Part shown: positions 1-64,000 of the stretch, one piece after another
Numbering within the stretch: the first letter of the stretch is position 1
Layout: every line of letters starts with the position of its first letter
Assembly: GCA_040756415.1 (NCBI GenBank)
Contig: JBFLYZ010000013.1
Coordinates: 3,768-67,767 of the forward strand
Source: Bacteroidota bacterium
GTDB taxonomy: Bacteria; Bacteroidota; Bacteroidia; JADZBD01
Reading direction: 5' to 3'
Length of the DNA stretch: 64,000 bases
Position numbers and translations under genes: made by a program
Notes under the pieces: generated by a model
Database searches by the model: none
What the model was told of the DNA's origin: nothing
What the model saw: only the letters and a program-made list of their open reading frames with translations

Positions 1-668
1 TGGCAAAGGATAAGCAGCTTAAGTTTCACATGGAAATGAACTGCCAGACCCTGCCCGATGTAAAGTCATATAACGTAGTAGGGGAGCTGCGGGGAAGCCA
101 GTTTCCCGATGAGATCATTACCGTTGGCGGCCACCTCGATTCATGGGACGTGGGTGACGGAGCCCACGATGACGGGGCAGGCTGCGTGCAATCGATAGAA
201 GTGCTGCGCATTTTCAAGGCTTTGGGCATACAGCCCAAGCGGACCATCCGTGCTGTGCTGTTCATGAACGAAGAGAACGGGGGCAAAGGGGCGGATAAGT
301 ACCTGGAGCTGGCCATTAAGAACAAAGAAAAGCACCTGCTGGCCATCGAGTCGGATGCCGGTGGATTTTCCCCGCGGGGCTTCGGTCTTACCATGAGCGA
401 GGAGCAGAAGAAAAAGGTAAAGGGGTGGAGCCCGTTGTTCATCCCCTATGGCGTTTACGATTTCGACCATGCCGGTGGGGGTGCGGATATCAACGACCTG
501 AAGACCATAGGATGCGCGCTGATGGGCCTGCGTCCCGATGGCCAGCGTTATTTCGACCTGCATCACACCATAGCCGATACTTTCGATAAGGTGAACGAGC
601 GGGAGCTCAAGCTGGGCGCGGGCGCCATGGCAATGATGATCTGGCTGGTGAGCGAATATGGCCTGTAG
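1..668 (+). CDS. M28 family metallopeptidase, C-terminal part (5' end lies outside the window)
   Basis: The reading frame is open from nt 3 to the first ATG at 30, so the gene starts upstream of the window. Motifs GGHLDSWDVGDGAHDDGAG and FMNEENGGKGA resemble the metal-ligand segments of M28 aminopeptidases. Confidence 0.8.
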   Translation, partial: AKDKQLKFHMEMNCQTLPDVKSYNVVGELRGSQFPDEIITVGGHLDSWDVGDGAHDDGAGCVQSIEVLRIFKALGIQPKRTIRAVLFMNEENGGKGADKYLELAIKNKEKHLLAIESDAGGFSPRGFGLTMSEEQKKKVKGWSPLFIPYGVYDFDHAGGGADINDLKTIGCALMGLRPDGQRYFDLHHTIADTFDKVNERELKLGAGAMAMMIWLVSEYGL

Positions 669-734
669 TAAGATTTTTATTGTTTCTCTTTGCCGGATCT
701 GCTTTGCAGGCCTGCTTTTATGAAAGATCCCTTT

Positions 735-2750
735 ATGAAAAGATTTACCTTCCTTGTTTTTCTGATCCCGGCCATTGCCTCATCGCAGAACACCCTGAAG
801 AGCCTGGGCGAGTACCGCTATACGGTACCGCTGCGGAAAGAGATGACCGCGGCCCAGTTGCAGACCGAGTGGTGGCACGAATACCTGGAGTGGCCGGTGC
901 ATGACCGCCTGCTGAAAACGCTGCTCGACAGGATAGACAGCGGCAAAATACCTGTTTTCATCCCTCACTACCCTTTCGATAAGATCGCTACGAGATCGGA
1001 GGTCGCTCAGTTGCTTCACCGGGTCGACACCGCGTACCAGGAGAACTATGATATCAATACAGGAGAACCGATCTTTGATACCGTACTCGTTCGCTCTGAT
1101 TTCTACCAGGAGGATATTTCTTCGCTTTCCTTTTTTGAAGAGTGGTTCTTCAATGAAAGTACGATGGAATTCAAAAAAAAGGTCAAAGGGTTTACGATCA
1201 ACCGCTGGCTGGAAACCGAGTACGGAGAGAGAAGGGGCGAGAAGGCCATGTTCTTCGTGGCTACGGATAAATCGTTCTATCCGGGCCAGGCCCCTGAAGG
1301 CCCCCAGGATGTACGGACGGTGCCTTACCTGACCTATTATCATAATACGATCGATCATAGCTCATATGACAATAACAAAACGATACTCCAGCAATCGCAA
1401 CTGAGCATGTTGTTAACCCAGGTAAAGGCTGCAGCGGAAAAAAACAAATCGATTATTTCCGATACCCTGTTCCCCTATACGGAAAAGCCTGATAAGAAAG
1501 AGCTTGCCGGCATCATGGCGCAAATGGGCAAGGCCAGTAACCTTAAGTTCTACGAGGAGTGGTGTTTTGATGTGGGCCGCATGCAGTTTGAGAAAAAGAT
1601 CAGGGGCGTTGTTTTGCTGGATGAGAAAACGCTTACGGATTCTTTCGGCCTGGCCACCGTGAACCGCAGAGAGATCGCCTTTATTCCGCTGAACGGGTTT
1701 GTGCCTGAGAATGTTTTGGGCAACCCGGTGACCACCGTTGAAAAACAACTGTACACGGTTCAGACCGCGAACTTTCATTACAGCGCCTGGCATACGCTCC
1801 CCAGGCTGGCCAATGCTGATTCGGCAAAGGTAATGGCCATGCAGGTGATGATAGCGGATAAGGTGAAAAACCATAAACTAAGCGCTTATCCGGGAAGCGG
1901 AACAGGAGCATGGGCATACGACCCCTGGGATCCGCGGATGCGCGTTCCAAAGACGAAAGAGGAGTTGGAAAAGATATTCGTATGGTATGATTCAGTGTAC
2001 GTGGAATGGGACATGGAAACCGGTCAGGCGTATAAAGTGATGAGACACGAATTACAGTACAGCGATATCAGCGCTGTGCAGTTCTATGAAAGCTGGAACT
2101 TCGACCTGAAGAAGCTGCAATTCGGAAAGGAGGTTAAGGCCATTGCGCTGCTCCTGCCCAAGATCGACAAGTATACGGGAGAATGCAGGGGATTTGTGCC
2201 GGTTTTTTGTGTAAACATTGCCGGTGCGGATGCGGCCGTACTTGCGCAGCTTATGCAGCCGCAATACCTGCTGGGCCAAGGGATCACAACCTCCGTGCCC
2301 ATAGATTTTGACCGCATCAACCTGATGGACACCTACGACAGCAAGACCGGTGAGGTCAAATGGATCACGGGTTATGGCAATAGCTGGCAGAACAACCTGT
2401 ATGCATCGTGCAATTATACGATGGTGCAAGGTATCATCGATGGCGTATACTCGGGCGGGATCAAGGCCCTTGACCCGCAAACGAAGAAGGCAATGAAAAA
2501 GGAGCAGGTGAAAATGAAGCTGGACGCATTAAAGGACTCCACCTTCGTGAAGCCGGGCGACCTGTCTACGGACTACACCCTGGTCAATCGCCTGAAATTC
2601 ACCGAAGACTGGTATTTCAATCCGGATACCATGCAATTCTGCAAGAAAGTGACCGCTGTTACTTTGGTCAGGGCCGTGAAGGTCCGCAACGAAGAAACGG
2701 GCGCAGACACCTGGAAAGAAACCGAACTATTCACCATTTTACTTAACTGA
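735..2750 (+). CDS. Secreted hypothetical protein with four tandem GldN/PorN-like modules
   Basis: Long ORF with signal peptide MKRFTFLVFLIPAIASSQ. ATG 720 and TTG 690 are alternative starts. A four-fold motif recurs at about nt 1130, 1548, 2082 and 2598: FFEEWFFNESTMEFKKKVKG, FYEEWCFDVGRMQFEKKIRG, FYESWNFDLKKLQFGKEVKA, FTEDWYFNPDTMQFCKKVTA. The GldN resemblance is from memory only. Confidence 0.75.
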   Translation: MKRFTFLVFLIPAIASSQNTLKSLGEYRYTVPLRKEMTAAQLQTEWWHEYLEWPVHDRLLKTLLDRIDSGKIPVFIPHYPFDKIATRSEVAQLLHRVDTAYQENYDINTGEPIFDTVLVRSDFYQEDISSLSFFEEWFFNESTMEFKKKVKGFTINRWLETEYGERRGEKAMFFVATDKSFYPGQAPEGPQDVRTVPYLTYYHNTIDHSSYDNNKTILQQSQLSMLLTQVKAAAEKNKSIISDTLFPYTEKPDKKELAGIMAQMGKASNLKFYEEWCFDVGRMQFEKKIRGVVLLDEKTLTDSFGLATVNRREIAFIPLNGFVPENVLGNPVTTVEKQLYTVQTANFHYSAWHTLPRLANADSAKVMAMQVMIADKVKNHKLSAYPGSGTGAWAYDPWDPRMRVPKTKEELEKIFVWYDSVYVEWDMETGQAYKVMRHELQYSDISAVQFYESWNFDLKKLQFGKEVKAIALLLPKIDKYTGECRGFVPVFCVNIAGADAAVLAQLMQPQYLLGQGITTSVPIDFDRINLMDTYDSKTGEVKWITGYGNSWQNNLYASCNYTMVQGIIDGVYSGGIKALDPQTKKAMKKEQVKMKLDALKDSTFVKPGDLSTDYTLVNRLKFTEDWYFNPDTMQFCKKVTAVTLVRAVKVRNEETGADTWKETELFTILLN

Positions 2751-2755
2751 AGAAA

Positions 2756-3136
2756 ATGAAAAAAATAATCACGTCAAAGAACGCCCCGGCCCCTATTGGC
2801 CCTTATTCGCACGGGGTGATGATCAATAACATGCTCTTCGTATCGGGGCAGGTAGGCAAGCGCGCGGATACGGGTGAGCTGGTGCTGAGCGATATCAAAG
2901 CGGAAACCAGGCAGGTGATGGAAAACATCGGAGCTATCCTGGAAGAGGCCGGCATGGACTATTCTCATATCGTGAAGACAACCATTTTCATGAAGGATAT
3001 GGGTAATTTTTCAGCCATGAACGAAGTGTACGGCTCATTCTTCAGCGGCAATTACCCTGCGCGTGAAACAGTGCAGGTCTCGCGTTTGCCTTTGGATGTG
3101 AATGTGGAAATATCGGTAACCGCTGTCAAGGGCTGA
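2756..3136 (+). CDS. ridA: RidA family reactive-intermediate deaminase (YjgF/TdcF/L-PSP)
   Basis: 126 aa. N-terminus KNAPAPIGPYSHGVMINNMLFVSGQ and C-terminus ARETVQVSRLPLDVNVEI are typical of RidA/YjgF proteins. Confidence 0.9.
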   Translation: MKKIITSKNAPAPIGPYSHGVMINNMLFVSGQVGKRADTGELVLSDIKAETRQVMENIGAILEEAGMDYSHIVKTTIFMKDMGNFSAMNEVYGSFFSGNYPARETVQVSRLPLDVNVEISVTAVKG

Positions 3137-3139
3137 TCA

Positions 3140-3646
3140 TTACTTCATGTACCTGTAGTTCATGCCGTACATGATAATGAAGGCAATGCTGATGAAATCC
3201 GACAGGTACGACATCCAGCCCCAGAATCCCCAGAATCCGTCCAGGCCCAATCCGCCTATGAGAACGAAATAGAGTACGATGGGGGTAAGCTGTGCCGCAA
3301 CGTAAATAAAAAAGCCCGCTTTCCTGAGGTTCCACATCAGTATGGCCCCGAGCAATACCAGGGCGGTACAAACCAGCTTTACGATAGCGAGCGTTTCTCC
3401 ATATCTTACCCAGCGCATGGCTGCATCCCATTCGGGTGTGTTAATCGCGGTGTTGACCTCCGTCATGATGCCGGCCAGTGAGGCGCTCATCCTGGCTGCC
3501 CAGAGCTGGTATATGCCGAATATGAACCATAAACCTACCCCAACGAAGCTGAGCACACATAAAGTGATAAGGAAAGCGGGCCGCTTTTGAGGCTGTTCCT
3601 CCTTAAAGATATCCTCATCGAGCAGGGAGTCGAGATCGGTGGCCAT
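3140..3646 (-). CDS. Small 4-TM membrane protein, paralog A of a tandem family
   Basis: 168 aa. Acidic N-terminus LLDEDIF, then KRPAFLITLCVLSFVG (TM1), mid motif NLRKAGFFIYVAAQ and C-terminus IIMYGMNYRYMK. All are shared with the four adjacent genes. Confidence 0.75.
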   Translation of the reverse strand: MATDLDSLLDEDIFKEEQPQKRPAFLITLCVLSFVGVGLWFIFGIYQLWAARMSASLAGIMTEVNTAINTPEWDAAMRWVRYGETLAIVKLVCTALVLLGAILMWNLRKAGFFIYVAAQLTPIVLYFVLIGGLGLDGFWGFWGWMSYLSDFISIAFIIMYGMNYRYMK

Positions 3647-3651
3647 GGGTC

Positions 3652-4086
3652 TTATTTGAGGTGTTTGTAGTTCATGGAGTACATCACGATAAATGCGACC
3701 GGCACCAGGTAGCCCGCAAAGCTGATCATGTTCAGCGCGTAATAGAATTCTTCTATCATGACCAGGGAATACACAAGCGGGGCGCTCTCACCAATGATGT
3801 ATAGGAAAAAGCCGGCCCTTCTCAGGCGCAGCATCAGTATGGCGCCCACCAGGCAGAGCAGGGTGGAGCCCATGCTGATGAACAGGTTTATCGCTTCAAT
3901 CGTAGTATTCTCTTCGGGAAGGCGCTGGCTGATGAATTGGGCCAGCGCGATGAAATTCAGAATGAACAAAAGGCCGCAGCCTACAAAGGTGAGAATGCAC
4001 AGCACGGTAAGGAAAACGGGCCTCCCCTGCGGCTTGTTATCCCTGAAAAAATCCTCGTCCAGTAATTCGTCTATGTTCGTGCTCAT
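3652..4086 (-). CDS. Small 4-TM membrane protein, paralog B
   Basis: 144 aa with LLDEDFF..GRPVFLTVLCILTFVG, LRLRRAGFFLYIIGE and FIVMYSMNYKHLK. Its start overlaps the stop of the upstream gene (ATGA at 4083-4086). Confidence 0.75.
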   Translation of the reverse strand: MSTNIDELLDEDFFRDNKPQGRPVFLTVLCILTFVGCGLLFILNFIALAQFISQRLPEENTTIEAINLFISMGSTLLCLVGAILMLRLRRAGFFLYIIGESAPLVYSLVMIEEFYYALNMISFAGYLVPVAFIVMYSMNYKHLK

Positions 4087-4967
4087 CGCAGGTGCCTGAA
4101 ATTAAGACGGTACATAAATACGAAAACCAGGGGAATTCCCAGCAGCATGGCCATAAAAAAGGCATGTATGCTCTCCAGGTTATGCGCGTATTTGGCCAGG
4201 TAGAAGAAAAGCCCTACCAGAACGGGTATGACCTGGGCGAAGAGGTAGATGTAAAAGCCGAAGCTCCTGCGCAAAAGCATGATGGCCGCCCCCGCGGCCG
4301 AAAGCAGCGAGCAGGCTATGTTCAGCCAGCAGTAATTGACCACGAATAAAAAGAATGAAGCGCTCTCTTCGTAATAAGGCAGAAATGAGCCGTAGTCCAG
4401 GTACCGCTCATAAAAGCTCCTGATGAAAAGGAACAGAACAATGTGGAGCATGCTGCCGATGAAGCTCAGTATACACAGCACCACCAGGAATACCGGCCGT
4501 TCGCGCTGATTTTCCTGCCGCACGGCCAGACCGGCATTAATGAACCGGTAGCTCAGCGAAAAGAGCACCATGAAGATGAAGGGAGGCCCGAGCACCAGCA
4601 GCATTTCGTCCCAGTCGCGGATGCGCAGCTCCCGCCTGTAAATACTGCCATAGATCACCGGGCTGAGCTGCCCGGCAAGGTAAATGATGAAGCCGGCTTT
4701 CTTTTTCAGCAGCATGAGCAGGGCGCCCAGCGCACAGACCAGGGCGCATACCACCTGGATGATGCAGAACATCCGGAGGTGTTCTTTAAAAACAGATGTA
4801 TAATTGTATTCGTTAAGCCCCTCTTCATAATAAATGAAGGAGAAAAGGCCGATATATCCTGCGCAGCCTATAAAGGTGAGTATGCAAAGCACGGTCACAA
4901 AGACCGGCCTTCGCCTGGGCGCCAGCGGATCGGTAGCCAGCTCTTCGTCAAGTACGAGCGGATCCAT
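4083..4967 (-). CDS. Fused double copy (8-TM) of the same membrane-protein module, paralog C1-C2
   Basis: 294 aa. It contains two full modules: RRRPVFVTVLCILTFIGC ... LLKKKAGFIIYLAGQ ... LFSLSYRFINAG, then RERPVFLVVLCILSFIGS ... LLRRSFGFYIYLFAQ ... FMYRLNFRHLR. Confidence 0.75.
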   Translation of the reverse strand: MDPLVLDEELATDPLAPRRRPVFVTVLCILTFIGCAGYIGLFSFIYYEEGLNEYNYTSVFKEHLRMFCIIQVVCALVCALGALLMLLKKKAGFIIYLAGQLSPVIYGSIYRRELRIRDWDEMLLVLGPPFIFMVLFSLSYRFINAGLAVRQENQRERPVFLVVLCILSFIGSMLHIVLFLFIRSFYERYLDYGSFLPYYEESASFFLFVVNYCWLNIACSLLSAAGAAIMLLRRSFGFYIYLFAQVIPVLVGLFFYLAKYAHNLESIHAFFMAMLLGIPLVFVFMYRLNFRHLR

Positions 4968-5394
4968 AGGCTATAAACCGGTATGAAAAGGTGTAAATGA
5001 CCGGGAAGATCAGAGGTATGCCCAGGAAAACAAGTGCCGGTTCCCACTTGTCAAAATCCAGATTCTTATAGTAGATCGCGCCATAGATCACCGGTGCCAG
5101 TTGCCCGGCAAGGTAGATAAAATAGCCGCTTCTTTTGCGGATCAGCATCAGCACCACGCCTGCCGCAGCGGCCAGGGCCCCGGCCATGTTCAGTGAGAAA
5201 TAAAGCTGCAGGTAAGGCCACTGGCTGCTGTCCTGCGATTCTCCGCCCACAACAACATACAAAATGGCGAATATGATAAGCACGGCCGCGCATCCCACCA
5301 GGCTGAGTGTGCACAGAACAGGGAAAAATGCAGGGCGCTTTTTGTTCCGGGGCTCATCGGAAGAAAGGTCTTCATCAAGAATGATACGGTCCAT
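4948..5394 (-). CDS. Small 4-TM membrane protein, paralog D
   Basis: 148 aa with ILDEDLSSDEPRNKKRPAFFPVLCTLSLVGC, LIRKRSGYFIYLAGQLAPVIYG and VIYTFSYRFIAYG. There is a 20-nt overlap with the start of paralog C. Confidence 0.75.
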   Translation of the reverse strand: MDRIILDEDLSSDEPRNKKRPAFFPVLCTLSLVGCAAVLIIFAILYVVVGGESQDSSQWPYLQLYFSLNMAGALAAAAGVVLMLIRKRSGYFIYLAGQLAPVIYGAIYYKNLDFDKWEPALVFLGIPLIFPVIYTFSYRFIAYGSART

Positions 5395-5435
5395 CCGGGT
5401 CGGATCTGTCCGGGTCGGTTTGCCGGGACAATTCC

Positions 5436-5957
5436 TTAATGAGGTTTATACGTGCGCAGGTGCTTCAGGTTGAGGGCGTAGAGGATCACGAAAAGCACGG
5501 GTACGAAGATAGCGACCAGCATGGGGATCTGCAGATCGGCCGGCACGTTACCGTAGGTAGTGGCCAGGTGATAAGCATAGGCCGCACCGATAGCGGGCAG
5601 CAGCTCACCGAAGGCGTAGACAAAGAATCCCAGGCGCTTTCTTCGCCACATCATGATAGCACCGATCAGGCAAACGATATGCAGGCCGATAATAATGCCC
5701 AGCGAGATGTTCAGCCATTTTTTGGCATCCTCCAGCGCATCGTTCACATCGCTCATGCCCGGCATATTATTAAGGCTCAGGTCCATGACCGCGTTCAGGC
5801 CCTTGCTGATCATGTTCTTGGCGGCCTGTATCTCTTCGATCATCGATTCGATCTGCCCGGAATACAGAATGGCGGCAACAATGCTCAGCGGAACGCCTAT
5901 GAAAGTAAGTATGCAGAGTAGGGTCAGGAACCTGGGTCGTTTGGCTGCTTGCTCCAT
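5436..5957 (-). CDS. Small 4-TM membrane protein, paralog E (long extracytoplasmic loop 1)
   Basis: I place the start at the internal ATG 5957 (MEQAAKRPRFLTLLCILTFIG). The family N-terminus begins there, and the longer ORF to 6236 would overlap the next gene and run through a terminator hairpin. Motifs MWRRKRLGFFVYAFGE and FVILYALNLKHLR are present. Confidence 0.7.
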   Translation of the reverse strand: MEQAAKRPRFLTLLCILTFIGVPLSIVAAILYSGQIESMIEEIQAAKNMISKGLNAVMDLSLNNMPGMSDVNDALEDAKKWLNISLGIIIGLHIVCLIGAIMMWRRKRLGFFVYAFGELLPAIGAAYAYHLATTYGNVPADLQIPMLVAIFVPVLFVILYALNLKHLRTYKPH

Positions 5958-5986
5958 GATGCCGGTGTTTATGTTTGCAAAGAAAG

Positions 5987-6018
5987 AAAAAACCCTGAAA
6001 CGATGCTCAGGGTTTTTT
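5987..6018 (-). terminator. Rho-independent terminator hairpin (symmetric, A-run/T-run flanked)
   Basis: The sequence aaaaaaCCCTGAaacgatgcTCAGGGtttttt lies just downstream of the DUF5684 gene stop (6038). It has a 6-bp GC-rich stem and a U-tract on either strand. Confidence 0.55.
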
Positions 6019-6037
6019 ACATTGAAATAAGGATTTG

Positions 6038-6391
6038 TTAAGCCGCCACGGGTTTGCCACCGGGGCCTACGTATTTGGAGCTGCCGAACGCAAGGATAGG
6101 CCAGAAGATGATGCCCAGCAGCAGAAGGCCGATCGCAAATCCGGCACCCTGTCCGAACGACTTGGCGAGCTCGATGTAAATAATGATCAGGATAATGAAG
6201 TTCACGATGGGGATCAGCATGAGGAAGAACCACCACCAGGGTTTACCGCAGATCTCCAGGAGAACGATGATATTGTAAATGGGAACGATGCAGGCCCAGC
6301 CCGGCTTACCGGCCTTGGTATACACTTTCCACATACATATGATCATGAAAAGGGCAAGCGCCAGGGCGAATATGAGAAATCCCATACCCAT
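6038..6391 (-). CDS. DUF5684-like small membrane protein
   Basis: 117 aa. The motif MWKVYTKAGKPGWACIVPIYNIIVLLEICGKPWWWFFLMLIPIVN matches my recollection of the DUF5684 signature (KAGKPGW..IPIYN...GKP.WW). Confidence 0.75.
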   Translation of the reverse strand: MGMGFLIFALALALFMIICMWKVYTKAGKPGWACIVPIYNIIVLLEICGKPWWWFFLMLIPIVNFIILIIIYIELAKSFGQGAGFAIGLLLLGIIFWPILAFGSSKYVGPGGKPVAA

Positions 6392-6681
6392 GGCCAGTAA
6401 GCCCCCTGGTAGGCATCTCCATATTGATTAAGCGCGGCTTCTAATTCTTTGAAAGCCATGTCTAGCGAATCCATTGCTGCTGATGTTGAATCCATTTTGT
6501 GTTTGGTTTTTGGTTAACGTTTATGTTTGAGAAATAATGGCGTAAAGCAACATCATTTCCATGAACTGGCAAATTTTGTCGATGGATTTTTATAAACAAA
6601 TGGCGGTTTTTGTTGAAAACCCGGCACATACGGGTCGCACCCCGTTTAACATTCCCTTTTTATCAGGACAAACCGGCCCAC

Positions 6682-8442
6682 TCAGAAATTATGCTTGCTC
6701 CACAGGCGGTAATTGGTCTTCTGGCTCTCGCTGGCCTGTTCTTTTTTGCGGATATACCAGGTGCGGTAGAACTCTTCGTGCGTTACGGCCAGGCGGGCGA
6801 TGCGGGTAAGGCCTCCGTTGGCGACAATCACCTTCACCGGGTCTTTGCCAAAATAGCTCAGCCAGTCGTTCAGGTTGGTAGCGCTTCCTTCGGGCTTTAC
6901 CTGCATATTGTTCACCATCAGGATCTCGTCACCGGTACTGAGCTCCGCCAGATCGGCTACGGAGCCGGGATAGATGGCGCTGATCCGGGCCGTTCCGCCT
7001 GTTTCGCTTGCCTTGAAGCCGTAAAAGCGCTCATGGAACTTTTTAGCGGGGGCGTGCATCAGCTCGCAGCCGATGTAATCGAGCGCCTCCTTAAAGGCAT
7101 TTTCGTATGAAGCCGCGCCATTAACGTACTGCGCGAAAAAATTATCCATGTTGTTCTCCGCGAAGTCCTCCACCAGCTTCTTGTAGTCGGCCTCGCTGTA
7201 TCCCCTTCCTTTCTTGGCGTACTCAAAGTACAAACAGCGCATCACGTCATCGAGCGAGTTGCGGTTTTCCGAGGTCCTCCTGATGGCGATATCGGTCATA
7301 AAGGCCAGCAGCGAGCCTTCGTCATAAATGGAGGTTTTCCGGTTGGGTATGCCGGGCGCGTAACCGTCCAGCCAGGTATCGAACGATGAATCGGCTACGC
7401 TCAGGTTGTACCGCCCGAAATTGTCCATATGCTTCTGCAGGCGTTCGTGAACGGTTTTCAGGTAGCCGGCCTCTGAAAATACCCCCGAACGATATAGAAG
7501 CAGATCGCCATAATAGGTTGTGATGCCCTCGCATACATAACCCAGCCTGGAATAGTTCTCCCGGGTATAATCATAAGGGTACATCTCTGCAGGACGTATG
7601 CTCTTGATGTTCCAGGCGTGGAAGAGCTCGTGCGAACTGACGCCCAGCAGGTCGTCATACAGCTCGCCTTTCATCAGGTTATAGGAGGGGCCCAGCGCAA
7701 TGACCGTTGAATTGAGGTGCTCTACGCCATGGTAAAAGCGGTAAGGCAGTATCTGGAAAAAGAAATGGTATACCTCCACAGGGCATTCCTTCATCATCAG
7801 GAACTGCTCGCTGATGAAAATGAAAAAGTCGTTGATGAGCCGGGTCCATTCCGGCTTGCATTCGCCCTGGAACCAGAGGTTGAACTCCACGCCATCCAGC
7901 ACAAAAAGGTTATGCTGAAGGGTATTGCTGGCGATAAAAGGCGAATCGGCCAGCTCGTGAAAATCCTTAGCTTCAAAGATGTTCTTCCCGATCTCCTTCA
8001 TGCCGCAGGCCACTTTGTAGCTTTCCGGCAGGGCCAGTTCGAGGGTGCAGGCTTCCCCGATGCGGTCGGGAATGAACACGCAGCAATTGACCGGGTTCAC
8101 GTACAACTGGGTTTCGTCCAGGAAGCTGGAGCCGGCATTGAGCTCGGCCGCGTAATAGTTATACCTGATATGCAGCTCTTTTACGCCCCTGGTCTGCACT
8201 TTCCAGCAATCCTTGCTGACCTTACGGAAAGCGAGGGCATTACCCTGTTCGTCATAGGCCGCCCACTTCTGCACGTTCTTGGCGAAGTTGCCCAGCTCGT
8301 ACCGGCCGGGCCGCCAGGAGGGAAGCTGTACCAGGGTCTCGCTGCCTTTTATCTGATCAGCGATGAACTCGATATCGATAAAATGATCGTGGGGGCGGTT
8401 GTAAGAAAGCAGGTAACGCATACCGCGCAAATTTAAGATCAT
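6682..8442 (-). CDS. M61 family glycyl aminopeptidase with C-terminal PDZ domain
   Basis: 586 aa. It has the zinc motif HELFHAWN, an M61-type N-terminus (YLLSYNRPHDHFIDIEF, PSWRPGRYELGNF) and a PDZ-like GDEILMVNN segment. The ATG overlaps the upstream stop (ATGA). ATG 8421 is an alternative start. Confidence 0.85.
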   Translation of the reverse strand: MILNLRGMRYLLSYNRPHDHFIDIEFIADQIKGSETLVQLPSWRPGRYELGNFAKNVQKWAAYDEQGNALAFRKVSKDCWKVQTRGVKELHIRYNYYAAELNAGSSFLDETQLYVNPVNCCVFIPDRIGEACTLELALPESYKVACGMKEIGKNIFEAKDFHELADSPFIASNTLQHNLFVLDGVEFNLWFQGECKPEWTRLINDFFIFISEQFLMMKECPVEVYHFFFQILPYRFYHGVEHLNSTVIALGPSYNLMKGELYDDLLGVSSHELFHAWNIKSIRPAEMYPYDYTRENYSRLGYVCEGITTYYGDLLLYRSGVFSEAGYLKTVHERLQKHMDNFGRYNLSVADSSFDTWLDGYAPGIPNRKTSIYDEGSLLAFMTDIAIRRTSENRNSLDDVMRCLYFEYAKKGRGYSEADYKKLVEDFAENNMDNFFAQYVNGAASYENAFKEALDYIGCELMHAPAKKFHERFYGFKASETGGTARISAIYPGSVADLAELSTGDEILMVNNMQVKPEGSATNLNDWLSYFGKDPVKVIVANGGLTRIARLAVTHEEFYRTWYIRKKEQASESQKTNYRLWSKHNF

Positions 8443-9218
8443 TTTATATTCTCAAGGAAAATAGTGATGGCAGCCCAGTATTCCCCGTGGTTCTCATCGC
8501 TTGTCCATAAGGCCCTGGAGCCGTGCTGCCCTCTGGAGGCGGGAATGAACTGAGAGACCAGGGCCTTGTTCTTTACTGCCGAAAGCATGGCGCTCAGCTC
8601 CGGTGCCTCTTCTTTGGAGGAGGTGGCAAACAGCGGCTTGTTCAGCTCGGCCAGGCGTTCGCGGAGCGAACCTTTGCTGTCAGCGTAGTAATCGCCCGGG
8701 CTGAATACGATCATGGCGCGTACGTTGGGGTTCTCTGTTCCGGCATAGAGCGCCAGCGTGGCGGAATAGGAGCTGCCCCACAGAATCACGGGGCGGCCAT
8801 ATTTTGCGGCCATGAAGTTTACCGCGGCATGGATGTCTTTTAATGCATCCAGTTGCTCGGCAGGTTTCCCTGTCTTATTAGCCTCCAGCGCGGTTTCGTT
8901 GGGCAGGCTATCCATGGGACCGCCAACGCGCTGGTCGATGGCCAGGCAGTTGAATCCTTTGGCGCGAAGCGCCTGGGCGATCTCGCGGTATTCAGCTTTA
9001 TTGTAATGCAGTTGGTGGCAAAGTACCACAGAAGGGGCATCGGGGCTGAGGTGGTAAAGGTGAGCAGTGACCTGCAGGCTGTCATCGGCCGCAAAACTGA
9101 CCTTTACCGGTGCGGAGGGGCTTTCCCGGTGCTGATGGGGGCTGCTGTGCTCCTGCGGATCATTGCCGCAGGCAGCGGCAAAAATGGCGATCAGGGATAG
9201 CAGGCGTGCAGCGTTCAT
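8439..9218 (-). CDS. Alpha/beta-hydrolase fold lipoprotein (dienelactone hydrolase / S9-S33-like)
   Basis: Lipoprotein-type signal MNAARLLSLIAIFAAACGN. The ORF could also start at 9263. Nucleophile-elbow-like ILWGSSYSATLAL, with size and pattern typical of alpha/beta hydrolases. Confidence 0.7.
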   Translation of the reverse strand: MNAARLLSLIAIFAAACGNDPQEHSSPHQHRESPSAPVKVSFAADDSLQVTAHLYHLSPDAPSVVLCHQLHYNKAEYREIAQALRAKGFNCLAIDQRVGGPMDSLPNETALEANKTGKPAEQLDALKDIHAAVNFMAAKYGRPVILWGSSYSATLALYAGTENPNVRAMIVFSPGDYYADSKGSLRERLAELNKPLFATSSKEEAPELSAMLSAVKNKALVSQFIPASRGQHGSRALWTSDENHGEYWAAITIFLENIK

Positions 9219-9354
9219 GCGCAAAGGTTGAACAAATTTAGGAATCCTGGACAAAATCGCCACAGGCCGAATTTTTTATACATTCGCTGTCGGATTTAAA
9301 GACCTTCATCAGCAGGTATTCACCATTTGATCATCAACATTAATCCATGAGCAT

Positions 9355-10740
9355 ATGAGTTACGATGTAATAGTGATAGGCAGCGGCCCGGGAGGCTATG
9401 TTGCCGCGATCCGCGCCTCGCAGCTTGGACTGAAAACAGCCATTGTTGAACGTGCCGAGCTGGGCGGTATCTGCCTCAACTGGGGTTGCATACCTACCAA
9501 GGCCCTGTTGAAATCCGCGCAGGTGTTCGAATACCTGAAGCATGCATCGGATTACGGCATTAAGGTGAATGGTGGCGAGGCCGATTTCGGGGCGGTGGTG
9601 AAGCGTTCGCGCGAGGTGGCCGATGGGATGAGCAAGGGCGTGCAGTTCCTGATGAAAAAGAACAAGATCGATGTCATCAAAGGTTCCGGCAAGGTAAAGC
9701 CGGGCAAAAAAGTGGAGGTGGACGATGCGGGCAAGAAAAGCACGCATGAAGCGAAGCACATCATCATAGCCGTGGGAGCCCGTTCGCGCGCTTTACCCAA
9801 CCTGCCCCAGGACGGTAAAAAGATCATCGGTTACCGCGAGGCCATGACCCTGCCCAGGCAGCCCAAAAGCATGGTGGTGGTGGGATCGGGGGCCATAGGC
9901 AGCGAGTTCGCCTATTTCTATGCGGCCATGGGCACCAAGGTCACCCTGGTGGAGTTCATGCCCAGCATCGTTCCGGTAGAGGACGAGGAAGTGTCAAAGC
10001 AACTGGAGCGCTCGTTCAAGAAGATGGGCATGGATGTGATGACCTCATCGGAAGTGCTTTCGGTCGATACCAAGGGCGATGGCTGCAAGGTTACGATCAG
10101 GAACAAGGTGGGCGAACAGAAGGTGGAATGCGATATCGTTCTTTCAGCGGTGGGCATTTCTGCCAACCTGGAGAACATAGGGCTGGAGGAAGTAGGCATT
10201 GCCACGGACAAGGGAAAGATACTGACCAATCCCTATTACCAGACCAATATACCCGGCTATTACGCTATTGGCGATTGCGTAGGCGGCCAGGCGCTGGCCC
10301 ACGTGGCATCGGCCGAGGGTATTATCTGCGTGGAGAAGATCGCGGGGCATCATCCCGAGCCGCTCGACTACAACAATATTCCCGGGTGCACCTATACCTC
10401 GCCCGAGATCGCATCGGTAGGTTACACGGAGAAAAAAGCCAAAGAAGCCGGCTACGAGATCAAAGTGGGCAAGTTCCCTTTCTCCGCTTCGGGCAAGGCC
10501 AGCGCAGCAGGCGCGAAAGAGGGCTTTGTGAAAGTGATCTACGATGCCAAGTATGGCGAACTGCTGGGCGCTCATATGATCGGGCTGAATGTTACGGAGA
10601 TGATTGCAGAGATCGTAGCCGCGCGCAAGCTGGAAACCACGGGCCACGAGATACTCAAGTCCGTTCACCCGCATCCGACCATGAGCGAAGCCGTTATGGA
10701 GGCTACGGCCGCTGCCTATGGTGAGGTCATTCACCTGTAA
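9355..10740 (+). CDS. lpdA: Dihydrolipoyl dehydrogenase (E3 component)
   Basis: 461 aa. FAD-binding motif DVIVIGSGPGGY, redox-active disulfide GGICLNWGCIPTK, NAD site VVVGSGAIGSEFA and C-terminal HPHPTMSE interface motif. Confidence 0.95.
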   Translation: MSYDVIVIGSGPGGYVAAIRASQLGLKTAIVERAELGGICLNWGCIPTKALLKSAQVFEYLKHASDYGIKVNGGEADFGAVVKRSREVADGMSKGVQFLMKKNKIDVIKGSGKVKPGKKVEVDDAGKKSTHEAKHIIIAVGARSRALPNLPQDGKKIIGYREAMTLPRQPKSMVVVGSGAIGSEFAYFYAAMGTKVTLVEFMPSIVPVEDEEVSKQLERSFKKMGMDVMTSSEVLSVDTKGDGCKVTIRNKVGEQKVECDIVLSAVGISANLENIGLEEVGIATDKGKILTNPYYQTNIPGYYAIGDCVGGQALAHVASAEGIICVEKIAGHHPEPLDYNNIPGCTYTSPEIASVGYTEKKAKEAGYEIKVGKFPFSASGKASAAGAKEGFVKVIYDAKYGELLGAHMIGLNVTEMIAEIVAARKLETTGHEILKSVHPHPTMSEAVMEATAAAYGEVIHL

Positions 10741-10742
10741 GA

Positions 10743-11885
10743 TCATTCCCTGATGTTTCCCCTGCTTTTGATCGGGAGAAGCAGGCGGAGCAGCCATTTA
10801 TAGTACTGGTAAGCTATCCAGTGCCAAAACCGGGTGAGGATACCCCTGTGCAGGCTTTTCCAGGTGATCTTTCTGCACCGCGTATTCATGACCTCTTCCA
10901 GGTGGCGGTGAAAGGTTTCGGCAAAATCCCTGTTGTCGATATCGGCATTCAGCTCTATGCTCCAATAGCGGCTCAGGTAATTCACATTGTACGACCCGAC
11001 CGAGGCCCATTTTGAATCCACCACGATGGCCTTGCCGTGCATGACCGAATCGTGCCATTCGTACACCTCGACCTTATTGCGCGTGAGAAAATTGTACAGG
11101 TATTTCTCGGCCAGCCTGAAAAAGGGCAGATCGGATTTGCCGGCCAGGATGACCTTGATGCGCACGCCTCTTCTCACGGCCCGCTTCATGGCCCGCCTGA
11201 GGGAATGGCCCGGAAGAAAATAGCTGCCCGCAATAATGATCGAGCGCTCCGCCATGGCAAAAGCATTTTTATAACTGAGGTAGGTATCGGTCTTGCCGAT
11301 GATCCAGTCGTTGCGCCTGAACCGCACGTTCACACCGCCCGCTAAACCGGAGGGGCAGGGGTAATCAACGATACGTTTGTAGCTTCTGCGATGGAATATC
11401 CTCTCGCACAGCAGGTGCAGGTAACCGCACACTTCCCCATTGATCCGTACGGCATAGTCCAGCCAGGCGCGTTCGTTAGCGGTGCCGCGGTACTTATCCG
11501 AGATATTGATGCCGCCTACCATGGCGGTCCTGCGGTCAGCAACCACTATCTTATGGTGCAGCCGCCTGCCCAGGAAGATACTTTCGGACGAGAACAGCGG
11601 GGAAAAGAGTCTGAAGCGTATGCCGCTTTGAAGCATTTCATTCTTTGTTTTGCGCGATAGGCCCTTGGAGCCGAAGCCATCGGCCAGCAAAAACACCTTA
11701 ACCCCACGGTGGGCCGCCTGCTTAAGCGATGCGATCACCTGCCTGCCGGTCTCATCTTCTTCCAGGATATAAACCTGCAGGTGGATGACCTCTTTCGCTT
11801 CCGCGATCAGCCTCTCCAGCTCCGCGAAATAGGTCTTCCCGTGATGGATCAGCTTCACCGACTCGGCCTGGCAATAGTTCTTCAT
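10743..11885 (-). CDS. Phospholipase D superfamily protein, ClsB-like cardiolipin synthase
   Basis: 380 aa with two HKD motifs (HHKIVVADRRTAMVGGINISDKY and MHGKAIVVDSKWASVGSYNVN). There is no N-terminal TM segment, as in ClsB-type enzymes. Confidence 0.8.
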   Translation of the reverse strand: MKNYCQAESVKLIHHGKTYFAELERLIAEAKEVIHLQVYILEEDETGRQVIASLKQAAHRGVKVFLLADGFGSKGLSRKTKNEMLQSGIRFRLFSPLFSSESIFLGRRLHHKIVVADRRTAMVGGINISDKYRGTANERAWLDYAVRINGEVCGYLHLLCERIFHRRSYKRIVDYPCPSGLAGGVNVRFRRNDWIIGKTDTYLSYKNAFAMAERSIIIAGSYFLPGHSLRRAMKRAVRRGVRIKVILAGKSDLPFFRLAEKYLYNFLTRNKVEVYEWHDSVMHGKAIVVDSKWASVGSYNVNYLSRYWSIELNADIDNRDFAETFHRHLEEVMNTRCRKITWKSLHRGILTRFWHWIAYQYYKWLLRLLLPIKSRGNIRE

Positions 11886-11967
11886 GGCGCAAAACTACTA
11901 AACGCCTGCGCTAAGAAGGGGTAATTTGGTTTTAATTGCCTAATTTAGCTTACCAATTTGCCTACCC

Positions 11968-13701
11968 ATGAAAAAAACGACCCTGCTCTTTACCCTGCTT
12001 TATTCCCTCAGCTTTTTTGCTCAGACCAATATCATCAGCACCAATCCGGTTGCTGAACAGGTCATGATGGGAAACTATAATCCCTCCCTTTACCTGGCCT
12101 CCAACATCATCAACTCGCCCGATTCGATCACGGCAGGAATCAACGCCCGCATATCGCCCGATTCGCTGAAGAGCTATATCGTCAAGCTGGCCTCGTTCAG
12201 GAACAGGAATACGGGCAGCGATACCGTATCATCACAAAAAGGGGTGGGTGCCTCCCGCAGGTGGGTGTACTCGAAGTTCCAGCAGTTCAGCGCTGCCAAT
12301 GAGAACCGGCTTATTCCCTCTTACCTTCAGTTTGACCTGGGTATTTGTGGCATGACCCGGCACCGCAACATTTTTGCCGTGCTTCCCGGCATGGATACGG
12401 CCGATAAGTCCATCATCATCATTGAGGGCCATATGGACAGCCGCTGCGAAGGCTTGTGCGATACGGCCTGCAACGCGCAGGGCGTGGAAGACAATGCCAG
12501 CGGCACGGCCCTCGTGATCGAGCTCTGCAGGGTGATGAGCAGGTATTCGTATAACCATACCATCGTATTCCTGGTAACGATAGGAGAGGAGCAGGGCCTG
12601 TATGGTGCCGAAGCTTTCGCTGACTATGTGCAGGTAAAAGGGATAGAGGTAAAGGCCGTGCAGAACAACGATGTGATCGGTGGGATCATCTGCGGGCAAA
12701 CCTCATCGCCTCCCAGTTGCCCGGGTGTTAACACGATTGACAGCACCCAGGTACGCCTGTTCTCGTTCGGCAATTTCAATTCCAGGCACAAGGGCCTGGC
12801 ACGCTTCATCAAACTGGAGTACAGGGAGGAGCTGCTCCCCCTGGTGAGCGTTCCCATGCTGGTCTCTATCATGAGCCCCGAGGACCGGACCGGCCGGAGC
12901 GGGGATCACGTTCCTTTCCGGCAGCACAATTACGCGGCCATGCGTTTTACCTCGGCCAACGAGCATGGCGATGCCAACGTGAGCAATATGAGCTATTCCG
13001 ACCGCCAGCATACAACGCGGGATACGCTGGGAGCCGATACGGATAACGACCTGATGGTCGACAGCTTTTTCGTGGACTTTAACTACCTGGCGCGTAACGC
13101 CTGCATCAATGGCAACTCAGCGGCTATGCTGGGCATTGGTCCCAAACAGCCGAACATGAGCATTACAGTGACCGGATACAATACGGTGCGCATACAGATC
13201 ACCCAGCAGACCCAATACGCGGTGTACCGGCTGGGCGTTCGCGTACCCACCAATAACGACTGGGATACGATCTATACCCTATCGGGCACCGTGGATACAT
13301 TCTATATCCCCAATCCGGGCATGCACTACTTCCAGGTGATGAGCGTAGATACGAACGGGATCGAAAGCCTGCCTTCCCAGGAATACATGCTGAACATGAC
13401 AGGTGCCGCGGAAACCAGTGATGTTCCCCGCAACATCGAGCTGATGCAGAACAGGCCCAATCCTTTTGACGAGGCCACTTATATCTCGGTGCTGGTCAAT
13501 GAGCCTGTTCAGTACGGATCGGCCTGGGTGCTCATTACCGACCTTTCGGGCAAAGAAGTGCAGAAACTCGATATTCAACTGAACCAGGGTATCAACGAGA
13601 TACTTTTCGAACATGGCTACGGGCGTAGCGGGATTTACAACTATACACTGTATATCGACAGCAAGCCGGTGCAAAGCAGGCAGATGATATTCGCGAACTG
13701 A
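11968..13701 (+). CDS. M28 family peptidase with T9SS type A C-terminal sorting domain
   Basis: Signal peptide MKKTTLLFTLLYSLSFFAQ. M28 metal-site segments EGHMDSRCE, DNASGTALVIEL and GEEQGLYGAEAF. The C-terminal ~85 aa carry NRPNPFDEATYISV ... GIYNYTLYID ... MIFAN, typical of Por/T9SS type A CTDs. Confidence 0.85.
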   Translation: MKKTTLLFTLLYSLSFFAQTNIISTNPVAEQVMMGNYNPSLYLASNIINSPDSITAGINARISPDSLKSYIVKLASFRNRNTGSDTVSSQKGVGASRRWVYSKFQQFSAANENRLIPSYLQFDLGICGMTRHRNIFAVLPGMDTADKSIIIIEGHMDSRCEGLCDTACNAQGVEDNASGTALVIELCRVMSRYSYNHTIVFLVTIGEEQGLYGAEAFADYVQVKGIEVKAVQNNDVIGGIICGQTSSPPSCPGVNTIDSTQVRLFSFGNFNSRHKGLARFIKLEYREELLPLVSVPMLVSIMSPEDRTGRSGDHVPFRQHNYAAMRFTSANEHGDANVSNMSYSDRQHTTRDTLGADTDNDLMVDSFFVDFNYLARNACINGNSAAMLGIGPKQPNMSITVTGYNTVRIQITQQTQYAVYRLGVRVPTNNDWDTIYTLSGTVDTFYIPNPGMHYFQVMSVDTNGIESLPSQEYMLNMTGAAETSDVPRNIELMQNRPNPFDEATYISVLVNEPVQYGSAWVLITDLSGKEVQKLDIQLNQGINEILFEHGYGRSGIYNYTLYIDSKPVQSRQMIFAN

Positions 13702-13984
13702 CACGCGCCCGGTACCGGGCAAGAGGAGCGGGCTCTGCCGTTCAGTATGAAATTGGGCGCAGATCCTTAGCTGCTGGCCAACAGGTGTTTGCGCTTTTTA
13801 GCTTGTACCCATCCCCCGCACGGGACAAATAGAGGAAATCCTCCTTTTCCTGCAACCTGCCGGATGTTTATAAATTCCTCTTTTTTAGGCTAATGGGCAT
13901 GCAACTTTCAGCCCCGCCCTGTTGTCTTCAAAAAGGATAGTAAAAATCAACAAAAAGCCTTCAGAAACAGCTAATTTTGCACCC

Positions 13985-16900
13985 ATGAACAAACTGTACA
14001 AAGTACTATTCACCCTAAGCCTGTTTGCAGGTATAGGTACTGCCAGCGCCCAGAACGAGACCAATGAGTCGATGCAGGATTGCCCGGGCATACCGGGTGC
14101 CTGCGGATATCCTTCTGTCAATACCCCTCCTGACAAAAACAGCCCGGTACCCCTCAATGGTAACGGCTCTCTGGGGCAGACATACAACTTTGCCAAGTGC
14201 GGACTTAACTACGTGCAGGCTTCCCAGCGCCTGAAAAAGCGGGGTTCTAACGGCTGGGGCGTTAATCAGCCGGCCCCTTATGTTATTACCGGCATACCCA
14301 CCTGTTTCGTGATAGAAAGGGCCTATATGTGGTCCAGCATGTCGGGTACGGCCATTAACTTCAACATTACCGTGGTTAATCCGCAAGCTCAGACCTTCAC
14401 CTTCCCGGCCACTACCATAGGCACGGGACCGGATAAATGCTGGGGCTACGGAGGCACCACATCTTATCGCGTTGACGTTACCGCTGCCATTACCGGCAAC
14501 GGCACGTACACCATCAGCGGCTTTCCCACCAACCCGCCCACACCCCAAAAGGACACCGATGGAGCTACTCTCTTCATCATCTACAGCGATCCAACTGCCA
14601 ATTATCGCGGCCACATGGTGATCCATGACGGATGCGTGGTAGGTATTGGCGGTAACACTACTCAAACCATGACCGGTATCAACGCCTGCGCTAATTCTAT
14701 TTATGCCCGCGCCTTCTGTATGACAGGCGACTGGCAGCTCAACGGCATTTCCGGTAACTGGAACGGTTCGCCCATCAATATTCCATGGAACTGGTGGAAC
14801 TTCGACCAGGTGGCAACCAATGTAACAGCCGGCCAGAATACCGCTGTATATACCCATGCGGGTCTCAACGACTGCTACAATTGGGTGGTGATGGGCCTGT
14901 ATTACCGAACCAATACCTGCACCACCTGTCCACAGACCACGGCTTTGACCATTACGCCTAACCCTACCCAACCCACCTGTAATTCCTGTAACGGTATAGC
15001 CTCGGTGACGATAACAGGGGGAAGTCCGCCCTATACCTATTCCTGGGTGCCTGGTAATTCTACCACTCAGGCTATCAGTAACCTTTGTCCGGGCACCTAT
15101 ACGGTCTATGTTTCGGATGCCAGTTGCAACCAGGGCAGCACCACTATTACGCTGAACTCGGTCAACGCTACCATCAACACCAGCACCTCTTCCACCCCCG
15201 CACTGTGTTTTGGCAGTTGTAGTGGCACGGCCACCGTTACTCCATCGGGAGGCACTGCACCTTATTCTTACACGTGGGCCACTACACCGGTTCAGAGCAC
15301 GCAAACGGCTACGGGCCTCTGCGCGGGAACCTATTCCGTTCAGGTGGCGGATGCCAACGGATGCACGGCCACTACCACCGTAACGGTTACGGAACCACCG
15401 CAGCTTACGGCAAGCATACTGGCCAACGTTAACCCGAGCTGTTTTGGCGGAAACAACGGTGGCGCAGCCGTGCAGGCTACGGGCGGAACACCTAATTACT
15501 CATACAGTTGGGCTCCTTCGGGAGGCAGCGGGGCCAGCGCCACGGGCTTAACGGCCGGGTCGTACACCTGCTATGTGACCGATGCCAACGGCTGTACGAC
15601 CACCGCAACGGTTACTCTGGGACAACCTCCCGCACTTACCTTACAGGCGCAGGGCTTTGCCGAGACCTGTAACGGTGCTTGCGATGGACAGGTAGTATGT
15701 ATACCCGGTGGCGGAACCCCTTCTTATACCTACAGTTGGAGCAACGGCTGCACAAGCCCGGGCTGTATGCCGGTTTGCTCGGGCACTTACACTATAGTTG
15801 TGACCGATGCCAACGGATGCACCATACAAGATACAGCGATCGTTTCCTCGCCTCCGGGATTGACACTGCAGACCAGCACTACTCCCGAGCTTTGCAGCCA
15901 GGCCAACGGCACCGCTACGGTTACTCCCAGCGGAGGCACACCGGGTTATACCTATACCTGGAGCACTACGCCTTTGCAAAGCTCGGCTACGGCAACCGGC
16001 CTTTCAGGGGGAACATATACCGTAACGGTCACCGATGCCAATGGCTGCTCGCAAACCACCACGGTTACCGTGCTCAATCCCTCCGGAGTGATCGCAAGTA
16101 CCACTTCCTTTACGGATGTGACCTGTTTCAACCTCTGTGACGGCACTGCCAATGTGCTGGCTACGAACGGAGCTACTCCGTATGTTTATTCCTGGAGCAC
16201 GAACCCTTCGCAAAATACGGCCAACGCCAGCGGCCTGTGTGCCGGAACCTATATCTGTTATGTGACCGATTCCAACAATTGCGTTGATACGGCCACTGTG
16301 ACGATAAGCCAGCCCACCCAGCTTACTGCTACGGCATCGCAGAACCAGGCTATTTGTGCGGGAGGCACCACTACGATAAGCGGTTTGGCCCAGGGAGGCA
16401 CGCCTGCGTATACCTACGCCTGGGCGCCTTCGGGCAGCGGCACCTCTGTCAGCGTAACGCCTACGGCCACCACGATCTATACCCTCACGGTCACCGATGC
16501 CAATGGCTGCACCGCCACTGCCACCACCACCGTAACCGTGAACGCTCTGCCCGTATTCAATATTATTGCTGATGACAGCTCGGGCTGCGTAACGCATTGC
16601 GTCAATTTCAGCGCCAGCTTAAGCACAGGCACTTTTGCCTGGAGCTATGGTGATGCTTCTACCGGCAATACTGCAACGCCCAATCACTGCTATACGGTGC
16701 CCGGTTCATATGATGTAACGCTGACCATTACCGATGCCAACAGTTGTTCGACTACGGTGACCGTTAACGGGATGATCAATGTTTATCCCATGCCGACTGC
16801 CGACTTTTCCATGAGCGCTGAATCGGCCTCTATACTCGAGCCCAATGTGTGCTTTACCAACGGCTCGGTGGGGGCTACTATTTACAGTTGGGACTTTGGC

Positions 16901-17332
16901 GATGCGGGAAGTCCGTACAACAGCAGCACGCTGCAGGATCCCTGCCATACCTTCAGCGATACAGGCACTTTCTGCATTACGCTCTGGGTTGAAACCCCCT
17001 ACGGCTGCCGCGACACGATCAGCTATTGCCTCATCATCGAGCCCGACTTTACCTTTTACGCTCCCAACGCGATCACTCCCGATGGAGACGGAATCAATGA
17101 CGACTTCTTCCCCAAAGGAACAGGCTGGGATCCCGCCAACTATACATTGTATATCTTCGACCGCTGGGGCAATATGATCTTCCAGACCGATGATATGAAC
17201 AAGCATTGGGACGGTAAAGTGCAGGGGCATAGCGACCTGGTACAGGAAGATACCTATGTTTGGAAAGTAGTGCTGAAAGACTTTACCGGGGCCCAGCACC
17301 AGTATGTGGGCCATGTTTCGGTGATCCGATAA
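13985..17332 (+). CDS. Large surface adhesin-like protein: novel N-terminal head, 6 SprB repeats, Ig-like and 2 PKD-like domains, T9SS type B (CHU_C) sorting domain
   Basis: Start is placed at MNKLYKVLFTLSLFAGIGTASAQ (signal peptide). SprB-repeat signatures C-x-G/S-x-x-[ND]G-x-A-x-V-x(3)-GG-x-x-P-Y-x-Y-x-W recur 6 times. The C-terminus YAPNAITPDGDGINDDFFPKG ... IFDRWGNMIFQT ... WDGK ... DTYVWKV is the gliding-motility-associated C-terminal domain. Confidence 0.85.
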   Translation: MNKLYKVLFTLSLFAGIGTASAQNETNESMQDCPGIPGACGYPSVNTPPDKNSPVPLNGNGSLGQTYNFAKCGLNYVQASQRLKKRGSNGWGVNQPAPYVITGIPTCFVIERAYMWSSMSGTAINFNITVVNPQAQTFTFPATTIGTGPDKCWGYGGTTSYRVDVTAAITGNGTYTISGFPTNPPTPQKDTDGATLFIIYSDPTANYRGHMVIHDGCVVGIGGNTTQTMTGINACANSIYARAFCMTGDWQLNGISGNWNGSPINIPWNWWNFDQVATNVTAGQNTAVYTHAGLNDCYNWVVMGLYYRTNTCTTCPQTTALTITPNPTQPTCNSCNGIASVTITGGSPPYTYSWVPGNSTTQAISNLCPGTYTVYVSDASCNQGSTTITLNSVNATINTSTSSTPALCFGSCSGTATVTPSGGTAPYSYTWATTPVQSTQTATGLCAGTYSVQVADANGCTATTTVTVTEPPQLTASILANVNPSCFGGNNGGAAVQATGGTPNYSYSWAPSGGSGASATGLTAGSYTCYVTDANGCTTTATVTLGQPPALTLQAQGFAETCNGACDGQVVCIPGGGTPSYTYSWSNGCTSPGCMPVCSGTYTIVVTDANGCTIQDTAIVSSPPGLTLQTSTTPELCSQANGTATVTPSGGTPGYTYTWSTTPLQSSATATGLSGGTYTVTVTDANGCSQTTTVTVLNPSGVIASTTSFTDVTCFNLCDGTANVLATNGATPYVYSWSTNPSQNTANASGLCAGTYICYVTDSNNCVDTATVTISQPTQLTATASQNQAICAGGTTTISGLAQGGTPAYTYAWAPSGSGTSVSVTPTATTIYTLTVTDANGCTATATTTVTVNALPVFNIIADDSSGCVTHCVNFSASLSTGTFAWSYGDASTGNTATPNHCYTVPGSYDVTLTITDANSCSTTVTVNGMINVYPMPTADFSMSAESASILEPNVCFTNGSVGATIYSWDFGDAGSPYNSSTLQDPCHTFSDTGTFCITLWVETPYGCRDTISYCLIIEPDFTFYAPNAITPDGDGINDDFFPKGTGWDPANYTLYIFDRWGNMIFQTDDMNKHWDGKVQGHSDLVQEDTYVWKVVLKDFTGAQHQYVGHVSVIR

Positions 17333-17345
17333 GAATCAGTAGTCA

Positions 17346-17373
17346 AGAGACGCCTTCGGGCGTCTCTTTTTTT
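17346..17373 (+). terminator. Rho-independent terminator
   Basis: AGAGACGCCttcgGGCGTCTCTtttttt: a 9-bp perfect stem, tetraloop and T-tract, 14 nt after the stop codon. Confidence 0.7.
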
Positions 17374-17452
17374 CACGCACATATCATGTAGGCTTAAAGT
17401 GCTGAATTGCAGGGTTGAATAAATCTGATTAATTTTACCATGATATTCTGAG

Positions 17453-20400
17453 GTGAAAAAATCCATGTATGTAGCATCTGCGCATTATCGTTTTCCTCTT
17501 CCTTCAAAAAGACACTATCTTTTAGCCTGCTTCCTTGTTTTTTTTTCCAGCGCGTGGTCGCAGCTCAGCGTAACACCGAATCCTTCCCTCACCACCCTTA
17601 TCAATGCGCTGGGCGGCCAGGGACTTACTATTTCAAATCCCCAGCTTAACTGCCCTGCCGGAGCCTACGGTACGTTCACCACCGGGGTTTCTAACCTTGG
17701 ATTGCCGAACGGCATACTGCTCACCACAGGTTCGGCCATGAACGCGGTGGGCCCCAACAATTTACCGTCTGCCGGAACCTGCAACGGAACCATAAGCAAC
17801 GATCCGCAGCTCAACACCATCGAGCCGCTTGCCGACTACGACCTCTGTGTTCTCGAGTTCGATATTATCCCGCAGTGCAGTACGCTGACCATACGCTTCG
17901 TGTTCGGGTCGGAGGAATATCCCGAGTTCGTCAATTCGTCATTTAACGATGCCTTCGGCTTTTTTATTACCGGCCCCGGTCCCTATCCCAACTGCCAGAA
18001 TAATTTTTACAATAACACCAATGTGGCCACGCTGCCCAATAACATTACCCCGGTGACGATTGATAATGTGAATAACATTGTCAACAGCACCTATTACGTG
18101 AACAATACGAACGGTACCACCGTTCAGTACGATGGCTTCACCACCGTGCTGACCCGTACGGTCCAGCTCTGCCCCTGCCAGCAATATCATTTTAAAATTG
18201 CCATTGCCGATGCGGGCGACTGCATTTACGACTCAGGCGTGTTCATAGATTTCATGCAATGCTCTTCCGTGCTTACCGCCACCACCACTTCGGTCAATGC
18301 CGGATGTAATGGCTGTGTAGGCTCCGCCACCGCCACGGCCAGCGGCACCATAGGGCCTTATACCTACAGTTGGACGACTACGCCAGCGCAGACCACCGCC
18401 ACGGCTACAGGCCTTTGCCCGGGCACTTATACCGTATATGTGAACGATGCGCTGAGCTGCACGCCCGCCATCACATCGGTGGTGACTATATCGGGAAGCC
18501 CTCCCATGACGACTACCCAGTCGGGCACCAATGTGACTTGTTTTGGAGGTAATAATGGCACGGCCACCGTAACTCCAAGCGGAGCGCAGCCCCCGTATTC
18601 GTATTCATGGACCACTACGCCCGTACAAACCACTCAAACAGCCACCGGGCTTACGGCAGGCACTTACACGGTAACGGTGACCTCATCCAACGGATGCACA
18701 GCCCAGCAGGTGGTGACCATAACACAGCCGCCCGCATTGTCCCTCACCTCATCGCAGGTCAACCTGTTGTGTAACGCGCAGTGTAATGGAAGCGCTACGG
18801 TGAACGTATCGGGCGGCACGCCCGGCTACACCTATGCCTGGTCGCCTTCGGGCGGTAACGGGGCCACGGCCGGCAATCTTTGCGCAGGCAATTATATCTG
18901 CACCGTAACGGACGCCAATGGATGCAGCATTACTCAGTCATTTACCATTACGCAGCCCCCTGCGCTAAGCGCAAGCATTATCGGTAACATTAATCCGTCT
19001 TGTTTCGGGGGCAGCAACGGAAGCGCAGCCGCGCAGGCTACGGGCGGTACGCCCAATTATACCTATAGCTGGGCGCCTGCGGGCGGCAGCGGTGCCACAG
19101 GCACCGGCTTGTCGGCAGGCTCGTATACCTGTTACATAACTGATGCCAACGGGTGCACGACCACTACCACCGTTACGCTTGGCCAGCCCACGGCTCTTAC
19201 CATACAAGCTCAGGGTTTTGCCGAGACCTGTGCCGGGGCCTGTGACGGACAGGTGGTATGCATCCCCTCGGGAGGCACCACCCCATACACCTATTCCTGG
19301 AACAATGGCTGCAACACGCCCGGGTGCATGCCTGTTTGCAGCGGAACGTACACCATTTTTGTTACCGATGCCAATGGTTGTACCATACAGGATACTGCGA
19401 TCGTCAATTCCCCTCCGGGGATCACGCTTACGACCTCTTCGGTACAGGCCACATGCAACCTTCCCAACGGATCGGCCAGCGTTACCGCTACAGGCGGGTC
19501 GGGGAACTACACCTATTCCTGGACCACCACCCCGGTTCAGAACGGTTCTACCGCCAACGGTATCCCTGGCGGTACCTATACGGTGGTTGTTTCCGATGGC
19601 AACGGGTGCACCGCCTCAGCTACCATAGTGGTCCCATCGGCTCCTGCGGTCACCTCATCACTTACCTCACAGACCAATATCAATTGTTTTGGCGCCTGTA
19701 ACGGCAGCGCAACGGTAACAGCAGGAAGCGGCACGCCCCCTTATACCTATTCCTGGACCACCAACCCGGTGCAGAACACCGCGGCTGCCAACGGCCTGTG
19801 CGCAGGAACTTATACCTGTTATGTGACCGATGCCAACAACTGTGTGGACACCACTATCGTGACCATTACCCAGCCTGGTCCGCTGCAGGTCAACGCCTCG
19901 CAGAACCAATCCATCTGTTCGGGCTCTTCCGTAACCATCAGCGGGCTTGCCCAGGGCGGCACACCTGCCTATACTTATGCCTGGGCCCCTACGGGTACGG
20001 GCACCAGTTTCACTGATTCGCCCGGTGCGACCACCACCTATACCCTTACCGTTACCGATGCCAACGGCTGTACAGATACCGCCATGACCACGGTTACCGT
20101 TAACGCGGCCCCGGTATTTACCATTGCGGCCAACGACAACGATGGATGCGTAACGCACTGCGTCACCTTTAGTTCTTCGCTGACCAACGGTACGTCTTAT
20201 AGTTGGGACTTTGGGGATGGCTCGAATACCACCGGGTCAGGGCCCGTTCACTGCTATACCGTTCCGGGTACCTATACGGTGGTGCTGACCATTGCTGATG
20301 CCAACGGATGCTCAGCGACCGTTACCGTTAACAACATGATCATTGTTTATGCCATGCCGGTGGCTGAGTTCAATATGAGCTCCGAATCGGCCAGTATCAT

Positions 20401-20899
20401 CGAACCCACCATTGCGTTTACCAATGCTTCGGCAGGAGCATCGCTGTATTCGTGGGATTTTGGCGATCCTGCCAGCGGTGCTAGTAATACCAGCACGCTG
20501 GAGCACCCTTCGCATACCTTCAGCGACACGGGCACTTTCTGCATCACGCTGTGGGTGGAATCGCCCAACGGCTGCCGCGACAGCATCAGTTACTGCCTGG
20601 TCATAGAGCCCGATTTTACGTTCTACGCGCCCAATGCCATAACCCCCGATGGCGATGGCATCAATGATGGTTTTCTGCCTAAAGGCACAGGCTGGGATCC
20701 CGCCAACTATACATTGTATGTCTTCGACCGCTGGGGTAATATGATCTTCCAGACCGATGACATGAACAAGCATTGGGACGGCAGGGTACAGGGGCAGCCG
20801 GATATTGTGCAGGAAGATACCTATGTATGGAAGGTAGTGCTTAAGGATTTCAGGGGCACCCAGCACCAGTACGTAGGACACGTTTCCGTGATCAGGTAA
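17453..20899 (+). CDS. Large surface adhesin-like protein: choice-of-anchor-L-like head, 7 SprB repeats, Ig-like and 2 PKD-like domains, T9SS type B sorting domain
   Basis: GTG 17453 or ATG 17465 start. The head has GQGLTISNP..NCPAGAYGTFT..LGLPNGILLTTG and RFVFGSEEYPEFVNSSFNDAFGFFITG, a choice-of-anchor-L type signature recalled from memory. The stalk and tail are colinear with the gene at 13985-17332. The C-terminus is YAPNAITPDGDGINDGFLPKG...FDRWGNMIFQT. Confidence 0.85.
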   Translation: MKKSMYVASAHYRFPLPSKRHYLLACFLVFFSSAWSQLSVTPNPSLTTLINALGGQGLTISNPQLNCPAGAYGTFTTGVSNLGLPNGILLTTGSAMNAVGPNNLPSAGTCNGTISNDPQLNTIEPLADYDLCVLEFDIIPQCSTLTIRFVFGSEEYPEFVNSSFNDAFGFFITGPGPYPNCQNNFYNNTNVATLPNNITPVTIDNVNNIVNSTYYVNNTNGTTVQYDGFTTVLTRTVQLCPCQQYHFKIAIADAGDCIYDSGVFIDFMQCSSVLTATTTSVNAGCNGCVGSATATASGTIGPYTYSWTTTPAQTTATATGLCPGTYTVYVNDALSCTPAITSVVTISGSPPMTTTQSGTNVTCFGGNNGTATVTPSGAQPPYSYSWTTTPVQTTQTATGLTAGTYTVTVTSSNGCTAQQVVTITQPPALSLTSSQVNLLCNAQCNGSATVNVSGGTPGYTYAWSPSGGNGATAGNLCAGNYICTVTDANGCSITQSFTITQPPALSASIIGNINPSCFGGSNGSAAAQATGGTPNYTYSWAPAGGSGATGTGLSAGSYTCYITDANGCTTTTTVTLGQPTALTIQAQGFAETCAGACDGQVVCIPSGGTTPYTYSWNNGCNTPGCMPVCSGTYTIFVTDANGCTIQDTAIVNSPPGITLTTSSVQATCNLPNGSASVTATGGSGNYTYSWTTTPVQNGSTANGIPGGTYTVVVSDGNGCTASATIVVPSAPAVTSSLTSQTNINCFGACNGSATVTAGSGTPPYTYSWTTNPVQNTAAANGLCAGTYTCYVTDANNCVDTTIVTITQPGPLQVNASQNQSICSGSSVTISGLAQGGTPAYTYAWAPTGTGTSFTDSPGATTTYTLTVTDANGCTDTAMTTVTVNAAPVFTIAANDNDGCVTHCVTFSSSLTNGTSYSWDFGDGSNTTGSGPVHCYTVPGTYTVVLTIADANGCSATVTVNNMIIVYAMPVAEFNMSSESASIIEPTIAFTNASAGASLYSWDFGDPASGASNTSTLEHPSHTFSDTGTFCITLWVESPNGCRDSISYCLVIEPDFTFYAPNAITPDGDGINDGFLPKGTGWDPANYTLYVFDRWGNMIFQTDDMNKHWDGRVQGQPDIVQEDTYVWKVVLKDFRGTQHQYVGHVSVIR

Positions 20900-20925
20900 C
20901 CAGCTCTCACAACAATCTCAACGTT

Positions 20926-20953
20926 GTCCTTTCCCGGAAGGACCAGTTTTTTT
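20926..20953 (+). terminator. Rho-independent terminator
   Basis: GTCCTTtcccggAAGGACcagttttttt, 27 nt after the stop codon. It has a short 6-bp stem and a 7-T tract. Confidence 0.6.
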
Positions 20954-21451
20954 ATGCAGCGCATAGCCCTTCTTTCCGACACGCATAATCACCTGGATGA
21001 AAAAATATTCAAGTATTTTGATGGCTGTGACCAGATCTGGCATGCCGGGGATATCGGCACGATCTCCATCACCGATCGCCTCGAGCAGATAAAGCCCGTG
21101 GTAGCCGTTCACGGCAACATTGACGGGGCGGATGTGCGCAGGGTTTGGCCGCGCGACCAGCGTTTCCGTTGCGAGCAGGTGGATGTATGGATAACGCATA
21201 TAGGAGGGTATCCCGGCCATTATTCACCGGAGGTAAGGGAAAGGATAAGGGCCAAGCCGCCCGGGCTGTTCATCTGCGGTCATTCCCACATCCTGAAGGT
21301 GATGAACGATAAGCAGCTCCGGCTGCTTCATATCAATCCGGGCGCTGCCGGATTATACGGTTTTCACCTGGTCAGGACCATGATCCGGTTTACGATAGAG
21401 GGCGAGAATATAAAGGACCTGGAGGTGATCGAACTGGGCAAAAGGGCCTGA
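20954..21451 (+). CDS. YfcE/MJ0936-type metallophosphoesterase
   Basis: The start MQRIALLSDTHNH (D-x-H motif), followed by WHAGDIG (GD), VHGNID (GN) and ICGHSH, matches the calcineurin-like phosphoesterase signature set. Confidence 0.8.
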   Translation: MQRIALLSDTHNHLDEKIFKYFDGCDQIWHAGDIGTISITDRLEQIKPVVAVHGNIDGADVRRVWPRDQRFRCEQVDVWITHIGGYPGHYSPEVRERIRAKPPGLFICGHSHILKVMNDKQLRLLHINPGAAGLYGFHLVRTMIRFTIEGENIKDLEVIELGKRA

Positions 21452-21481
21452 TACTCAGTCAAAAAAATTAATAAAAAATAC

Positions 21482-21510
21482 TTGCACGTAAAATATTCTT
21501 CGTAATATTG
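21482..21510 (+). promoter_or_regulatory. Candidate Bacteroidota sigma-A promoter for rho (-33 TTG / -7 TAATATTG)
   Basis: cTTGcacgtaaaatattcttcgTAATATTGc resembles the Bacteroidetes -33 TTTG / -7 TAnnTTTG consensus, with one mismatch in the -7 box. It would give a ~130-nt AT-rich leader. This is a pattern match only. Confidence 0.3.
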
Positions 21511-21645
21511 CATAACCGATTCCGTTATTACATCACCTTGTAATACAAATCACTAAGGCTTATTGGAATTCATCTATCTTCCCGAAATATCCGTTTTGAC
21601 CCCGCAATAAATTAACCCTTTTTAAAACAATCAAATCTTTTATTC

Positions 21646-23136
21646 ATGTACGATATTATTGAACTCAATGGAAAACTCCTGAGCGAGCTGAAGGACATTG
21701 CGAAAAAACTGAACATTCCCAAGTTCGATACGCTGAAGAAACAAGACCTGATCTATAAGATCCTCGACCACCAGGCCCTCAACCCGCAGCCGCAGACGAT
21801 AGAGAAAAAACCGAAAATGGAAAAAAAGAAGAGCGATAGCCCGATCGATGAGTTCGAATCACAACTGTTCAACGAGGATAATGAATTCCCGCCCGCGAAG
21901 GAGGCGCCCCCGGTCAATAATGAGCCCCCGGTAGTACAGGAGCCTGCGCCCGATACGCTGAGCGAACCCAGCCAGCAGAAGCCCCAGGACAGGAAGCCCG
22001 CAGAGCCGCTCTATAATTTTGACGGCATCATTTCTTCCGAGGGCGTACTGGAGATCATGCCCGATGGTTACGGTTTTCTCCGCTCTTCCGATTACAACTA
22101 CTTGAATTCACCGGATGATATTTATGTATCCCAGTCGCAGATCAAACTGTTTGGTCTGAAGACGGGCGATACGGTGCGCGGAAGCATACGTCCTCCGAAA
22201 GAAGGCGAAAAATATTTTCCGCTGATCAAGGTGGAACAGATCAACGGCCGAGATCCCGGCTTTGTGCGCGACCGCGTTCCTTTCGACTACCTTACCCCGC
22301 TTTTCCCCGAGGAGAAGTTCAAACTGACAGGGCACCCGCAGCAGAACCTTTCCACGCGTATTGTCGACCTGGTCACGCCTATCGGCAAGGGTCAACGCGC
22401 GCTCATCGTAGCGCAGCCTAAAACGGGTAAGACTGTTCTTCTGAAGGACATTGCCAATGCCATAGCTTACAATCACCCGGAGGCCTATATGATCATCCTG
22501 CTGATTGATGAGCGGCCCGAGGAAGTGACCGATATGGCCCGCAGCGTAAAAGCCGAAGTGATCGCATCGACCTTCGATGAGCCTGCCGACCGTCACGTGA
22601 AGATCGCCAACATCGTATTGGAAAAGGCCAAGCGCATGGTAGAGTGCGGGCACGATGTCGTGATCCTGCTCGATTCCATCACCCGCCTGGCCCGTGCATA
22701 TAATACGGTTCAGCCCGCTTCAGGCAAAGTGCTTTCGGGCGGTGTGGATGCCAATGCCCTGCACAAGCCCAAGCGTTTCTTCGGCTCCGCCCGGAAGATC
22801 GAGAACGGTGGCTCGCTCACCATACTGGCTACTGCGCTTACCGAAACCGGCTCCAAAATGGACGAGGTGATCTTTGAGGAATTCAAGGGAACAGGTAACA
22901 GCGAATTGCAGCTTGACAGGAAACTTTCCAACAAACGTATCTTCCCCGCGATCGATATCGTAGCATCCAGTACCAGGCGCGATGACCTGCTGGTGGAGAA
23001 AGACGTGCTCCAGCGCATGTGGATACTGCGCAACCACCTGGCCGACATGAATCCCCTCGAGGCGATGGAATTCCTGCGCGACCGGATGAAGAATACCCAG
23101 ACCAACGAGGAATTCCTTATTTCCATGAACGGGTAA
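21646..23136 (+). CDS. rho: Transcription termination factor Rho with N-terminal low-complexity insertion
   Basis: 496 aa. Rho N-terminal helix bundle ([29 protein letters not shown]), CSD-like RNA-binding domain ([30 protein letters not shown]), Walker A (AQPKTGKT), and the LIDERPEEV and [10 protein letters not shown] motifs. Confidence 0.95.
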
Positions 23137-23142
23137 TTCCGA

Positions 23143-23796
23143 ATGAAGGCCGCTGTAAGGTATGGATTGATCGGTGCAGGTGTAGCGTTGGCCATACTCT
23201 TTACCCAGTATTACCTGGTTGACGAAACGGTGGCTCTTCACCCCGCGTTCATGTACCTTGTGCAGCTCTGTCTTTTTGTTTCCATTATTGCCAGCATCAA
23301 GGTAACAAAGGATAAAGAATCCGGTGGGAATGTTGACCTGAAGACAGGCTTACGCGCTGGCGTTACCACGGTACTGATCATAACCCTCCTGATCGGGGCT
23401 TTTTTCTTCGGATTATATAAAACCATGTCGTCTGAAAAAATGCTGGCCCTGGCCGATAAGCAATTCACGGAATTCTTCAAAGAAAATCCCGTGCTCGATA
23501 CGGGCGAGGTGAAGTTTCAGAAAGCGATCTTTTCTGCCGACTCGGCCCTGGGAAAAGGGAACTACGGCGCGGCCAAACTGCACCTCGAAGTGGCCAGGCA
23601 GATCAGGCCGGGCGACACCAGGGCGGAGGAGAAGCTCAAAGCGGTGAACCCGCAGTTGATCACGCAGTATTCTTCCAATAGCTTTGTTTTCGGCCTGGTG
23701 TTCCAGCGTATGATAGGGCAACTGCTCATGGGAGCGGTGATCGCTTTCTTCACCACCATGGTGTTCCGCTTCAAGCAGCAGAGTGATAACGCTTAG
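23143..23796 (+). CDS. DUF4199-like membrane protein with an inserted soluble segment
   Basis: 217 aa. The N-terminus [20 protein letters not shown] and three further hydrophobic helices resemble Bacteroidota DUF4199 proteins. The assignment is from memory and weak. Confidence 0.5.
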
Positions 23797-25157
23797 CTTT
23801 CTCCCAGCAGCTCTTCCGCTAATTTTTTGATATCCACTCCATCGAAATTGCCGCTGCTCATCATCAGCAGGTTGGCATTCTCCAGGTCCAGCTTTTTCAA
23901 CTGGGCCAGGAGGGCGGGCGACTCGGTGAATACGGAAACAGGTCCGCCTCCGAATGCCGCTTTTACCTGCCCGGGGGTGATGGGCTTTAGTTTTTTGTGC
24001 GCGATGGTATTCGGGTTGAAGTAAACATACGCCTCGTCAGCCAGGTCCATGGCGCCCTTATATTCCTTCAGAAAATCTTCGTTAAGCGAGCTGAAGGTGT
24101 GCAGCTCCATGCAGGCGATCAGCTTCCTGTTGGGGAACTGTTTTTTCACGGCCGCTGTGGTGGCCCTGAGTTTAGACGGAGAGTGGGCAAAATCCTTATA
24201 TACCGCGCTGGTTCGGGTCTTCCTGACCAGTTCCAGCCTCCTGGCGGCTCCCCTGAAGGAGGCGATAGCGCGATAGAAATCCTTTTCGCTGATACCCAGC
24301 TCGCGGCATACCAGGCGCGCCCCGTTAATGTTCATCAGGTTGTGCTCGCCAAAAACGAGCAAGGGTGTTTTATCCTGCCCCGATACCAGGAAGCTGGTGC
24401 CGTTTTCAATGGTGTGGGAGGGAATTGAATAGGAAATCGCGGTGACCGTTTGTTTAGCTTTCGCGGCCAGCTTCTTCACCTCGAGGTCAAGCTCGCAGTA
24501 AATCAGCTTGCCTCCGTCTTCGATCAGGTCAATGAATATCCTGAACTGATCCACGTAATTCTCAAATGTGGGGAATACATTGATGTGGTCCCAGGCTATA
24601 CCCGAAAGGATGGCGATGTTGGGTTTATACAAATGGAACTTGGGCCTGCGGTCGATGGGAGAGGAGAGGTATTCATCACCTTCGATAACGGCTATTTTCG
24701 CTTCTGCGGTAAGCCTCACCATGGTATCAAACCCTTCGAGCTGGGCGCCCACCAGGTAATCGCAATCAACCCGGTTCTGGTGCAGCACATGCAGGATCAT
24801 GGCCGTGATGGTGGTTTTGCCGTGGCTGCCGCCTACCACCACGCGTATCTTGCTCTTTGTCTGCTCGTAAATATATTCGGGATAAGAGAATATTTTCAGG
24901 CCCAGTTCCCTTGCCTTGAGCAGCTCAGGGTTATCGGCACGCGCATGCATGCCCAGGATGACGGCATCCAGCCCGCTGTGTATGTTGTTCACGTCCCATC
25001 CTTCGCTGGCGGGTAGCAGGCCGTATTTGGCCAGCCGGCTTTTCGAGGGTTCGAAGATTTCGTCATCCGATCCGGTAACCGCCAACCCCTTTTTATGCAT
25101 GGCAATGGCCAGGTTGTGCATGGCGCTGCCGCCTATGGCTATGAAATGGACCTTCAT
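23793..25157 (-). CDS. mpl: Mur ligase family protein, Mpl-like (UDP-MurNAc:tripeptide ligase)
   Basis: MKVHFIAIGGSAMHNLAIAM..GLAVTGSD (Rossmann-like N-domain), P-loop GGSHGKTTITAMI, IEGDEY..RRPKFHLYKPNIAILSGIAWDHINVF (Mpl-like) and ARRLE. ATG 25175 is an alternative start. Confidence 0.75.
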   Translation of the reverse strand: MKVHFIAIGGSAMHNLAIAMHKKGLAVTGSDDEIFEPSKSRLAKYGLLPASEGWDVNNIHSGLDAVILGMHARADNPELLKARELGLKIFSYPEYIYEQTKSKIRVVVGGSHGKTTITAMILHVLHQNRVDCDYLVGAQLEGFDTMVRLTAEAKIAVIEGDEYLSSPIDRRPKFHLYKPNIAILSGIAWDHINVFPTFENYVDQFRIFIDLIEDGGKLIYCELDLEVKKLAAKAKQTVTAISYSIPSHTIENGTSFLVSGQDKTPLLVFGEHNLMNINGARLVCRELGISEKDFYRAIASFRGAARRLELVRKTRTSAVYKDFAHSPSKLRATTAAVKKQFPNRKLIACMELHTFSSLNEDFLKEYKGAMDLADEAYVYFNPNTIAHKKLKPITPGQVKAAFGGGPVSVFTESPALLAQLKKLDLENANLLMMSSGNFDGVDIKKLAEELLGES

Positions 25158-25229
25158 TGCCGTAAACTTATTCAATCGAATGGGACCGGCTTATTTACCG
25201 GGAGGTAAATTTTTAACACCATCCTGCTT

Positions 25230-25270
25230 AAAACAAAAAGCCCCTCCCCGCTATAAGCGGGAAGGGCTTC
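25230..25270 (-). terminator. Rho-independent terminator of the giant adhesin gene
   Basis: On the minus strand: AAGCCCTTCCCGCttataGCGGGGAGGGGCTTtttgtttt, 17 nt after the stop. The GC-rich stem has one bulge or wobble and is followed by a T-rich tract. Confidence 0.55.
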
Positions 25271-25286
25271 GGATCAATTTTCTTTT

Positions 25287-28200
25287 TTACTTGATCAGGC
25301 TGACGTGCCCCACGTACTGGTGAGTCTTGCCGAAGATATCGCAGGTGATGATCTTCCACACATAAACATCCTGCTGAGCGATCTCCTCACCGCCATTGGC
25401 GCGGCCGTCCCATCCCTTGCCCCAGCGATCGGTCTGCCAGATCAGGTTACCCCAGCGGTCGAATATATAGAACTGGTAGCATTGCTCATCGATGCCGATG
25501 CCTACCGGCATGAATACTTCGTTGTGGCCGTCACCGTTCGGGGTGAAGGCATTCGGAACGTAAAGGGCGAAGTCAGGATCGATCACCAGGCAGTATGTTA
25601 CCGTATCCCAGCATCCGTTTGCGTTCAGCACGGTGAGCGTTACGCAATAGGTGCCGGTGTCGCTATAGGTATGGCAAGGGTTCTGATCCGTGCTGCTGTT
25701 GGTCGGGCTGTCAGGCTCACCGAAATCCCAGGTCCATTCCGTAGCGCCCTGCGAAGCATCCGTGAAGCAGATGATGGGATTAAGGATGGTTGTAGGTTGT
25801 GACGACATGCTGAAGTCGGCCACCGGGACAGGGTACACGTTGATCATTCCCACCGAAGTGGCGGAGTTCACGCAGCCGTTATTATCCGTCACGGTAATGA
25901 ACACATCGTAGGTGCCTGGCGTGGTATAGCAATAGGTGGCAGGTGTAAGGCTGGTAGAGCTGCCTCCGTCACCAAAGCTCCACGAACAGCTTGCCGGGTT
26001 AGGCGTGAGGTTGGAGAAGTTCACGCAATGCGGTGCGCATCCCGCGCTGTCATCGGCCGTAATGCTGATCACCGGCAGCGGATTGACGGTTATCGTAACA
26101 ACAGCCGTATCGGCCGGTGTGCCGCAGTTGTCGGTTACGATCACGCTGTAAGTAGTAGTGGCAGTAGGCGATACGGTGAACGAGGTTCCGTTCCCGTTCC
26201 CCGGCATCCATACATAGTTGTAGGGCCCCCCGTTTCCACCGCTGGCGCTGGCCGTAAGCGTGGTGCTGGCACCTATACAGATAGCAGTGGGAGCCGATGT
26301 TGCCGCAACGATTGCGGGATTGACCGTTACGGTGAACACGATGGGCTGCGATACACAGCCGTTGGCGTCAGTGGCCATTACGGTATACGTTGTAGTTACG
26401 GTGGGGCACAACGTTACAGATGGGCCGCTCAAGTTACCGGGATTCCAGGTCACCGTATAGGCGGGAGTTCCACCGCTGATGGCAGCCGTTATGGTCGTGC
26501 ATTGGCTCAGGCAGATGGTAGAGCCGGGTATCTGTGCGATGAGCAGGATGGCCGGCTGTGTAATCGTTACGGTTGCCGTATCCAAGCAGTTATTGAAATC
26601 GGTCACGTACACCGTATAGGTACCCGCACAAAGTCCCGTAGCGGTTGCAGCATTCTGCAAAGGCGTAGTGGTCCAGGAGTAAGTATAAGGACCATTGCCG
26701 CCTGTGGCGTTTACGGTCGCGCTGCCGTTACACTGGCTGAAGCAGCTTACATTGGTAGAAGCGCCCATGGTAGCGGTCACACCGGCCGCATTAGGCACGG
26801 TTACCGTGGCTGAATCCGAGCAGCCGTTGGCGTCTGTCACAAACACCGTATACGTTCCGGGGGGAATGTTATTCGCTGTTGCGGCATTACCTCCCAGGGG
26901 TGCCCAGGAGTACGTGTAGCCTGGCGTTGCGCCTGTTGCTGTTACCGTGGCGGAGCCATCGGCCTGGTTACAATGCGCAGTGGTGAATGTAGTGGAGAGC
27001 ACCAGCAGGGTGGGTTCGGTAACCACTGCCGTATCGGAGAACGAACAGCCGTTCACGTCAGTGACAAATACCGTGTACGTCCCCGCGCAAAGCCCCGATA
27101 TGGAAGAAGTATTACCGGCAACAGGAGCCCATGAATAGGTGTAGGGTGCAGTACCTCCGGCAGGTATGGCTAAAGCGGCTCCGTTGCATGCGCCATTACA
27201 GGTGGCAGCCGATCCGTTCACGAAAGCATTCAGCACGGGCGGTTCGGTAATGGTCACCGTGGCCGTGGTTGTACAGTTGTTAGCGTCAGTCACGGTAACG
27301 GTATAGGTTCCCGCAGAAAGGCCGGTGCCCGTTGCGGCATTGCCACCGGCAGGCGCCCAGGCGTAAGCGTATGCAGGCGTTCCGCCACTTACGGTCACCG
27401 TTGCGGTTCCATTGCTGCCACCGAAGCAGGAAACGTTGGTAGAAGCGTTGATCGCTGCGGTGAGCAGAGGCGGTTCTGTAATAGTTACCGTTGCGGTAAC
27501 GGTACATCCGTTGGCATCGGTCACCGTTACGGTATAGTTACCTGCGGTGAGGCCGGTTGCAGTAGCGGAATTGCCGCCCGATGGAGCCCATGCGAAGGTG
27601 TAAGGCGCGGTGCCACCCGTTACAGTGACGGTGGCCGAGCCGTTATTCCCCCCGAAGCAGGCAACATTAACAGAAGCGGTGATCGAAGCTGTGGGACTGG
27701 CTGCATTGGGAACGCTCACCGTGGCGGAAGTGCTGCAGCCGTTTGCATCAGTGACGAATACCGTATAGGTTCCGGCCAGTAATCCGGTTGCAGTGGCTGC
27801 ATTACCGCCCGAGGGAGCCCAGGAATAGGTATAAGCCGGAGTGCCGCCCGTTGCCGTTACGCTGGCCGACCCGTTGGCCTGGCTGCAGGTGGATTGTGTG
27901 AATGAAGTGGACAGTGTTACGGCAGTGGGTTGTGTGATCACAGCGGTAGCTGTTACCGTGCATCCGTTGGCATCGGTGACGGTTACTGTATAAGTACCCG
28001 CAGCGAGACCTGTGGCAGTGGCCGCATTGCCACCACTGGGGGCCCAACTGTAGCTGTATGCAGGCGTTCCGCCACCCGCTGTGACTGTAGCCGTTCCGTT
28101 GCTGCCCCCGTTACAGGACACAGGGGTGGTGGCCGTTGTAGCCGTGAGTACGGGAGGCTCTGTGATGGTAACCGTGGCGGTTGTACTGCATCCATTGGCA

Positions 28201-31200
28201 TCGGTCACCGTTACGGTATAAGTTCCGGCAGACAGACCTGTACCCGTTGCAGCATTACCGCCCGAAGGAGACCAACTGTATGTATAAGCTGGGGTTCCTC
28301 CTGTAGCGCTTACCGTAGCTGTTCCGTTATTGCCTGCATTACAGCTTACATTGGTGCTGCCCGATATGGCAGCGGTAAGTTGTGTGGGTTGCGTAATAGT
28401 AACGGTAGCGGTGGCCGAGCATCCGTTGGCATCAGTTACGGTGAGTGTGTAAGTGCCGGCTGGCAATCCTGTTGCGGTGGGAGCGTTACCGCCTGAAGGA
28501 GACCAGGAGAAAGTATAAGGCGCGGTGCCTCCTGATGTGGCTGATGATGCCGAGCCGTTGCTGCCGCCAAAGCAGGAAACGTTGGTAGATGTGGTGATGC
28601 TGGTCGTGGGCGAGCCCGCATTGGGTACGTTCACCGTAGCCGTTATGGTACATCCATTGGCATCCGTAACGGTAACGGTGTAGGAGCCGGCCGGCAACCC
28701 TGTGGCCGTGGCAGCGTTACCGCCAGCAGGCGCCCAGCTATAGGTGTAAGCCGGTGTTCCACCTGACGCCACAACCGAGGCAGAGCCGTTGGCGTTGCCG
28801 CAGGTAGATTGCACAAACGATGTGGTAGCGGCCAGCGCTGTGGGTTGCGTTACGGTAACGGTGGCGCTTGCCGTACATCCGTTAGCGTCAGTTACCGTTA
28901 CGGTATACGTGCCGGCCGAAAGGCCTGTTGCCGTAGCGGTATTGCCTCCCGAAGGCGCCCAGCTATAGGTATAGCCTGGCGTGCCACCACCCGCGGTGAC
29001 CGTAGCCGTTCCGTTGCTGCCCGCGTTACATGAAACAGGAGTACTGGTAGCGCTGGCCGTAACGGCTGTTGGCTGTGTAATGGTAACGGTGGCTGTGGTT
29101 GTACAGCCGTTGGCATCGGTCACGGTTACCGTATAGGTTCCCGCAGCGAGGCCGGTTGCAGTAGCCGCGTTGCCACCCGAAGGCGCCCATGCGTAAGAAT
29201 AGGCAGGCGTGCCTCCTGAAGCATTAACGGTAGCGGAGCCATTGCTGCCACCGAAGCAGGAAACGTTGGCAGAAGCGCTGATGGCTGCGGTGAGCGGAGT
29301 GGGTTGTGTGATCGTTACTGTAGCAGCAGTTGTACATCCGTTGGCATCTGTGACGGTTACCGTGTAGGTTCCCGCGCTCAGGCCGGTTGCTGTTGCCGCG
29401 TTGCCTCCTGAAGGAGCCCATGCGTAAGTAAAGGGAGCTGTGCCACCTGTCACCGTTACCGTAGCCGAACCGTTATTGCCACCATTACACGAAACGTTAG
29501 TGGAAGCCGATATGGCAGCCGAAGGACCGCCTGCGTTGGGAACGGTCACAGTTGCGGTGGTGATACATCCGTTAGCGTCAGTAACAGTTACTGTATAAGT
29601 ACCGGCAGTTAGGCCGGTAGCAGTTGCGGCATTGCCGCCAGAAGGAGCCCAGTTGTAAGTATAGGCAGGAGTACCGCCTGAAGCGGCCACCGATGCAGAG
29701 CCGTTAGGTTGTCCGCAGGTGGATTGCGTGAACGAGGTGGTTGTGGTAAGAGGGGTAGGTTGTGTAACCACCACGGTGGCCGTGATCGTACATCCGTTGG
29801 CGTCAGTAACTGTTACGGTGTAAGTGCCGGCAGTGAGACCGGTTGCTGTAGCTGCGTTACCACCGCTGGGAGCCCAGTTGTATGAATAGGCAGGAGTTCC
29901 GCCACCCGCAGTGACCGTAGCTGTGCCGTTGCTGCCAGCGTTGCAGGAAACAGCAGTTGAGGCGGTAGTAGCGGTAAGCGGAGCAGGTTGAGTGATCGTG
30001 ACAGTAGCCGTAGCGGTACATCCGTTAGCGTCAGTAACGGTTACGGTATATGTGCCGGCAGTGAGGCCGGTTGCCGTAGCCGCATTGCCTCCTGAAGGAG
30101 CCCAGTTGTAAGTGTATCCGGGTGTTCCACCGCTTCCGTTGGCGGTAGCTGAGCCGTTGCTGCCACCGAAGCAGGAAACGTTAGCAGAGGATGCGATGCT
30201 TGCCACGACCTGAGTAGGTTGGGTGATCGTGACAGTTGTTGTAGTAGTGCATCCGTTGGCATCTGTGACGGTTACCGTATAGGTTCCCGCGTTCAGGCCC
30301 GTTGCCGTAGCTGCGTTGCCACCCGAAGGCGACCATGCATAAGTGTAAGGAGCAGTGCCTCCGGTTACGGTGGCCGTAGCCGAACCGTTAGAACCACCGA
30401 AGCAGGAAACGTTGGTTGATGCGGAAATGGTCGCAGAAGGTCCGCCTGCGTTGGGTACGGTAACAGTTGCCGTGATCGTACATCCGTTTGCATCCGTTAC
30501 GGTAACCGTGTAAGTGCCAGCGGTCAGACCGGTGGCTGCAGCCGCTGTACCACCGCTGGGAGCCCAGTTGTAGGTGTATGCAGGAGTACCGCCTGAAGCG
30601 ACCACCGAAGCAGAACCGTTAGGCTGTCCGCAGGTGGATTGAGTAAAAGAAGTGGTAGCAGCCAGTGCGGGTGGTTGTGTAACAACCGCTGTTGCCGTTG
30701 TCGTACATCCGTTGGCATCTGTTACGGTTACAGTGTAAGTGCCAGCGGTCAGGCCGGTGGCTGTAGCCGCTGTGCCACCGCTGGGCGCCCAGTTGTAGGT
30801 ATAAGCAGGCGTGCCACCGCTGGCGGTGACCGTAGCTGTGCCATTATTACCTCCGTTACAGGAAACCGCAGTTGTAGCGGTAGTAGCTGTCAGAACAGGG
30901 GGCTGGGTAATGGTTACCGTAGCTGTAGCCGTACAGCCGTTAGCATCGGTGACCGTAACTGTATATGTGCCGGCAGTAAGTCCTGTTGCAGTAGCTGAGT
31001 TGCCTCCGCTGGGAGCCCAGTTATAGGTATATCCGGGTGTTCCACCGCTGCCAGCGGCTGTTGCTGTTCCGTTATTGCCACCGTTGCACGAAACGTTGGC
31101 CGAAGATGCAATGCTTGCTACTACCTGGGTAGGTTGGGTAATGGTAACCGTGGCGGTTGTCGAACAGCCGTTTGCGTCAGTAACGGTAACCGTATAGGTT

Positions 31201-34200
31201 CCCGCGCCAAGGCCCGTGGCCGTAGCTGCATTGCCGCCCGAAGGCGACCATGCATAGGTGTAAGGAGCAGTGCCTCCGGTTACGGTGGCCGTAGCCGAAC
31301 CGTTAGAACCACCGAAACAGGAAACGTTGGCAGATGCGGAAATGGTTGCAGAAGGTCCGCTGGCGTTGGTAACCGTTACGGTTGCGGTAACGGTACACCC
31401 GTTCGCGTCAGTGACCGTAACAGTGTAGGTGCCGGCCAGTAAACCTGTTGCCGTAGCGGCATTGCCGCCAGACGGAGCCCAGCTGTAAGTATAAGCAGGA
31501 GTGCCGCCCGAGGCAACCACCGAAGCAGAGCCATTGGGCTGTCCGCAGGTTGCCTGAGTGAATGAGGTAGTTGTTGTAATGGCAGTGGGCTGCGTGATAG
31601 TATATGTTCGCGTAAGCGTACATCCGTTCGCATCGGTTACCGTTACGGTGTAAGATCCGGCACACAATCCGGTGGCTGTTGCGCCAGTTTGCACAGGAGT
31701 GGTGTTCCAACTGTAGGAGTAGGCAGGCGTTCCGCCCGAAACGGTAACACTGGCAGTGCCTGTACATTGTGCATTACAAAGCACGTTCACCTGCGACTGG
31801 GTTGCGGCCAGTGCAGGAGGTTGGGTGATCGTGAATGTTCGTGTGATCGTGCAGCCGTTAGCATCGCGGATGGTACAGGTATACGAACCCGCGCATAACC
31901 CTGTTGCAGTGGCCGTGTATTGAACCGGTACTGTGCTCCAGGTGTAGGTATAACCGGGTGTTCCGCCCGAAGCCACTACGGTTCCTGTTCCTGTACATTG
32001 CCCATTACAGAGCACGTTCACCTGCGATTGGGTAGCCGCAAGCTGTGTAGGCTGAGTGATAGTAACAGTGGCCGTTGCCGTACATCCGTTGGCATCGGTC
32101 ACCGTTACGGTATAGGTTCCTGCACCAAGACCTGTAGCCGTAGTGGTATTGCCGCCTGAAGGCGCCCAGTTGTATGTGTAGGCAGGCGTTCCCCCGGAGA
32201 CTGTTACTGTAGCAGAGCCATTCGTACCACCGAAGCAGGACACGTTAGCGGATGCGCTGATGGACGCTGAAGGCCCGTTAGCGCTGCTGACGTTCACAAT
32301 AGCGGTTTGGGTACATCCATTCGCATCGGTCACTGTAACAGTGTAAGAGCCTGCTGCAAGGCCGGTAGCCGTGGCCGCGCTTCCTCCGCTTGGCGCCCAA
32401 CTGTATGAATAAGCCGGTGTTCCGCCAGTAGCCACTACCGAAGCAGATCCGTTAGGCTGCCCGCAGGTAGATTGCACGAAAGAAGTAGTAAGCGTGATAA
32501 GTGTTGGCTGCGTGATGGTAAATGTTCGCGTGAGCGTACAACCATTGGCATCGGTCACGGTCACGGTGTAAGATCCCGCGCACAAACCTGTAGCTGTAGA
32601 TCCGGTTTGAACCGGAGTGGTGTTCCAGTTGTAGGAGTAAGCCGGAGTTCCGCCCGAAGCTGTTACCGTGGCTGTGCCGGTACATTGTCCATTACAAAGT
32701 ACGTTGACCTGCGACTGAGTGGCGGTCAATGCCGGTGGCTGAGTAATGGTAAAGGTGTTCGTTCTGGTGCAGCCATTGGCATCCCTGATCGTCACGGTAT
32801 AGCTTCCTGCGCATAAGCCTGTGGCGGTTGCCGTGTACTGTACCGGCACTGTGTTCCAGGTATAGGTATAGCCGGGTGTTCCACCTGCCGCTGTTACCGT
32901 GGCGGTTCCTGTGCACTGGCCGTTACAAAGCACGTTGACCTGCGACTGAGTGGCGGTCAACGCAGGAGGTTGAGTGATCGTGTAGGTTCGGGTGAGCGTA
33001 CAGCCATTGGCATCGGTCACAGTCACGGTGTAAGATCCCGCGCACAATCCTGTAGCGGTTGATCCGGTCTGAGCAGGAGTGGTGTTCCAACTGTAGGAAT
33101 AAGCCGGTGTTCCTCCTGAAACGGTGACCGTTGCTGTTCCCGTACACTGTCCGTTACAGAGCACGTTAACTTGTGATTGTGTTGCTGCCAACGCAGGTGG
33201 TTGCGTTATAGTGAAATTACGTATAGTCGTACATCCGTTTGCATCGGTGATCAAACACTGGTAGACCCCCGCACACAAACCTGTGGCTGTTGCGGCATTG
33301 CCCCCGCTGGGAGTCCATAAATAGGTATAGCCGGGCGTTCCGCCTGTTGGGATGACTGTAGCGCTTCCCGTACATTGTGCGAAACATAGCACGTTCACCT
33401 GTGATTGTGTAGCGGTGAGAACAGGAGGCTGGGTAATGGTAAAGGTTCGTGTTATCGTACACCCGTTAGCATCCCTTATCGTACAGGTATATGTGCCTGC
33501 GCACAACCCGGTACCGGTAGCAGTATATTGTACAGGTACGGTGCTCCAGGTGTAAGTATAGCCAGGTGTTCCGCCAGATGCCACTACCGTTCCGCTTCCA
33601 TTACATTGTCCTGCGCAGAGTACGTTCACCTGCGACTGTGTTGCGGTCAGGGCAGGAGGCTGTGTAATGGTAAAGGTGTTGGTTCTGGTACAGCCATTGG
33701 CATCCCTGATCGTTACGGTATAGCTTCCCGCGCATAAGCCTGTGGCGGTTGCCGTGTACTGTACCGGCACTGTGCTCCAGGTATAGGTATAGCCGGGTGT
33801 TCCACCTGCCGCTGTTACCGTGGCGGTTCCTGTGCACTGACCGTTACAAAGCACGTTCACCTGCGATTGTGTGGCCGTTAGCGCAGGTGGTTGCGTTATC
33901 GTGTACGTTCTCGTAAGCGTACAGCCATTCGCATCTGTGACAGTCACCGTATATGAACCCGCACATAATCCTGTAGCGGTTGATCCGGTCTGAACAGGGG
34001 TAGTGTTCCAACTGTAAGAATAGGCCGGAGTTCCCCCGGAGGCGGTAACAGTTGCGGTACCTGTACATTGTCCGTTACAAAGCACGTTTACCTGCGATTG
34101 CGTGGCCGTAAGTGCAGGTGGTTGCGTGATCGTGAACGCCTGTGTGATCGTACAGCCGTTCGCATCGCGGATGGTACAGGTATACGAACCCGCGCATAAT

Positions 34201-36296
34201 CCGGTAGCTGTTGCCGTATACTGTACCGGCACTGTACTCCAGGTATAGGTGTAGCCGGGAGTTCCGCCCGCTGCTACTACCGTTCCTGTTCCCGTACATT
34301 GCCCGTTACAGAGCACGTTGACCTGCGATTGCGTGGCCGTAAGTGCCGGTGGCTGAGTAATGGTAAAGGTGTTGGTTCTGGTACAGCCATTGGCATCCCT
34401 GATCGTCACGGTATAGGTTCCTGCGCATAAGCCTGTAGCTGTTGCCGTATACTGTACCGGCACCGTGCTCCAGGTATAGGTGTAGCCGGGAGTTCCGCCC
34501 GCTGCTACTACCGTTCCTGTTCCCGTACATTGCCCGTTACAAAGCACGTTGACCTGCGATTGCGTGGCCGTAAGTGCCGGTGGCTGAGTAATGGTAAAGG
34601 TGTTGGTTCTGGTACAGCCATTGGCATCCCGGGTCGTCACGGTATAGGTTCCTGCGCATAAGCCTGTAGCTGTTGCCGTATACTGTACCGGCACCGTGCT
34701 CCAGGTATAAGTATATCCCGGAGTGCCGCCTGATGCCACTACCGTTCCTGTTCCTGTACACTGACCGTTACAGAGCACGTTGACCTGCGATTGCGTGGTC
34801 GCAAGTGCCGGTGGTTGTGTGATAGTGAAATTACGTATAGTCGTACATCCGTTTGCATCGGTGATCAAACACTGGTAAACCCCCGCACACAAACCTGTGG
34901 CTGTTGCGGCATTGCCCCCGCTGGGAGTCCAGAAATAGGTATAGCCGGGAGTTCCGCCCGTTGGATTGACCGTTGCGCTTCCTGTGCACTGTCCGAAACA
35001 TAAGAGATTGACCTGCGATTGAGTGGCTGTGAGAACAGGCGGCTGAGTAACCGTAATGATTTGTTGCGTAGTGCATCCGTTAGAGGCGGTAACCGTAACT
35101 GTATAGGTTCCGGCAAATAAACCGGTAGCGGTCTGCGTGGTTTGCCCGGTGGGACTCCACGAGTAAGTATAGGGTGTAGGTCCGCCACTGGCCGTTACAG
35201 TAGCGGTTCCGTTACTTCCGCCCGCGCACGAAACATTAGTATGAGATTGTGTTGAGGTCATTGGGGGGGTGCCAGCGATAGTAACGATAGAGGAGCAAGC
35301 CGGTGTGCAACTCAGCGCATCATTCACGTAGACTGTATAAGTGCCGGGGCAAAGGCCTGTTGCGGTAGCGGTGGTTTGAGCGGGTGTAGTATTCCAGCTA
35401 TAGGTATAAGGGCCGATAGAACCGCTACCGGTAGCTGTGGCACTCCCGGTGCAGGTACAGCCTGCATTCACCGTGGTAGCAGTAGAAGTAAGTACGGAAG
35501 AACATTGCATAAAATCAATGAACACCCCTGAGTCGTACACGCAGTCGCCCGCATCGGCAATGGCGATCTTGAAATGGTATTGCTGGCAGGGGCAAAGCTG
35601 AACGGTACGTGTCAATACGGTGGTAAATCCATCGTACTGTACGGTAGTTCCGCCTGTATTATTCACATAATATGCGCTGTTTGTAGTAGGATTAACGTTG
35701 TCTATACTCACCGGGGTAGTATTGTTGGGCAGCGTAGCCACGTTGGTATTGTTATAAAAGTTATTCTGGCAAGTGGGGTAGGGGCCGGGTCCAGTAATAA
35801 AAAATCCGAAGGCGTCATTGAACGAGGAGTTCACGAACTCGGGGTATTCCTCAGAACCGAATACGAAGCGAATAGTAAGAGAACTGCACTGGGGTACGAT
35901 ATCAAATTCCAGTATACAGCAGTCGTAATCCGCTAAGGGTTCGATGGAGCCAAGCTGCGGGTCGTTGCAGGTTGTGCCATTGCAAGTACCCGCTGATGTG
36001 GAATTGTTAGGCCCAACCGCATTCGTGGCCTGACCGGTGGTCAGAAGTATACCATTGGGAAGGCCCAGGTTTGAAACCCCGGTGGTGAATGTAGCATACG
36101 CACCGGCAGGACAGTTCAATACGGGGTTGGTTATCGTCAGGCCTTGTCCTCCCAGCGCAGCGATCAGAGCCGCGAGAGAGGGATTGGGGGTTACGGTCAA
36201 CTGGGCTTTGAGCGTCAGCGATCCCAGCAGGGAAAGCGTTAAAATACAAGATGTTAGAAATAATTTCGACAGCTTAGTAGAAAGGCTAATGGGCAT
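25287..36296 (-). CDS. Giant (~3670 aa) SprB-repeat surface adhesin: choice-of-anchor-L-like head, ~39 SprB-type repeats, 2 Ig-like, 2 PKD-like domains, T9SS type B sorting domain
   Basis: Uninterrupted 11 kb ORF. I place the start at ATG 36296 (MPISLSTKLSKLFLTSCILTLSLLGSLTLKAQ); TTG 36347 is an alternative. The head is ~88% identical at protein level to the head of the gene at 17453. The 75-78-aa units each carry C-x-G-x-x-NG-x-A-x-V-x(3)-GGT-P-x-Y-x-Y-x-W and GL-x-AG-x-Y-x-V-x-V-TDANGC. The C-terminus is YVPNAFTPNGDGHNEVF...IFDRWGNLIWQT...WDGR...DVYVWKI. Confidence 0.9.
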   Translation of the reverse strand: MPISLSTKLSKLFLTSCILTLSLLGSLTLKAQLTVTPNPSLAALIAALGGQGLTITNPVLNCPAGAYATFTTGVSNLGLPNGILLTTGQATNAVGPNNSTSAGTCNGTTCNDPQLGSIEPLADYDCCILEFDIVPQCSSLTIRFVFGSEEYPEFVNSSFNDAFGFFITGPGPYPTCQNNFYNNTNVATLPNNTTPVSIDNVNPTTNSAYYVNNTGGTTVQYDGFTTVLTRTVQLCPCQQYHFKIAIADAGDCVYDSGVFIDFMQCSSVLTSTATTVNAGCTCTGSATATGSGSIGPYTYSWNTTPAQTTATATGLCPGTYTVYVNDALSCTPACSSIVTIAGTPPMTSTQSHTNVSCAGGSNGTATVTASGGPTPYTYSWSPTGQTTQTATGLFAGTYTVTVTASNGCTTQQIITVTQPPVLTATQSQVNLLCFGQCTGSATVNPTGGTPGYTYFWTPSGGNAATATGLCAGVYQCLITDANGCTTIRNFTITQPPALATTQSQVNVLCNGQCTGTGTVVASGGTPGYTYTWSTVPVQYTATATGLCAGTYTVTTRDANGCTRTNTFTITQPPALTATQSQVNVLCNGQCTGTGTVVAAGGTPGYTYTWSTVPVQYTATATGLCAGTYTVTIRDANGCTRTNTFTITQPPALTATQSQVNVLCNGQCTGTGTVVAAGGTPGYTYTWSTVPVQYTATATGLCAGSYTCTIRDANGCTITQAFTITQPPALTATQSQVNVLCNGQCTGTATVTASGGTPAYSYSWNTTPVQTGSTATGLCAGSYTVTVTDANGCTLTRTYTITQPPALTATQSQVNVLCNGQCTGTATVTAAGGTPGYTYTWSTVPVQYTATATGLCAGSYTVTIRDANGCTRTNTFTITQPPALTATQSQVNVLCAGQCNGSGTVVASGGTPGYTYTWSTVPVQYTATGTGLCAGTYTCTIRDANGCTITRTFTITQPPVLTATQSQVNVLCFAQCTGSATVIPTGGTPGYTYLWTPSGGNAATATGLCAGVYQCLITDANGCTTIRNFTITQPPALAATQSQVNVLCNGQCTGTATVTVSGGTPAYSYSWNTTPAQTGSTATGLCAGSYTVTVTDANGCTLTRTYTITQPPALTATQSQVNVLCNGQCTGTATVTAAGGTPGYTYTWNTVPVQYTATATGLCAGSYTVTIRDANGCTRTNTFTITQPPALTATQSQVNVLCNGQCTGTATVTASGGTPAYSYNWNTTPVQTGSTATGLCAGSYTVTVTDANGCTLTRTFTITQPTLITLTTSFVQSTCGQPNGSASVVATGGTPAYSYSWAPSGGSAATATGLAAGSYTVTVTDANGCTQTAIVNVSSANGPSASISASANVSCFGGTNGSATVTVSGGTPAYTYNWAPSGGNTTTATGLGAGTYTVTVTDANGCTATATVTITQPTQLAATQSQVNVLCNGQCTGTGTVVASGGTPGYTYTWSTVPVQYTATATGLCAGSYTCTIRDANGCTITRTFTITQPPALAATQSQVNVLCNAQCTGTASVTVSGGTPAYSYSWNTTPVQTGATATGLCAGSYTVTVTDANGCTLTRTYTITQPTAITTTTSFTQATCGQPNGSASVVASGGTPAYTYSWAPSGGNAATATGLLAGTYTVTVTDANGCTVTATVTVTNASGPSATISASANVSCFGGSNGSATATVTGGTAPYTYAWSPSGGNAATATGLGAGTYTVTVTDANGCSTTATVTITQPTQVVASIASSANVSCNGGNNGTATAAGSGGTPGYTYNWAPSGGNSATATGLTAGTYTVTVTDANGCTATATVTITQPPVLTATTATTAVSCNGGNNGTATVTASGGTPAYTYNWAPSGGTAATATGLTAGTYTVTVTDANGCTTTATAVVTQPPALAATTSFTQSTCGQPNGSASVVASGGTPAYTYNWAPSGGTAAAATGLTAGTYTVTVTDANGCTITATVTVPNAGGPSATISASTNVSCFGGSNGSATATVTGGTAPYTYAWSPSGGNAATATGLNAGTYTVTVTDANGCTTTTTVTITQPTQVVASIASSANVSCFGGSNGSATANGSGGTPGYTYNWAPSGGNAATATGLTAGTYTVTVTDANGCTATATVTITQPAPLTATTASTAVSCNAGSNGTATVTAGGGTPAYSYNWAPSGGNAATATGLTAGTYTVTVTDANGCTITATVVVTQPTPLTTTTSFTQSTCGQPNGSASVAASGGTPAYTYNWAPSGGNAATATGLTAGTYTVTVTDANGCITTATVTVPNAGGPSAAISASTNVSCNGGNNGSATVTVTGGTAPFTYAWAPSGGNAATATGLSAGTYTVTVTDANGCTTAATVTITQPTPLTAAISASANVSCFGGSNGSATVNASGGTPAYSYAWAPSGGNAATATGLAAGTYTVTVTDANGCTTTATVTITQPTAVTASATSTPVSCNAGSNGTATVTAGGGTPGYTYSWAPSGGNTATATGLSAGTYTVTVTDANGCTASATVTVTQPTALAATTSFVQSTCGNANGSASVVASGGTPAYTYSWAPAGGNAATATGLPAGSYTVTVTDANGCTITATVNVPNAGSPTTSITTSTNVSCFGGSNGSASSATSGGTAPYTFSWSPSGGNAPTATGLPAGTYTLTVTDANGCSATATVTITQPTQLTAAISGSTNVSCNAGNNGTATVSATGGTPAYTYSWSPSGGNAATGTGLSAGTYTVTVTDANGCSTTATVTITEPPVLTATTATTPVSCNGGSNGTATVTAGGGTPAYSYSWAPSGGNAATATGLAAGTYTVTVTDANGCTVTATAVITQPTAVTLSTSFTQSTCSQANGSASVTATGGTPAYTYSWAPSGGNAATATGLLAGTYTVFVTDANGCSTSATVSVPNAASPTASITASVNVACFGGNNGSATVTVTGGTAPYTFAWAPSGGNSATATGLTAGNYTVTVTDANGCTVTATVTITEPPLLTAAINASTNVSCFGGSNGTATVTVSGGTPAYAYAWAPAGGNAATGTGLSAGTYTVTVTDANNCTTTATVTITEPPVLNAFVNGSAATCNGACNGAALAIPAGGTAPYTYSWAPVAGNTSSISGLCAGTYTVFVTDVNGCSFSDTAVVTEPTLLVLSTTFTTAHCNQADGSATVTATGATPGYTYSWAPLGGNAATANNIPPGTYTVFVTDANGCSDSATVTVPNAAGVTATMGASTNVSCFSQCNGSATVNATGGNGPYTYSWTTTPLQNAATATGLCAGTYTVYVTDFNNCLDTATVTITQPAILLIAQIPGSTICLSQCTTITAAISGGTPAYTVTWNPGNLSGPSVTLCPTVTTTYTVMATDANGCVSQPIVFTVTVNPAIVAATSAPTAICIGASTTLTASASGGNGGPYNYVWMPGNGNGTSFTVSPTATTTYSVIVTDNCGTPADTAVVTITVNPLPVISITADDSAGCAPHCVNFSNLTPNPASCSWSFGDGGSSTSLTPATYCYTTPGTYDVFITVTDNNGCVNSATSVGMINVYPVPVADFSMSSQPTTILNPIICFTDASQGATEWTWDFGEPDSPTNSSTDQNPCHTYSDTGTYCVTLTVLNANGCWDTVTYCLVIDPDFALYVPNAFTPNGDGHNEVFMPVGIGIDEQCYQFYIFDRWGNLIWQTDRWGKGWDGRANGGEEIAQQDVYVWKIITCDIFGKTHQYVGHVSLIK
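27231..31577 (-). repeat. Higher-order coding repeat: four-unit (~305 aa, ~915 bp) super-repeat, about 4.75 copies
   Basis: Repeats R18-R36 cycle through four flavours in fixed order: TSFTQSTCGQPNGSASV..., ISAS.NVSCFGGSNGSAT..., (I/A)ASSANVSC(F/N)GG.NG..., TATTA...VSCN.G.NGTATV.... Boundaries were computed from my residue count and are approximate. Confidence 0.7.
32496..35030 (-). repeat. Tandem 231-bp (77-aa) coding repeats, about 11 copies, partly near-identical at nucleotide level
   Basis: Repeats R3-R13 of the giant protein all begin TQSQVN(V/L)LC(N/F/A)(G/A)QC(T/N)G. Off-frame ORFs recur every 231 nt (32692, 32923, 33601/33844, 34075, 34306, 34537). Units 34306-34536 and 34537-34767 share a ~170-nt tract with only 2 differences by eye. 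Boundaries are approximate. Confidence 0.8.
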
Positions 36297-36743
36297 GGGG
36301 CAGTGCAGTTTTGAGCAATTGTTCCTATATAATACTATCTCCGACAATAAAACTATACTTTAAGTTGCATGATGCTGAATTGAAATATTAACATGTAGTT
36401 ATTTGATTTTAAATATGTTATATTGTTTTATGTGTTTTTATCGTTCAATTGGCTGTTTTTATCGATAAACCATTAATATTCTACGATGATTTGCGGAGAT
36501 CTTAGGTTTTCACCGTTTCTCAGGTTTGTTGATAAATAGGCCTGTCAGGGATCAGGTTTTCGGGCTGTAAAAAGCCGGGGTTAGCGAATATCCCGGAAGT
36601 ATGGCCTACTCATCCAGTATATTAACTGAAATCATGCTTAGAAGAAATTGTAAGGGCAGGCTTCGGAGCCCCTTCCCTTGCCTACATACGATTGATCGGG
36701 CCGCAGCGCGTCATAGCGAGAACCTAAAGAGCAGGGAACGCAA

Positions 36744-37220
36744 ATGAAAAACCGGGCTTCAGAGCTGGTAAAAGAGCTGAGCGGGCGCTCGCTCACCCTG
36801 GCGCTGGGCGAGAGCATGACCTGCGGTCTTGCGGCTAACCGGCTCAATTCGCGCAGAGGAACAAAAGATGTGCTGGCAGGCAGCATGGTTTGTTACCGGC
36901 CGGAGAGTAAAACACGGGCGCTGAAGGTTCCAGCGCACGTCATCCGGAAGTTCAGCGCAGAATCGCAGCAGGTCACCGATGCCATGGCGAAGAACCTGCA
37001 CCGTCTTTTTTCCGCGGATATATACGCGGCCATCACCGGGCTTTCGGCTCCCGGGGGCAGCGAGAGCCGCAGCAAGCCCGTAGGCACCGTGTTCATGTCG
37101 GTATGGTACAGGAAAAAACTATTCCGGAAGAGAAAATTGTTCCGCGGCCGGCCACAACAGATCAAGGCCAAGGCATGCGAGGCCCTATTTGCGCTGATAT
37201 TAGATACCATAAAAAGCTGA
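36744..37220 (+). CDS. CinA C-terminal domain family protein (PncC-like nicotinamide-nucleotide amidohydrolase)
   Basis: 158 aa. LTLALGESMTCGLAANRL corresponds to the CinA ...AESCTGG... motif. AITGLSAPGG...KPVGTVF and the C-terminal helix are typical of the family. Confidence 0.7.
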   Translation: MKNRASELVKELSGRSLTLALGESMTCGLAANRLNSRRGTKDVLAGSMVCYRPESKTRALKVPAHVIRKFSAESQQVTDAMAKNLHRLFSADIYAAITGLSAPGGSESRSKPVGTVFMSVWYRKKLFRKRKLFRGRPQQIKAKACEALFALILDTIKS

Positions 37221-37222
37221 GC

Positions 37223-38140
37223 TCAGCGCGGCCGGCAAAAGATCTCAGCTATCATGCAGCGCACGCTGCCACCGCCAACGGTCTCTATGGTTGGGATGGC
37301 CAGAGGAAGCAGCCGGGCATATTTTTCCAGCCCTGAACGCTGATCTGCGTGAAGGCTGGCATAAGCGCTTTCAGAGAGGGCCAGCAGGATCTCGTTGCGG
37401 TGCGTGCTAAGGCAAAGCATATTTCCGGCAAAGCGTTCCATCTGTTCTGAGCTGATACAGATCACTTCATGTCCGTTACCGCTCAATGAAGACAGCAGGG
37501 CTTTCGCTTCTCTTTCATCGGTAATGCTATCGGGGCAAACTACCGCAAAGCCAGCGCCCAGGCACATCATCACATTGGTGTGGTAGATGGGCTGTCCCCT
37601 CCTGTCGCAGGCACGAAAGTAATGAGGGCGATACCCTATCTGCCCGCATAGCGATGTGAAGAGCGCACGATCCGTGCGGGGAGAGAGACAGGCGTAGGCG
37701 ACCTGGTTCAGGTGATCGAACACGATGCTGCCGGTACCCTCCAGGAAACGGTCCTCTTTTTCATGGACAGAAAGATCGATGATCTTCCCGATCTCGAAAT
37801 CACGTTTAAGGGACTCAATGATATCCATGCGCCTTTCGGACCTGCGGTTGGGCGCCTGCATGGGGTAAAGGATCACGGTACCGTCAGCATGGAAAGTGAT
37901 CCAGTTGTTGGGAAAAACGGCATCGGGCTTGGGCGGCTCGTCCGTATCATCAAAAACAAATACGTTGAGGCCCTCCGAACGCAGGCGTGCCGCAAAGGCA
38001 TCGAACTCTTCCTTCGCCCTGCACGCGATCCCTTCCGGGGCCATTTCCACGGATCGCTGAAAAGCATTGGAAGCAGCGGTCTGCGAGTTGAAGACAAACC
38101 CCGATGGCCTTACGAGCAGGATATTGTTCGCTGGCTGCAA
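37223..38140 (-). CDS. Guanidino-group-modifying enzyme superfamily protein (arginine deiminase-related / CtlX-like amidinotransferase fold)
   Basis: 305 aa. The C-terminal GGGSVRCMIAEIF carries the catalytic-Cys signature of the amidinotransferase/DDAH/ADI superfamily. The N-terminus ILLVRPSGFVFNSQTAASNAFQ resembles CtlX-type proteins. Confidence 0.7.
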   Translation of the reverse strand: MQPANNILLVRPSGFVFNSQTAASNAFQRSVEMAPEGIACRAKEEFDAFAARLRSEGLNVFVFDDTDEPPKPDAVFPNNWITFHADGTVILYPMQAPNRRSERRMDIIESLKRDFEIGKIIDLSVHEKEDRFLEGTGSIVFDHLNQVAYACLSPRTDRALFTSLCGQIGYRPHYFRACDRRGQPIYHTNVMMCLGAGFAVVCPDSITDEREAKALLSSLSGNGHEVICISSEQMERFAGNMLCLSTHRNEILLALSESAYASLHADQRSGLEKYARLLPLAIPTIETVGGGSVRCMIAEIFCRPR

Positions 38141-38154
38141 TTACACGGATCAGA

Positions 38155-38913
38155 TCAGTTCAGAACGATCTTCCTGATGGCAAGCTGCTCTCCCGTCCGC
38201 ACATGGACCAGGTAGACTCCTTTAGGGCAATCCGAAAGGTCTATCTCCGCCTCTTTGCCCGTCAGCGACACCTCCCGTATCTTTTCTCCCAGCGTATTGT
38301 AAATACTTACCTGGCTGAGCTCCGTTTCTGCTATAATGGTAAACAGGCCGGATGAAGGGTTAGGCTGGACCTGAAAGAGGCCGATATTCAATTCAGCCTG
38401 CCCGGTTGCAAAGCTGATCGTTACAGGGGCGCAGCAGCACCGGCCGTTCTGATCGGTAGCGCAAACGGTGTAGGTGCCCGGGCAAAGTCCGGTAACGGTT
38501 TGTGTGGTCTGTCCGCCAGGCGCCCACGAATAGGTGTAAGGCGGGCTTCCGCCAGCTACGTTCACCGTTGCGCTGCCATCGCAGCAGGTGGAGCAGGAAG
38601 CATTGGTGGGCGTGGTGGTGTACGTAGAGAAAGGACCGGTTATGGTAGTTGATGCGGTACAAAAATTTCCCATCGCATCTACCACCACAACGGTATAAGT
38701 GCCCTGGCAAAGGCCGGTAACGCTGGAGGTGCTTTGCCCGCCCGACCAGGAATACATGTAGGGCGGTGTGCCTCCGCTGACAAAGGCCTGCGCGGTGCCG
38801 TCACAGGCGCCACAGCAGGATTCATTGGTTTTCTGTAGCTGCACGAAGCATTGTGCGAATGCGTGTATGCCCAGCGTAACGCAGAGCATGAAAGTGAGTA
38901 AGGCTGTTCTCAT
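38155..38913 (-). CDS. Small secreted protein with two SprB-type repeats and a T9SS type A sorting domain
   Basis: Start at MRTALLTFMLCVTLGIHAFAQ; ATG 38958 is an alternative. Two repeats: CCGACDGTAQAFVSGGTPPYMYSW...GLCQGTYTVVVVDAMGN and CSTCCDGSATVNVAGGSPPYTYSW...GLCPGTYTVCATDQNG. The CTD is VQPNPSSGLFTI...IYNTLGEKI...GVYLVHVRT...RKIVLN. Confidence 0.8.
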   Translation of the reverse strand: MRTALLTFMLCVTLGIHAFAQCFVQLQKTNESCCGACDGTAQAFVSGGTPPYMYSWSGGQSTSSVTGLCQGTYTVVVVDAMGNFCTASTTITGPFSTYTTTPTNASCSTCCDGSATVNVAGGSPPYTYSWAPGGQTTQTVTGLCPGTYTVCATDQNGRCCCAPVTISFATGQAELNIGLFQVQPNPSSGLFTIIAETELSQVSIYNTLGEKIREVSLTGKEAEIDLSDCPKGVYLVHVRTGEQLAIRKIVLN

Positions 38914-38930
38914 AGGGTGAAGGTTTTTGG

Positions 38931-39791
38931 TTAATGAATAATTATCTTTTTGATCCATGTGTTCTCTCTGTCGCGAAGCTGTACCAGGTAAAGGCCGGCC
39001 GGTTGCGCTGAAATATCGATCAGTGTTCCGCTGAGGTAATTCGCCAGGCTTGCGATCTCGCGGCCCTGTATATCCGTTATGGTCACATCCGCGCTCCCGG
39101 TGACGGAACCGATGCTGAACACCCCGTCCTGCTCGGTCATGAAAATGGCCGGCTCTTCATTTGCCTCGTTTGTGCCGGTGATGGCGCTTCCGGTGATAAG
39201 AATATTATCGATGGCGAAGGAGGGATTGGTGCCATACCCCGAGCTGGTGAAGCCGAAGCGCAGCCTTAGGTTGGACTGGTTGAGGAGGCCCGGTTCCTGG
39301 GCGGAAGTAATGATCTGGGTGGTCCATGCGGGCTGCCCGTTGTATTGGGTGATGGGATTGGTCATGAGGGTCCAGGTTGAACCGCCATCGGTGCTGTATT
39401 CGATAAACCCGAAGCTGGAAAGCACCGGGCCCGTCTGTCCCTGGCAGAGCCAGTCGAACTGTATGTTCACCTGCGGCTGGCCCACGGTGCTGAAGCCACT
39501 GGTCATGGTCGAATACACCGTTTCGCCCGATCCCATGCCCAGTATCACGTAGGTAGCGCAATAGTCGGCATTCAGGTCATCGTACACGTGCATGTAATTG
39601 CCTCCTCCCTGGTCGGCCGTGGGATAGGTGCAGTTGTACACGTTATTGACGGTCCAGAAATTAAAGGCATTGCCCTGCCCCAGTTGCCAGCCAGCGCTGC
39701 CGCCCGTGAAGTCATTCTGGTACAGGGTGGTTTGAGCGGGAATTGAAAGGCTAAGGAATAATGCGGAGATGAAGAGTAGATTTCTTTTCAT
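38931..39791 (-). CDS. Secreted protein with T9SS type A sorting domain (N-terminal beta-rich domain of unknown family)
   Basis: Start at MKRNLLFISALFLSLSIPAQ (signal peptide). The longer ORF to 39923 lacks one. The C-terminus VFSIGSVTGSADVTITDIQGREIASL...AGLYLVQLRD...KKIIIH fits a type A CTD. Confidence 0.75.
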   Translation of the reverse strand: MKRNLLFISALFLSLSIPAQTTLYQNDFTGGSAGWQLGQGNAFNFWTVNNVYNCTYPTADQGGGNYMHVYDDLNADYCATYVILGMGSGETVYSTMTSGFSTVGQPQVNIQFDWLCQGQTGPVLSSFGFIEYSTDGGSTWTLMTNPITQYNGQPAWTTQIITSAQEPGLLNQSNLRLRFGFTSSGYGTNPSFAIDNILITGSAITGTNEANEEPAIFMTEQDGVFSIGSVTGSADVTITDIQGREIASLANYLSGTLIDISAQPAGLYLVQLRDRENTWIKKIIIH

Positions 39792-39944
39792 AGGGTGTGA
39801 TTTAAAAACAAAGATAAGAAAACTCGGGTCATCGGGCAGGGGATGTCCTGTGGCAGGCATCAGGACTGCCTTGGGTTTGCGAAGCAGGCCGGGAAGACGG
39901 AGTACAGGCCAGCAGCAACACAAACAATATGGGAAAATACCGGT

Positions 39945-40304
39945 TCATATCCTATCCGGTTTTTCCCTGGTCAGTTCATTTTGTTCATTACCGGTATTGA
40001 TCGTACCTGCCGGTTCGAAAAGCATGACAGACACTTCGTTCTCCGCCACGGGCCTGTGCTCTACACCGCGGGGCACGATGAGGAATTCGTTCTTTTTCAG
40101 CTTAACGGTTTTGTCGCGGAACTGCATGTCGAACTCGCCTTCGAGCACGTAGAACAATTCATCCTCGTGGTCGTGCTTGTGCCAGACAAACTCGCCTTTG
40201 AACTTCACGAGCTTTACCTGCTGCCCGTTGAGCTCGCCCGCAATGCGCGGGTTCCAGTGGTCGGAGAAGAGTGACAGTTTCTCGGCTATATTGACCTTTT
40301 CCAT
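39945..40304 (-). CDS. Cupin domain protein
   Basis: 119 aa. The cupin motifs GEFVWHKHDHEDELFYVLEG and LIVPRGVEHRP are present. Confidence 0.8.
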   Translation of the reverse strand: MEKVNIAEKLSLFSDHWNPRIAGELNGQQVKLVKFKGEFVWHKHDHEDELFYVLEGEFDMQFRDKTVKLKKNEFLIVPRGVEHRPVAENEVSVMLFEPAGTINTGNEQNELTREKPDRI

Positions 40305-40306
40305 GC

Positions 40307-40768
40307 TTAGCTTTTCTCTGAAAGTTCCTTTACGATCTGCAGGGCTTTGGGAAATACCTCGCTGAAATATTTCCTGTGCTCATCCGTAACATCTATATCC
40401 ACGGTCAGCGCGGTGCCCGCGTCCTTTTCTCTTAGCGTATAGTTCTCCATGGCTCCCGACCATTTTTTGCTCTCCTCACCGAGCGGCTGCTCCTTTCCTT
40501 CTTTTATCACACCCAGGTGTTTGAAGGACATGAGTTCAGGCCTCAGGCTTTTGGCGATGGTGCTGTACATGCCGTCACCGCTGGGTGAGAGAAAATGCAC
40601 TTTGCTGCCTTCCTTCCAGTCGCTTACGGCATAGGAACCTTCGCTGAATACGCGGGTCCACTGGCGGTAGCTATTGTCGTTCCACAAGACATCCCAGACT
40701 TTTTCGCGGGGGGCTTTGATCTGGATGGCAAAGCTGAGCCTGTTTATGTTTGGTAATTTGATGAACAA
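40307..40768 (-). CDS. SRPBCC superfamily protein (AHSA1/START-like)
   Basis: 153 aa. IKAPREKVWDVLWNDNSYRQW and a mixed beta/C-terminal-helix pattern are typical of Aha1-like SRPBCC proteins. Confidence 0.7.
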   Translation of the reverse strand: MFIKLPNINRLSFAIQIKAPREKVWDVLWNDNSYRQWTRVFSEGSYAVSDWKEGSKVHFLSPSGDGMYSTIAKSLRPELMSFKHLGVIKEGKEQPLGEESKKWSGAMENYTLREKDAGTALTVDIDVTDEHRKYFSEVFPKALQIVKELSEKS

Positions 40769-40811
40769 AGCTACTAAACGCGAAGCAGATTCACGCGAAT
40801 CCGATGGAGAT

Positions 40812-41270
40812 TTAGTTTTCTGCCAGCGATTTTATATTGGAAAGGATCTTCGCCTGTATCCTACCCATCATTTTTTTCATCATCAGGGCATTCATGATCT
40901 TAGCCATAAGGGTAACAGGTTGATAGTACGATTCGTTTATTATTTTTGTTTTATCGTTCCCGATTTTTTCCAGATAGAAGCAAAATCGCGTACCGCTGAG
41001 CATTTTTTTCATTCCCATGGTATCATTTTCAATGGTCCAAACGGTTTTCTGTCCAGGAACAAGCTCAATGAGCTTTTCGGTCATAATCCCTTTTTTCCCG
41101 TTGTTGCTCATCTCACAGGTTCGCGTTGCGCCCTGCTGGTCCATGCTGCCTTTTGCTGAAATTACTCCCGGGTTAACCTTGTGAAGTAAATTAATGTCCG
41201 TAATGATGGCCCAAACCTTGCTTACCGGGGCATTGATCAGGGTTTCATTTCTTGCTTGTAGTTTGCTCAT
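40812..41270 (-). CDS. SRPBCC superfamily protein (polyketide cyclase/dehydrase-like)
   Basis: 152 aa. It has INAPVSKVWAIITDINLLHKVNPGV and the size and pattern of the family. Confidence 0.7.
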   Translation of the reverse strand: MSKLQARNETLINAPVSKVWAIITDINLLHKVNPGVISAKGSMDQQGATRTCEMSNNGKKGIMTEKLIELVPGQKTVWTIENDTMGMKKMLSGTRFCFYLEKIGNDKTKIINESYYQPVTLMAKIMNALMMKKMMGRIQAKILSNIKSLAEN

Positions 41271-41308
41271 GATACGTTGATTTCGGGTTAGTTGTGCAAA
41301 GGTATAAC

Positions 41309-41331
41309 ATTACTTGTATTTTGCAAGTAAT
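41309..41331. promoter_or_regulatory. Perfect 8-bp inverted repeat (candidate HxlR operator) in a divergent promoter region
   Basis: ATTACTTG-tattttg-CAAGTAAT lies between the SRPBCC gene (start 41270, minus strand) and the HxlR-family gene (plus strand). Confidence 0.4.
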
Positions 41332-41347
41332 ATTATATCTTTGCTGT

Positions 41348-41773
41348 GTGAAGAAAAAAAAGATCAGGAAGAGGTCTTTATGCCCCATAAGCTCTGCCTT
41401 GGATATTTTTGGAGACAAATGGTCCCTGCTCGTTTTGCGGGATATCATGTTCGACAATAAAAGTACGTATGGGGATTTCCTGCGCTCGGATGAGAATATC
41501 GCTACGAACATCCTTGCCGACAGGCTGTTGATGCTGGAATGCGCTGGGATGATCGTCAAGGAAAGGCACCCGGAAAACGGAACAAAGTTCCTTTATAAGC
41601 CTACGCAGAAAGCGATTGACCTGTTGCCAGCCCTTTTGGAGCTCATTGTGTGGAGCGATAAGCATGAGCGGATATCCGTCCGCGCCAGAGAATTTGCCAG
41701 ACAGATCAGGAAGGACAGGGAATCAATCATCAGGCAGATGTCTGCTTACCTGAAAAGCATTTCTGAAAAGTAG
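41348..41773 (+). CDS. HxlR family transcriptional regulator
   Basis: CPISSALDIFGDKWSLLVLRDIM...STYGDFL is the HxlR winged-helix signature. There is no in-frame ATG before this motif, so GTG 41348 (or GTG 41294) is the probable start. Confidence 0.8.
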   Translation: MKKKKIRKRSLCPISSALDIFGDKWSLLVLRDIMFDNKSTYGDFLRSDENIATNILADRLLMLECAGMIVKERHPENGTKFLYKPTQKAIDLLPALLELIVWSDKHERISVRAREFARQIRKDRESIIRQMSAYLKSISEK

Positions 41774-41876
41774 CCGCGGCCAAACCGAAGATTGCTGAAG
41801 GGCGCCCGCCCGCTTTGCCGAAATCCGTAGGGGATGCAGGATATACGTAAAGATAAATTGCTTCCGTTGAAGGATT

Positions 41877-43262
41877 TCACACCTTCACCTCTTTCCATTT
41901 TCCCTTCCGGAAATAATACCAGGCGAAGAGGGCGATGAGGCTCTCGGCAACGGGAATGGCGATGAAGGCGCCAACAGCCCCTTCATCAAGCCCCTTGGCG
42001 ATGAAATAGGCCAGGGGGATCTGGATCAGCCAGAAGCATACGAAGTTGATAATAGTAGGCGTGCGCGTGTCGCCCGCTCCGTTCAGGGCCTGGGTCATCA
42101 CCATGCCTATACCGTAGAAAATGAATCCCGATCCGATGATCTGCAGGGCCTGTGCGCCATAGGCCACTACTTCCTCTTTCTGGGAAAAGATGCGCACGAT
42201 GGGCTCGGCAAGGAAGATGAAGGTCAGCATTACCAGGCTCATGAAGATGACGTTGTATTTTACGGTAAGAAAAACGCTTTGCTGTGCCCGCTCGGGGTTC
42301 TTCGCGCCCAGGTTCTGTCCTACCAGGGTGGCAGCCGCATTGCTCAGTCCCCAGGCCGGAAGGATGAAGAAGACCAGGTTGCGGAAGGCGATCTGGTAGC
42401 CGGCTGAAGCATCCGTGCCTCCCGTTTCGGCCACCAGGCGGGTGAGGAAGATCCAGCTTCCGCTGGCGATGATGAACTGGAAAGTAGCGGGCCAGGCGAT
42501 ACCGACCAGCGAACGCACCAGGGCCTTGTTGTAATTGAAATGCGACAGGCGAATGCTGAGGGCACCGCTGCCCTTGAACAGATGATAGCATTGATACAGC
42601 ACGCCTGAGCTGCGGCCTATGACCGTGGCGATGGCAGCGCCTTTCAGCCCGAAGAAATGGATCAGGACAGGGCAGAGAACGATGTTCACCCCGCTGGCCA
42701 GCCAGAGGCTTTTCATGGCCATTGCGGCATCGCCCGCCCCGCGGAAGATCCCGTTGATGAGAAAGAGCAGGATGATGGACAGGCATCCGCCCATCATGAT
42801 GCGGGTGAAGACCGCGCCTTCTCTCACTACTTCCTCGCTGGCGCCCATCAGCCGGAGTATGTCGGCCGCAAAGATCATCCCCGGTATGCTGATCACTACG
42901 GTAACGATCAGGGCCACGATCAGGGATTGCGCACCGGCATGCGCGGCCGCTTCGGGATCTTTTTCCCCTATCCTGCGCGCCACGATGGCCGTTACGCCCG
43001 TGCTGAGGCCTATGGCGATGGAATAAACGATGGTCAGCACCGATTCGGTCAGGCCCACGGTGGCGATGGCGTTCTCACCCAGCTTACCCACGAAGAACAT
43101 GTCTACCACCGCGAACACGCTTTCCAGGCAAAGCTCCAGCATCATGGGAATGGCAAGCAGAAAAACTGCCCGCGGCATGCTGCCCTGGGTATAATCCACG
43201 TTTCCGCCCCTGAGCGACTGGCGGACGAGAGAAAAGGCGGTTCTTATTTTGCTTGGGGCCAT
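41877..43262 (-). CDS. MATE family efflux transporter
   Basis: About 460 aa with 12 predicted TM helices. The N-terminus ...GSMPRAVFLLAIPMMLELCLESVFAVVDMFFVGKLG and repeated halves are typical of NorM/DinF-type MATE proteins. Start is at MAPSKIR. Confidence 0.85.
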   Translation of the reverse strand: MAPSKIRTAFSLVRQSLRGGNVDYTQGSMPRAVFLLAIPMMLELCLESVFAVVDMFFVGKLGENAIATVGLTESVLTIVYSIAIGLSTGVTAIVARRIGEKDPEAAAHAGAQSLIVALIVTVVISIPGMIFAADILRLMGASEEVVREGAVFTRIMMGGCLSIILLFLINGIFRGAGDAAMAMKSLWLASGVNIVLCPVLIHFFGLKGAAIATVIGRSSGVLYQCYHLFKGSGALSIRLSHFNYNKALVRSLVGIAWPATFQFIIASGSWIFLTRLVAETGGTDASAGYQIAFRNLVFFILPAWGLSNAAATLVGQNLGAKNPERAQQSVFLTVKYNVIFMSLVMLTFIFLAEPIVRIFSQKEEVVAYGAQALQIIGSGFIFYGIGMVMTQALNGAGDTRTPTIINFVCFWLIQIPLAYFIAKGLDEGAVGAFIAIPVAESLIALFAWYYFRKGKWKEVKV

Positions 43263-43423
43263 TTTGAGAAACGGGGGGCGAAAATACAGTTTTTTTCGGC
43301 CCGTCAGGTTCTTTAAAGGAGCCCCCACCGGGTTGTCAACCTTCTTGTTAAAAGGGTAGCGGTTATCTGGATTTTATGGAATCGATTGTTGAGGCTGACG
43401 AGTGAAAGAGAAATGGAGATGGA

Positions 43424-43768
43424 TCATACCATCGTGCGGTTGCAATACGTGTCCTTTTCAAATTCCCGTATATTCATGGAAATGACCGGGACTTCGGGGA
43501 ACATATCTTTGAGCTTCATAACGATCTGCCTGGAGAGATAAGCTTTCTGCTCGGTGGTGCGGCCTTCCATGATATTGCCGAACACATGAATGAAATCAGC
43601 GCTGGTGTTTCCTACGTTGTAATGAACGTAGGGGCGTATCCTCACTTTGATATCCCCCGGTTTGAAAAGGCCGGTGGCGTCAGCGGTATCGTGAACTTCT
43701 TTCAGTATTTTTTCGGACGAATACCGCGTGAGCAGGGCTTCGGGACAGTCGATGATGAAATGAGGCAT
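43424..43768 (-). CDS. 5-carboxymethyl-2-hydroxymuconate isomerase family (tautomerase superfamily) protein
   Basis: 114 aa. It begins MPHFIIDC (catalytic Pro1 after Met removal) with the length and pattern of CHMI-family proteins. Confidence 0.7.
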   Translation of the reverse strand: MPHFIIDCPEALLTRYSSEKILKEVHDTADATGLFKPGDIKVRIRPYVHYNVGNTSADFIHVFGNIMEGRTTEQKAYLSRQIVMKLKDMFPEVPVISMNIREFEKDTYCNRTMV

Positions 43769-43892
43769 GGCTTTATTTTTTGTTTTTTAGGTATTCAGCT
43801 TCAACCTGAACCGTATTATACGCCTGATTGGCTTAAGGGAATTGAGCCGGGCCCTTTCCGCAATTCGGGTTATGCTCGGCATTTTGTTCCTA

Positions 43893-45620
43893 TCAGCCTA
43901 GTCTTTCCAGTTCCAGCACCAGCTCTCTTGCAAGGGCCATCATTCTCTTGTCCGAATCGTGTGCGGGTAAATGGGCGTACTTGGCCATTTCGCAGGTGTC
44001 GAGGATGTGAATGAGCTCGTCTGTCCTTTCCTTCGGGAATTTCCTGCTTTCCAGGGCCTCGCGAATGTTCTCCCGGCTGATCTCCGCTTTCTCTATGTTC
44101 AGTTTGCCGCTCAGGTAGTTATAAAAACCTTTAAGCAGGGCATCATAGAACTTCATGTTTTGCCCCTGCATCAGGTATTCTGCGGCCAGTTCGAGAAAAC
44201 CGGTACCGGTCTTTTTTCTTTGCGGAGGGGACGCAGCATGAACGGCCTGTTCGTGATGCCCTAGCTGTGGAGAAGGCTGTGGCGGTTCGGGCGCTGGAGG
44301 TGCCGGTTTCCTTTTGCGCACGGCAAGGAAGATGATCAGCGCGAGTAAAGGGAGCCCGATTACGAAATAGATGCCGGGCGAGCTCCACACGCTTCCGCCA
44401 TTTTCAGGCCCCGAAGCCGTGTTGCCGTCCTCATCGCTGGCGGCCCCTTCGCCTGCGATGACCTGTATCTCTGGCGCGGTAAAAGTGACGTAATCCTTCT
44501 TTTTTATGTCGAAATAGGAGAACGGTTCGGGCCTGATGGTGTAGTTGCCCTTCTTGCGCGGGATGAGCACGTATTCGAAGGATTTGCTGCCGCTGATGCC
44601 TTCTGGAGTAAGGTAAAAATTGTCAACGCTCTTGGGAGGAAAGACCTCGATCTCCTGCGGAACGTCCAGCTTAGGCGCTGTGATGAGGTCGAAATTGCCG
44701 TTGCCCGATATCTTCAGGCTGATGGTGACGGCCTCGTTCGCTTTCAGCTCGGTCTTGTCAGCGCTCGATTCGATGGAAAAGATGCCGACATATTTATTGA
44801 AGTTCACCGGCTTGTTGCGCGGTGGCAGGACACGCACGAACAATTGCCCGGTTACGCCTTTCAGGTCGTATTCGTATTCACCCAGGCGATTTCCTGAATT
44901 GTCAAATACCTTTACCCGGGCGTTCATGGCAGGCACTTCGATCTGCCCCGTTTTCTGCGGGTAGGCCAGCACCTCGCGCAGGATAACGGTATAGAACTGC
45001 CTGCCGTTGATCTCGTCCACCTCGTTCAGCCCTCTGCTCTCGTTCATCACCTTGGTCCAGAACCCATCATAGGCCGGGTAGTCCATTTTATCGAAGCTGA
45101 TGATCTCGTTCTGCGAGTAGATCTTGTGCGTGATGAGTATGGGTTCGCCCTCGTAAACCGTGTCGCGGCTCAGGTTCGTAACGATGAACACGCTTTTGTT
45201 GATGCCCGTGATCACCTTTTTGCTGCCTTTGGAAATGCTGCCCGTGATGGATTCGGTAACCACGATATCGAAGGACTGGGTATAATAGGTTTTGCCTTTG
45301 ACCGTGATGGAAGCCGGCCCGATAGAGAATACGCCTTCGCGGATGGGCGTCAGTATATAGGAGAGCCGGGTAATGGTGGTCACTTTGTTGTTGACGATCT
45401 CCACGCTGGTGAACGTATTGGGTCCGGATATGATCCTGAACCCGGCAAACGAGGGTGTCTGGAAATCGGGCAGGTCGGTGTTCGATTCGTAAGTAACCAC
45501 CAGCTCTTCGCCCACACCGAGCTGGGTACGGTCAACGCGGCCCTCGAACTTCACTTTCTGCGCCAGCAGAATGCCGGGCAGGAGGGCAAAAAGAAAAAGC
45601 AGGTTACGCATGCTGTTCAT
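43893..45620 (-). CDS. batD: BatD family oxygen-tolerance protein
   Basis: 575 aa. It has a signal peptide, a BatD-like N-terminus (KFEGRVDRTQLGVGEELVVTYESN), a late TM helix (IYFVIGLPLLALIIFLAV) and a cytoplasmic tail. It is the last gene of the Bat operon. Confidence 0.8.
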   Translation of the reverse strand: MNSMRNLLFLFALLPGILLAQKVKFEGRVDRTQLGVGEELVVTYESNTDLPDFQTPSFAGFRIISGPNTFTSVEIVNNKVTTITRLSYILTPIREGVFSIGPASITVKGKTYYTQSFDIVVTESITGSISKGSKKVITGINKSVFIVTNLSRDTVYEGEPILITHKIYSQNEIISFDKMDYPAYDGFWTKVMNESRGLNEVDEINGRQFYTVILREVLAYPQKTGQIEVPAMNARVKVFDNSGNRLGEYEYDLKGVTGQLFVRVLPPRNKPVNFNKYVGIFSIESSADKTELKANEAVTISLKISGNGNFDLITAPKLDVPQEIEVFPPKSVDNFYLTPEGISGSKSFEYVLIPRKKGNYTIRPEPFSYFDIKKKDYVTFTAPEIQVIAGEGAASDEDGNTASGPENGGSVWSSPGIYFVIGLPLLALIIFLAVRKRKPAPPAPEPPQPSPQLGHHEQAVHAASPPQRKKTGTGFLELAAEYLMQGQNMKFYDALLKGFYNYLSGKLNIEKAEISRENIREALESRKFPKERTDELIHILDTCEMAKYAHLPAHDSDKRMMALARELVLELERLG

Positions 45621-45623
45621 GGC

Positions 45624-46304
45624 TTACCAGTCTTTATCGCGGGAAGAGCCTCCGCTGCCTCCCTGGTTCTTTTTGATCTTCTCTTTGGTCTTTTTTTCCT
45701 CGTTGTTCAATGCATCAAGTATGCGCTGGGCGTCTTCCTTGCTCATGCCCTGTTGCTGCTGTTGCTGCTGATCCTGCTGCCCCTGGTTCTGCTGGTTCTG
45801 CCCCTGGTTCTGGTTTTGGTTCTGATTATTCTGTCCCTGCTGTTGCTGCTGCTGTTGCTGTTGTTGTTGCTGCTGCTGCTTCAGCTTTTTCTTGGCATAG
45901 GCCAGGTTGTAACGCGCGTCCTCATCATTGGGGTTGAGCTTCAGCGATCTCTTGTACGACTCTATGCTTTCCGCGTATTTGTTCTGTTTGAGATAACAGT
46001 TGCCCTCATTGTAATACGATCCGGAGCGCAGGAGGTCATCGTTACGGGTATCGTCACCCACCTGCTTGAAATACTGTGCAGCCTCCTCCACTTTATCCTG
46101 CTTGTACAGGGCATCGCCCAGGTTGAACCTGGCCTTCACCGAGCTGGAGTCGATCTTGAGCCCCTGGCGGTACAGGGTATCGGCCATACGGTAGTCTTTC
46201 TTCTTATAATACGCGTTACCCTCCCTGAGGCTTTTGTGCAGGGTTTGCGATTGGGCCAGCAGGGCCCAAAGCAGAAAGGTCATGACTGCGATCTTTTTTT
46301 CCAT
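45624..46304 (-). CDS. batC: BatC-like TPR protein with internal Gln/Asn-rich tract
   Basis: 226 aa. It has a signal peptide, TPR repeats (GNAYYKKKDYRMADTLY, LGDALYKQDKVEEAAQYF, EGNCYLKQNKYAESIESY) and then a Q/N-rich tract of about 40 residues. Its position between batB and batD supports the call. Confidence 0.75.
   Translation of the reverse strand: MEKKIAVMTFLLWALLAQSQTLHKSLREGNAYYKKKDYRMADTLYRQGLKIDSSSVKARFNLGDALYKQDKVEEAAQYFKQVGDDTRNDDLLRSGSYYNEGNCYLKQNKYAESIESYKRSLKLNPNDEDARYNLAYAKKKLKQQQQQQQQQQQQQQGQNNQNQNQNQGQNQQNQGQQDQQQQQQQGMSKEDAQRILDALNNEEKKTKEKIKKNQGGSGGSSRDKDW
45750..45885 (-). repeat. Coding CAG/CAA (Gln) microsatellite-like tract
   Basis: The plus strand reads ctgttgctgctgttgctgctg...ctgctgttgctgctgctgttgctgttgttgttgctgctgctg. 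It translates to Q13-GQNNQNQNQNQGQNQQNQGQQDQ7 inside batC. Confidence 0.85.
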
Positions 46305-47323
46305 GTGAGCAGTTTTTGAATATAAGGACTTACGGTATCGGTCATCAGCAGTTCAAGGGTAAGCAAAATCAGGGCCCAGAGTAGGAACACCTGGAAGCGG
46401 TCGATGTACTCGCTGTACGATTTTACCGTGCTTTCTTGCTGGTCCATGCTGCGTACGCGGCTCATGATGGTGTTAAGCCCGCTTTCGGAATTAGTGGCCC
46501 GGGTGTAGGTGCCTTTCCCCGCAGCGCTGATGTTTTTCAGCAGTCCTTCGTCCAGCTTCGATACGATGGTCTGTCCGTTCTCGTCCTTTTTGAAAACGAT
46601 GTTGCCGTATTCGTCCTCCACCGGGATGGGGGCTCCTTTGGCGGTGGCCATGCCTATGCAATGCACCACGATGCCCTTGCCGGCCGCTTCCTGGGCCGCA
46701 TCCAGGGCGTCCTGGTCATGGGTCTCCCCGTCAGTGATCAGCACAATTACCTTGCTCCCGATGCTGCCCTCCCCGAAGGACCTGGCGGCCATGCGCAGGG
46801 CGGGGCCTATTTCGGTGCCCTGTGCGGATATCAGGTCGGTATCGATGTTATCCACGAACAGCTCGGCCGAACCGTAATCGGTGGTGATGGGCAGTTGCAG
46901 GAAAGGCGTGCCCGCGAACACCACGATCCCCAGCCGGTCACCGTCCAGCTTCCCGGAAAGGTTGACGATGGCCTGCTTGGCGCATTCCAGGCGGTTGGGG
47001 GCGATGTCCTCGGCCTTCATGCTGTTCGAGATATCGAGAACGATCATGATATCGATGCCTTCCTTTTTCTTCTCCACGGTCCGGGTGCCTATGCGCGGGT
47101 TCATGATGCCGATAATGAGCAGTACGATCCCGGTCGTGTAAACGGCAAAGCGGATCACCTGCTTGAGCACCGACCTGCCGGGTATGAGGTGCGCGATCAC
47201 CCCCGCCTCGGCAAAGCGGAAAAGGGCCCTTTTCTTCCATTGCAGGAGCAGGAAAAAGATCACGATCATCACCGGGATGACGATGAAGAGATAGATGTAT
47301 TGCTTGTTTCCGAAATCCGTCAT
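46280..47323 (-). CDS. batB: VWA domain protein BatB
   Basis: 347 aa. It has N-terminal TM helices and a VWA MIDAS segment (DIMIVLDISNSMKAEDIAPNRL). It overlaps batA by 4 nt. Confidence 0.85.
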   Translation of the reverse strand: MTDFGNKQYIYLFIVIPVMIVIFFLLLQWKKRALFRFAEAGVIAHLIPGRSVLKQVIRFAVYTTGIVLLIIGIMNPRIGTRTVEKKKEGIDIMIVLDISNSMKAEDIAPNRLECAKQAIVNLSGKLDGDRLGIVVFAGTPFLQLPITTDYGSAELFVDNIDTDLISAQGTEIGPALRMAARSFGEGSIGSKVIVLITDGETHDQDALDAAQEAAGKGIVVHCIGMATAKGAPIPVEDEYGNIVFKKDENGQTIVSKLDEGLLKNISAAGKGTYTRATNSESGLNTIMSRVRSMDQQESTVKSYSEYIDRFQVFLLWALILLTLELLMTDTVSPYIQKLLTWKKRSQS

Positions 47324-48321
47324 GGTATGCTTCTGAACACGGTGTGTCTTAATAAAAATTCCAGCATCAATATGACCAGCGCGATGATGGCATAAGGCGC
47401 GAAGAGCTCCGTCTTTTTCTGGGAGTTCTGCCCTTCGAAACGGGTCTTTTCCATCTTGCCGATCTCATCATAGATCGCCTTCAGGCTTTTGTTGTCCGTG
47501 GCGCGGAAATACTTGCCGCCAGTCATCTCAGCGATCTTGGTCATGGTTTCCTCATCGATCTCTACCGGAACATAATCGAAAATGTAATCTCCCCCGGGGC
47601 CGATCTGTACGGGCGAGCGGGCCATGCCCATGGTGCCGGCCCCGATGGTGTACACGCGAACATCGAATGTCTTTGCTATCTCGGCAGCAGTAAGCGGTGA
47701 TACGCTGCCCGCGTTGTTCACCCCATCGGTAAGCAGGATCACGATCTTGCTCTTGGCCTTGCTGTCTTTGATGCGGCTCACGGCAGTGGAGAGCCCCAGG
47801 CCGATGGCCGTGCCGGCCTCGATCATGCCCGGCTCCACCTGTTTGAACATGGCCTTGAGCACCGCGTGGTCGGTGGTGAGCGGGCATTGCGTGAAGCTTT
47901 CCCCGCTGAAAATGACCAGGCCCATGCGGTCGTTCGGATGCTGATCGATGAACTCCATGGCCACCTGCTTGGCGGCATCCAGGCGGTTAGGCTTGAGGTC
48001 GGTGGCCAGCATGCTGGCAGAAATGTCGAGCGAAAGCATGATATCCACACCCAGGGTATCGGTCTTTTTCTGGGGGCGGGCCATGGCGCAGATCAGGAAG
48101 GCGAGGGCGATCATGCGCAGCACGAACAGCGAGTGGCGCATGTACTGTTTGGCCGAGGGGGCCACACCCGTAAAATTACGGAGAGAAGAAGTGCGTATGC
48201 CGGTGTCGCGGTTGCGGTAGCTGTTGAAAACATACAAGCCGATCAGGACGGGGAACAGCCAGAAGAGGTTGAGCCATTCCGGTTCGGTAAACTGAAAATA
48301 TTTCGACAATCCTTCGCTCAT
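47320..48321 (-). CDS. batA: VWA domain protein BatA
   Basis: 333 aa. It has N-terminal TM helices, a MIDAS segment (DIMLSLDISASMLATDLKPNRL) and a C-terminal TM helix. There is a 4-nt overlap with the upstream gene. Confidence 0.85.
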   Translation of the reverse strand: MSEGLSKYFQFTEPEWLNLFWLFPVLIGLYVFNSYRNRDTGIRTSSLRNFTGVAPSAKQYMRHSLFVLRMIALAFLICAMARPQKKTDTLGVDIMLSLDISASMLATDLKPNRLDAAKQVAMEFIDQHPNDRMGLVIFSGESFTQCPLTTDHAVLKAMFKQVEPGMIEAGTAIGLGLSTAVSRIKDSKAKSKIVILLTDGVNNAGSVSPLTAAEIAKTFDVRVYTIGAGTMGMARSPVQIGPGGDYIFDYVPVEIDEETMTKIAEMTGGKYFRATDNKSLKAIYDEIGKMEKTRFEGQNSQKKTELFAPYAIIALVILMLEFLLRHTVFRSIP

Positions 48322-49280
48322 CGCTTTTCGTCCTCCTGTTCTCCGGCAACAGGTTTGGGGATATTCGCTTTTACAAATTTAACGGCATCGTCAACCACCA
48401 CTTCGTTCTGCAGGTCTGTCGGGACCTCTTTGGCGAACTTCACCATATCCGTCAGGTGGAGCACGAGGCGCAAAACGTTTTTGCTTTCCCTGCTGATGGA
48501 CAGCTTTTCGACCTCCGTGAGAATGTCATAGGTAGGCATTTCCATGGCGTTTATGCCGAAGCTGCGCTCGAGAAAGGTGCGCACGATCTCGCTTACCCGG
48601 GTATGGTGCTCCTTGGTATCGTCTTTCCCTTTTTTCCACATTTTTTCCTTTTTGAGCTTTTCCAGGGCGTTCAGGGCTATCTCGTGGGCCGGGCGTGAGC
48701 GGTCGGCCAGGGCGTACATCTGTTTTTTATTCTTCAGGTACCTCCTCACCAGGAAGAAGACCAGGGCGGCTGCCGCCAGCCCTGCCGTGATCCATACGTA
48801 CAGGGCCAGGTCCTCGAAGGTGAGCGGTTCATGAATGGGAGGCTTGATGTCCTTGAAATCGGCAGTGGTGTCTACGTCCACCGTCTTCACACGCAGGGGC
48901 AGGGGATTGGTCTCCACGTACTGGTTGGAGTCGTTGTTGAGGATAAACCGGAGGGAGGGGATAAGGTAATTGCCCTCATCAAAGCTGGTGATGACGAAAT
49001 CGCGCGACTGGATGTAATCCACCTTGTTACCCTTGCTGCGTGGCGCGTCAACAAAGCGGCCGGTCTTTACGATCTCTATGCCTTTGATGATCGTATCATT
49101 GAACCGGGGCCATTCGATCTTCAATACATTGGTTCGCTGGTAACGTATCTTGATCCGCAGGGTGGTTTGCTCGCCAATGCGCATCTCGTTCGTGTCGAGC
49201 GTGGCTTCTACATTGATGCCGAGCTGGGCGCCCGCGCTGGTGCCGGTGAACAGGAGGAGTATGAACAGCGCCTTTTTCAT
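48318..49280 (-). CDS. Bat-operon membrane protein (BatD-N-like ectodomain + TM + DUF4381-like cytoplasmic part)
   Basis: 320 aa. It has a signal peptide, a beta-rich ectodomain resembling the BatD N-terminus (INVEATLDTNEMRIGEQTTLRIKI), a TM helix (LALYVWITAGLAAAALVFFLV) and a helical tail. It sits between DUF58 and batA. The DUF4381 call is from memory. Confidence 0.6.
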   Translation of the reverse strand: MKKALFILLLFTGTSAGAQLGINVEATLDTNEMRIGEQTTLRIKIRYQRTNVLKIEWPRFNDTIIKGIEIVKTGRFVDAPRSKGNKVDYIQSRDFVITSFDEGNYLIPSLRFILNNDSNQYVETNPLPLRVKTVDVDTTADFKDIKPPIHEPLTFEDLALYVWITAGLAAAALVFFLVRRYLKNKKQMYALADRSRPAHEIALNALEKLKKEKMWKKGKDDTKEHHTRVSEIVRTFLERSFGINAMEMPTYDILTEVEKLSISRESKNVLRLVLHLTDMVKFAKEVPTDLQNEVVVDDAVKFVKANIPKPVAGEQEDEKR

Positions 49281-50176
49281 CTGCGTGTGCCGCGCCTGCG
49301 GAACAGGTTCAGGAGTATCTTATAATAGTTGTCGTTGGTGCCGATTGAAACGTGATCTATGCCGCAGCGCTTGAACACATCCACGAGCTTGCTTTCGCTG
49401 CGCCTGGCATTCACCGCGTACTGCATGCGCAGGTGGCGGTTAGAGGTGTCTACCCACATCATCTGACCCGTTTCGGCATCGCGCATGCGCACCAGCCCGA
49501 TATCAGGCAGTTCGGCTTCACGCGGGTCGAAAACGCGTATGCCCACCACATCGTGCCTCCGGCTGGCGATGTTCAGCTCGTCCTCAAAGCCGCCCTGGGT
49601 CATGCGCTGGGCAGGGCCGTCAATAAAGTCGGAGATGATGAATGCGATGCTCCTGCGCCTGGAGGTCTGTGAAAAATATTTTACCGCGGCACCAATGTCG
49701 GTGCCCTTTCCTTCGGGCCGGTGGCTTAGCACCTCGTGCACGATATGCAGGATCTGGTGATGACCTTTTTTGGGAGGAATGTAGCGCTCCACTTTTTCTG
49801 AAAAGAGGATAAGCCCGATCTTGTCGTTATTGGTCGTGGCCGAGAAGGCCAGCACCGCGCACAGCTCCGCGATCAGGTCTTTTTTGAGCTGTACGCGCGT
49901 TCCGAAGCTCTCGGAGGCGCTGATATCGACCAGCAGCATGATATTAAGCTCCCTTTCCTCGTGGAACATCTTTACGTAGGGGTGATTGAAGCGCGCGGTC
50001 ACGTTCCAGTCGATGGTGCGTATGTCATCGCCCTGCTGGTATTCGCGCACTTCGGAAAAGGCCATGCCGCGGCCCTTGAAGGCCGAATGGTATTCGCCCG
50101 AAAAGACCTGGTTGGATAAAGCGCGGGTCTTTATCTCGATCTTGCGGACCTTTTTCAGCAGCTCTTTGCTATCCAT
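49277..50176 (-). CDS. DUF58 domain protein (MoxR-associated)
   Basis: 299 aa. It has the classic DUF58 N-terminal region GEYHSAFKGRGMAFSEVREYQQGDDIRTIDWNVTAR and a VWA-like core (NIMLLVDISASE). Confidence 0.85.
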   Translation of the reverse strand: MDSKELLKKVRKIEIKTRALSNQVFSGEYHSAFKGRGMAFSEVREYQQGDDIRTIDWNVTARFNHPYVKMFHEERELNIMLLVDISASESFGTRVQLKKDLIAELCAVLAFSATTNNDKIGLILFSEKVERYIPPKKGHHQILHIVHEVLSHRPEGKGTDIGAAVKYFSQTSRRRSIAFIISDFIDGPAQRMTQGGFEDELNIASRRHDVVGIRVFDPREAELPDIGLVRMRDAETGQMMWVDTSNRHLRMQYAVNARRSESKLVDVFKRCGIDHVSIGTNDNYYKILLNLFRRRGTRR

Positions 50177-50257
50177 ATCAATCGAACAGCGGATAACGGA
50201 TCCCAGCGAATGGCGAATTCCTTAACATTCGTAACCGCAGAGTCCGTTATTCGCAGG

Positions 50258-51241
50258 TTAGGGGATCTCTATCGTATTTAAAATCTCGTTCACGATCATC
50301 TCGCTGGTGATGTTCTCCGCTTCGGCTTCGTAGGTAAGGCCGATGCGGTGGCGCAGCACATCGTGGCATACGGCCCGCACATCTTCCGGTATCACATACC
50401 CCCTGCGTTTGATAAAGGCATAGGCCTTCGAAGCCAGGGCCAGGTTGATGCTGGCGCGCGGTGACCCGCCATAACTGATGAGGGGGGCGAACTTCTGCAG
50501 CTTATAATCGTTCGGGAAACGCGTAGCGAAGACGATATCGAGTATATAATGCTCGATCTTTTCATCCATGTAAATGGTCTTCACCGTTTCACGGGCCTTG
50601 ATGATATCCTCGGGTTTCAGTATGGTCTTCAGGCTTTCGGTGCCCCTGATGTTATTGCGCATAACCCGCTGCTCGTCCTTTTTGCTGGGATAGGTGATGA
50701 CCACTTTCAGCATAAAACGGTCGACCTGCGCCTCGGGCAGCGGATAAGTGCCTTCCTGCTCGATGGGGTTTTGGGTGGCCATGACCAGGAAGGGGTCGGG
50801 CAGCTTATAGGTTTCCTCGCCAATGGTCACCTGCCTTTCCTGCATGGCTTCCAGCAGGGCGCTTTGCACCTTGGCCGGGGCGCGGTTGATCTCATCGGCC
50901 AGCACGAAATTGGCGAAAACGGGCCCTTTGCGTACGGTGAACTCCTCTTTCTTCTGGTTATAGATCATGGTGCCGGTCAGGTCGGCAGGGAGCAGGTCGG
51001 GGGTGAACTGAAGGCGGCTGAACTCGGCATGTATGCACTGGGCCAGCGATTTGATGGCCAGTGTCTTCGCAAGCCCCGGCACGCCTTCGAGCAGGATGTG
51101 GCCATTGCTGAGCAGGCCGATGAGCAAACGGTCGATCATTTCTTTTTGCCCGACAATGACCTTGCCCAGCTCGTTGTGGATGTAGTCTACCAGCGCGCTC
51201 TCCTGCTGAACACGTGTGTTGAGTTCCTGTATATCGTTCAT
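50258..51241 (-). CDS. MoxR family AAA+ ATPase
   Basis: Walker A LLEGVPGLAKT, Walker B FANFVLADEINRA and the MoxR C-terminal lid (GGSPRASINL, VIPEDV). Start is at MNDIQELN; ATG 51280 is an alternative. Confidence 0.9.
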   Translation of the reverse strand: MNDIQELNTRVQQESALVDYIHNELGKVIVGQKEMIDRLLIGLLSNGHILLEGVPGLAKTLAIKSLAQCIHAEFSRLQFTPDLLPADLTGTMIYNQKKEEFTVRKGPVFANFVLADEINRAPAKVQSALLEAMQERQVTIGEETYKLPDPFLVMATQNPIEQEGTYPLPEAQVDRFMLKVVITYPSKKDEQRVMRNNIRGTESLKTILKPEDIIKARETVKTIYMDEKIEHYILDIVFATRFPNDYKLQKFAPLISYGGSPRASINLALASKAYAFIKRRGYVIPEDVRAVCHDVLRHRIGLTYEAEAENITSEMIVNEILNTIEIP

Positions 51242-51383
51242 AAAATAGTGTTTTTGGGCCTCTTTTTCAGAGAGGCTCAAAGTTAACTTTTAAGTCTTAA
51301 CAGGGCAATGGCGGGGTGTTAATATTTGTTAAGGGGAAAAGGGCCGGTGAGGCAATAAGAAGCAAGCAGATAAGCGAAGGCGA

Positions 51384-52727
51384 TTATTTTTTTCCAAACA
51401 GCCGGTCGAAGCTGCGCTCGATGTACTTCTCGCTGGGGAGCAGGGATTCTTGTATGCGTTTGGCGTAATGTATGCTGTCTACCATTTCTTTTTGCTTTTC
51501 TTCAATGATCAGCTTTTGCCTGCTGATCTCCATATGTGCCTGCCGTTTTAGCCGGTAGCCTCTGAAAATGAGTATGGCCAGGAGCAGGACCAGCCCCAGT
51601 CCCGCGCTCACCGCATAGATGATCACCTGCTGCTGCTTCTGCCTGGCTTCGGCCAGTTCGTTCTCTTTCAGCAGCAGGGCCTCTTTTTTCTCGTATTCAT
51701 ACCTGACCTGCTGCTTGTATGTTTCCTTACGGATATTCTCGTTATTAATGCTGTCGCGCATTTTAATGTGCAGCTCGTACATGTTGAACGAATTTTCCCA
51801 GTCCCCCTCCTTCTTATAGATATTGCTCATGAGCAGGGCTGCTTTGCGTATGTTGAGCGGGAAGCCGGCAGCCATGGCCTGGCTGAGGCTCAGTTCAGCG
51901 TATTTGCGTGCCGTGACCATGTCGCCCCGCTCGAAATAGATCTGTCCCAGGTCATGGGCGGTAAAGGAAATGCCTTTTTTGTCCTTGATCTCCTCGCGCA
52001 TGGCCAGGCTTTTCATGAAATAATCCATGGCCTTATCCATTTGCTTTTGAGACTGGTAAATACCGGCCAGGTTATGCAAAGCCGTGGCGATCCCTCTTTT
52101 GTCACCCGTCTGTTGACGAAGGGCGAGGCATTCGTTGAGGTATTCCAGTGCCTTTTCATACTTGCTCTGGTTACGGTATACCTGGCTGATGTTGTTCAGG
52201 CAATAGGCGATGCCGTTCTTGTCGTTGCGCTGGCGGTTGATGGCCAGGCTTTTTTCATAATACTCGAGGGCCAGGGCGGTGTCGCCCTGGTTGGCGTAAA
52301 CAAAGCCAACGTTGTTCAGGCAAACCGAAAGTCCTTCCTTATCGTCCAGTTCTTCGCAAAGCCTGAGGGCGATGAGATAATACTTCAGCGAGCGGCTGAT
52401 ATCGCCCTGGTTGTTGTAGCAGAAGCCAAGGCTGTTGGTAGCCTCGGCAAAAAGCCGCTTATACGTCCGCTGCATTCCGGGGGTCAAGCCGGGCGCGGCC
52501 AGCCCGTGTTCGGCAATACGCGATGCTTCCAGCCAGAGTTTCAGCGCGGAATCCGGCTGGTTGAGGTGAAGAAGCTGTCCCCATTGCATGTAGGCGGTGG
52601 CCCTGGCCGTGTCGTGCCCGCTGGCGATCACTTTTTTCAGCGAGTCGATCGTGTTCTCAGACAAAGAATAAACAACAGGGAGAAGGGCTATGGCCAACAA
52701 GCAGGTCTTGCGCATGGTTTCAAACAT
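51384..52727 (-). CDS. TPR-repeat membrane sensor-like protein ending in a PP2C/SpoIIE lead-in helix but lacking the phosphatase domain
   Basis: 447 aa. It has a signal or anchor sequence, about 7 TPR units (LNNVGFVYANQGDTALALEYYEKSL and similar), a TM helix (VIIYAVSAGLGLVLLLAILIF), a coiled coil, then SIHYAKRIQESLLPSEKYIERSFDRLFGKK and a stop. Confidence 0.8.
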   Translation of the reverse strand: MFETMRKTCLLAIALLPVVYSLSENTIDSLKKVIASGHDTARATAYMQWGQLLHLNQPDSALKLWLEASRIAEHGLAAPGLTPGMQRTYKRLFAEATNSLGFCYNNQGDISRSLKYYLIALRLCEELDDKEGLSVCLNNVGFVYANQGDTALALEYYEKSLAINRQRNDKNGIAYCLNNISQVYRNQSKYEKALEYLNECLALRQQTGDKRGIATALHNLAGIYQSQKQMDKAMDYFMKSLAMREEIKDKKGISFTAHDLGQIYFERGDMVTARKYAELSLSQAMAAGFPLNIRKAALLMSNIYKKEGDWENSFNMYELHIKMRDSINNENIRKETYKQQVRYEYEKKEALLLKENELAEARQKQQQVIIYAVSAGLGLVLLLAILIFRGYRLKRQAHMEISRQKLIIEEKQKEMVDSIHYAKRIQESLLPSEKYIERSFDRLFGKK

Positions 52728-52752
52728 AAGAATAAAACCAGAATGCCCGCCA

Positions 52753-53145
52753 CTATTTAAGGAGGGTGAAATGCCCCAGGGTCTTTATCTCTTTTTCCCG
52801 CTGCTTTCCGGTGAGCTTCCATAAGTAAGTGTCTGCGGGATATTTCTGGTGATCCCAGTCCACGACCGACCCGTTTTTGAGCCCGGTGGTCTCGTAGATA
52901 ATGATTCCCCAGCGGTCGTAGATCCAGAAATGAAAGTCGGTGATCGGGCAGTTGTGGCTGATGATAATTCCATCGTTTACACCGTCACCGTTCGGGGTGA
53001 TGGCATTGGGGACTATGATGAAGCAGGTGTCTTTGGATGTAGTGTCGGCACCTGTTTCGAAGGAATAAGAAGCGGGCTTAACCCGGTAAACGGCTCCGGC
53101 AATGAATGCCAGGAATAGCAGAAAAAGGAACGAAAACAGTTTCAT
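52753..53145 (-). CDS. Minimal T9SS type B (CHU_C) sorting-domain protein, 130 aa
   Basis: Signal peptide MKLFSFLFLLFLAFIAGAVY, a ~25-aa linker, then IVPNAITPNGDGVNDGIII...FWIYDRWGIIIYET...WDHQKYPADTYLWKL, the same domain that ends the three large adhesin genes. Confidence 0.75.
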   Translation of the reverse strand: MKLFSFLFLLFLAFIAGAVYRVKPASYSFETGADTTSKDTCFIIVPNAITPNGDGVNDGIIISHNCPITDFHFWIYDRWGIIIYETTGLKNGSVVDWDHQKYPADTYLWKLTGKQREKEIKTLGHFTLLK

Positions 53146-53219
53146 CGGGCTAATTTATTGAATAAAACACAATGTTGTTATTCTCAGTATCTTCGAAGCG
53201 CAGCAAAACAGTATTTCGT

Positions 53220-53477
53220 ATGAACTTATACGTATCCGCGCTCAACACCTTCATCACCGAGGACGACCTGCGCGCCTTATTCGAAAAGTACGGAAAAGTG
53301 AAATCCGTGCGTATTGCCCGCGATGAGGCCGGCCACAGCCTGTGCTATGGCTTCGTGGAAATGGAAGAAAAGTCGGCCGGTATCAAGGCCCTTTCGCTGA
53401 ATGCCGCATCGCTCAAAGGCAGCGATATCAGGGTGAGCATAGCCAAGGCAAAGAAGAAGTTCGGAAAGCGGTTCTGA
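53220..53477 (+). CDS. RRM-type RNA-binding protein
   Basis: 85 aa from ATG 53220. RNP2-like LYVSAL and RNP1-like CYGFVEM motifs are in RRM spacing, with a basic C-terminal tail. Confidence 0.8.
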   Translation: MNLYVSALNTFITEDDLRALFEKYGKVKSVRIARDEAGHSLCYGFVEMEEKSAGIKALSLNAASLKGSDIRVSIAKAKKKFGKRF

Positions 53478-53497
53478 CCTGTTAAGGGCGTGTGCCT

Positions 53498-54223
53498 ATG
53501 AAAAACCTGTGGAACCGCATATCGGTTATCGGCTATTCCCGCCTGCGCGATGAGCAGGATGCCCGCCAGCTCGGATTATTGAACCGGATCGCCTTCCTTT
53601 CGGCCATTGTCCTGCTTTCTCTTATTCCCGTAGGCATTTATTTCAGGCAAATACTGGTTACGGTTTATGTCTGCATAGGCGTTGTGCTTTGCCTGTGCAC
53701 CCTGTACTTTAACGCCAGGGGGCTTTTCCGTTTCGCCCGGATGTATTACTTCTTTATCTCGCTTGCTTTTATAACCATCGTGGTGCTGATCAACGGTAAG
53801 GACTCGGGCAGCCAGATCACCTTCGTCCTTCTCGGGGCGCTGCACCTGGTGCTGTTCAGGGAATCGAGATACCCGCTGCTGGTCCTGGCCGGGGTTATCG
53901 CGTTGTTTGGCGCAACCTGCTATTGGGTTGAGACCCGAGGCGCCCTGCTCGATGTGATCGAGTACAGCGTTAAGCGAAGCGCTTTTTACATCAATATATT
54001 ATGCAATATCGTGCTTGTGTTCAGCGTAGTGCTGTACTTTAAGAACACGGCAGCGGAATATGAGTCGAAGCTGCTGCAAACGAATGACGAGATCACCCAA
54101 AAGAACAAGGATATTACCGACAGTATACGCTATGCCAGGCGAATCCAGCAATCGTTGCTGCCCAGCGATAACTATATCGAAAAAAATCTGAATCGTCTTA
54201 ACAGATCCGATGAGCATGAATAA
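53498..54223 (+). CDS. Multi-TM (about 6 helices) sensor-like membrane protein ending in the same PP2C/SpoIIE lead-in helix
   Basis: About 241 aa; GTG 53492 is an alternative start. The core is hydrophobic, followed by a short coiled coil and ITDSIRYARRIQQSLLPSDNYIEKNLNRLNRSDEHE, then a stop. Confidence 0.65.
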   Translation: MKNLWNRISVIGYSRLRDEQDARQLGLLNRIAFLSAIVLLSLIPVGIYFRQILVTVYVCIGVVLCLCTLYFNARGLFRFARMYYFFISLAFITIVVLINGKDSGSQITFVLLGALHLVLFRESRYPLLVLAGVIALFGATCYWVETRGALLDVIEYSVKRSAFYINILCNIVLVFSVVLYFKNTAAEYESKLLQTNDEITQKNKDITDSIRYARRIQQSLLPSDNYIEKNLNRLNRSDEHE

Positions 54224-54521
54224 AGAAGAACAGGCTTTCCAGGACGCGGGAAAGGCAGTAAAAGGGGCCGCGCTGAGCCAGATGTTCGGCAAGCCCTGCC
54301 TGAAGTTGAAAGGCAAGGCCTTTGCCTGCCTATTTGATAGCTGTATGGTATTCAAGCTTGGTGGCGACAGCCACCATGACGCTTTGGAGCTCAGCGGTTC
54401 CCGGCTGTTCGATCCTTCGGGAAAAAAGCGACCGATGAAGGAATGGGTGCAGGTCTCTTACCGGCACAGGGATAAATGGGCTGCCCTCGCCAAAAAGGCG
54501 GCTGCCTACATTAACGCATAA
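54210..54521 (+). CDS. TfoX N-terminal-domain-like protein
   Basis: 103 aa. QMFGKPCLKLKGKAFACLFDSCMVFKL...RPMKEWVQV resembles the TfoX_N pattern (MFGG..l...G.mf..v..d.L.lK...rpMk.yv.v). The assignment is from memory. It overlaps the upstream gene by 14 nt. Confidence 0.5.
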   Translation: MSMNKEEQAFQDAGKAVKGAALSQMFGKPCLKLKGKAFACLFDSCMVFKLGGDSHHDALELSGSRLFDPSGKKRPMKEWVQVSYRHRDKWAALAKKAAAYINA

Positions 54522-54570
54522 TATTTATTTCACATTTCATATTTCACATCTCATATCTCATATCTAACTC

Positions 54571-54990
54571 ATGTGGTGGATCTACGCTTTGCTCTCAGCC
54601 CTCTTCGCGGCACTTACCGCTATCTTCGCCAAGATCGGTATCAAGAACATTAACACCGACCTGGCCGTTGCCATACGAACGGTGGTCATTCTCTTCATGG
54701 CATGGGCCATCGTTTTCTTTCGCAATGGGTTAAGTCAGGCTGCATCCCTGACAAAAGCCAATATGCTGTTTCTCGCCCTTTCCGGCATCACCACCGGCCT
54801 TTCATGGCTGTTCTACTTCCGCGCCATTGATATAGGCAAGGTATCGCAGGTGGCACCGGTCGACAAGCTCAGCCTGGCCCTGACCGTTATCTTTTCGGTC
54901 ATTTTCCTGGGAGAGACCATCAGCTTTAAGACCGCTGTGGGAGCCACCTGTATCGTGGCCGGTACGCTCATCATGATCTGGGGCAACTGA
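54571..54990 (+). CDS. Single-EamA-domain DMT family transporter
   Basis: 139 aa with 5 predicted TM helices. WWIYALLSALFAALTAIFAKIG and VSQVAPVDKLSLALTVIFSVIFLGE are typical of short EamA proteins. Confidence 0.75.
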   Translation: MWWIYALLSALFAALTAIFAKIGIKNINTDLAVAIRTVVILFMAWAIVFFRNGLSQAASLTKANMLFLALSGITTGLSWLFYFRAIDIGKVSQVAPVDKLSLALTVIFSVIFLGETISFKTAVGATCIVAGTLIMIWGN

Positions 54991-55035
54991 CCCGCTCTTT
55001 TTGAGTATCTTCGCATTTCTTTTTCCGGGATCATC

Positions 55036-55788
55036 GTGAGGTACTTTGCAAAACTTTCGTACGTGGGTACGGCTTATAACGGCTGGCAGGTGCAGGAGAA
55101 CACACCGCGCACCGTTCAGCAGGTGCTGAACGAGAGCATATCCCGTCTGCTGAATGAAAAGATCGAATTCACCGGCTGCGGGCGCACGGATACGGGCGTT
55201 CATGCCGCGGAGTTTTACGCTCACTTTGATTCTCAAAAGGACCTGAGCGATCCCGAATCCGTATATAAGTTCAATTCGGTCGTTCCGCGCGACATAGCGG
55301 TGCAGGAGCTGCTCCGCGTGAAGGATGCCGCCCATGCCCGTTACGATGCGATCAGCCGCAGCTACCGCTACCAGATCATTCAGCAGCGTAATCCCTTCTT
55401 CAACGAAAGGGCAGCCTTTCTCTACGCCCCCCTGGATATCGATCGCATGAACGAAGCCGCAAAAGCGCTTTTTGACTATAGCGATTTCACCTCGTTCAGC
55501 AAGCTGCGCACGCAGGTGAAAACCAACCTGTGCAAAGTGATGAGAGCGGAGTGGAGCAGGGAAGGGGAGCTGCTGGTGTTCCGCATCACGGCCGATCGTT
55601 TCCTGCGCAATATGGTAAGGGCGATCGTAGGCACCCTGGTGCGGGTAGGGAAAAAGGAAATCAACGCTGACGATGTGCGCAGGATCATCGAAAGCAGGGA
55701 CAGGGGCAACGCGGGCGAATCCTTTCCCGCTCATGGTTTGTACCTGGAGAAAGTGGTCTATCCGGCAGAACTGTTTCTGAATGAGTGA
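55036..55788 (+). CDS. truA: tRNA pseudouridine(38-40) synthase
   Basis: 250 aa with a GTG start. It has YFAKLSYVGTAYNGWQVQ, the catalytic-Asp motif GCGRTDTGVHA and FLRNMVRAIVGT. Confidence 0.9.
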   Translation: MRYFAKLSYVGTAYNGWQVQENTPRTVQQVLNESISRLLNEKIEFTGCGRTDTGVHAAEFYAHFDSQKDLSDPESVYKFNSVVPRDIAVQELLRVKDAAHARYDAISRSYRYQIIQQRNPFFNERAAFLYAPLDIDRMNEAAKALFDYSDFTSFSKLRTQVKTNLCKVMRAEWSREGELLVFRITADRFLRNMVRAIVGTLVRVGKKEINADDVRRIIESRDRGNAGESFPAHGLYLEKVVYPAELFLNE

Positions 55789-57559
55789 AGGGCAGCGAAC
55801 ATCGGTAAGCGGCAAGGCTTTCGACCTGAAGCTGTTCGGGCGCGTGCTCGCCTACACGCAGCCGTACAGGGGCCGTTTTATCCTCTCTATTGTACAGACC
55901 TTCGCGCTATCCCTTTTTTCCATTGTGCGGCCTTTCATCATCATGTACGCGATCAATGATTGCATACGCACCAAGGACCTCAACATGCTGCTGATCTACA
56001 CCCTGATCATGATCGCCTCGCTGTTCATCGAATCCTTTCTGCAGTACCGCAATGCCTACCTTACCGGCTGGCTGGGGCAGACCATCATCAAGGATCTGCG
56101 GGTGCAGTTGTACAGGCATATCGTGAGCCTTCGCGCCAAATACTTTGACAATACGCCAATCGGCCAGCTCGTTACCCGTACCATTTCCGATATCGAAGCG
56201 ATTTCGGACATCTTCTCCCAGGGTTTCATCATCATCATGGGCGATATCCTTACGCTGATCGTATTTGTAGTAGCCATGTTCGCGGTGAACTGGAAGCTGG
56301 CCCTGGCCGTAATGGCCGTGGTGCCCCTGCTGCTGCTGTCGACCTACATCTTTAAGAACGCGGTGAAGGCCTCTTTCCAGGACGTGCGTACCCAGGTGGC
56401 CCGGCTGAACACCTTCGTGCAGGAGCATATCACCGGCATGAAGATCGTGCAGATTTTCAACCGCGAGGATGCCGAATACGAGCGTTTCCGCAGGATCAAT
56501 GCCGCCCACCGCGATGCCAACATACGGTCGGTGTTCAGCTATTCGGTATTCTTCCCGGTGGTGGAGATCTTGCTTTCGGCAGCGATCGGCCTGGTGATCA
56601 GGGTGGCCGGCAGGGAGCTGTATAACCTGGAGGTGCAGGCGGGCGAGGTCACCTTCTTCCTTTTGTTGTCCAATATGTTCTTCCGCCCCATCCGCATGCT
56701 GGCCGACCGTATCAACGTGCTGCAGATGGGCATGGTGGCCAGCGAGCGCGTGTTCCGCGTGCTCGATACCCGCGAGCAGATCGAAGACAAGGGTACCGTG
56801 GCGGGTAACATGGAGGGAAATGTGTTGTTCAGCAAGGTCTGGTTCGCGTATAACGATGAGAATTACGTGCTCAGGGATATCTCTTTCCGGGTGAATAAGA
56901 ATGAAACGATCGCGCTCGTGGGTTCTACCGGTTCGGGCAAAACATCGGTCATCAACCTGCTCAATCGCTTTTATGAGTACAATAAGGGAGAGATCAGCAT
57001 TGATGGGATCAATATTCGCGATTACCGCATCGACTGGCTGAGGCGGCACATCGCGGTAGTGCTGCAGGACGTGTTCCTCTTTTCAGATACCATCGCCAAT
57101 AATGTGTCGCTCTGTAATCCGGATATCACGCGCGAGCAGATCATTGCCGCCTCCAAAGCGGTGGGCGCGCATGATTTTATCATGAATCTTCCCGGCAATT
57201 ATGATTACAACGTGATGGAGCGTGGCGCCATGCTGTCGGTTGGCCAGCGGCAGCTCATCGCTTTCATCCGCGCGTATGTATATAACCCGCGTATACTGGT
57301 ACTGGACGAAGCTACCTCCTCGATCGATACGGAAGCCGAGCTGCTGATACAGGAAGCCACCCGCAAGCTCACGGAGAACAGGACATCCATCGTGATCGCC
57401 CACCGCCTGGCCACCGTACAGCGGGCCGACCGCATCATCGTGATGGACCACGGCCGTATCGTGGAGCAGGGCTCGCACCAGGAGCTGCTGAAGCTGAACG
57501 GGCAGTACAGGAAATTGTTCGAGCTGCAGTTCAAAGGCGAGCGTACAGACGCTCTTTGA
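55781..57559 (+). CDS. ABC transporter, fused permease/ATPase (MsbA/ABCB-type exporter)
   Basis: 592 aa. It has a six-TM exporter domain, Walker A GSTGSGKTS, signature LSVGQRQL, Walker B ILVLDEATSSID and H-loop VIAHRL. It overlaps the truA stop by 8 nt. Confidence 0.9.
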   Translation: MSEGQRTSVSGKAFDLKLFGRVLAYTQPYRGRFILSIVQTFALSLFSIVRPFIIMYAINDCIRTKDLNMLLIYTLIMIASLFIESFLQYRNAYLTGWLGQTIIKDLRVQLYRHIVSLRAKYFDNTPIGQLVTRTISDIEAISDIFSQGFIIIMGDILTLIVFVVAMFAVNWKLALAVMAVVPLLLLSTYIFKNAVKASFQDVRTQVARLNTFVQEHITGMKIVQIFNREDAEYERFRRINAAHRDANIRSVFSYSVFFPVVEILLSAAIGLVIRVAGRELYNLEVQAGEVTFFLLLSNMFFRPIRMLADRINVLQMGMVASERVFRVLDTREQIEDKGTVAGNMEGNVLFSKVWFAYNDENYVLRDISFRVNKNETIALVGSTGSGKTSVINLLNRFYEYNKGEISIDGINIRDYRIDWLRRHIAVVLQDVFLFSDTIANNVSLCNPDITREQIIAASKAVGAHDFIMNLPGNYDYNVMERGAMLSVGQRQLIAFIRAYVYNPRILVLDEATSSIDTEAELLIQEATRKLTENRTSIVIAHRLATVQRADRIIVMDHGRIVEQGSHQELLKLNGQYRKLFELQFKGERTDAL

Positions 57560-59066
57560 GCCGGGCGTAGTCGATCTTGGAGTTGTGCCGCGGGTCGCGG
57601 GGTATCCTGTCCAGGAAAACGATCTCTTCTATGTCTGGGGCTTGCGCTTTGATCGCTTTCCCGATCTGTTTCCGCGAGAAGGCTTTCCCGATCTGCACAA
57701 TGGCGCACAGCTTGCCGCGGCAGTCGAGCAGGGTGCCGAGCTCAACTCCTTCGATCGTTTGAAAGTAGTTTTCGTAAACAAAAGGGGAGATGAGCGTTCC
57801 GTTCTTGTTTATCAGCATGCTGCACCGCCCCGTGAGGAAGAGCGTTCCGTCCTGGTCCAGGTAACCGCTGTCACCTGTGCGGTGCCAGCATGAATCACCG
57901 ATGAAGATCTTATTCCTTTTCAAAGCTTCCTCGTTATTGAAGTACTCCCTCAGCACATGATCACCGCTTACGATGATCTCCCCGATATGCCCGGGAGCAA
58001 GGCTGAGCCTTTCGAGTTCCCCGGCCGAGGCAACGGAAATATCCAGCCCGCTTATCCCGATGATCCTTACCCGCGCGCTGGGGTCGGGCTTGCCCGCTTT
58101 CAATCCGCGCTTCAGCGCTGCCGTTCTCTCCAGGATAAGTTCCTGCGCGCTGATAGAGCTGATGGGTTCGGCCTCGGTTGAGCCGTACACGACCTCTACG
58201 TGCGCGGAAGGGAAGGCCCGCACATAGAGCTCGGCTTCGGCAGGAAAAACGGGCGCTCCCCCTGTGAATATCTTTGCTACCCCGGGCAGTTTTTTGCCGT
58301 TGCGTATCATTGTTCGGGAAAGCTCCCTGACGAAGTATGGCGAAGCGATGATCCGCGAGACCCCGTACTGCTCGATCTGGCCGATGATCCGTTCCGGCCG
58401 GAGCGATTCAGGCCTGGAAGCCTTGAAATCGGCAATTACGGAGGTAATGCCGCTGCCCAGGTTGAGCAGCAGCACGATGGGCAGTACCGGCATGTCGATC
58501 TCCTGCTGATCAGCGCCCGTTTTCCGGATAAGGGCCCTGAACTGGGCATGCAGGAACCCGTGCGTGCGCTTGGCCGCCTTGGGAGTGCCTGTGCTGCCGG
58601 TGGTGAACGTGATCAGCGCAGTATCGTCAGCCGATGTTTCAGGAAAGCGGCCGAAGGGCAGGGGTGTGTACGCGGTGCTTAATTTCAGGGGGATCTTTCT
58701 CAGCTCGGACGAGAACCAGGAAAGCAGCCTTGCCTTGAAAATACCGATGAAGGCTTTGCACTGCGCCACTTTGCAGCATTCCTCCATTCTTTTTTTTCCG
58801 ACCCACTCGTCAAGGAATACGGCCGTAGCCCCTATGCGGAAGAGGGCCAGCACGATGCGGTACAGGTCGGGGCTCATGGGAACGAAGATGAGCACCCGGT
58901 CGCCTTTGGCGATCCCCCTTTTCAGAAAATAAGCCGCTGTGCCGCTTACCTGCGCTTCCAGCTCGGCAAACGTGGTCTTCCGGTCCTTGCAGATAAGAGC
59001 TGTTTTACCCGGGCGCTTCCGGGCGGATTCATAGAAAAGATCAACGATGTTGAAGGGCTCAGCCAT
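57531..59066 (-). CDS. Adenylate-forming enzyme (acyl-CoA/acyl-AMP ligase family)
   Basis: 511 aa. It has the AMP-binding motif FTTGSTGTPKAA and later YGSTEAEP and TGDSGYLDQDG motifs. It is the last gene of a six-gene overlapped operon. Confidence 0.85.
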   Translation of the reverse strand: MAEPFNIVDLFYESARKRPGKTALICKDRKTTFAELEAQVSGTAAYFLKRGIAKGDRVLIFVPMSPDLYRIVLALFRIGATAVFLDEWVGKKRMEECCKVAQCKAFIGIFKARLLSWFSSELRKIPLKLSTAYTPLPFGRFPETSADDTALITFTTGSTGTPKAAKRTHGFLHAQFRALIRKTGADQQEIDMPVLPIVLLLNLGSGITSVIADFKASRPESLRPERIIGQIEQYGVSRIIASPYFVRELSRTMIRNGKKLPGVAKIFTGGAPVFPAEAELYVRAFPSAHVEVVYGSTEAEPISSISAQELILERTAALKRGLKAGKPDPSARVRIIGISGLDISVASAGELERLSLAPGHIGEIIVSGDHVLREYFNNEEALKRNKIFIGDSCWHRTGDSGYLDQDGTLFLTGRCSMLINKNGTLISPFVYENYFQTIEGVELGTLLDCRGKLCAIVQIGKAFSRKQIGKAIKAQAPDIEEIVFLDRIPRDPRHNSKIDYARLKERLYARL

Positions 59067-59658
59067 GGTATTCGCTCTCGGTAATGCGCTTGATGTTCTT
59101 CATGTTCTCCTCGAATATATCCTTGATCTTGTAGGCAGCGATATAGGTCTTCACGCTTTCGAAAAAGGAAGGCTTCTTATCCTTGTAGAACACGGTGAAG
59201 GTGATCCTGCAGCGGGCGCTGTCCAGCTTTTCATAGATCTGCTCGGTGGCCAGGTTCTCGGCTGTGAGCGAGAATCCCTGCATATTGTAAATGGTAAGCT
59301 GCCTTTTCTTGTACGGGACCACTTCAGTGATCAGCTCATCCCAGCGGGTGCCGCTTTCATCGGCATTGCAGAAACATCGCCTCCTGCTGCCGGGCGTGCC
59401 ATCGGTAAAGCTGTCGGGGTTCAGCGTGCTGATATGGTCGACATATACCGACCAGCGCGAAACGTTATCTGAATTACCCAGAAAGCGGTATACCTGTTCT
59501 ACGGGCGCATCGATCTCAACGGAATGCCGTATAAGCTTATACTCGAAACCCTTGTGATTTCCGTAGGGGCTGCCTACTACGGTTATAAAAGCAATAAAGG
59601 CCAGCAGGGTGAGCGTAATGGCCGCCCACTTTCTGAATTTATTCGATCTTTTTTCCAT
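59059..59658 (-). CDS. Membrane-anchored SRPBCC superfamily protein
   Basis: 199 aa. It has an N-terminal anchor helix WAAITLTLLAFIAFITVV, then IDAPVEQVYRFLGNSDNVSRWS typical of SRPBCC ligand-binding domains. There is an 8-nt overlap with the downstream gene. Confidence 0.6.
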   Translation of the reverse strand: MEKRSNKFRKWAAITLTLLAFIAFITVVGSPYGNHKGFEYKLIRHSVEIDAPVEQVYRFLGNSDNVSRWSVYVDHISTLNPDSFTDGTPGSRRRCFCNADESGTRWDELITEVVPYKKRQLTIYNMQGFSLTAENLATEQIYEKLDSARCRITFTVFYKDKKPSFFESVKTYIAAYKIKDIFEENMKNIKRITESEYHG

Positions 59659-60649
59659 AAAGCATGTAATTTTTAAATACAGTTCCTGAAAAAGCCGCTG
59701 AAGTTGGAGTGGATGTGCCTTCCTCGATCATAAAAGCGTGTATGACCGAGCTGTATCCCTCCTGAACAGCCGCTCTGTAAATGCTGTTACCCATGACCTG
59801 TCCCAGCCCTTTCCATTTCCTGTCGGGGTTACGGGCAATGGTCTTGACCACGAGCTGCTTTTCCTTCGTGTTGAAAAAATTGTGAAGGCAAAAGAAGTAA
59901 CCGATCAGATTTCCGTTGTTGTCTTCCGCCAGCAGGACAAAACGGGGGTCAATGATCTTCTTTGTTTCCGCGTATTTCCTGATAAAGGTCTCCCTGCTCA
60001 CAGGAGTATAGAGGAAGTTATCCCTGAAGGCCAGCAGGCTGAAATCGAAGAGCCGGCTCAGCTCTTTTTCGTATTCACGGAGATCAATGGCCCTCAGCCT
60101 TACGCCTGCTGCGCTGAGCTCGCGCTCGCGTTCCATAACTTCGGGCCGGTCAAACCTCATGATGGCATCTATGCTGGAGAAATACCGGGCTATGCCGGTA
60201 AACCCGGCCTGTTTGAAGTGGTCGTTGTAATAGAGGTGATGATAGGGCTCTGGGAAAAACCCCGGGCTGTCGTGATGCAGGCTGAAACGGTAATGGTTCC
60301 AGGTGCTGCCGTTCATAGGCCCCAGGATGTATTCTGCACCGAGTTTTTTCGCTTCTTCGCAGCAATGGCGAAGCAGCCGCTGCGCCAGCTCCGGCTCATC
60401 GGCCGATTCGTAATTGCCCAGGCAGAGGCATTTTTGCCCTGCGAACTGCAGATGGGGGTTAGAATAGAGCGCGGCCCTTGCTTTTGCCCTTCCGTTCGCC
60501 CGCAGGACATAGGCGGCCATCAGGTAATCGGTATTGAGGTCTTCGGGCAGGGCGAAGCGCAGGCTGCCCGAAGGATAAAGGGCGGCCGGGAGCTCACTGA
60601 ACAGCTCAAAATCCTTGTCGGCAGCTTGCAGGCGGATGATCTCGCTCAT
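59639..60649 (-). CDS. GNAT-like acyltransferase (large, two-lobed)
   Basis: 336 aa. The C-terminal lobe has an acyl-CoA-binding-type R-x-x-G-x-G element (NPDRKWKGLGQVMGNSIY). The family call is tentative. Confidence 0.55.
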   Translation of the reverse strand: MSEIIRLQAADKDFELFSELPAALYPSGSLRFALPEDLNTDYLMAAYVLRANGRAKARAALYSNPHLQFAGQKCLCLGNYESADEPELAQRLLRHCCEEAKKLGAEYILGPMNGSTWNHYRFSLHHDSPGFFPEPYHHLYYNDHFKQAGFTGIARYFSSIDAIMRFDRPEVMERERELSAAGVRLRAIDLREYEKELSRLFDFSLLAFRDNFLYTPVSRETFIRKYAETKKIIDPRFVLLAEDNNGNLIGYFFCLHNFFNTKEKQLVVKTIARNPDRKWKGLGQVMGNSIYRAAVQEGYSSVIHAFMIEEGTSTPTSAAFSGTVFKNYMLYGKKIE

Positions 60650-61317
60650 AAGAATAGTGTTAGTATGAGTATCACGCTTGCCGGGATGGTGATGTTATCG
60701 AGGCCCTTTCCGCTGACCGCTTCGGTTACCGATGAGAAAAGCGCTGTAAGCGCAGCCAGCCTCCAGATAGCCATCCAGTCCGGTTCGGTGACGGAAAGGA
60801 AGAAGAGCAGTGGCACCGTAAGCAGGAGAGAAGAAACAAAAAAAGCGCTCACGCCAACGAGTGTCTTGCTGTCCTTACCGATCCTGAAGCGGCCGTAAGG
60901 GAAGCGTTTGCCGAACAGGGCGGCCATGGGATCACATATGGCCAGGGTGAGTATGGGCAGGTAAAAGTAGACCAGCTCGCGGTGGTTATGCTCGAATACG
61001 AGAAAACAGCCGTACACCGCCACGGGGTAGGAGATGCTTCCGTGCGACCTGCGGTCAATGGCATTAATGGACCGGAGCAGGTCAAAGCGCAGGCTGGCCA
61101 TCAGGATGAGCGCGAAACTGGCGCAGAGGAAAAGCACGTGCCAGTGGCTGCTCAGCAGCAAGGGGAAAAGCAGCGTTAGCAGGCCTGTGCCGGAATGCAC
61201 CAGCTTCCGGGTGAGCTCGGCCTTTACGCCCAGTTTGTGGTAGAGCAGCTCGGCAACGCCAAAGAGCAGGAGAAAAGCCGTAGCCAGCAAGGCCGTATGG
61301 ATGATGTCCGTGTTCAT
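60646..61317 (-). CDS. CTP-dependent polyprenol/phytol/DAG kinase family membrane protein (CTP_transf_1-like)
   Basis: 223 aa with about 6 TM helices. TRKLVHSGTG and CDPMAALFGKRFPYG...KTLVGVSAFF resemble the dolichol/phytol kinase signatures. Confidence 0.6.
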   Translation of the reverse strand: MNTDIIHTALLATAFLLLFGVAELLYHKLGVKAELTRKLVHSGTGLLTLLFPLLLSSHWHVLFLCASFALILMASLRFDLLRSINAIDRRSHGSISYPVAVYGCFLVFEHNHRELVYFYLPILTLAICDPMAALFGKRFPYGRFRIGKDSKTLVGVSAFFVSSLLLTVPLLFFLSVTEPDWMAIWRLAALTALFSSVTEAVSGKGLDNITIPASVILILTLFL

Positions 61318-62405
61318 TTTTTTCTGTCGATGATGAACTGGTCGTAGAAAAATCCCTTGTCGATTTCGCTCAGCGAGGCGGAGAGCGACTGCAGGTATTC
61401 CGCTTTTTCGGGAACCAGGGCCGAAATCCTGCGCGGCACCATCAGGTTCCAGTAGGCCAGCCTGCCCCCGGCAACGCTTCCGTTCAAAAGCTCTTCTGCC
61501 GTGTTACGGAACAGGTCACGGCTCATGTATTCGAAGATGTTGGAGAGGTTCATGCCGTGGAAAGGCCCGTATTTGCGTACGGCATCCTCGGCATAGCCTT
61601 CCAGTATATGCAGTCGCCCGATACGGCTGCGTATGGCCTCGAAATTCTCTCCTCGTACATAATGCGGCAGCAGCCCACCGAAATCCCCGGTGAGGTTGAA
61701 GCGCAGGATGAAGTTATGCTGGGCCCTGACGCTGCAGAGCTGTTTTTCGGCCTTTCGGTAAATGAAATCAGCTACGGAAAAGTTCACCTCTTTAAGAAAC
61801 TCCGGATCGCGGCCGTATTTCCCCATCACGTAGCGGCTGAAGAATATGCGGAACAGCAGTTTCCACTGCCAGGAGTTCCAGGTGCTGCGGTAAAATTCGT
61901 TCTGGCCGGCTTCGGTCTTTTCGCTGAAAAGCAGCCTGACCGTGCTGCCCGAATGTATCCAGGGCAATATCTTCCGGCTGAAGGTCTGAAAATACCGCTC
62001 GAACTTTCCGGCAAAGATCACCCCCTGGCGCACCTGGATAAGGTTCTTATCCCAATACGACCTGGAGGCCGGGCTTAATCCGGTTTTGATCCGGTGGTAG
62101 AGCTCTTCCCTTTTGGCGCTCGCGCTGAAGCCCAGGAAGGCCAGCAGCTCTTCATAGCTCAGCTCCATAAATGCCGCTTTTTTCAATTCGACCAGGTAAA
62201 GCTGTGTTTTGTTCACGTCAACGGCCACCACCAGGTCCGGATTGCGCGCCAGCAGGGAAAAGCTGTTGTCGCCTGCCGAGCCTACGGATAGTATGCTGCT
62301 GCCCGGCCCGGGCGATAATCCTTCCAGCAGGATATCCGCATCCTCCCAGCAATTGGCGTAGCGGATGATGCCGAAGTCGACACGCTGCGTGAGATCTTTA
62401 GCCAT
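61314..62405 (-). CDS. DUF3419 / BtaA-like SAM-dependent 3-amino-3-carboxypropyl-transferase family protein
   Basis: 363 aa. IRYANCWEDADILLEGL...SILSVGSAGDNSFSLLARNPDLVVAVDVNKTQLYLVELKKAAF matches the conserved N-terminal region of DUF3419/BtaA proteins. Confidence 0.8.
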   Translation of the reverse strand: MAKDLTQRVDFGIIRYANCWEDADILLEGLSPGPGSSILSVGSAGDNSFSLLARNPDLVVAVDVNKTQLYLVELKKAAFMELSYEELLAFLGFSASAKREELYHRIKTGLSPASRSYWDKNLIQVRQGVIFAGKFERYFQTFSRKILPWIHSGSTVRLLFSEKTEAGQNEFYRSTWNSWQWKLLFRIFFSRYVMGKYGRDPEFLKEVNFSVADFIYRKAEKQLCSVRAQHNFILRFNLTGDFGGLLPHYVRGENFEAIRSRIGRLHILEGYAEDAVRKYGPFHGMNLSNIFEYMSRDLFRNTAEELLNGSVAGGRLAYWNLMVPRRISALVPEKAEYLQSLSASLSEIDKGFFYDQFIIDRKK

Positions 62406-64000
62406 GGCGCTTAATGATCTTTATTTCACCGGTGCTTCCGTCCATTTCCACTTCATCGCCCGTTCGGAGCGTTTTCAGTAGGCCGCTCACGCTTACGATA
62501 CAGGGTTTCCCCATTTCCCGCGAAACGATGGCCGAATGGCTGAGCAGGCTGCCCCGTTCAACGATAATGCCCGATGCGCTGGGGAAGAGGGTCACCCAGC
62601 CGGGATCGGTGCTCGAAGTGACCAGGATGTCCCCGTTCAGCGAGGCCACCTTGCCGGGATCGAGTATGACCTGCACTTTACCGCGTACCTTGCCCGGGCA
62701 GCAGCCAATGCCTTTCAGATCGCCTTTTATGTTCGCGGTTTTTTCGGTGCTAAAGAAATCATTGGCGAAGTAAACACTGCCGTAGGTGGCGAAGCGCTCG
62801 GAAGGCGGTGGCATTTGCCTGTATCGCTCGAACTCTTCCTTTCTTAAAGCGACCAGCGCGCGCAGGTTCTGTGTAACGCTTGTTCCTTCGATGAAAGAGA
62901 AGATCTCTTCTTTGGTCAGGTAAAAAATATCGCGCTCATGGTCGATGATACGATCGGTGGCGAAGCGTTTGCCGATGTGACTGAACAGCTCCCGCACGAT
63001 ACCGAATGCACGCGTTCGCTCGTAGCGCAGGTTCTCGCGCGAGCTGACCAGCTCGCGCGCCTTCCGGAGTATGCGCTTCAGTTTCCATTTTTTGAAGGGA
63101 CGGAAGCGCAGCGCGTCTTCCAGCTCCCGTTCGGCACTGGCGCGCAGCTCTTCCTCTATTTTCCCGGTGGTCTTATCCGTGGTGATGCCGCTTTCAACGT
63201 AAGCGCGCAGTACTTTAATGAAGAGGGAAGGGTCCTGTGTATAGGAGATGGTCTCCAGCTTCAGCTCGCCAATGCATCGCTCACCGAAATCAGCGATGTA
63301 GCGGTCTATTTCCTTTTTGAGCGCGGCAAACCGGTCGTTCAGTCCTTCGCCTAGTATTCTCCAGATGTCCTGCTCGTTATTCTCCCTGAACAGCTCGCGG
63401 AGCTCTGTGTCAGCCGTGATCGCAGTGGCCAGGGCTATGCTGCGGTGTATCGGCTGCGTGGAGATGATGTCGCTGCTGCCGCAGAGCAGGTCGTTGTGTA
63501 TGTTCGGGTTCCTGCTGATGCGGTATCTTTCACATGTTTTCTGCAGCAATCCGAACCATATCATGGTAAAGAAGTCGTTCAGCAGGGGCGCTTTCCACTC
63601 GTTCAGCAGCCTGCGCTCGAAGCCGAGGTAGAGCTTCATCAGCTCATCTGCGTTCTTCTGCTCGTAATCGATATGCTTATAAACGGTGATCGTTTCCTTG
63701 AACAGCCGCATGAACTGTTTCCTTTTGCGGGGCAATGACAGAAAGCGGAAGTACATGTTCACGGCTATTCGGATAATGCTCAGCCAGGCTTTGGCCTTCG
63801 ACAGGCGGTAGTCGTTCGGGATATCGAAACGCTCTTTCACGCCCATCATCTTTTCCATGAAGCGGGCATTGATGCTGTACCCGGGCAGCATGGCCAGCAT
63901 GTGGTACCAGGTCTTGAGATTATAATAGACCCTCCCGTTTATCAGCCCGAGCGTATTGGCAAACACCCGCCTGTTCTCCCGTATCACCCGCTGGCTTACG
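62398..64000 (-). CDS. PEP-utilising-enzyme swivel-domain phosphotransferase (PpsA/rifampicin-phosphotransferase-like), N-terminus outside the window
   Basis: The frame stays open through nt 64000 (...VSQRVIRENRR), so the 5' end is missing. The C-terminal ~90 aa are a mobile phosphohistidine domain (GDILVTSSTDPGWVTLFPSASGIIVERGSLLSHSAIVSREMGKPCIV), preceded by a ~400-aa helical domain. Confidence 0.8.
   Translation of the reverse strand, partial: VSQRVIRENRRVFANTLGLINGRVYYNLKTWYHMLAMLPGYSINARFMEKMMGVKERFDIPNDYRLSKAKAWLSIIRIAVNMYFRFLSLPRKRKQFMRLFKETITVYKHIDYEQKNADELMKLYLGFERRLLNEWKAPLLNDFFTMIWFGLLQKTCERYRISRNPNIHNDLLCGSSDIISTQPIHRSIALATAITADTELRELFRENNEQDIWRILGEGLNDRFAALKKEIDRYIADFGERCIGELKLETISYTQDPSLFIKVLRAYVESGITTDKTTGKIEEELRASAERELEDALRFRPFKKWKLKRILRKARELVSSRENLRYERTRAFGIVRELFSHIGKRFATDRIIDHERDIFYLTKEEIFSFIEGTSVTQNLRALVALRKEEFERYRQMPPPSERFATYGSVYFANDFFSTEKTANIKGDLKGIGCCPGKVRGKVQVILDPGKVASLNGDILVTSSTDPGWVTLFPSASGIIVERGSLLSHSAIVSREMGKPCIVSVSGLLKTLRTGDEVEMDGSTGEIKIIKRHG

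Follow-up and report, generated by a model that had tools for sequence, protein, structure and literature searches.

At the end of the analysed window, a stretch of 64,000 nucleotides, six genes lie in a row on the minus strand. They encode, in order, the C-terminal part of a dikinase (ORF 62398-63987; gene part 62398..64000, cut by the window end), a DUF3419 protein (61314-62405), a 223-residue polytopic membrane protein, probably of the CTP_transf_1 (CdsA/phytol-dolichol kinase) superfamily (60646-61317), a 336-residue tandem-repeat GNAT acyltransferase (59639-60649), a membrane-anchored SRPBCC (Polyketide_cyc2) protein, which is an optional member of the operon (59059-59658), and an OleC-related, adenylate-forming acyl ligase from the PRK09274 group (57531-59066). 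The families named in a first-pass annotation of this DNA were confirmed by Pfam and NCBIfam models; for the membrane protein the assignment is suggested indirectly, by homologues, fold and motifs. Successive ORFs overlap by 8, 4, 4, 20 and 8 nt, which reproduces every start/stop overlap claimed in that annotation, and the single translationally coupled unit proposed there is borne out by about 80 other genomes with the same order and tight coupling; since the synteny recurs in these genomes, gene order and coupling exceed chance. No excess of sigma-70-like promoters or terminators was detected within the six-gene unit, which is weak evidence. An MsbA-like ABC gene (55781-57559, plus strand; best match to MsbA models) converges on the ligase gene, with a 3' overlap of 29 nt. 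The overlap, also remarked on earlier, is real at this locus, but the exporter is kept beside the cluster in none of the related loci; the arrangement is therefore probably local, and the exporter does not belong to the system.

The 529 dikinase residues align to positions 367-892 of the 898 in NCBIfam model PRK06241.2-2 and represent the C-terminal ~60% (substrate-binding region and swivel-His domain) of an Rph/PigC-type ATP-dependent dikinase, so that the ATP-grasp domain and anything upstream lie outside the window. The PEP-utilizers swivel domain (PF00391) was matched at residues 452-520 (E 9e-24), and the translation contains the phospho-carrier His motif GSLLSHSAIVSRE (swivel-domain motif SHSAIVSRE). 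Full-length homologues (825-869 residues) consist of PPDK_N, Rph_4th and PEP-utilizers domains, end after the swivel domain and have no PEP/pyruvate barrel. The nearest solved structures, 5hv1/5fbs (E 1e-70), carry the depositors' name 'Phosphoenolpyruvate synthase' and are, as we take them to be, Listeria rifampin phosphotransferase (RPH). The ATP-grasp, substrate and swivel-His domains are shared with the family of Rph, PigC/RedH and flavonoid phosphate synthetase, whereas the scores fall below the equivalog cut-offs for both Rph (130-304 versus 999 bits) and PigC (153-324 versus 1300 bits), the full-length homologue reaching 304 and 324 bits, respectively, and the cluster enzyme forms a separate, PRK06241.2-2-like subfamily that always adjoins a UbiA enzyme. 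On related contigs, genes for a class I HMG-CoA reductase (HMGR), a UbiA prenyltransferase and a full-length rifampin-phosphotransferase-type dikinase stand at the head of the operon, and the complete order in relatives is HMGR, UbiA, dikinase, DUF3419, CTP-transferase-family membrane protein, tandem GNAT, optional SRPBCC and AMP ligase. The six window genes are the distal part of this conserved operon of seven to eight genes, and the 'six-gene operon' reported previously was an artefact of the window edge.

Gene order and strand were kept in about 80 loci of the fetched genomes, with a median distance of -4 to -1 nt between successive operon genes; absence of synteny elsewhere had been named in advance as evidence against the unit, and the genes proved strongly syntenic. 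Counting only loci with enough flank, HMGR was present in 56 of 63, UbiA in 66 of 67, the dikinase in 69 of 69, the membrane protein in 71 of 78, the GNAT in 71 of 74 and the ligase, as the last gene, in 58 of 62, while an SRPBCC gene separated GNAT and ligase in 11 of 62. Hundreds of Bacteroidota species share the operon gene for gene, and the gene set survives rearrangement at two loci (L073 and L082). Chitinophaga-type operons have neither the membrane protein nor HMGR, so not every step proposed below is universal; variants of the L044/L048 type lack the membrane protein and retain UbiA and dikinase. DUF3419 and GNAT are fused in frame in four loci, fusions of a CdsA-like protein to the 223-residue membrane protein exist, and in some lineages divergent CdsA-like and CDP-alcohol transferase genes are inserted at two different operon positions; these fusions and insertions link steps of the pathway. 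Beyond Bacteroidota the distribution is patchy, with clusters in Brevibacillus (L085), where a P450 gene adjoins, on a plasmid of Roseinatronobacter (Rhodobacterales; L084), in Chitinispirillaceae (L066) and in a Planctomycetaceae MAG (L082).

This patchiness, the plasmid location, the P450 neighbour and the inclusion of the prodiginine-condensing enzymes PigC and RedH in the dikinase family would suit a product other than a membrane lipid, namely a specialised metabolite or signal that diffuses, such as a PigC-type condensation product or a prenylated N-acyl-homoserine derivative. We consider such a product very unlikely, however, as cluster content is almost invariant across several orders of Bacteroidota, with at least 577 DUF3419 relatives in the species-representative genome collection and 57-64% identity among the best protein matches, and conservation of this breadth would rather be expected of a physiological lipid. 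Two enzymes, moreover, are integral membrane proteins predicted to act on lipids, and the genes that some lineages have inserted within the operon encode phospholipid head-group enzymes.

An isoprenoid link had been guessed at from the window genes and is strengthened by the HMGR and UbiA genes heading the operon in relatives. The operon HMGR clearly belongs to class I (E 5e-82 to 6hr7, catalytic motifs aligned). The UbiA enzyme matched only ChlG and DGGGPS among solved structures, the match to DGGGPS 6m31 being marginal (E 1.4e-3), and among named models PRK13592, PRK12884, EboC, BchG/ChlG and DGGGPS; its affinities to O-prenyltransferases were weak (E about 1e-3 to 1e-10), and it showed none to the aromatic prenyltransferase models MenA, UbiA and HPT. 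The cluster resembles the archaeal ether-lipid pathway (GGGPS, DGGGPS, CarS, CDP-alcohol transferases) in having a UbiA-family enzyme with DGGGPS/chlorophyll synthase structure matches, a mevalonate-pathway gene, a CTP-transferase-family membrane enzyme and, in some lineages, CdsA-like and CDP-alcohol phosphatidyltransferase genes, whereas archaeal lipid synthesis has no counterpart of its dikinase, DUF3419, GNAT or ligase. Neither the cluster genes nor the accessory genes that recur in related loci include a GGGPS/PcrB gene, and the operon contains neither a polyprenyl diphosphate synthase nor a glycerol-phosphate prenyltransferase gene. Bacterial echoes of the archaeal ether-lipid pathway have been described in the FCB group (PMC7852524).

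The DUF3419 protein, covered by PF11899 over residues 14-360 of 363 (E 6e-60), is by sequence comparison a distant paralogue of BtaA, the SAM:diacylglycerol aminocarboxypropyl transferase. A canonical betaine-lipid (DGTS) locus, with this protein acting as BtaA on diacylglycerol, would agree with the domain match and with the JGI label of many homologues (S-adenosylmethionine-diacylglycerol 3-amino-3-carboxypropyl transferase), but is extremely improbable and had already been disfavoured in the first-pass annotation. Identity to BtaB-linked BtaA proteins is only about 22-25% (22%, end to end, to that of Rhizobium leguminosarum pSK03, L086, and 24.5% to that of Chondrinema, L089), which leaves room for a different SAM-dependent reaction. 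A BtaB methyltransferase was found neither in the window nor among the accessory genes that recur in 80 related loci, so the cluster is not a DGTS locus; instead, the DUF3419 gene is invariably partnered by those for the UbiA enzyme, dikinase, GNAT and ligase. Common to the cluster protein and the BtaA/BtaB pathway (Rhodobacter, Rhizobium type) are full-length DUF3419 homology, the WED and GSxGxN motifs in pairwise alignment and a likely chemistry in which SAM-dependent alkylation of a lipid hydroxyl would yield an amino-acid head group. In contrast to BtaA/BtaB, the amine is probably acylated by the GNAT (fused to DUF3419 in some genomes) and not trimethylated, and the lipid partner is probably an isoprenoid, given HMGR and UbiA in the operon, and not diacylglycerol.

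The 223-residue membrane protein gave no direct Pfam or NCBIfam match and none to PF01148 even at E 10. Its AF2 model (pLDDT 90) found as best PDB fold match the CDP-DAG synthase 4q2e (probability 0.97, E 0.03) with a TM-score of only 0.36, and one relative in the family, P0490, which matches the family profile with E 2e-49, scores above the PF01148 cut-off (32.7 versus 24 bits). Alignment of the family with the CdsA-like genes of the operon by hhalign had a probability of 15%, the aligned region being D...G...KT..G. Invariant motifs are RKxVH, DPxAAxxGK, KTxxG and GxDNxxxP, and polyprenol kinases are characterised by D-x-x-A-x-x-x-G, K-(S/T)-x-E-G-(S/T) and D-N-x-x-x-P. The middle motif has no Glu in Bacteroidota (KTxxG) and the canonical form KSxEGS in Brevibacillus, Roseinatronobacter, Chitinispirillaceae and Planctomycetaceae, the non-Bacteroidota versions also carrying D-N-L-x-x-P. 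Homologues are named phytol kinase, dolichol kinase or phosphatidate cytidylyltransferase in the source databases.

In phytol salvage and tocopherol synthesis, VTE5 is the prenol kinase, VTE6 adds the second phosphate and VTE2 carries out the prenylation. By analogy with this plant and cyanobacterial route, the operon might salvage a prenol for a prenylated small molecule, with the membrane protein as a VTE5-like CTP-dependent prenol kinase, the dikinase in the VTE6 role, UbiA prenylating an aromatic or polar acceptor as VTE2 does, DUF3419 tailoring the product in the manner of a methyltransferase and SRPBCC acting as a cyclase. The names of the membrane-protein homologues, the canonical kinase motifs outside Bacteroidota, the Polyketide_cyc2 match of SRPBCC and the joining of a prenol-kinase-like membrane protein, a second phosphotransferase and a UbiA enzyme in one operon all speak for this, and we nonetheless judge it unlikely. 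The second phosphotransferase is an Rph-type dikinase and not a VTE6 homologue, genes for an aromatic acceptor are absent from the cluster, the UbiA enzyme has no affinity to MenA, UbiA or HPT models, and the kinase-like gene is dispensable where UbiA and dikinase are kept. The low frequency of SRPBCC does not fit either, the HMGR gene of the operon points to synthesis de novo and not to salvage, and GNAT, ligase and the DUF3419-GNAT fusion are left unexplained.

In the GNAT, PF00583 was matched weakly at residues 232-302, exactly at the Pfam cut-off (20.7 bits). The AF2 model (pLDDT 90.1) has two GNAT folds in the chain, with a CoA-binding loop in the C-terminal repeat, and Foldseek matched it to tandem GNATs (E 1e-13 to 1e-11), with MAB_4324 (7q3a, E 1e-13) best and the clavulanate tandem GNAT 2wpw, MshD 1ozp and GlcN N-acetyltransferase 5kf2 among the other matches; residues K269, G281 and G283 are invariant. 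The ligase matched PF00501 (AMP-binding, E 7e-47), and its adenylation motifs are intact, with TGSTGTPK and a C-terminal Lys visible in the translation. PRK09274 (E 5e-108) and, next, OleC beta-lactone synthetases are its best NCBIfam models, but it falls below both cut-offs (361 versus 478 and about 212 versus 900 bits, respectively), and the partners OleA, OleB and OleD were found in none of the related loci.

The OleC models also bear on a reading in which mevalonate is a direct building block and not only an IPP precursor. In fungal siderophore synthesis, SidI and SidF form mevalonyl-CoA and transfer the mevalonyl group; here, the ligase might likewise make mevalonyl-CoA and the GNAT move mevalonyl to an amine, or, in a second version, the two phosphotransferases and an OleC-like ligase activating a beta-hydroxy acid might form a non-canonical lower mevalonate route that feeds UbiA. 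OleC enzymes act on beta-hydroxy acids, the HMGR neighbouring Chitinophaga-type operons is fused to an APH/choline-kinase-like domain, and HMGR stays with the cluster in Brevibacillus, on the Rhodobacterales plasmid and in the Planctomycetaceae MAG, with no other mevalonate-pathway gene in the fetched flanks. Some lineages whose cluster includes HMGR presumably use the MEP pathway, in which case mevalonate itself could be a substrate. This reading is improbable all the same, considering the ligase score far under the OleC cut-off and the nature of the 223-residue protein, an integral membrane enzyme from a family with lipid substrates, for which hydrophilic mevalonate would be an improbable substrate. 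Where Bacteroidota use the mevalonate pathway, as reported for Flavobacteriaceae (PMC4026382), IPP supply explains HMGR.

The reading that we favour, tentatively and at somewhat less than an even chance, is that the operon makes an isoprenoid-anchored lipid that derives from mevalonate and bears an N-acylated aminocarboxypropyl (homoserine-ether) head group. Against it count the low identity of DUF3419 to BtaA, the weak affinities of UbiA to O-prenyltransferases, the missing genes for a polyprenyl diphosphate synthase and a glycerol-phosphate prenyltransferase, the HMGR of clusters in presumed MEP-pathway lineages and the Chitinophaga-type operons without membrane protein and HMGR. HMGR, identified by homology, would give mevalonate and hence prenyl diphosphate, and the UbiA enzyme, nearest to the O-prenylating DGGGPS/ChlG/EboC branch, would prenylate a small polar acceptor on an oxygen. 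To judge from its homologues, the Rph-type dikinase would phosphorylate a hydrophobic intermediate on a hydroxyl, with ATP and by way of a phospho-His. DUF3419 would transfer the 3-amino-3-carboxypropyl group of SAM to a free lipid hydroxyl, as does BtaA, the sole characterised member of the family, on diacylglycerol; the new amine would be N-acylated by the tandem GNAT, as the DUF3419-GNAT fusion suggests, with acyl-CoA provided by the AMP ligase. The 223-residue CTP-transferase-family protein would phosphorylate a lipid alcohol, and in some lineages the phosphorylated lipid may pass to the CdsA-like enzyme and CDP-alcohol transferase of the operon, as the fusion and gene insertions suggest. 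The earlier interpretation, an unusual membrane or isoprenoid-linked aminolipid, is thus partly supported: its isoprenoid link has gained from HMGR and UbiA in relatives, and the aminolipid product is what we infer.

The operon matches no described pathway, and neither a characterised counterpart, which would have spoken against the earlier interpretation, nor a published description of the cluster was found in the literature searched. It is possible, if rather unlikely, that the product represents a class of bacterial membrane lipids not recognised before, with an O-prenylated isoprenoid-anchored backbone, an N-acyl-homoserine-type head group and, in some lineages, CDP-activated conversion. 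Such a pathway would be widespread in bacteria, would unite archaeal-like logic (mevalonate, UbiA O-prenyltransferase, CTP activation) and the chemistry of betaine lipids, and would bear on the 'lipid divide'. The SRPBCC protein (PF10604, E 4e-09, 37.4 bits), whose translation begins with an N-terminal hydrophobic helix, may serve as an optional lipid-binding helper.

The six-gene cluster at the right end of the window proved to be the downstream part of a larger conserved operon. On the minus strand, the window encodes, in order of transcription, a 5'-truncated dikinase (ORF 62398-63987; PEP-utilizers swivel domain, E 9e-24), a DUF3419 protein (61314-62405; DUF3419, E 6e-60), a 223-aa membrane protein (60646-61317), a 336-aa GNAT protein (59639-60649; a borderline match, at 20.7 bits equal to the cut-off), an SRPBCC protein (59059-59658; Polyketide_cyc2/SRPBCC, 37.4 bits) and an AMP ligase (57531-59066; AMP-binding, E 7e-47). 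Five of the six family calls made in the first-pass annotation were confirmed by Pfam and NCBIfam, while the membrane protein, which had been placed among the polyprenol/phytol/DAG kinases, had no direct match, even at E 10. The start/stop overlaps claimed to chain the genes were exactly reproduced from the ORF coordinates (8, 4, 4, 20 and 8 nt, respectively), as was the convergent 29-nt 3' overlap of the ligase gene with an ABC exporter gene (55781-57559, plus strand; best match to MsbA models). The dikinase gene runs off the window end: the 529 residues encoded inside correspond to model positions 367-892 of 898, and no stop codon was found upstream of the ORF in the last bases of the window. 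A consensus scan gave no excess of promoter- or terminator-like sites inside the unit, a weak line of evidence; the sigma-70 consensus is different from Bacteroidota promoters.

A one-genome-per-species scan returned at least 577 stretches that encode proteins related to the window's DUF3419 clade. The best 80 were fetched and searched with all cluster proteins by tblastn, and presence was counted among loci with enough flank. Gene order and strand were the same almost everywhere, with a median spacing of -4 to -1 nt between consecutive genes, and the unit was found to exceed the six genes originally described: in relatives, on contigs whose DUF3419 proteins share 61-64% identity with the window's, an HMG-CoA reductase (HMGR), a 323-aa UbiA-family prenyltransferase and a full-length dikinase (PPDK_N/Rph_4th/PEP-utilizers, 825-869 aa) precede DUF3419 and the rest. 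For the window itself, we infer the genes past position 64000 from three loci (L001, L003 and L004) whose DUF3419 proteins are 59-64% identical. HMGR was present in 56 of 63 loci, UbiA in 66 of 67, the dikinase in all 69, the membrane protein in 71 of 78, GNAT in 71 of 74 and the ligase in 58 of 62; SRPBCC was present in 11 of 62. Carriers include Cytophagales (Dyadobacter, Rhabdobacter, Microscilla, Bernardetia), Sphingobacteriales, Chitinophagales, Saprospiraceae and Flavobacteriales (Fluviicola, Crocinitomicaceae), and the gene set also occurs in Chitinispirillaceae and Kapaibacterium MAGs (contigs ending short of the HMGR/UbiA positions), a Planctomycetaceae MAG, Brevibacillus laterosporus B9 and a 137-kb plasmid of Roseinatronobacter sp. 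S2. In the Planctomycetaceae locus (L082) and in L073 the genes are rearranged yet still together. The MsbA-like exporter lies beside the cluster in none of the related loci; given this lack of conservation it was rejected as the pathway's exporter, is probably unrelated to the pathway, and overlaps the ligase gene in what is best regarded as a local arrangement.

Over its whole length, the window's DUF3419 protein can be aligned with a Rhizobium BtaA, the gene of which is followed by a BtaB-type methyltransferase gene, at 22% identity, and is 24.5% identical to the BtaA of a Cytophagales plasmid's own btaA-btaB pair. Given such low identity to BtaB-linked BtaA, the clade was regarded as a BtaA paralogue and not as BtaA, and canonical DGTS synthesis was rejected, in agreement with the earlier view of the locus. 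Rhizobium sp. plasmid pMK-2 (L088, record 96195-109124) carries a member of a third DUF3419 clade (27-31% identity to the window protein), beside genes for a KAS III, an NAD(P) oxidoreductase, an MBL hydrolase and a CoF-synthetase-like adenylating enzyme. PDB sequence searches with the DUF3419 and membrane-protein profiles produced nothing useful.

The operon's HMGR, as known from relatives, is of class I (E 5e-82 against the archaeal structure 6hr7), and its EGALVAS, DKK, GQD and C-terminal His motifs are aligned and intact relative to archaeal and human HMGR; reduction of another acyl-CoA, such as the ligase product, was dropped because these catalytic motifs are intact. The UbiA protein is divergent: all 20 members tested matched the uncharacterised model PRK13592, with weaker matches to PRK12884, EboC, BchG/ChlG and DGGGPS models and none to the MenA, UbiA or heme O synthase models, and its profile retrieved only chlorophyll synthase and DGGGPS from PDB sequences (E about 1e-3), which points weakly to the oxygen-prenylating branch. 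The structures nearest to the dikinase (E 1e-70) were 5hv1 and 5fbs, deposited as 'Phosphoenolpyruvate synthase', which we take to be Listeria rifampin phosphotransferase. It is also near the PRK06241 'PEP synthase' models, which cover PigC and RedH too; at the equivalog level its scores were far below both the Rph and the PigC cut-offs. The phospho-carrier His is retained in the window dikinase (GSLLSHSAIVSRE).

The AF2 model of the 223-aa membrane protein (pLDDT 90) had CDP-DAG synthase 4q2e as its best fold match (probability 0.97, with a TM-score of only 0.36). Its homologues are named phytol kinase, dolichol kinase or phosphatidate cytidylyltransferase in source databases, one member scored above the PF01148 cut-off among the close family members listed in the representative library, and non-Bacteroidota versions carry canonical KSxEGS and DNLxxP motifs and a C-terminal polytopic extension of about 220 aa. 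The 336-aa protein is a tandem GNAT (model pLDDT 90), for which Foldseek returned MAB_4324, the clavulanate tandem GNAT, MshD and a glucosamine N-acetyltransferase (E 1e-13 to 1e-11). The best models for the ligase were PRK09274 and then OleC, both under cut-off; the TGSTGTPK motif and the C-terminal lysine are present.

Gene fusions and insertions suggested how these activities may be connected. Four Chitinophaga-type loci encode an in-frame DUF3419::GNAT fusion of 637 aa, and several fusions of a CdsA-like domain to the 223-aa protein were seen among the matches listed from the representative library. In five to seven loci, of Flavobacteriales and Sphingobacterium, divergent CdsA-like (PF01148) and CDP-alcohol phosphatidyltransferase (PF01066) genes, scoring far under the housekeeping cut-offs, are inserted in the HMGR-UbiA or dikinase-DUF3419 gap and overlap their neighbours. 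Together, these arrangements tie the SAM-dependent head-group step to N-acylation, and the membrane protein to CTP-dependent lipid-phosphate activation. A kinase-like membrane protein could instead serve to salvage prenols for a prenylated small molecule, by a tocopherol-like logic; this is improbable, as some variants, including the Chitinophaga-type one, lack the 223-aa protein, and as it would leave GNAT and the ligase unexplained. Adjoining that variant is a divergently transcribed 769-aa gene product in which HMGR is fused to an APH/choline-kinase-like phosphotransferase (L048:3270-5579, minus strand; also L056, L058 and L083).

This fusion to a kinase, the OleC-like ligase and the travel of HMGR with the cluster into lineages expected to use the MEP pathway would all suit a role of mevalonate itself as a building block, or a lower mevalonate route of a non-canonical kind, a reading we consider unlikely. 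A scan of the flanks of the Planctomycetaceae, L073 and L044 loci turned up no other mevalonate-pathway gene. According to PMC4026382, Flavobacteriaceae depend on the mevalonate pathway.

The cluster is best described as a lipid or isoprenoid biosynthetic operon, partly related to betaine-lipid and ether-lipid pathways. From the enzyme classes identified, and with substrates and step order inferred, its product is most likely a mevalonate-derived, isoprenoid-anchored lipid with an N-acylated aminocarboxypropyl head group. HMGR would raise mevalonate and hence prenyl diphosphate supply, UbiA would prenylate an oxygen of a polar acceptor, and the dikinase would phosphorylate a hydroxyl of a hydrophobic intermediate. 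DUF3419 would place a 3-amino-3-carboxypropyl group from SAM on a lipid hydroxyl, the new amine would be acylated by the tandem GNAT using acyl-CoA from the ligase, and the 223-aa protein would phosphorylate a lipid alcohol, the product of which in some lineages would then be CDP-activated and given a phosphodiester head group; SRPBCC may be an optional lipid-binding helper. A diffusible specialised metabolite is a very unlikely product.

All component families are known, and full-text literature searched by combinations of family names held no description of the cluster, as the first-pass annotation had supposed; the UbiA and HMGR neighbourhoods of the Lipocone paper are different systems, and the chlorosphaerolactylate paper lists a flanking DUF3419 gene only. 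The product may belong to a new class of lipid. If the model is true, an undescribed isoprenoid aminolipid is made by hundreds of species of Bacteroidota, many of which are abundant in communities of soil, freshwater and algal blooms, and functions would follow for three poorly understood groups: non-BtaA DUF3419 proteins, bacterial phytol/dolichol-kinase-like proteins and a large subfamily of Rph-like 'PEP synthases'. Some of the 'unidentified aminolipids' that polar-lipid profiles of these taxa routinely list would be accounted for as well. The operon is compact, with natural variants and fusions, and carriers include the culturable genera Dyadobacter, Sphingobacterium and Brevibacillus.

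Several loci carry additional genes. In Brevibacillus the ligase gene is overlapped by the next gene downstream, which encodes a cytochrome P450 (L085:14034-15260), and on the Roseinatronobacter plasmid (L084/L087) HMGR is preceded, on its own strand, by glycosyltransferase, WavE-family and HAD phosphatase genes; both may represent lineage-specific tailoring steps. Fluviicola loci have a HipA-type toxin kinase gene between dikinase and DUF3419 (L024:8683-9912, L027:8212-9441, L019:9-653), and PIN and DUF2281 toxin-antitoxin genes follow the ligase gene in Chitinophaga-type loci. Four clusters (L033, L056, L058 and L073) from MAGs labelled Synechococcus, Rhizobium or Alphaproteobacteria are 47-53% identical to Bacteroidota ones, L056 and L058 sharing the variant architecture of Chitinophaga-labelled L048, and may reflect mis-binning or mislabelling and not transfer.

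Elsewhere in the window, a 3686-aa protein (25287-36347, minus strand) with 38 SprB repeats, PKD domains and a CHU_C type IX secretion signal, and two proteins of about 1140 aa with the same architecture (13922-17332 and 17453-20899, plus strand), are predicted gliding-motility-type surface adhesins. A TPR protein (51384-52727, minus strand) and a MASE7 membrane protein (53492-54223, plus strand) share a near-identical end motif, DSI(H/R)YA(K/R)RIQ(E/Q)SLLPS..YIE..., and stop about 10-15 residues past it; they look like sensor modules with the output domain missing or separately encoded. Overlapping genes at 43893-51280 (minus strand), including BatD and a MoxR-type AAA ATPase, form a Bat/aerotolerance-type operon, and a MatE efflux gene lies at 41877-43328.
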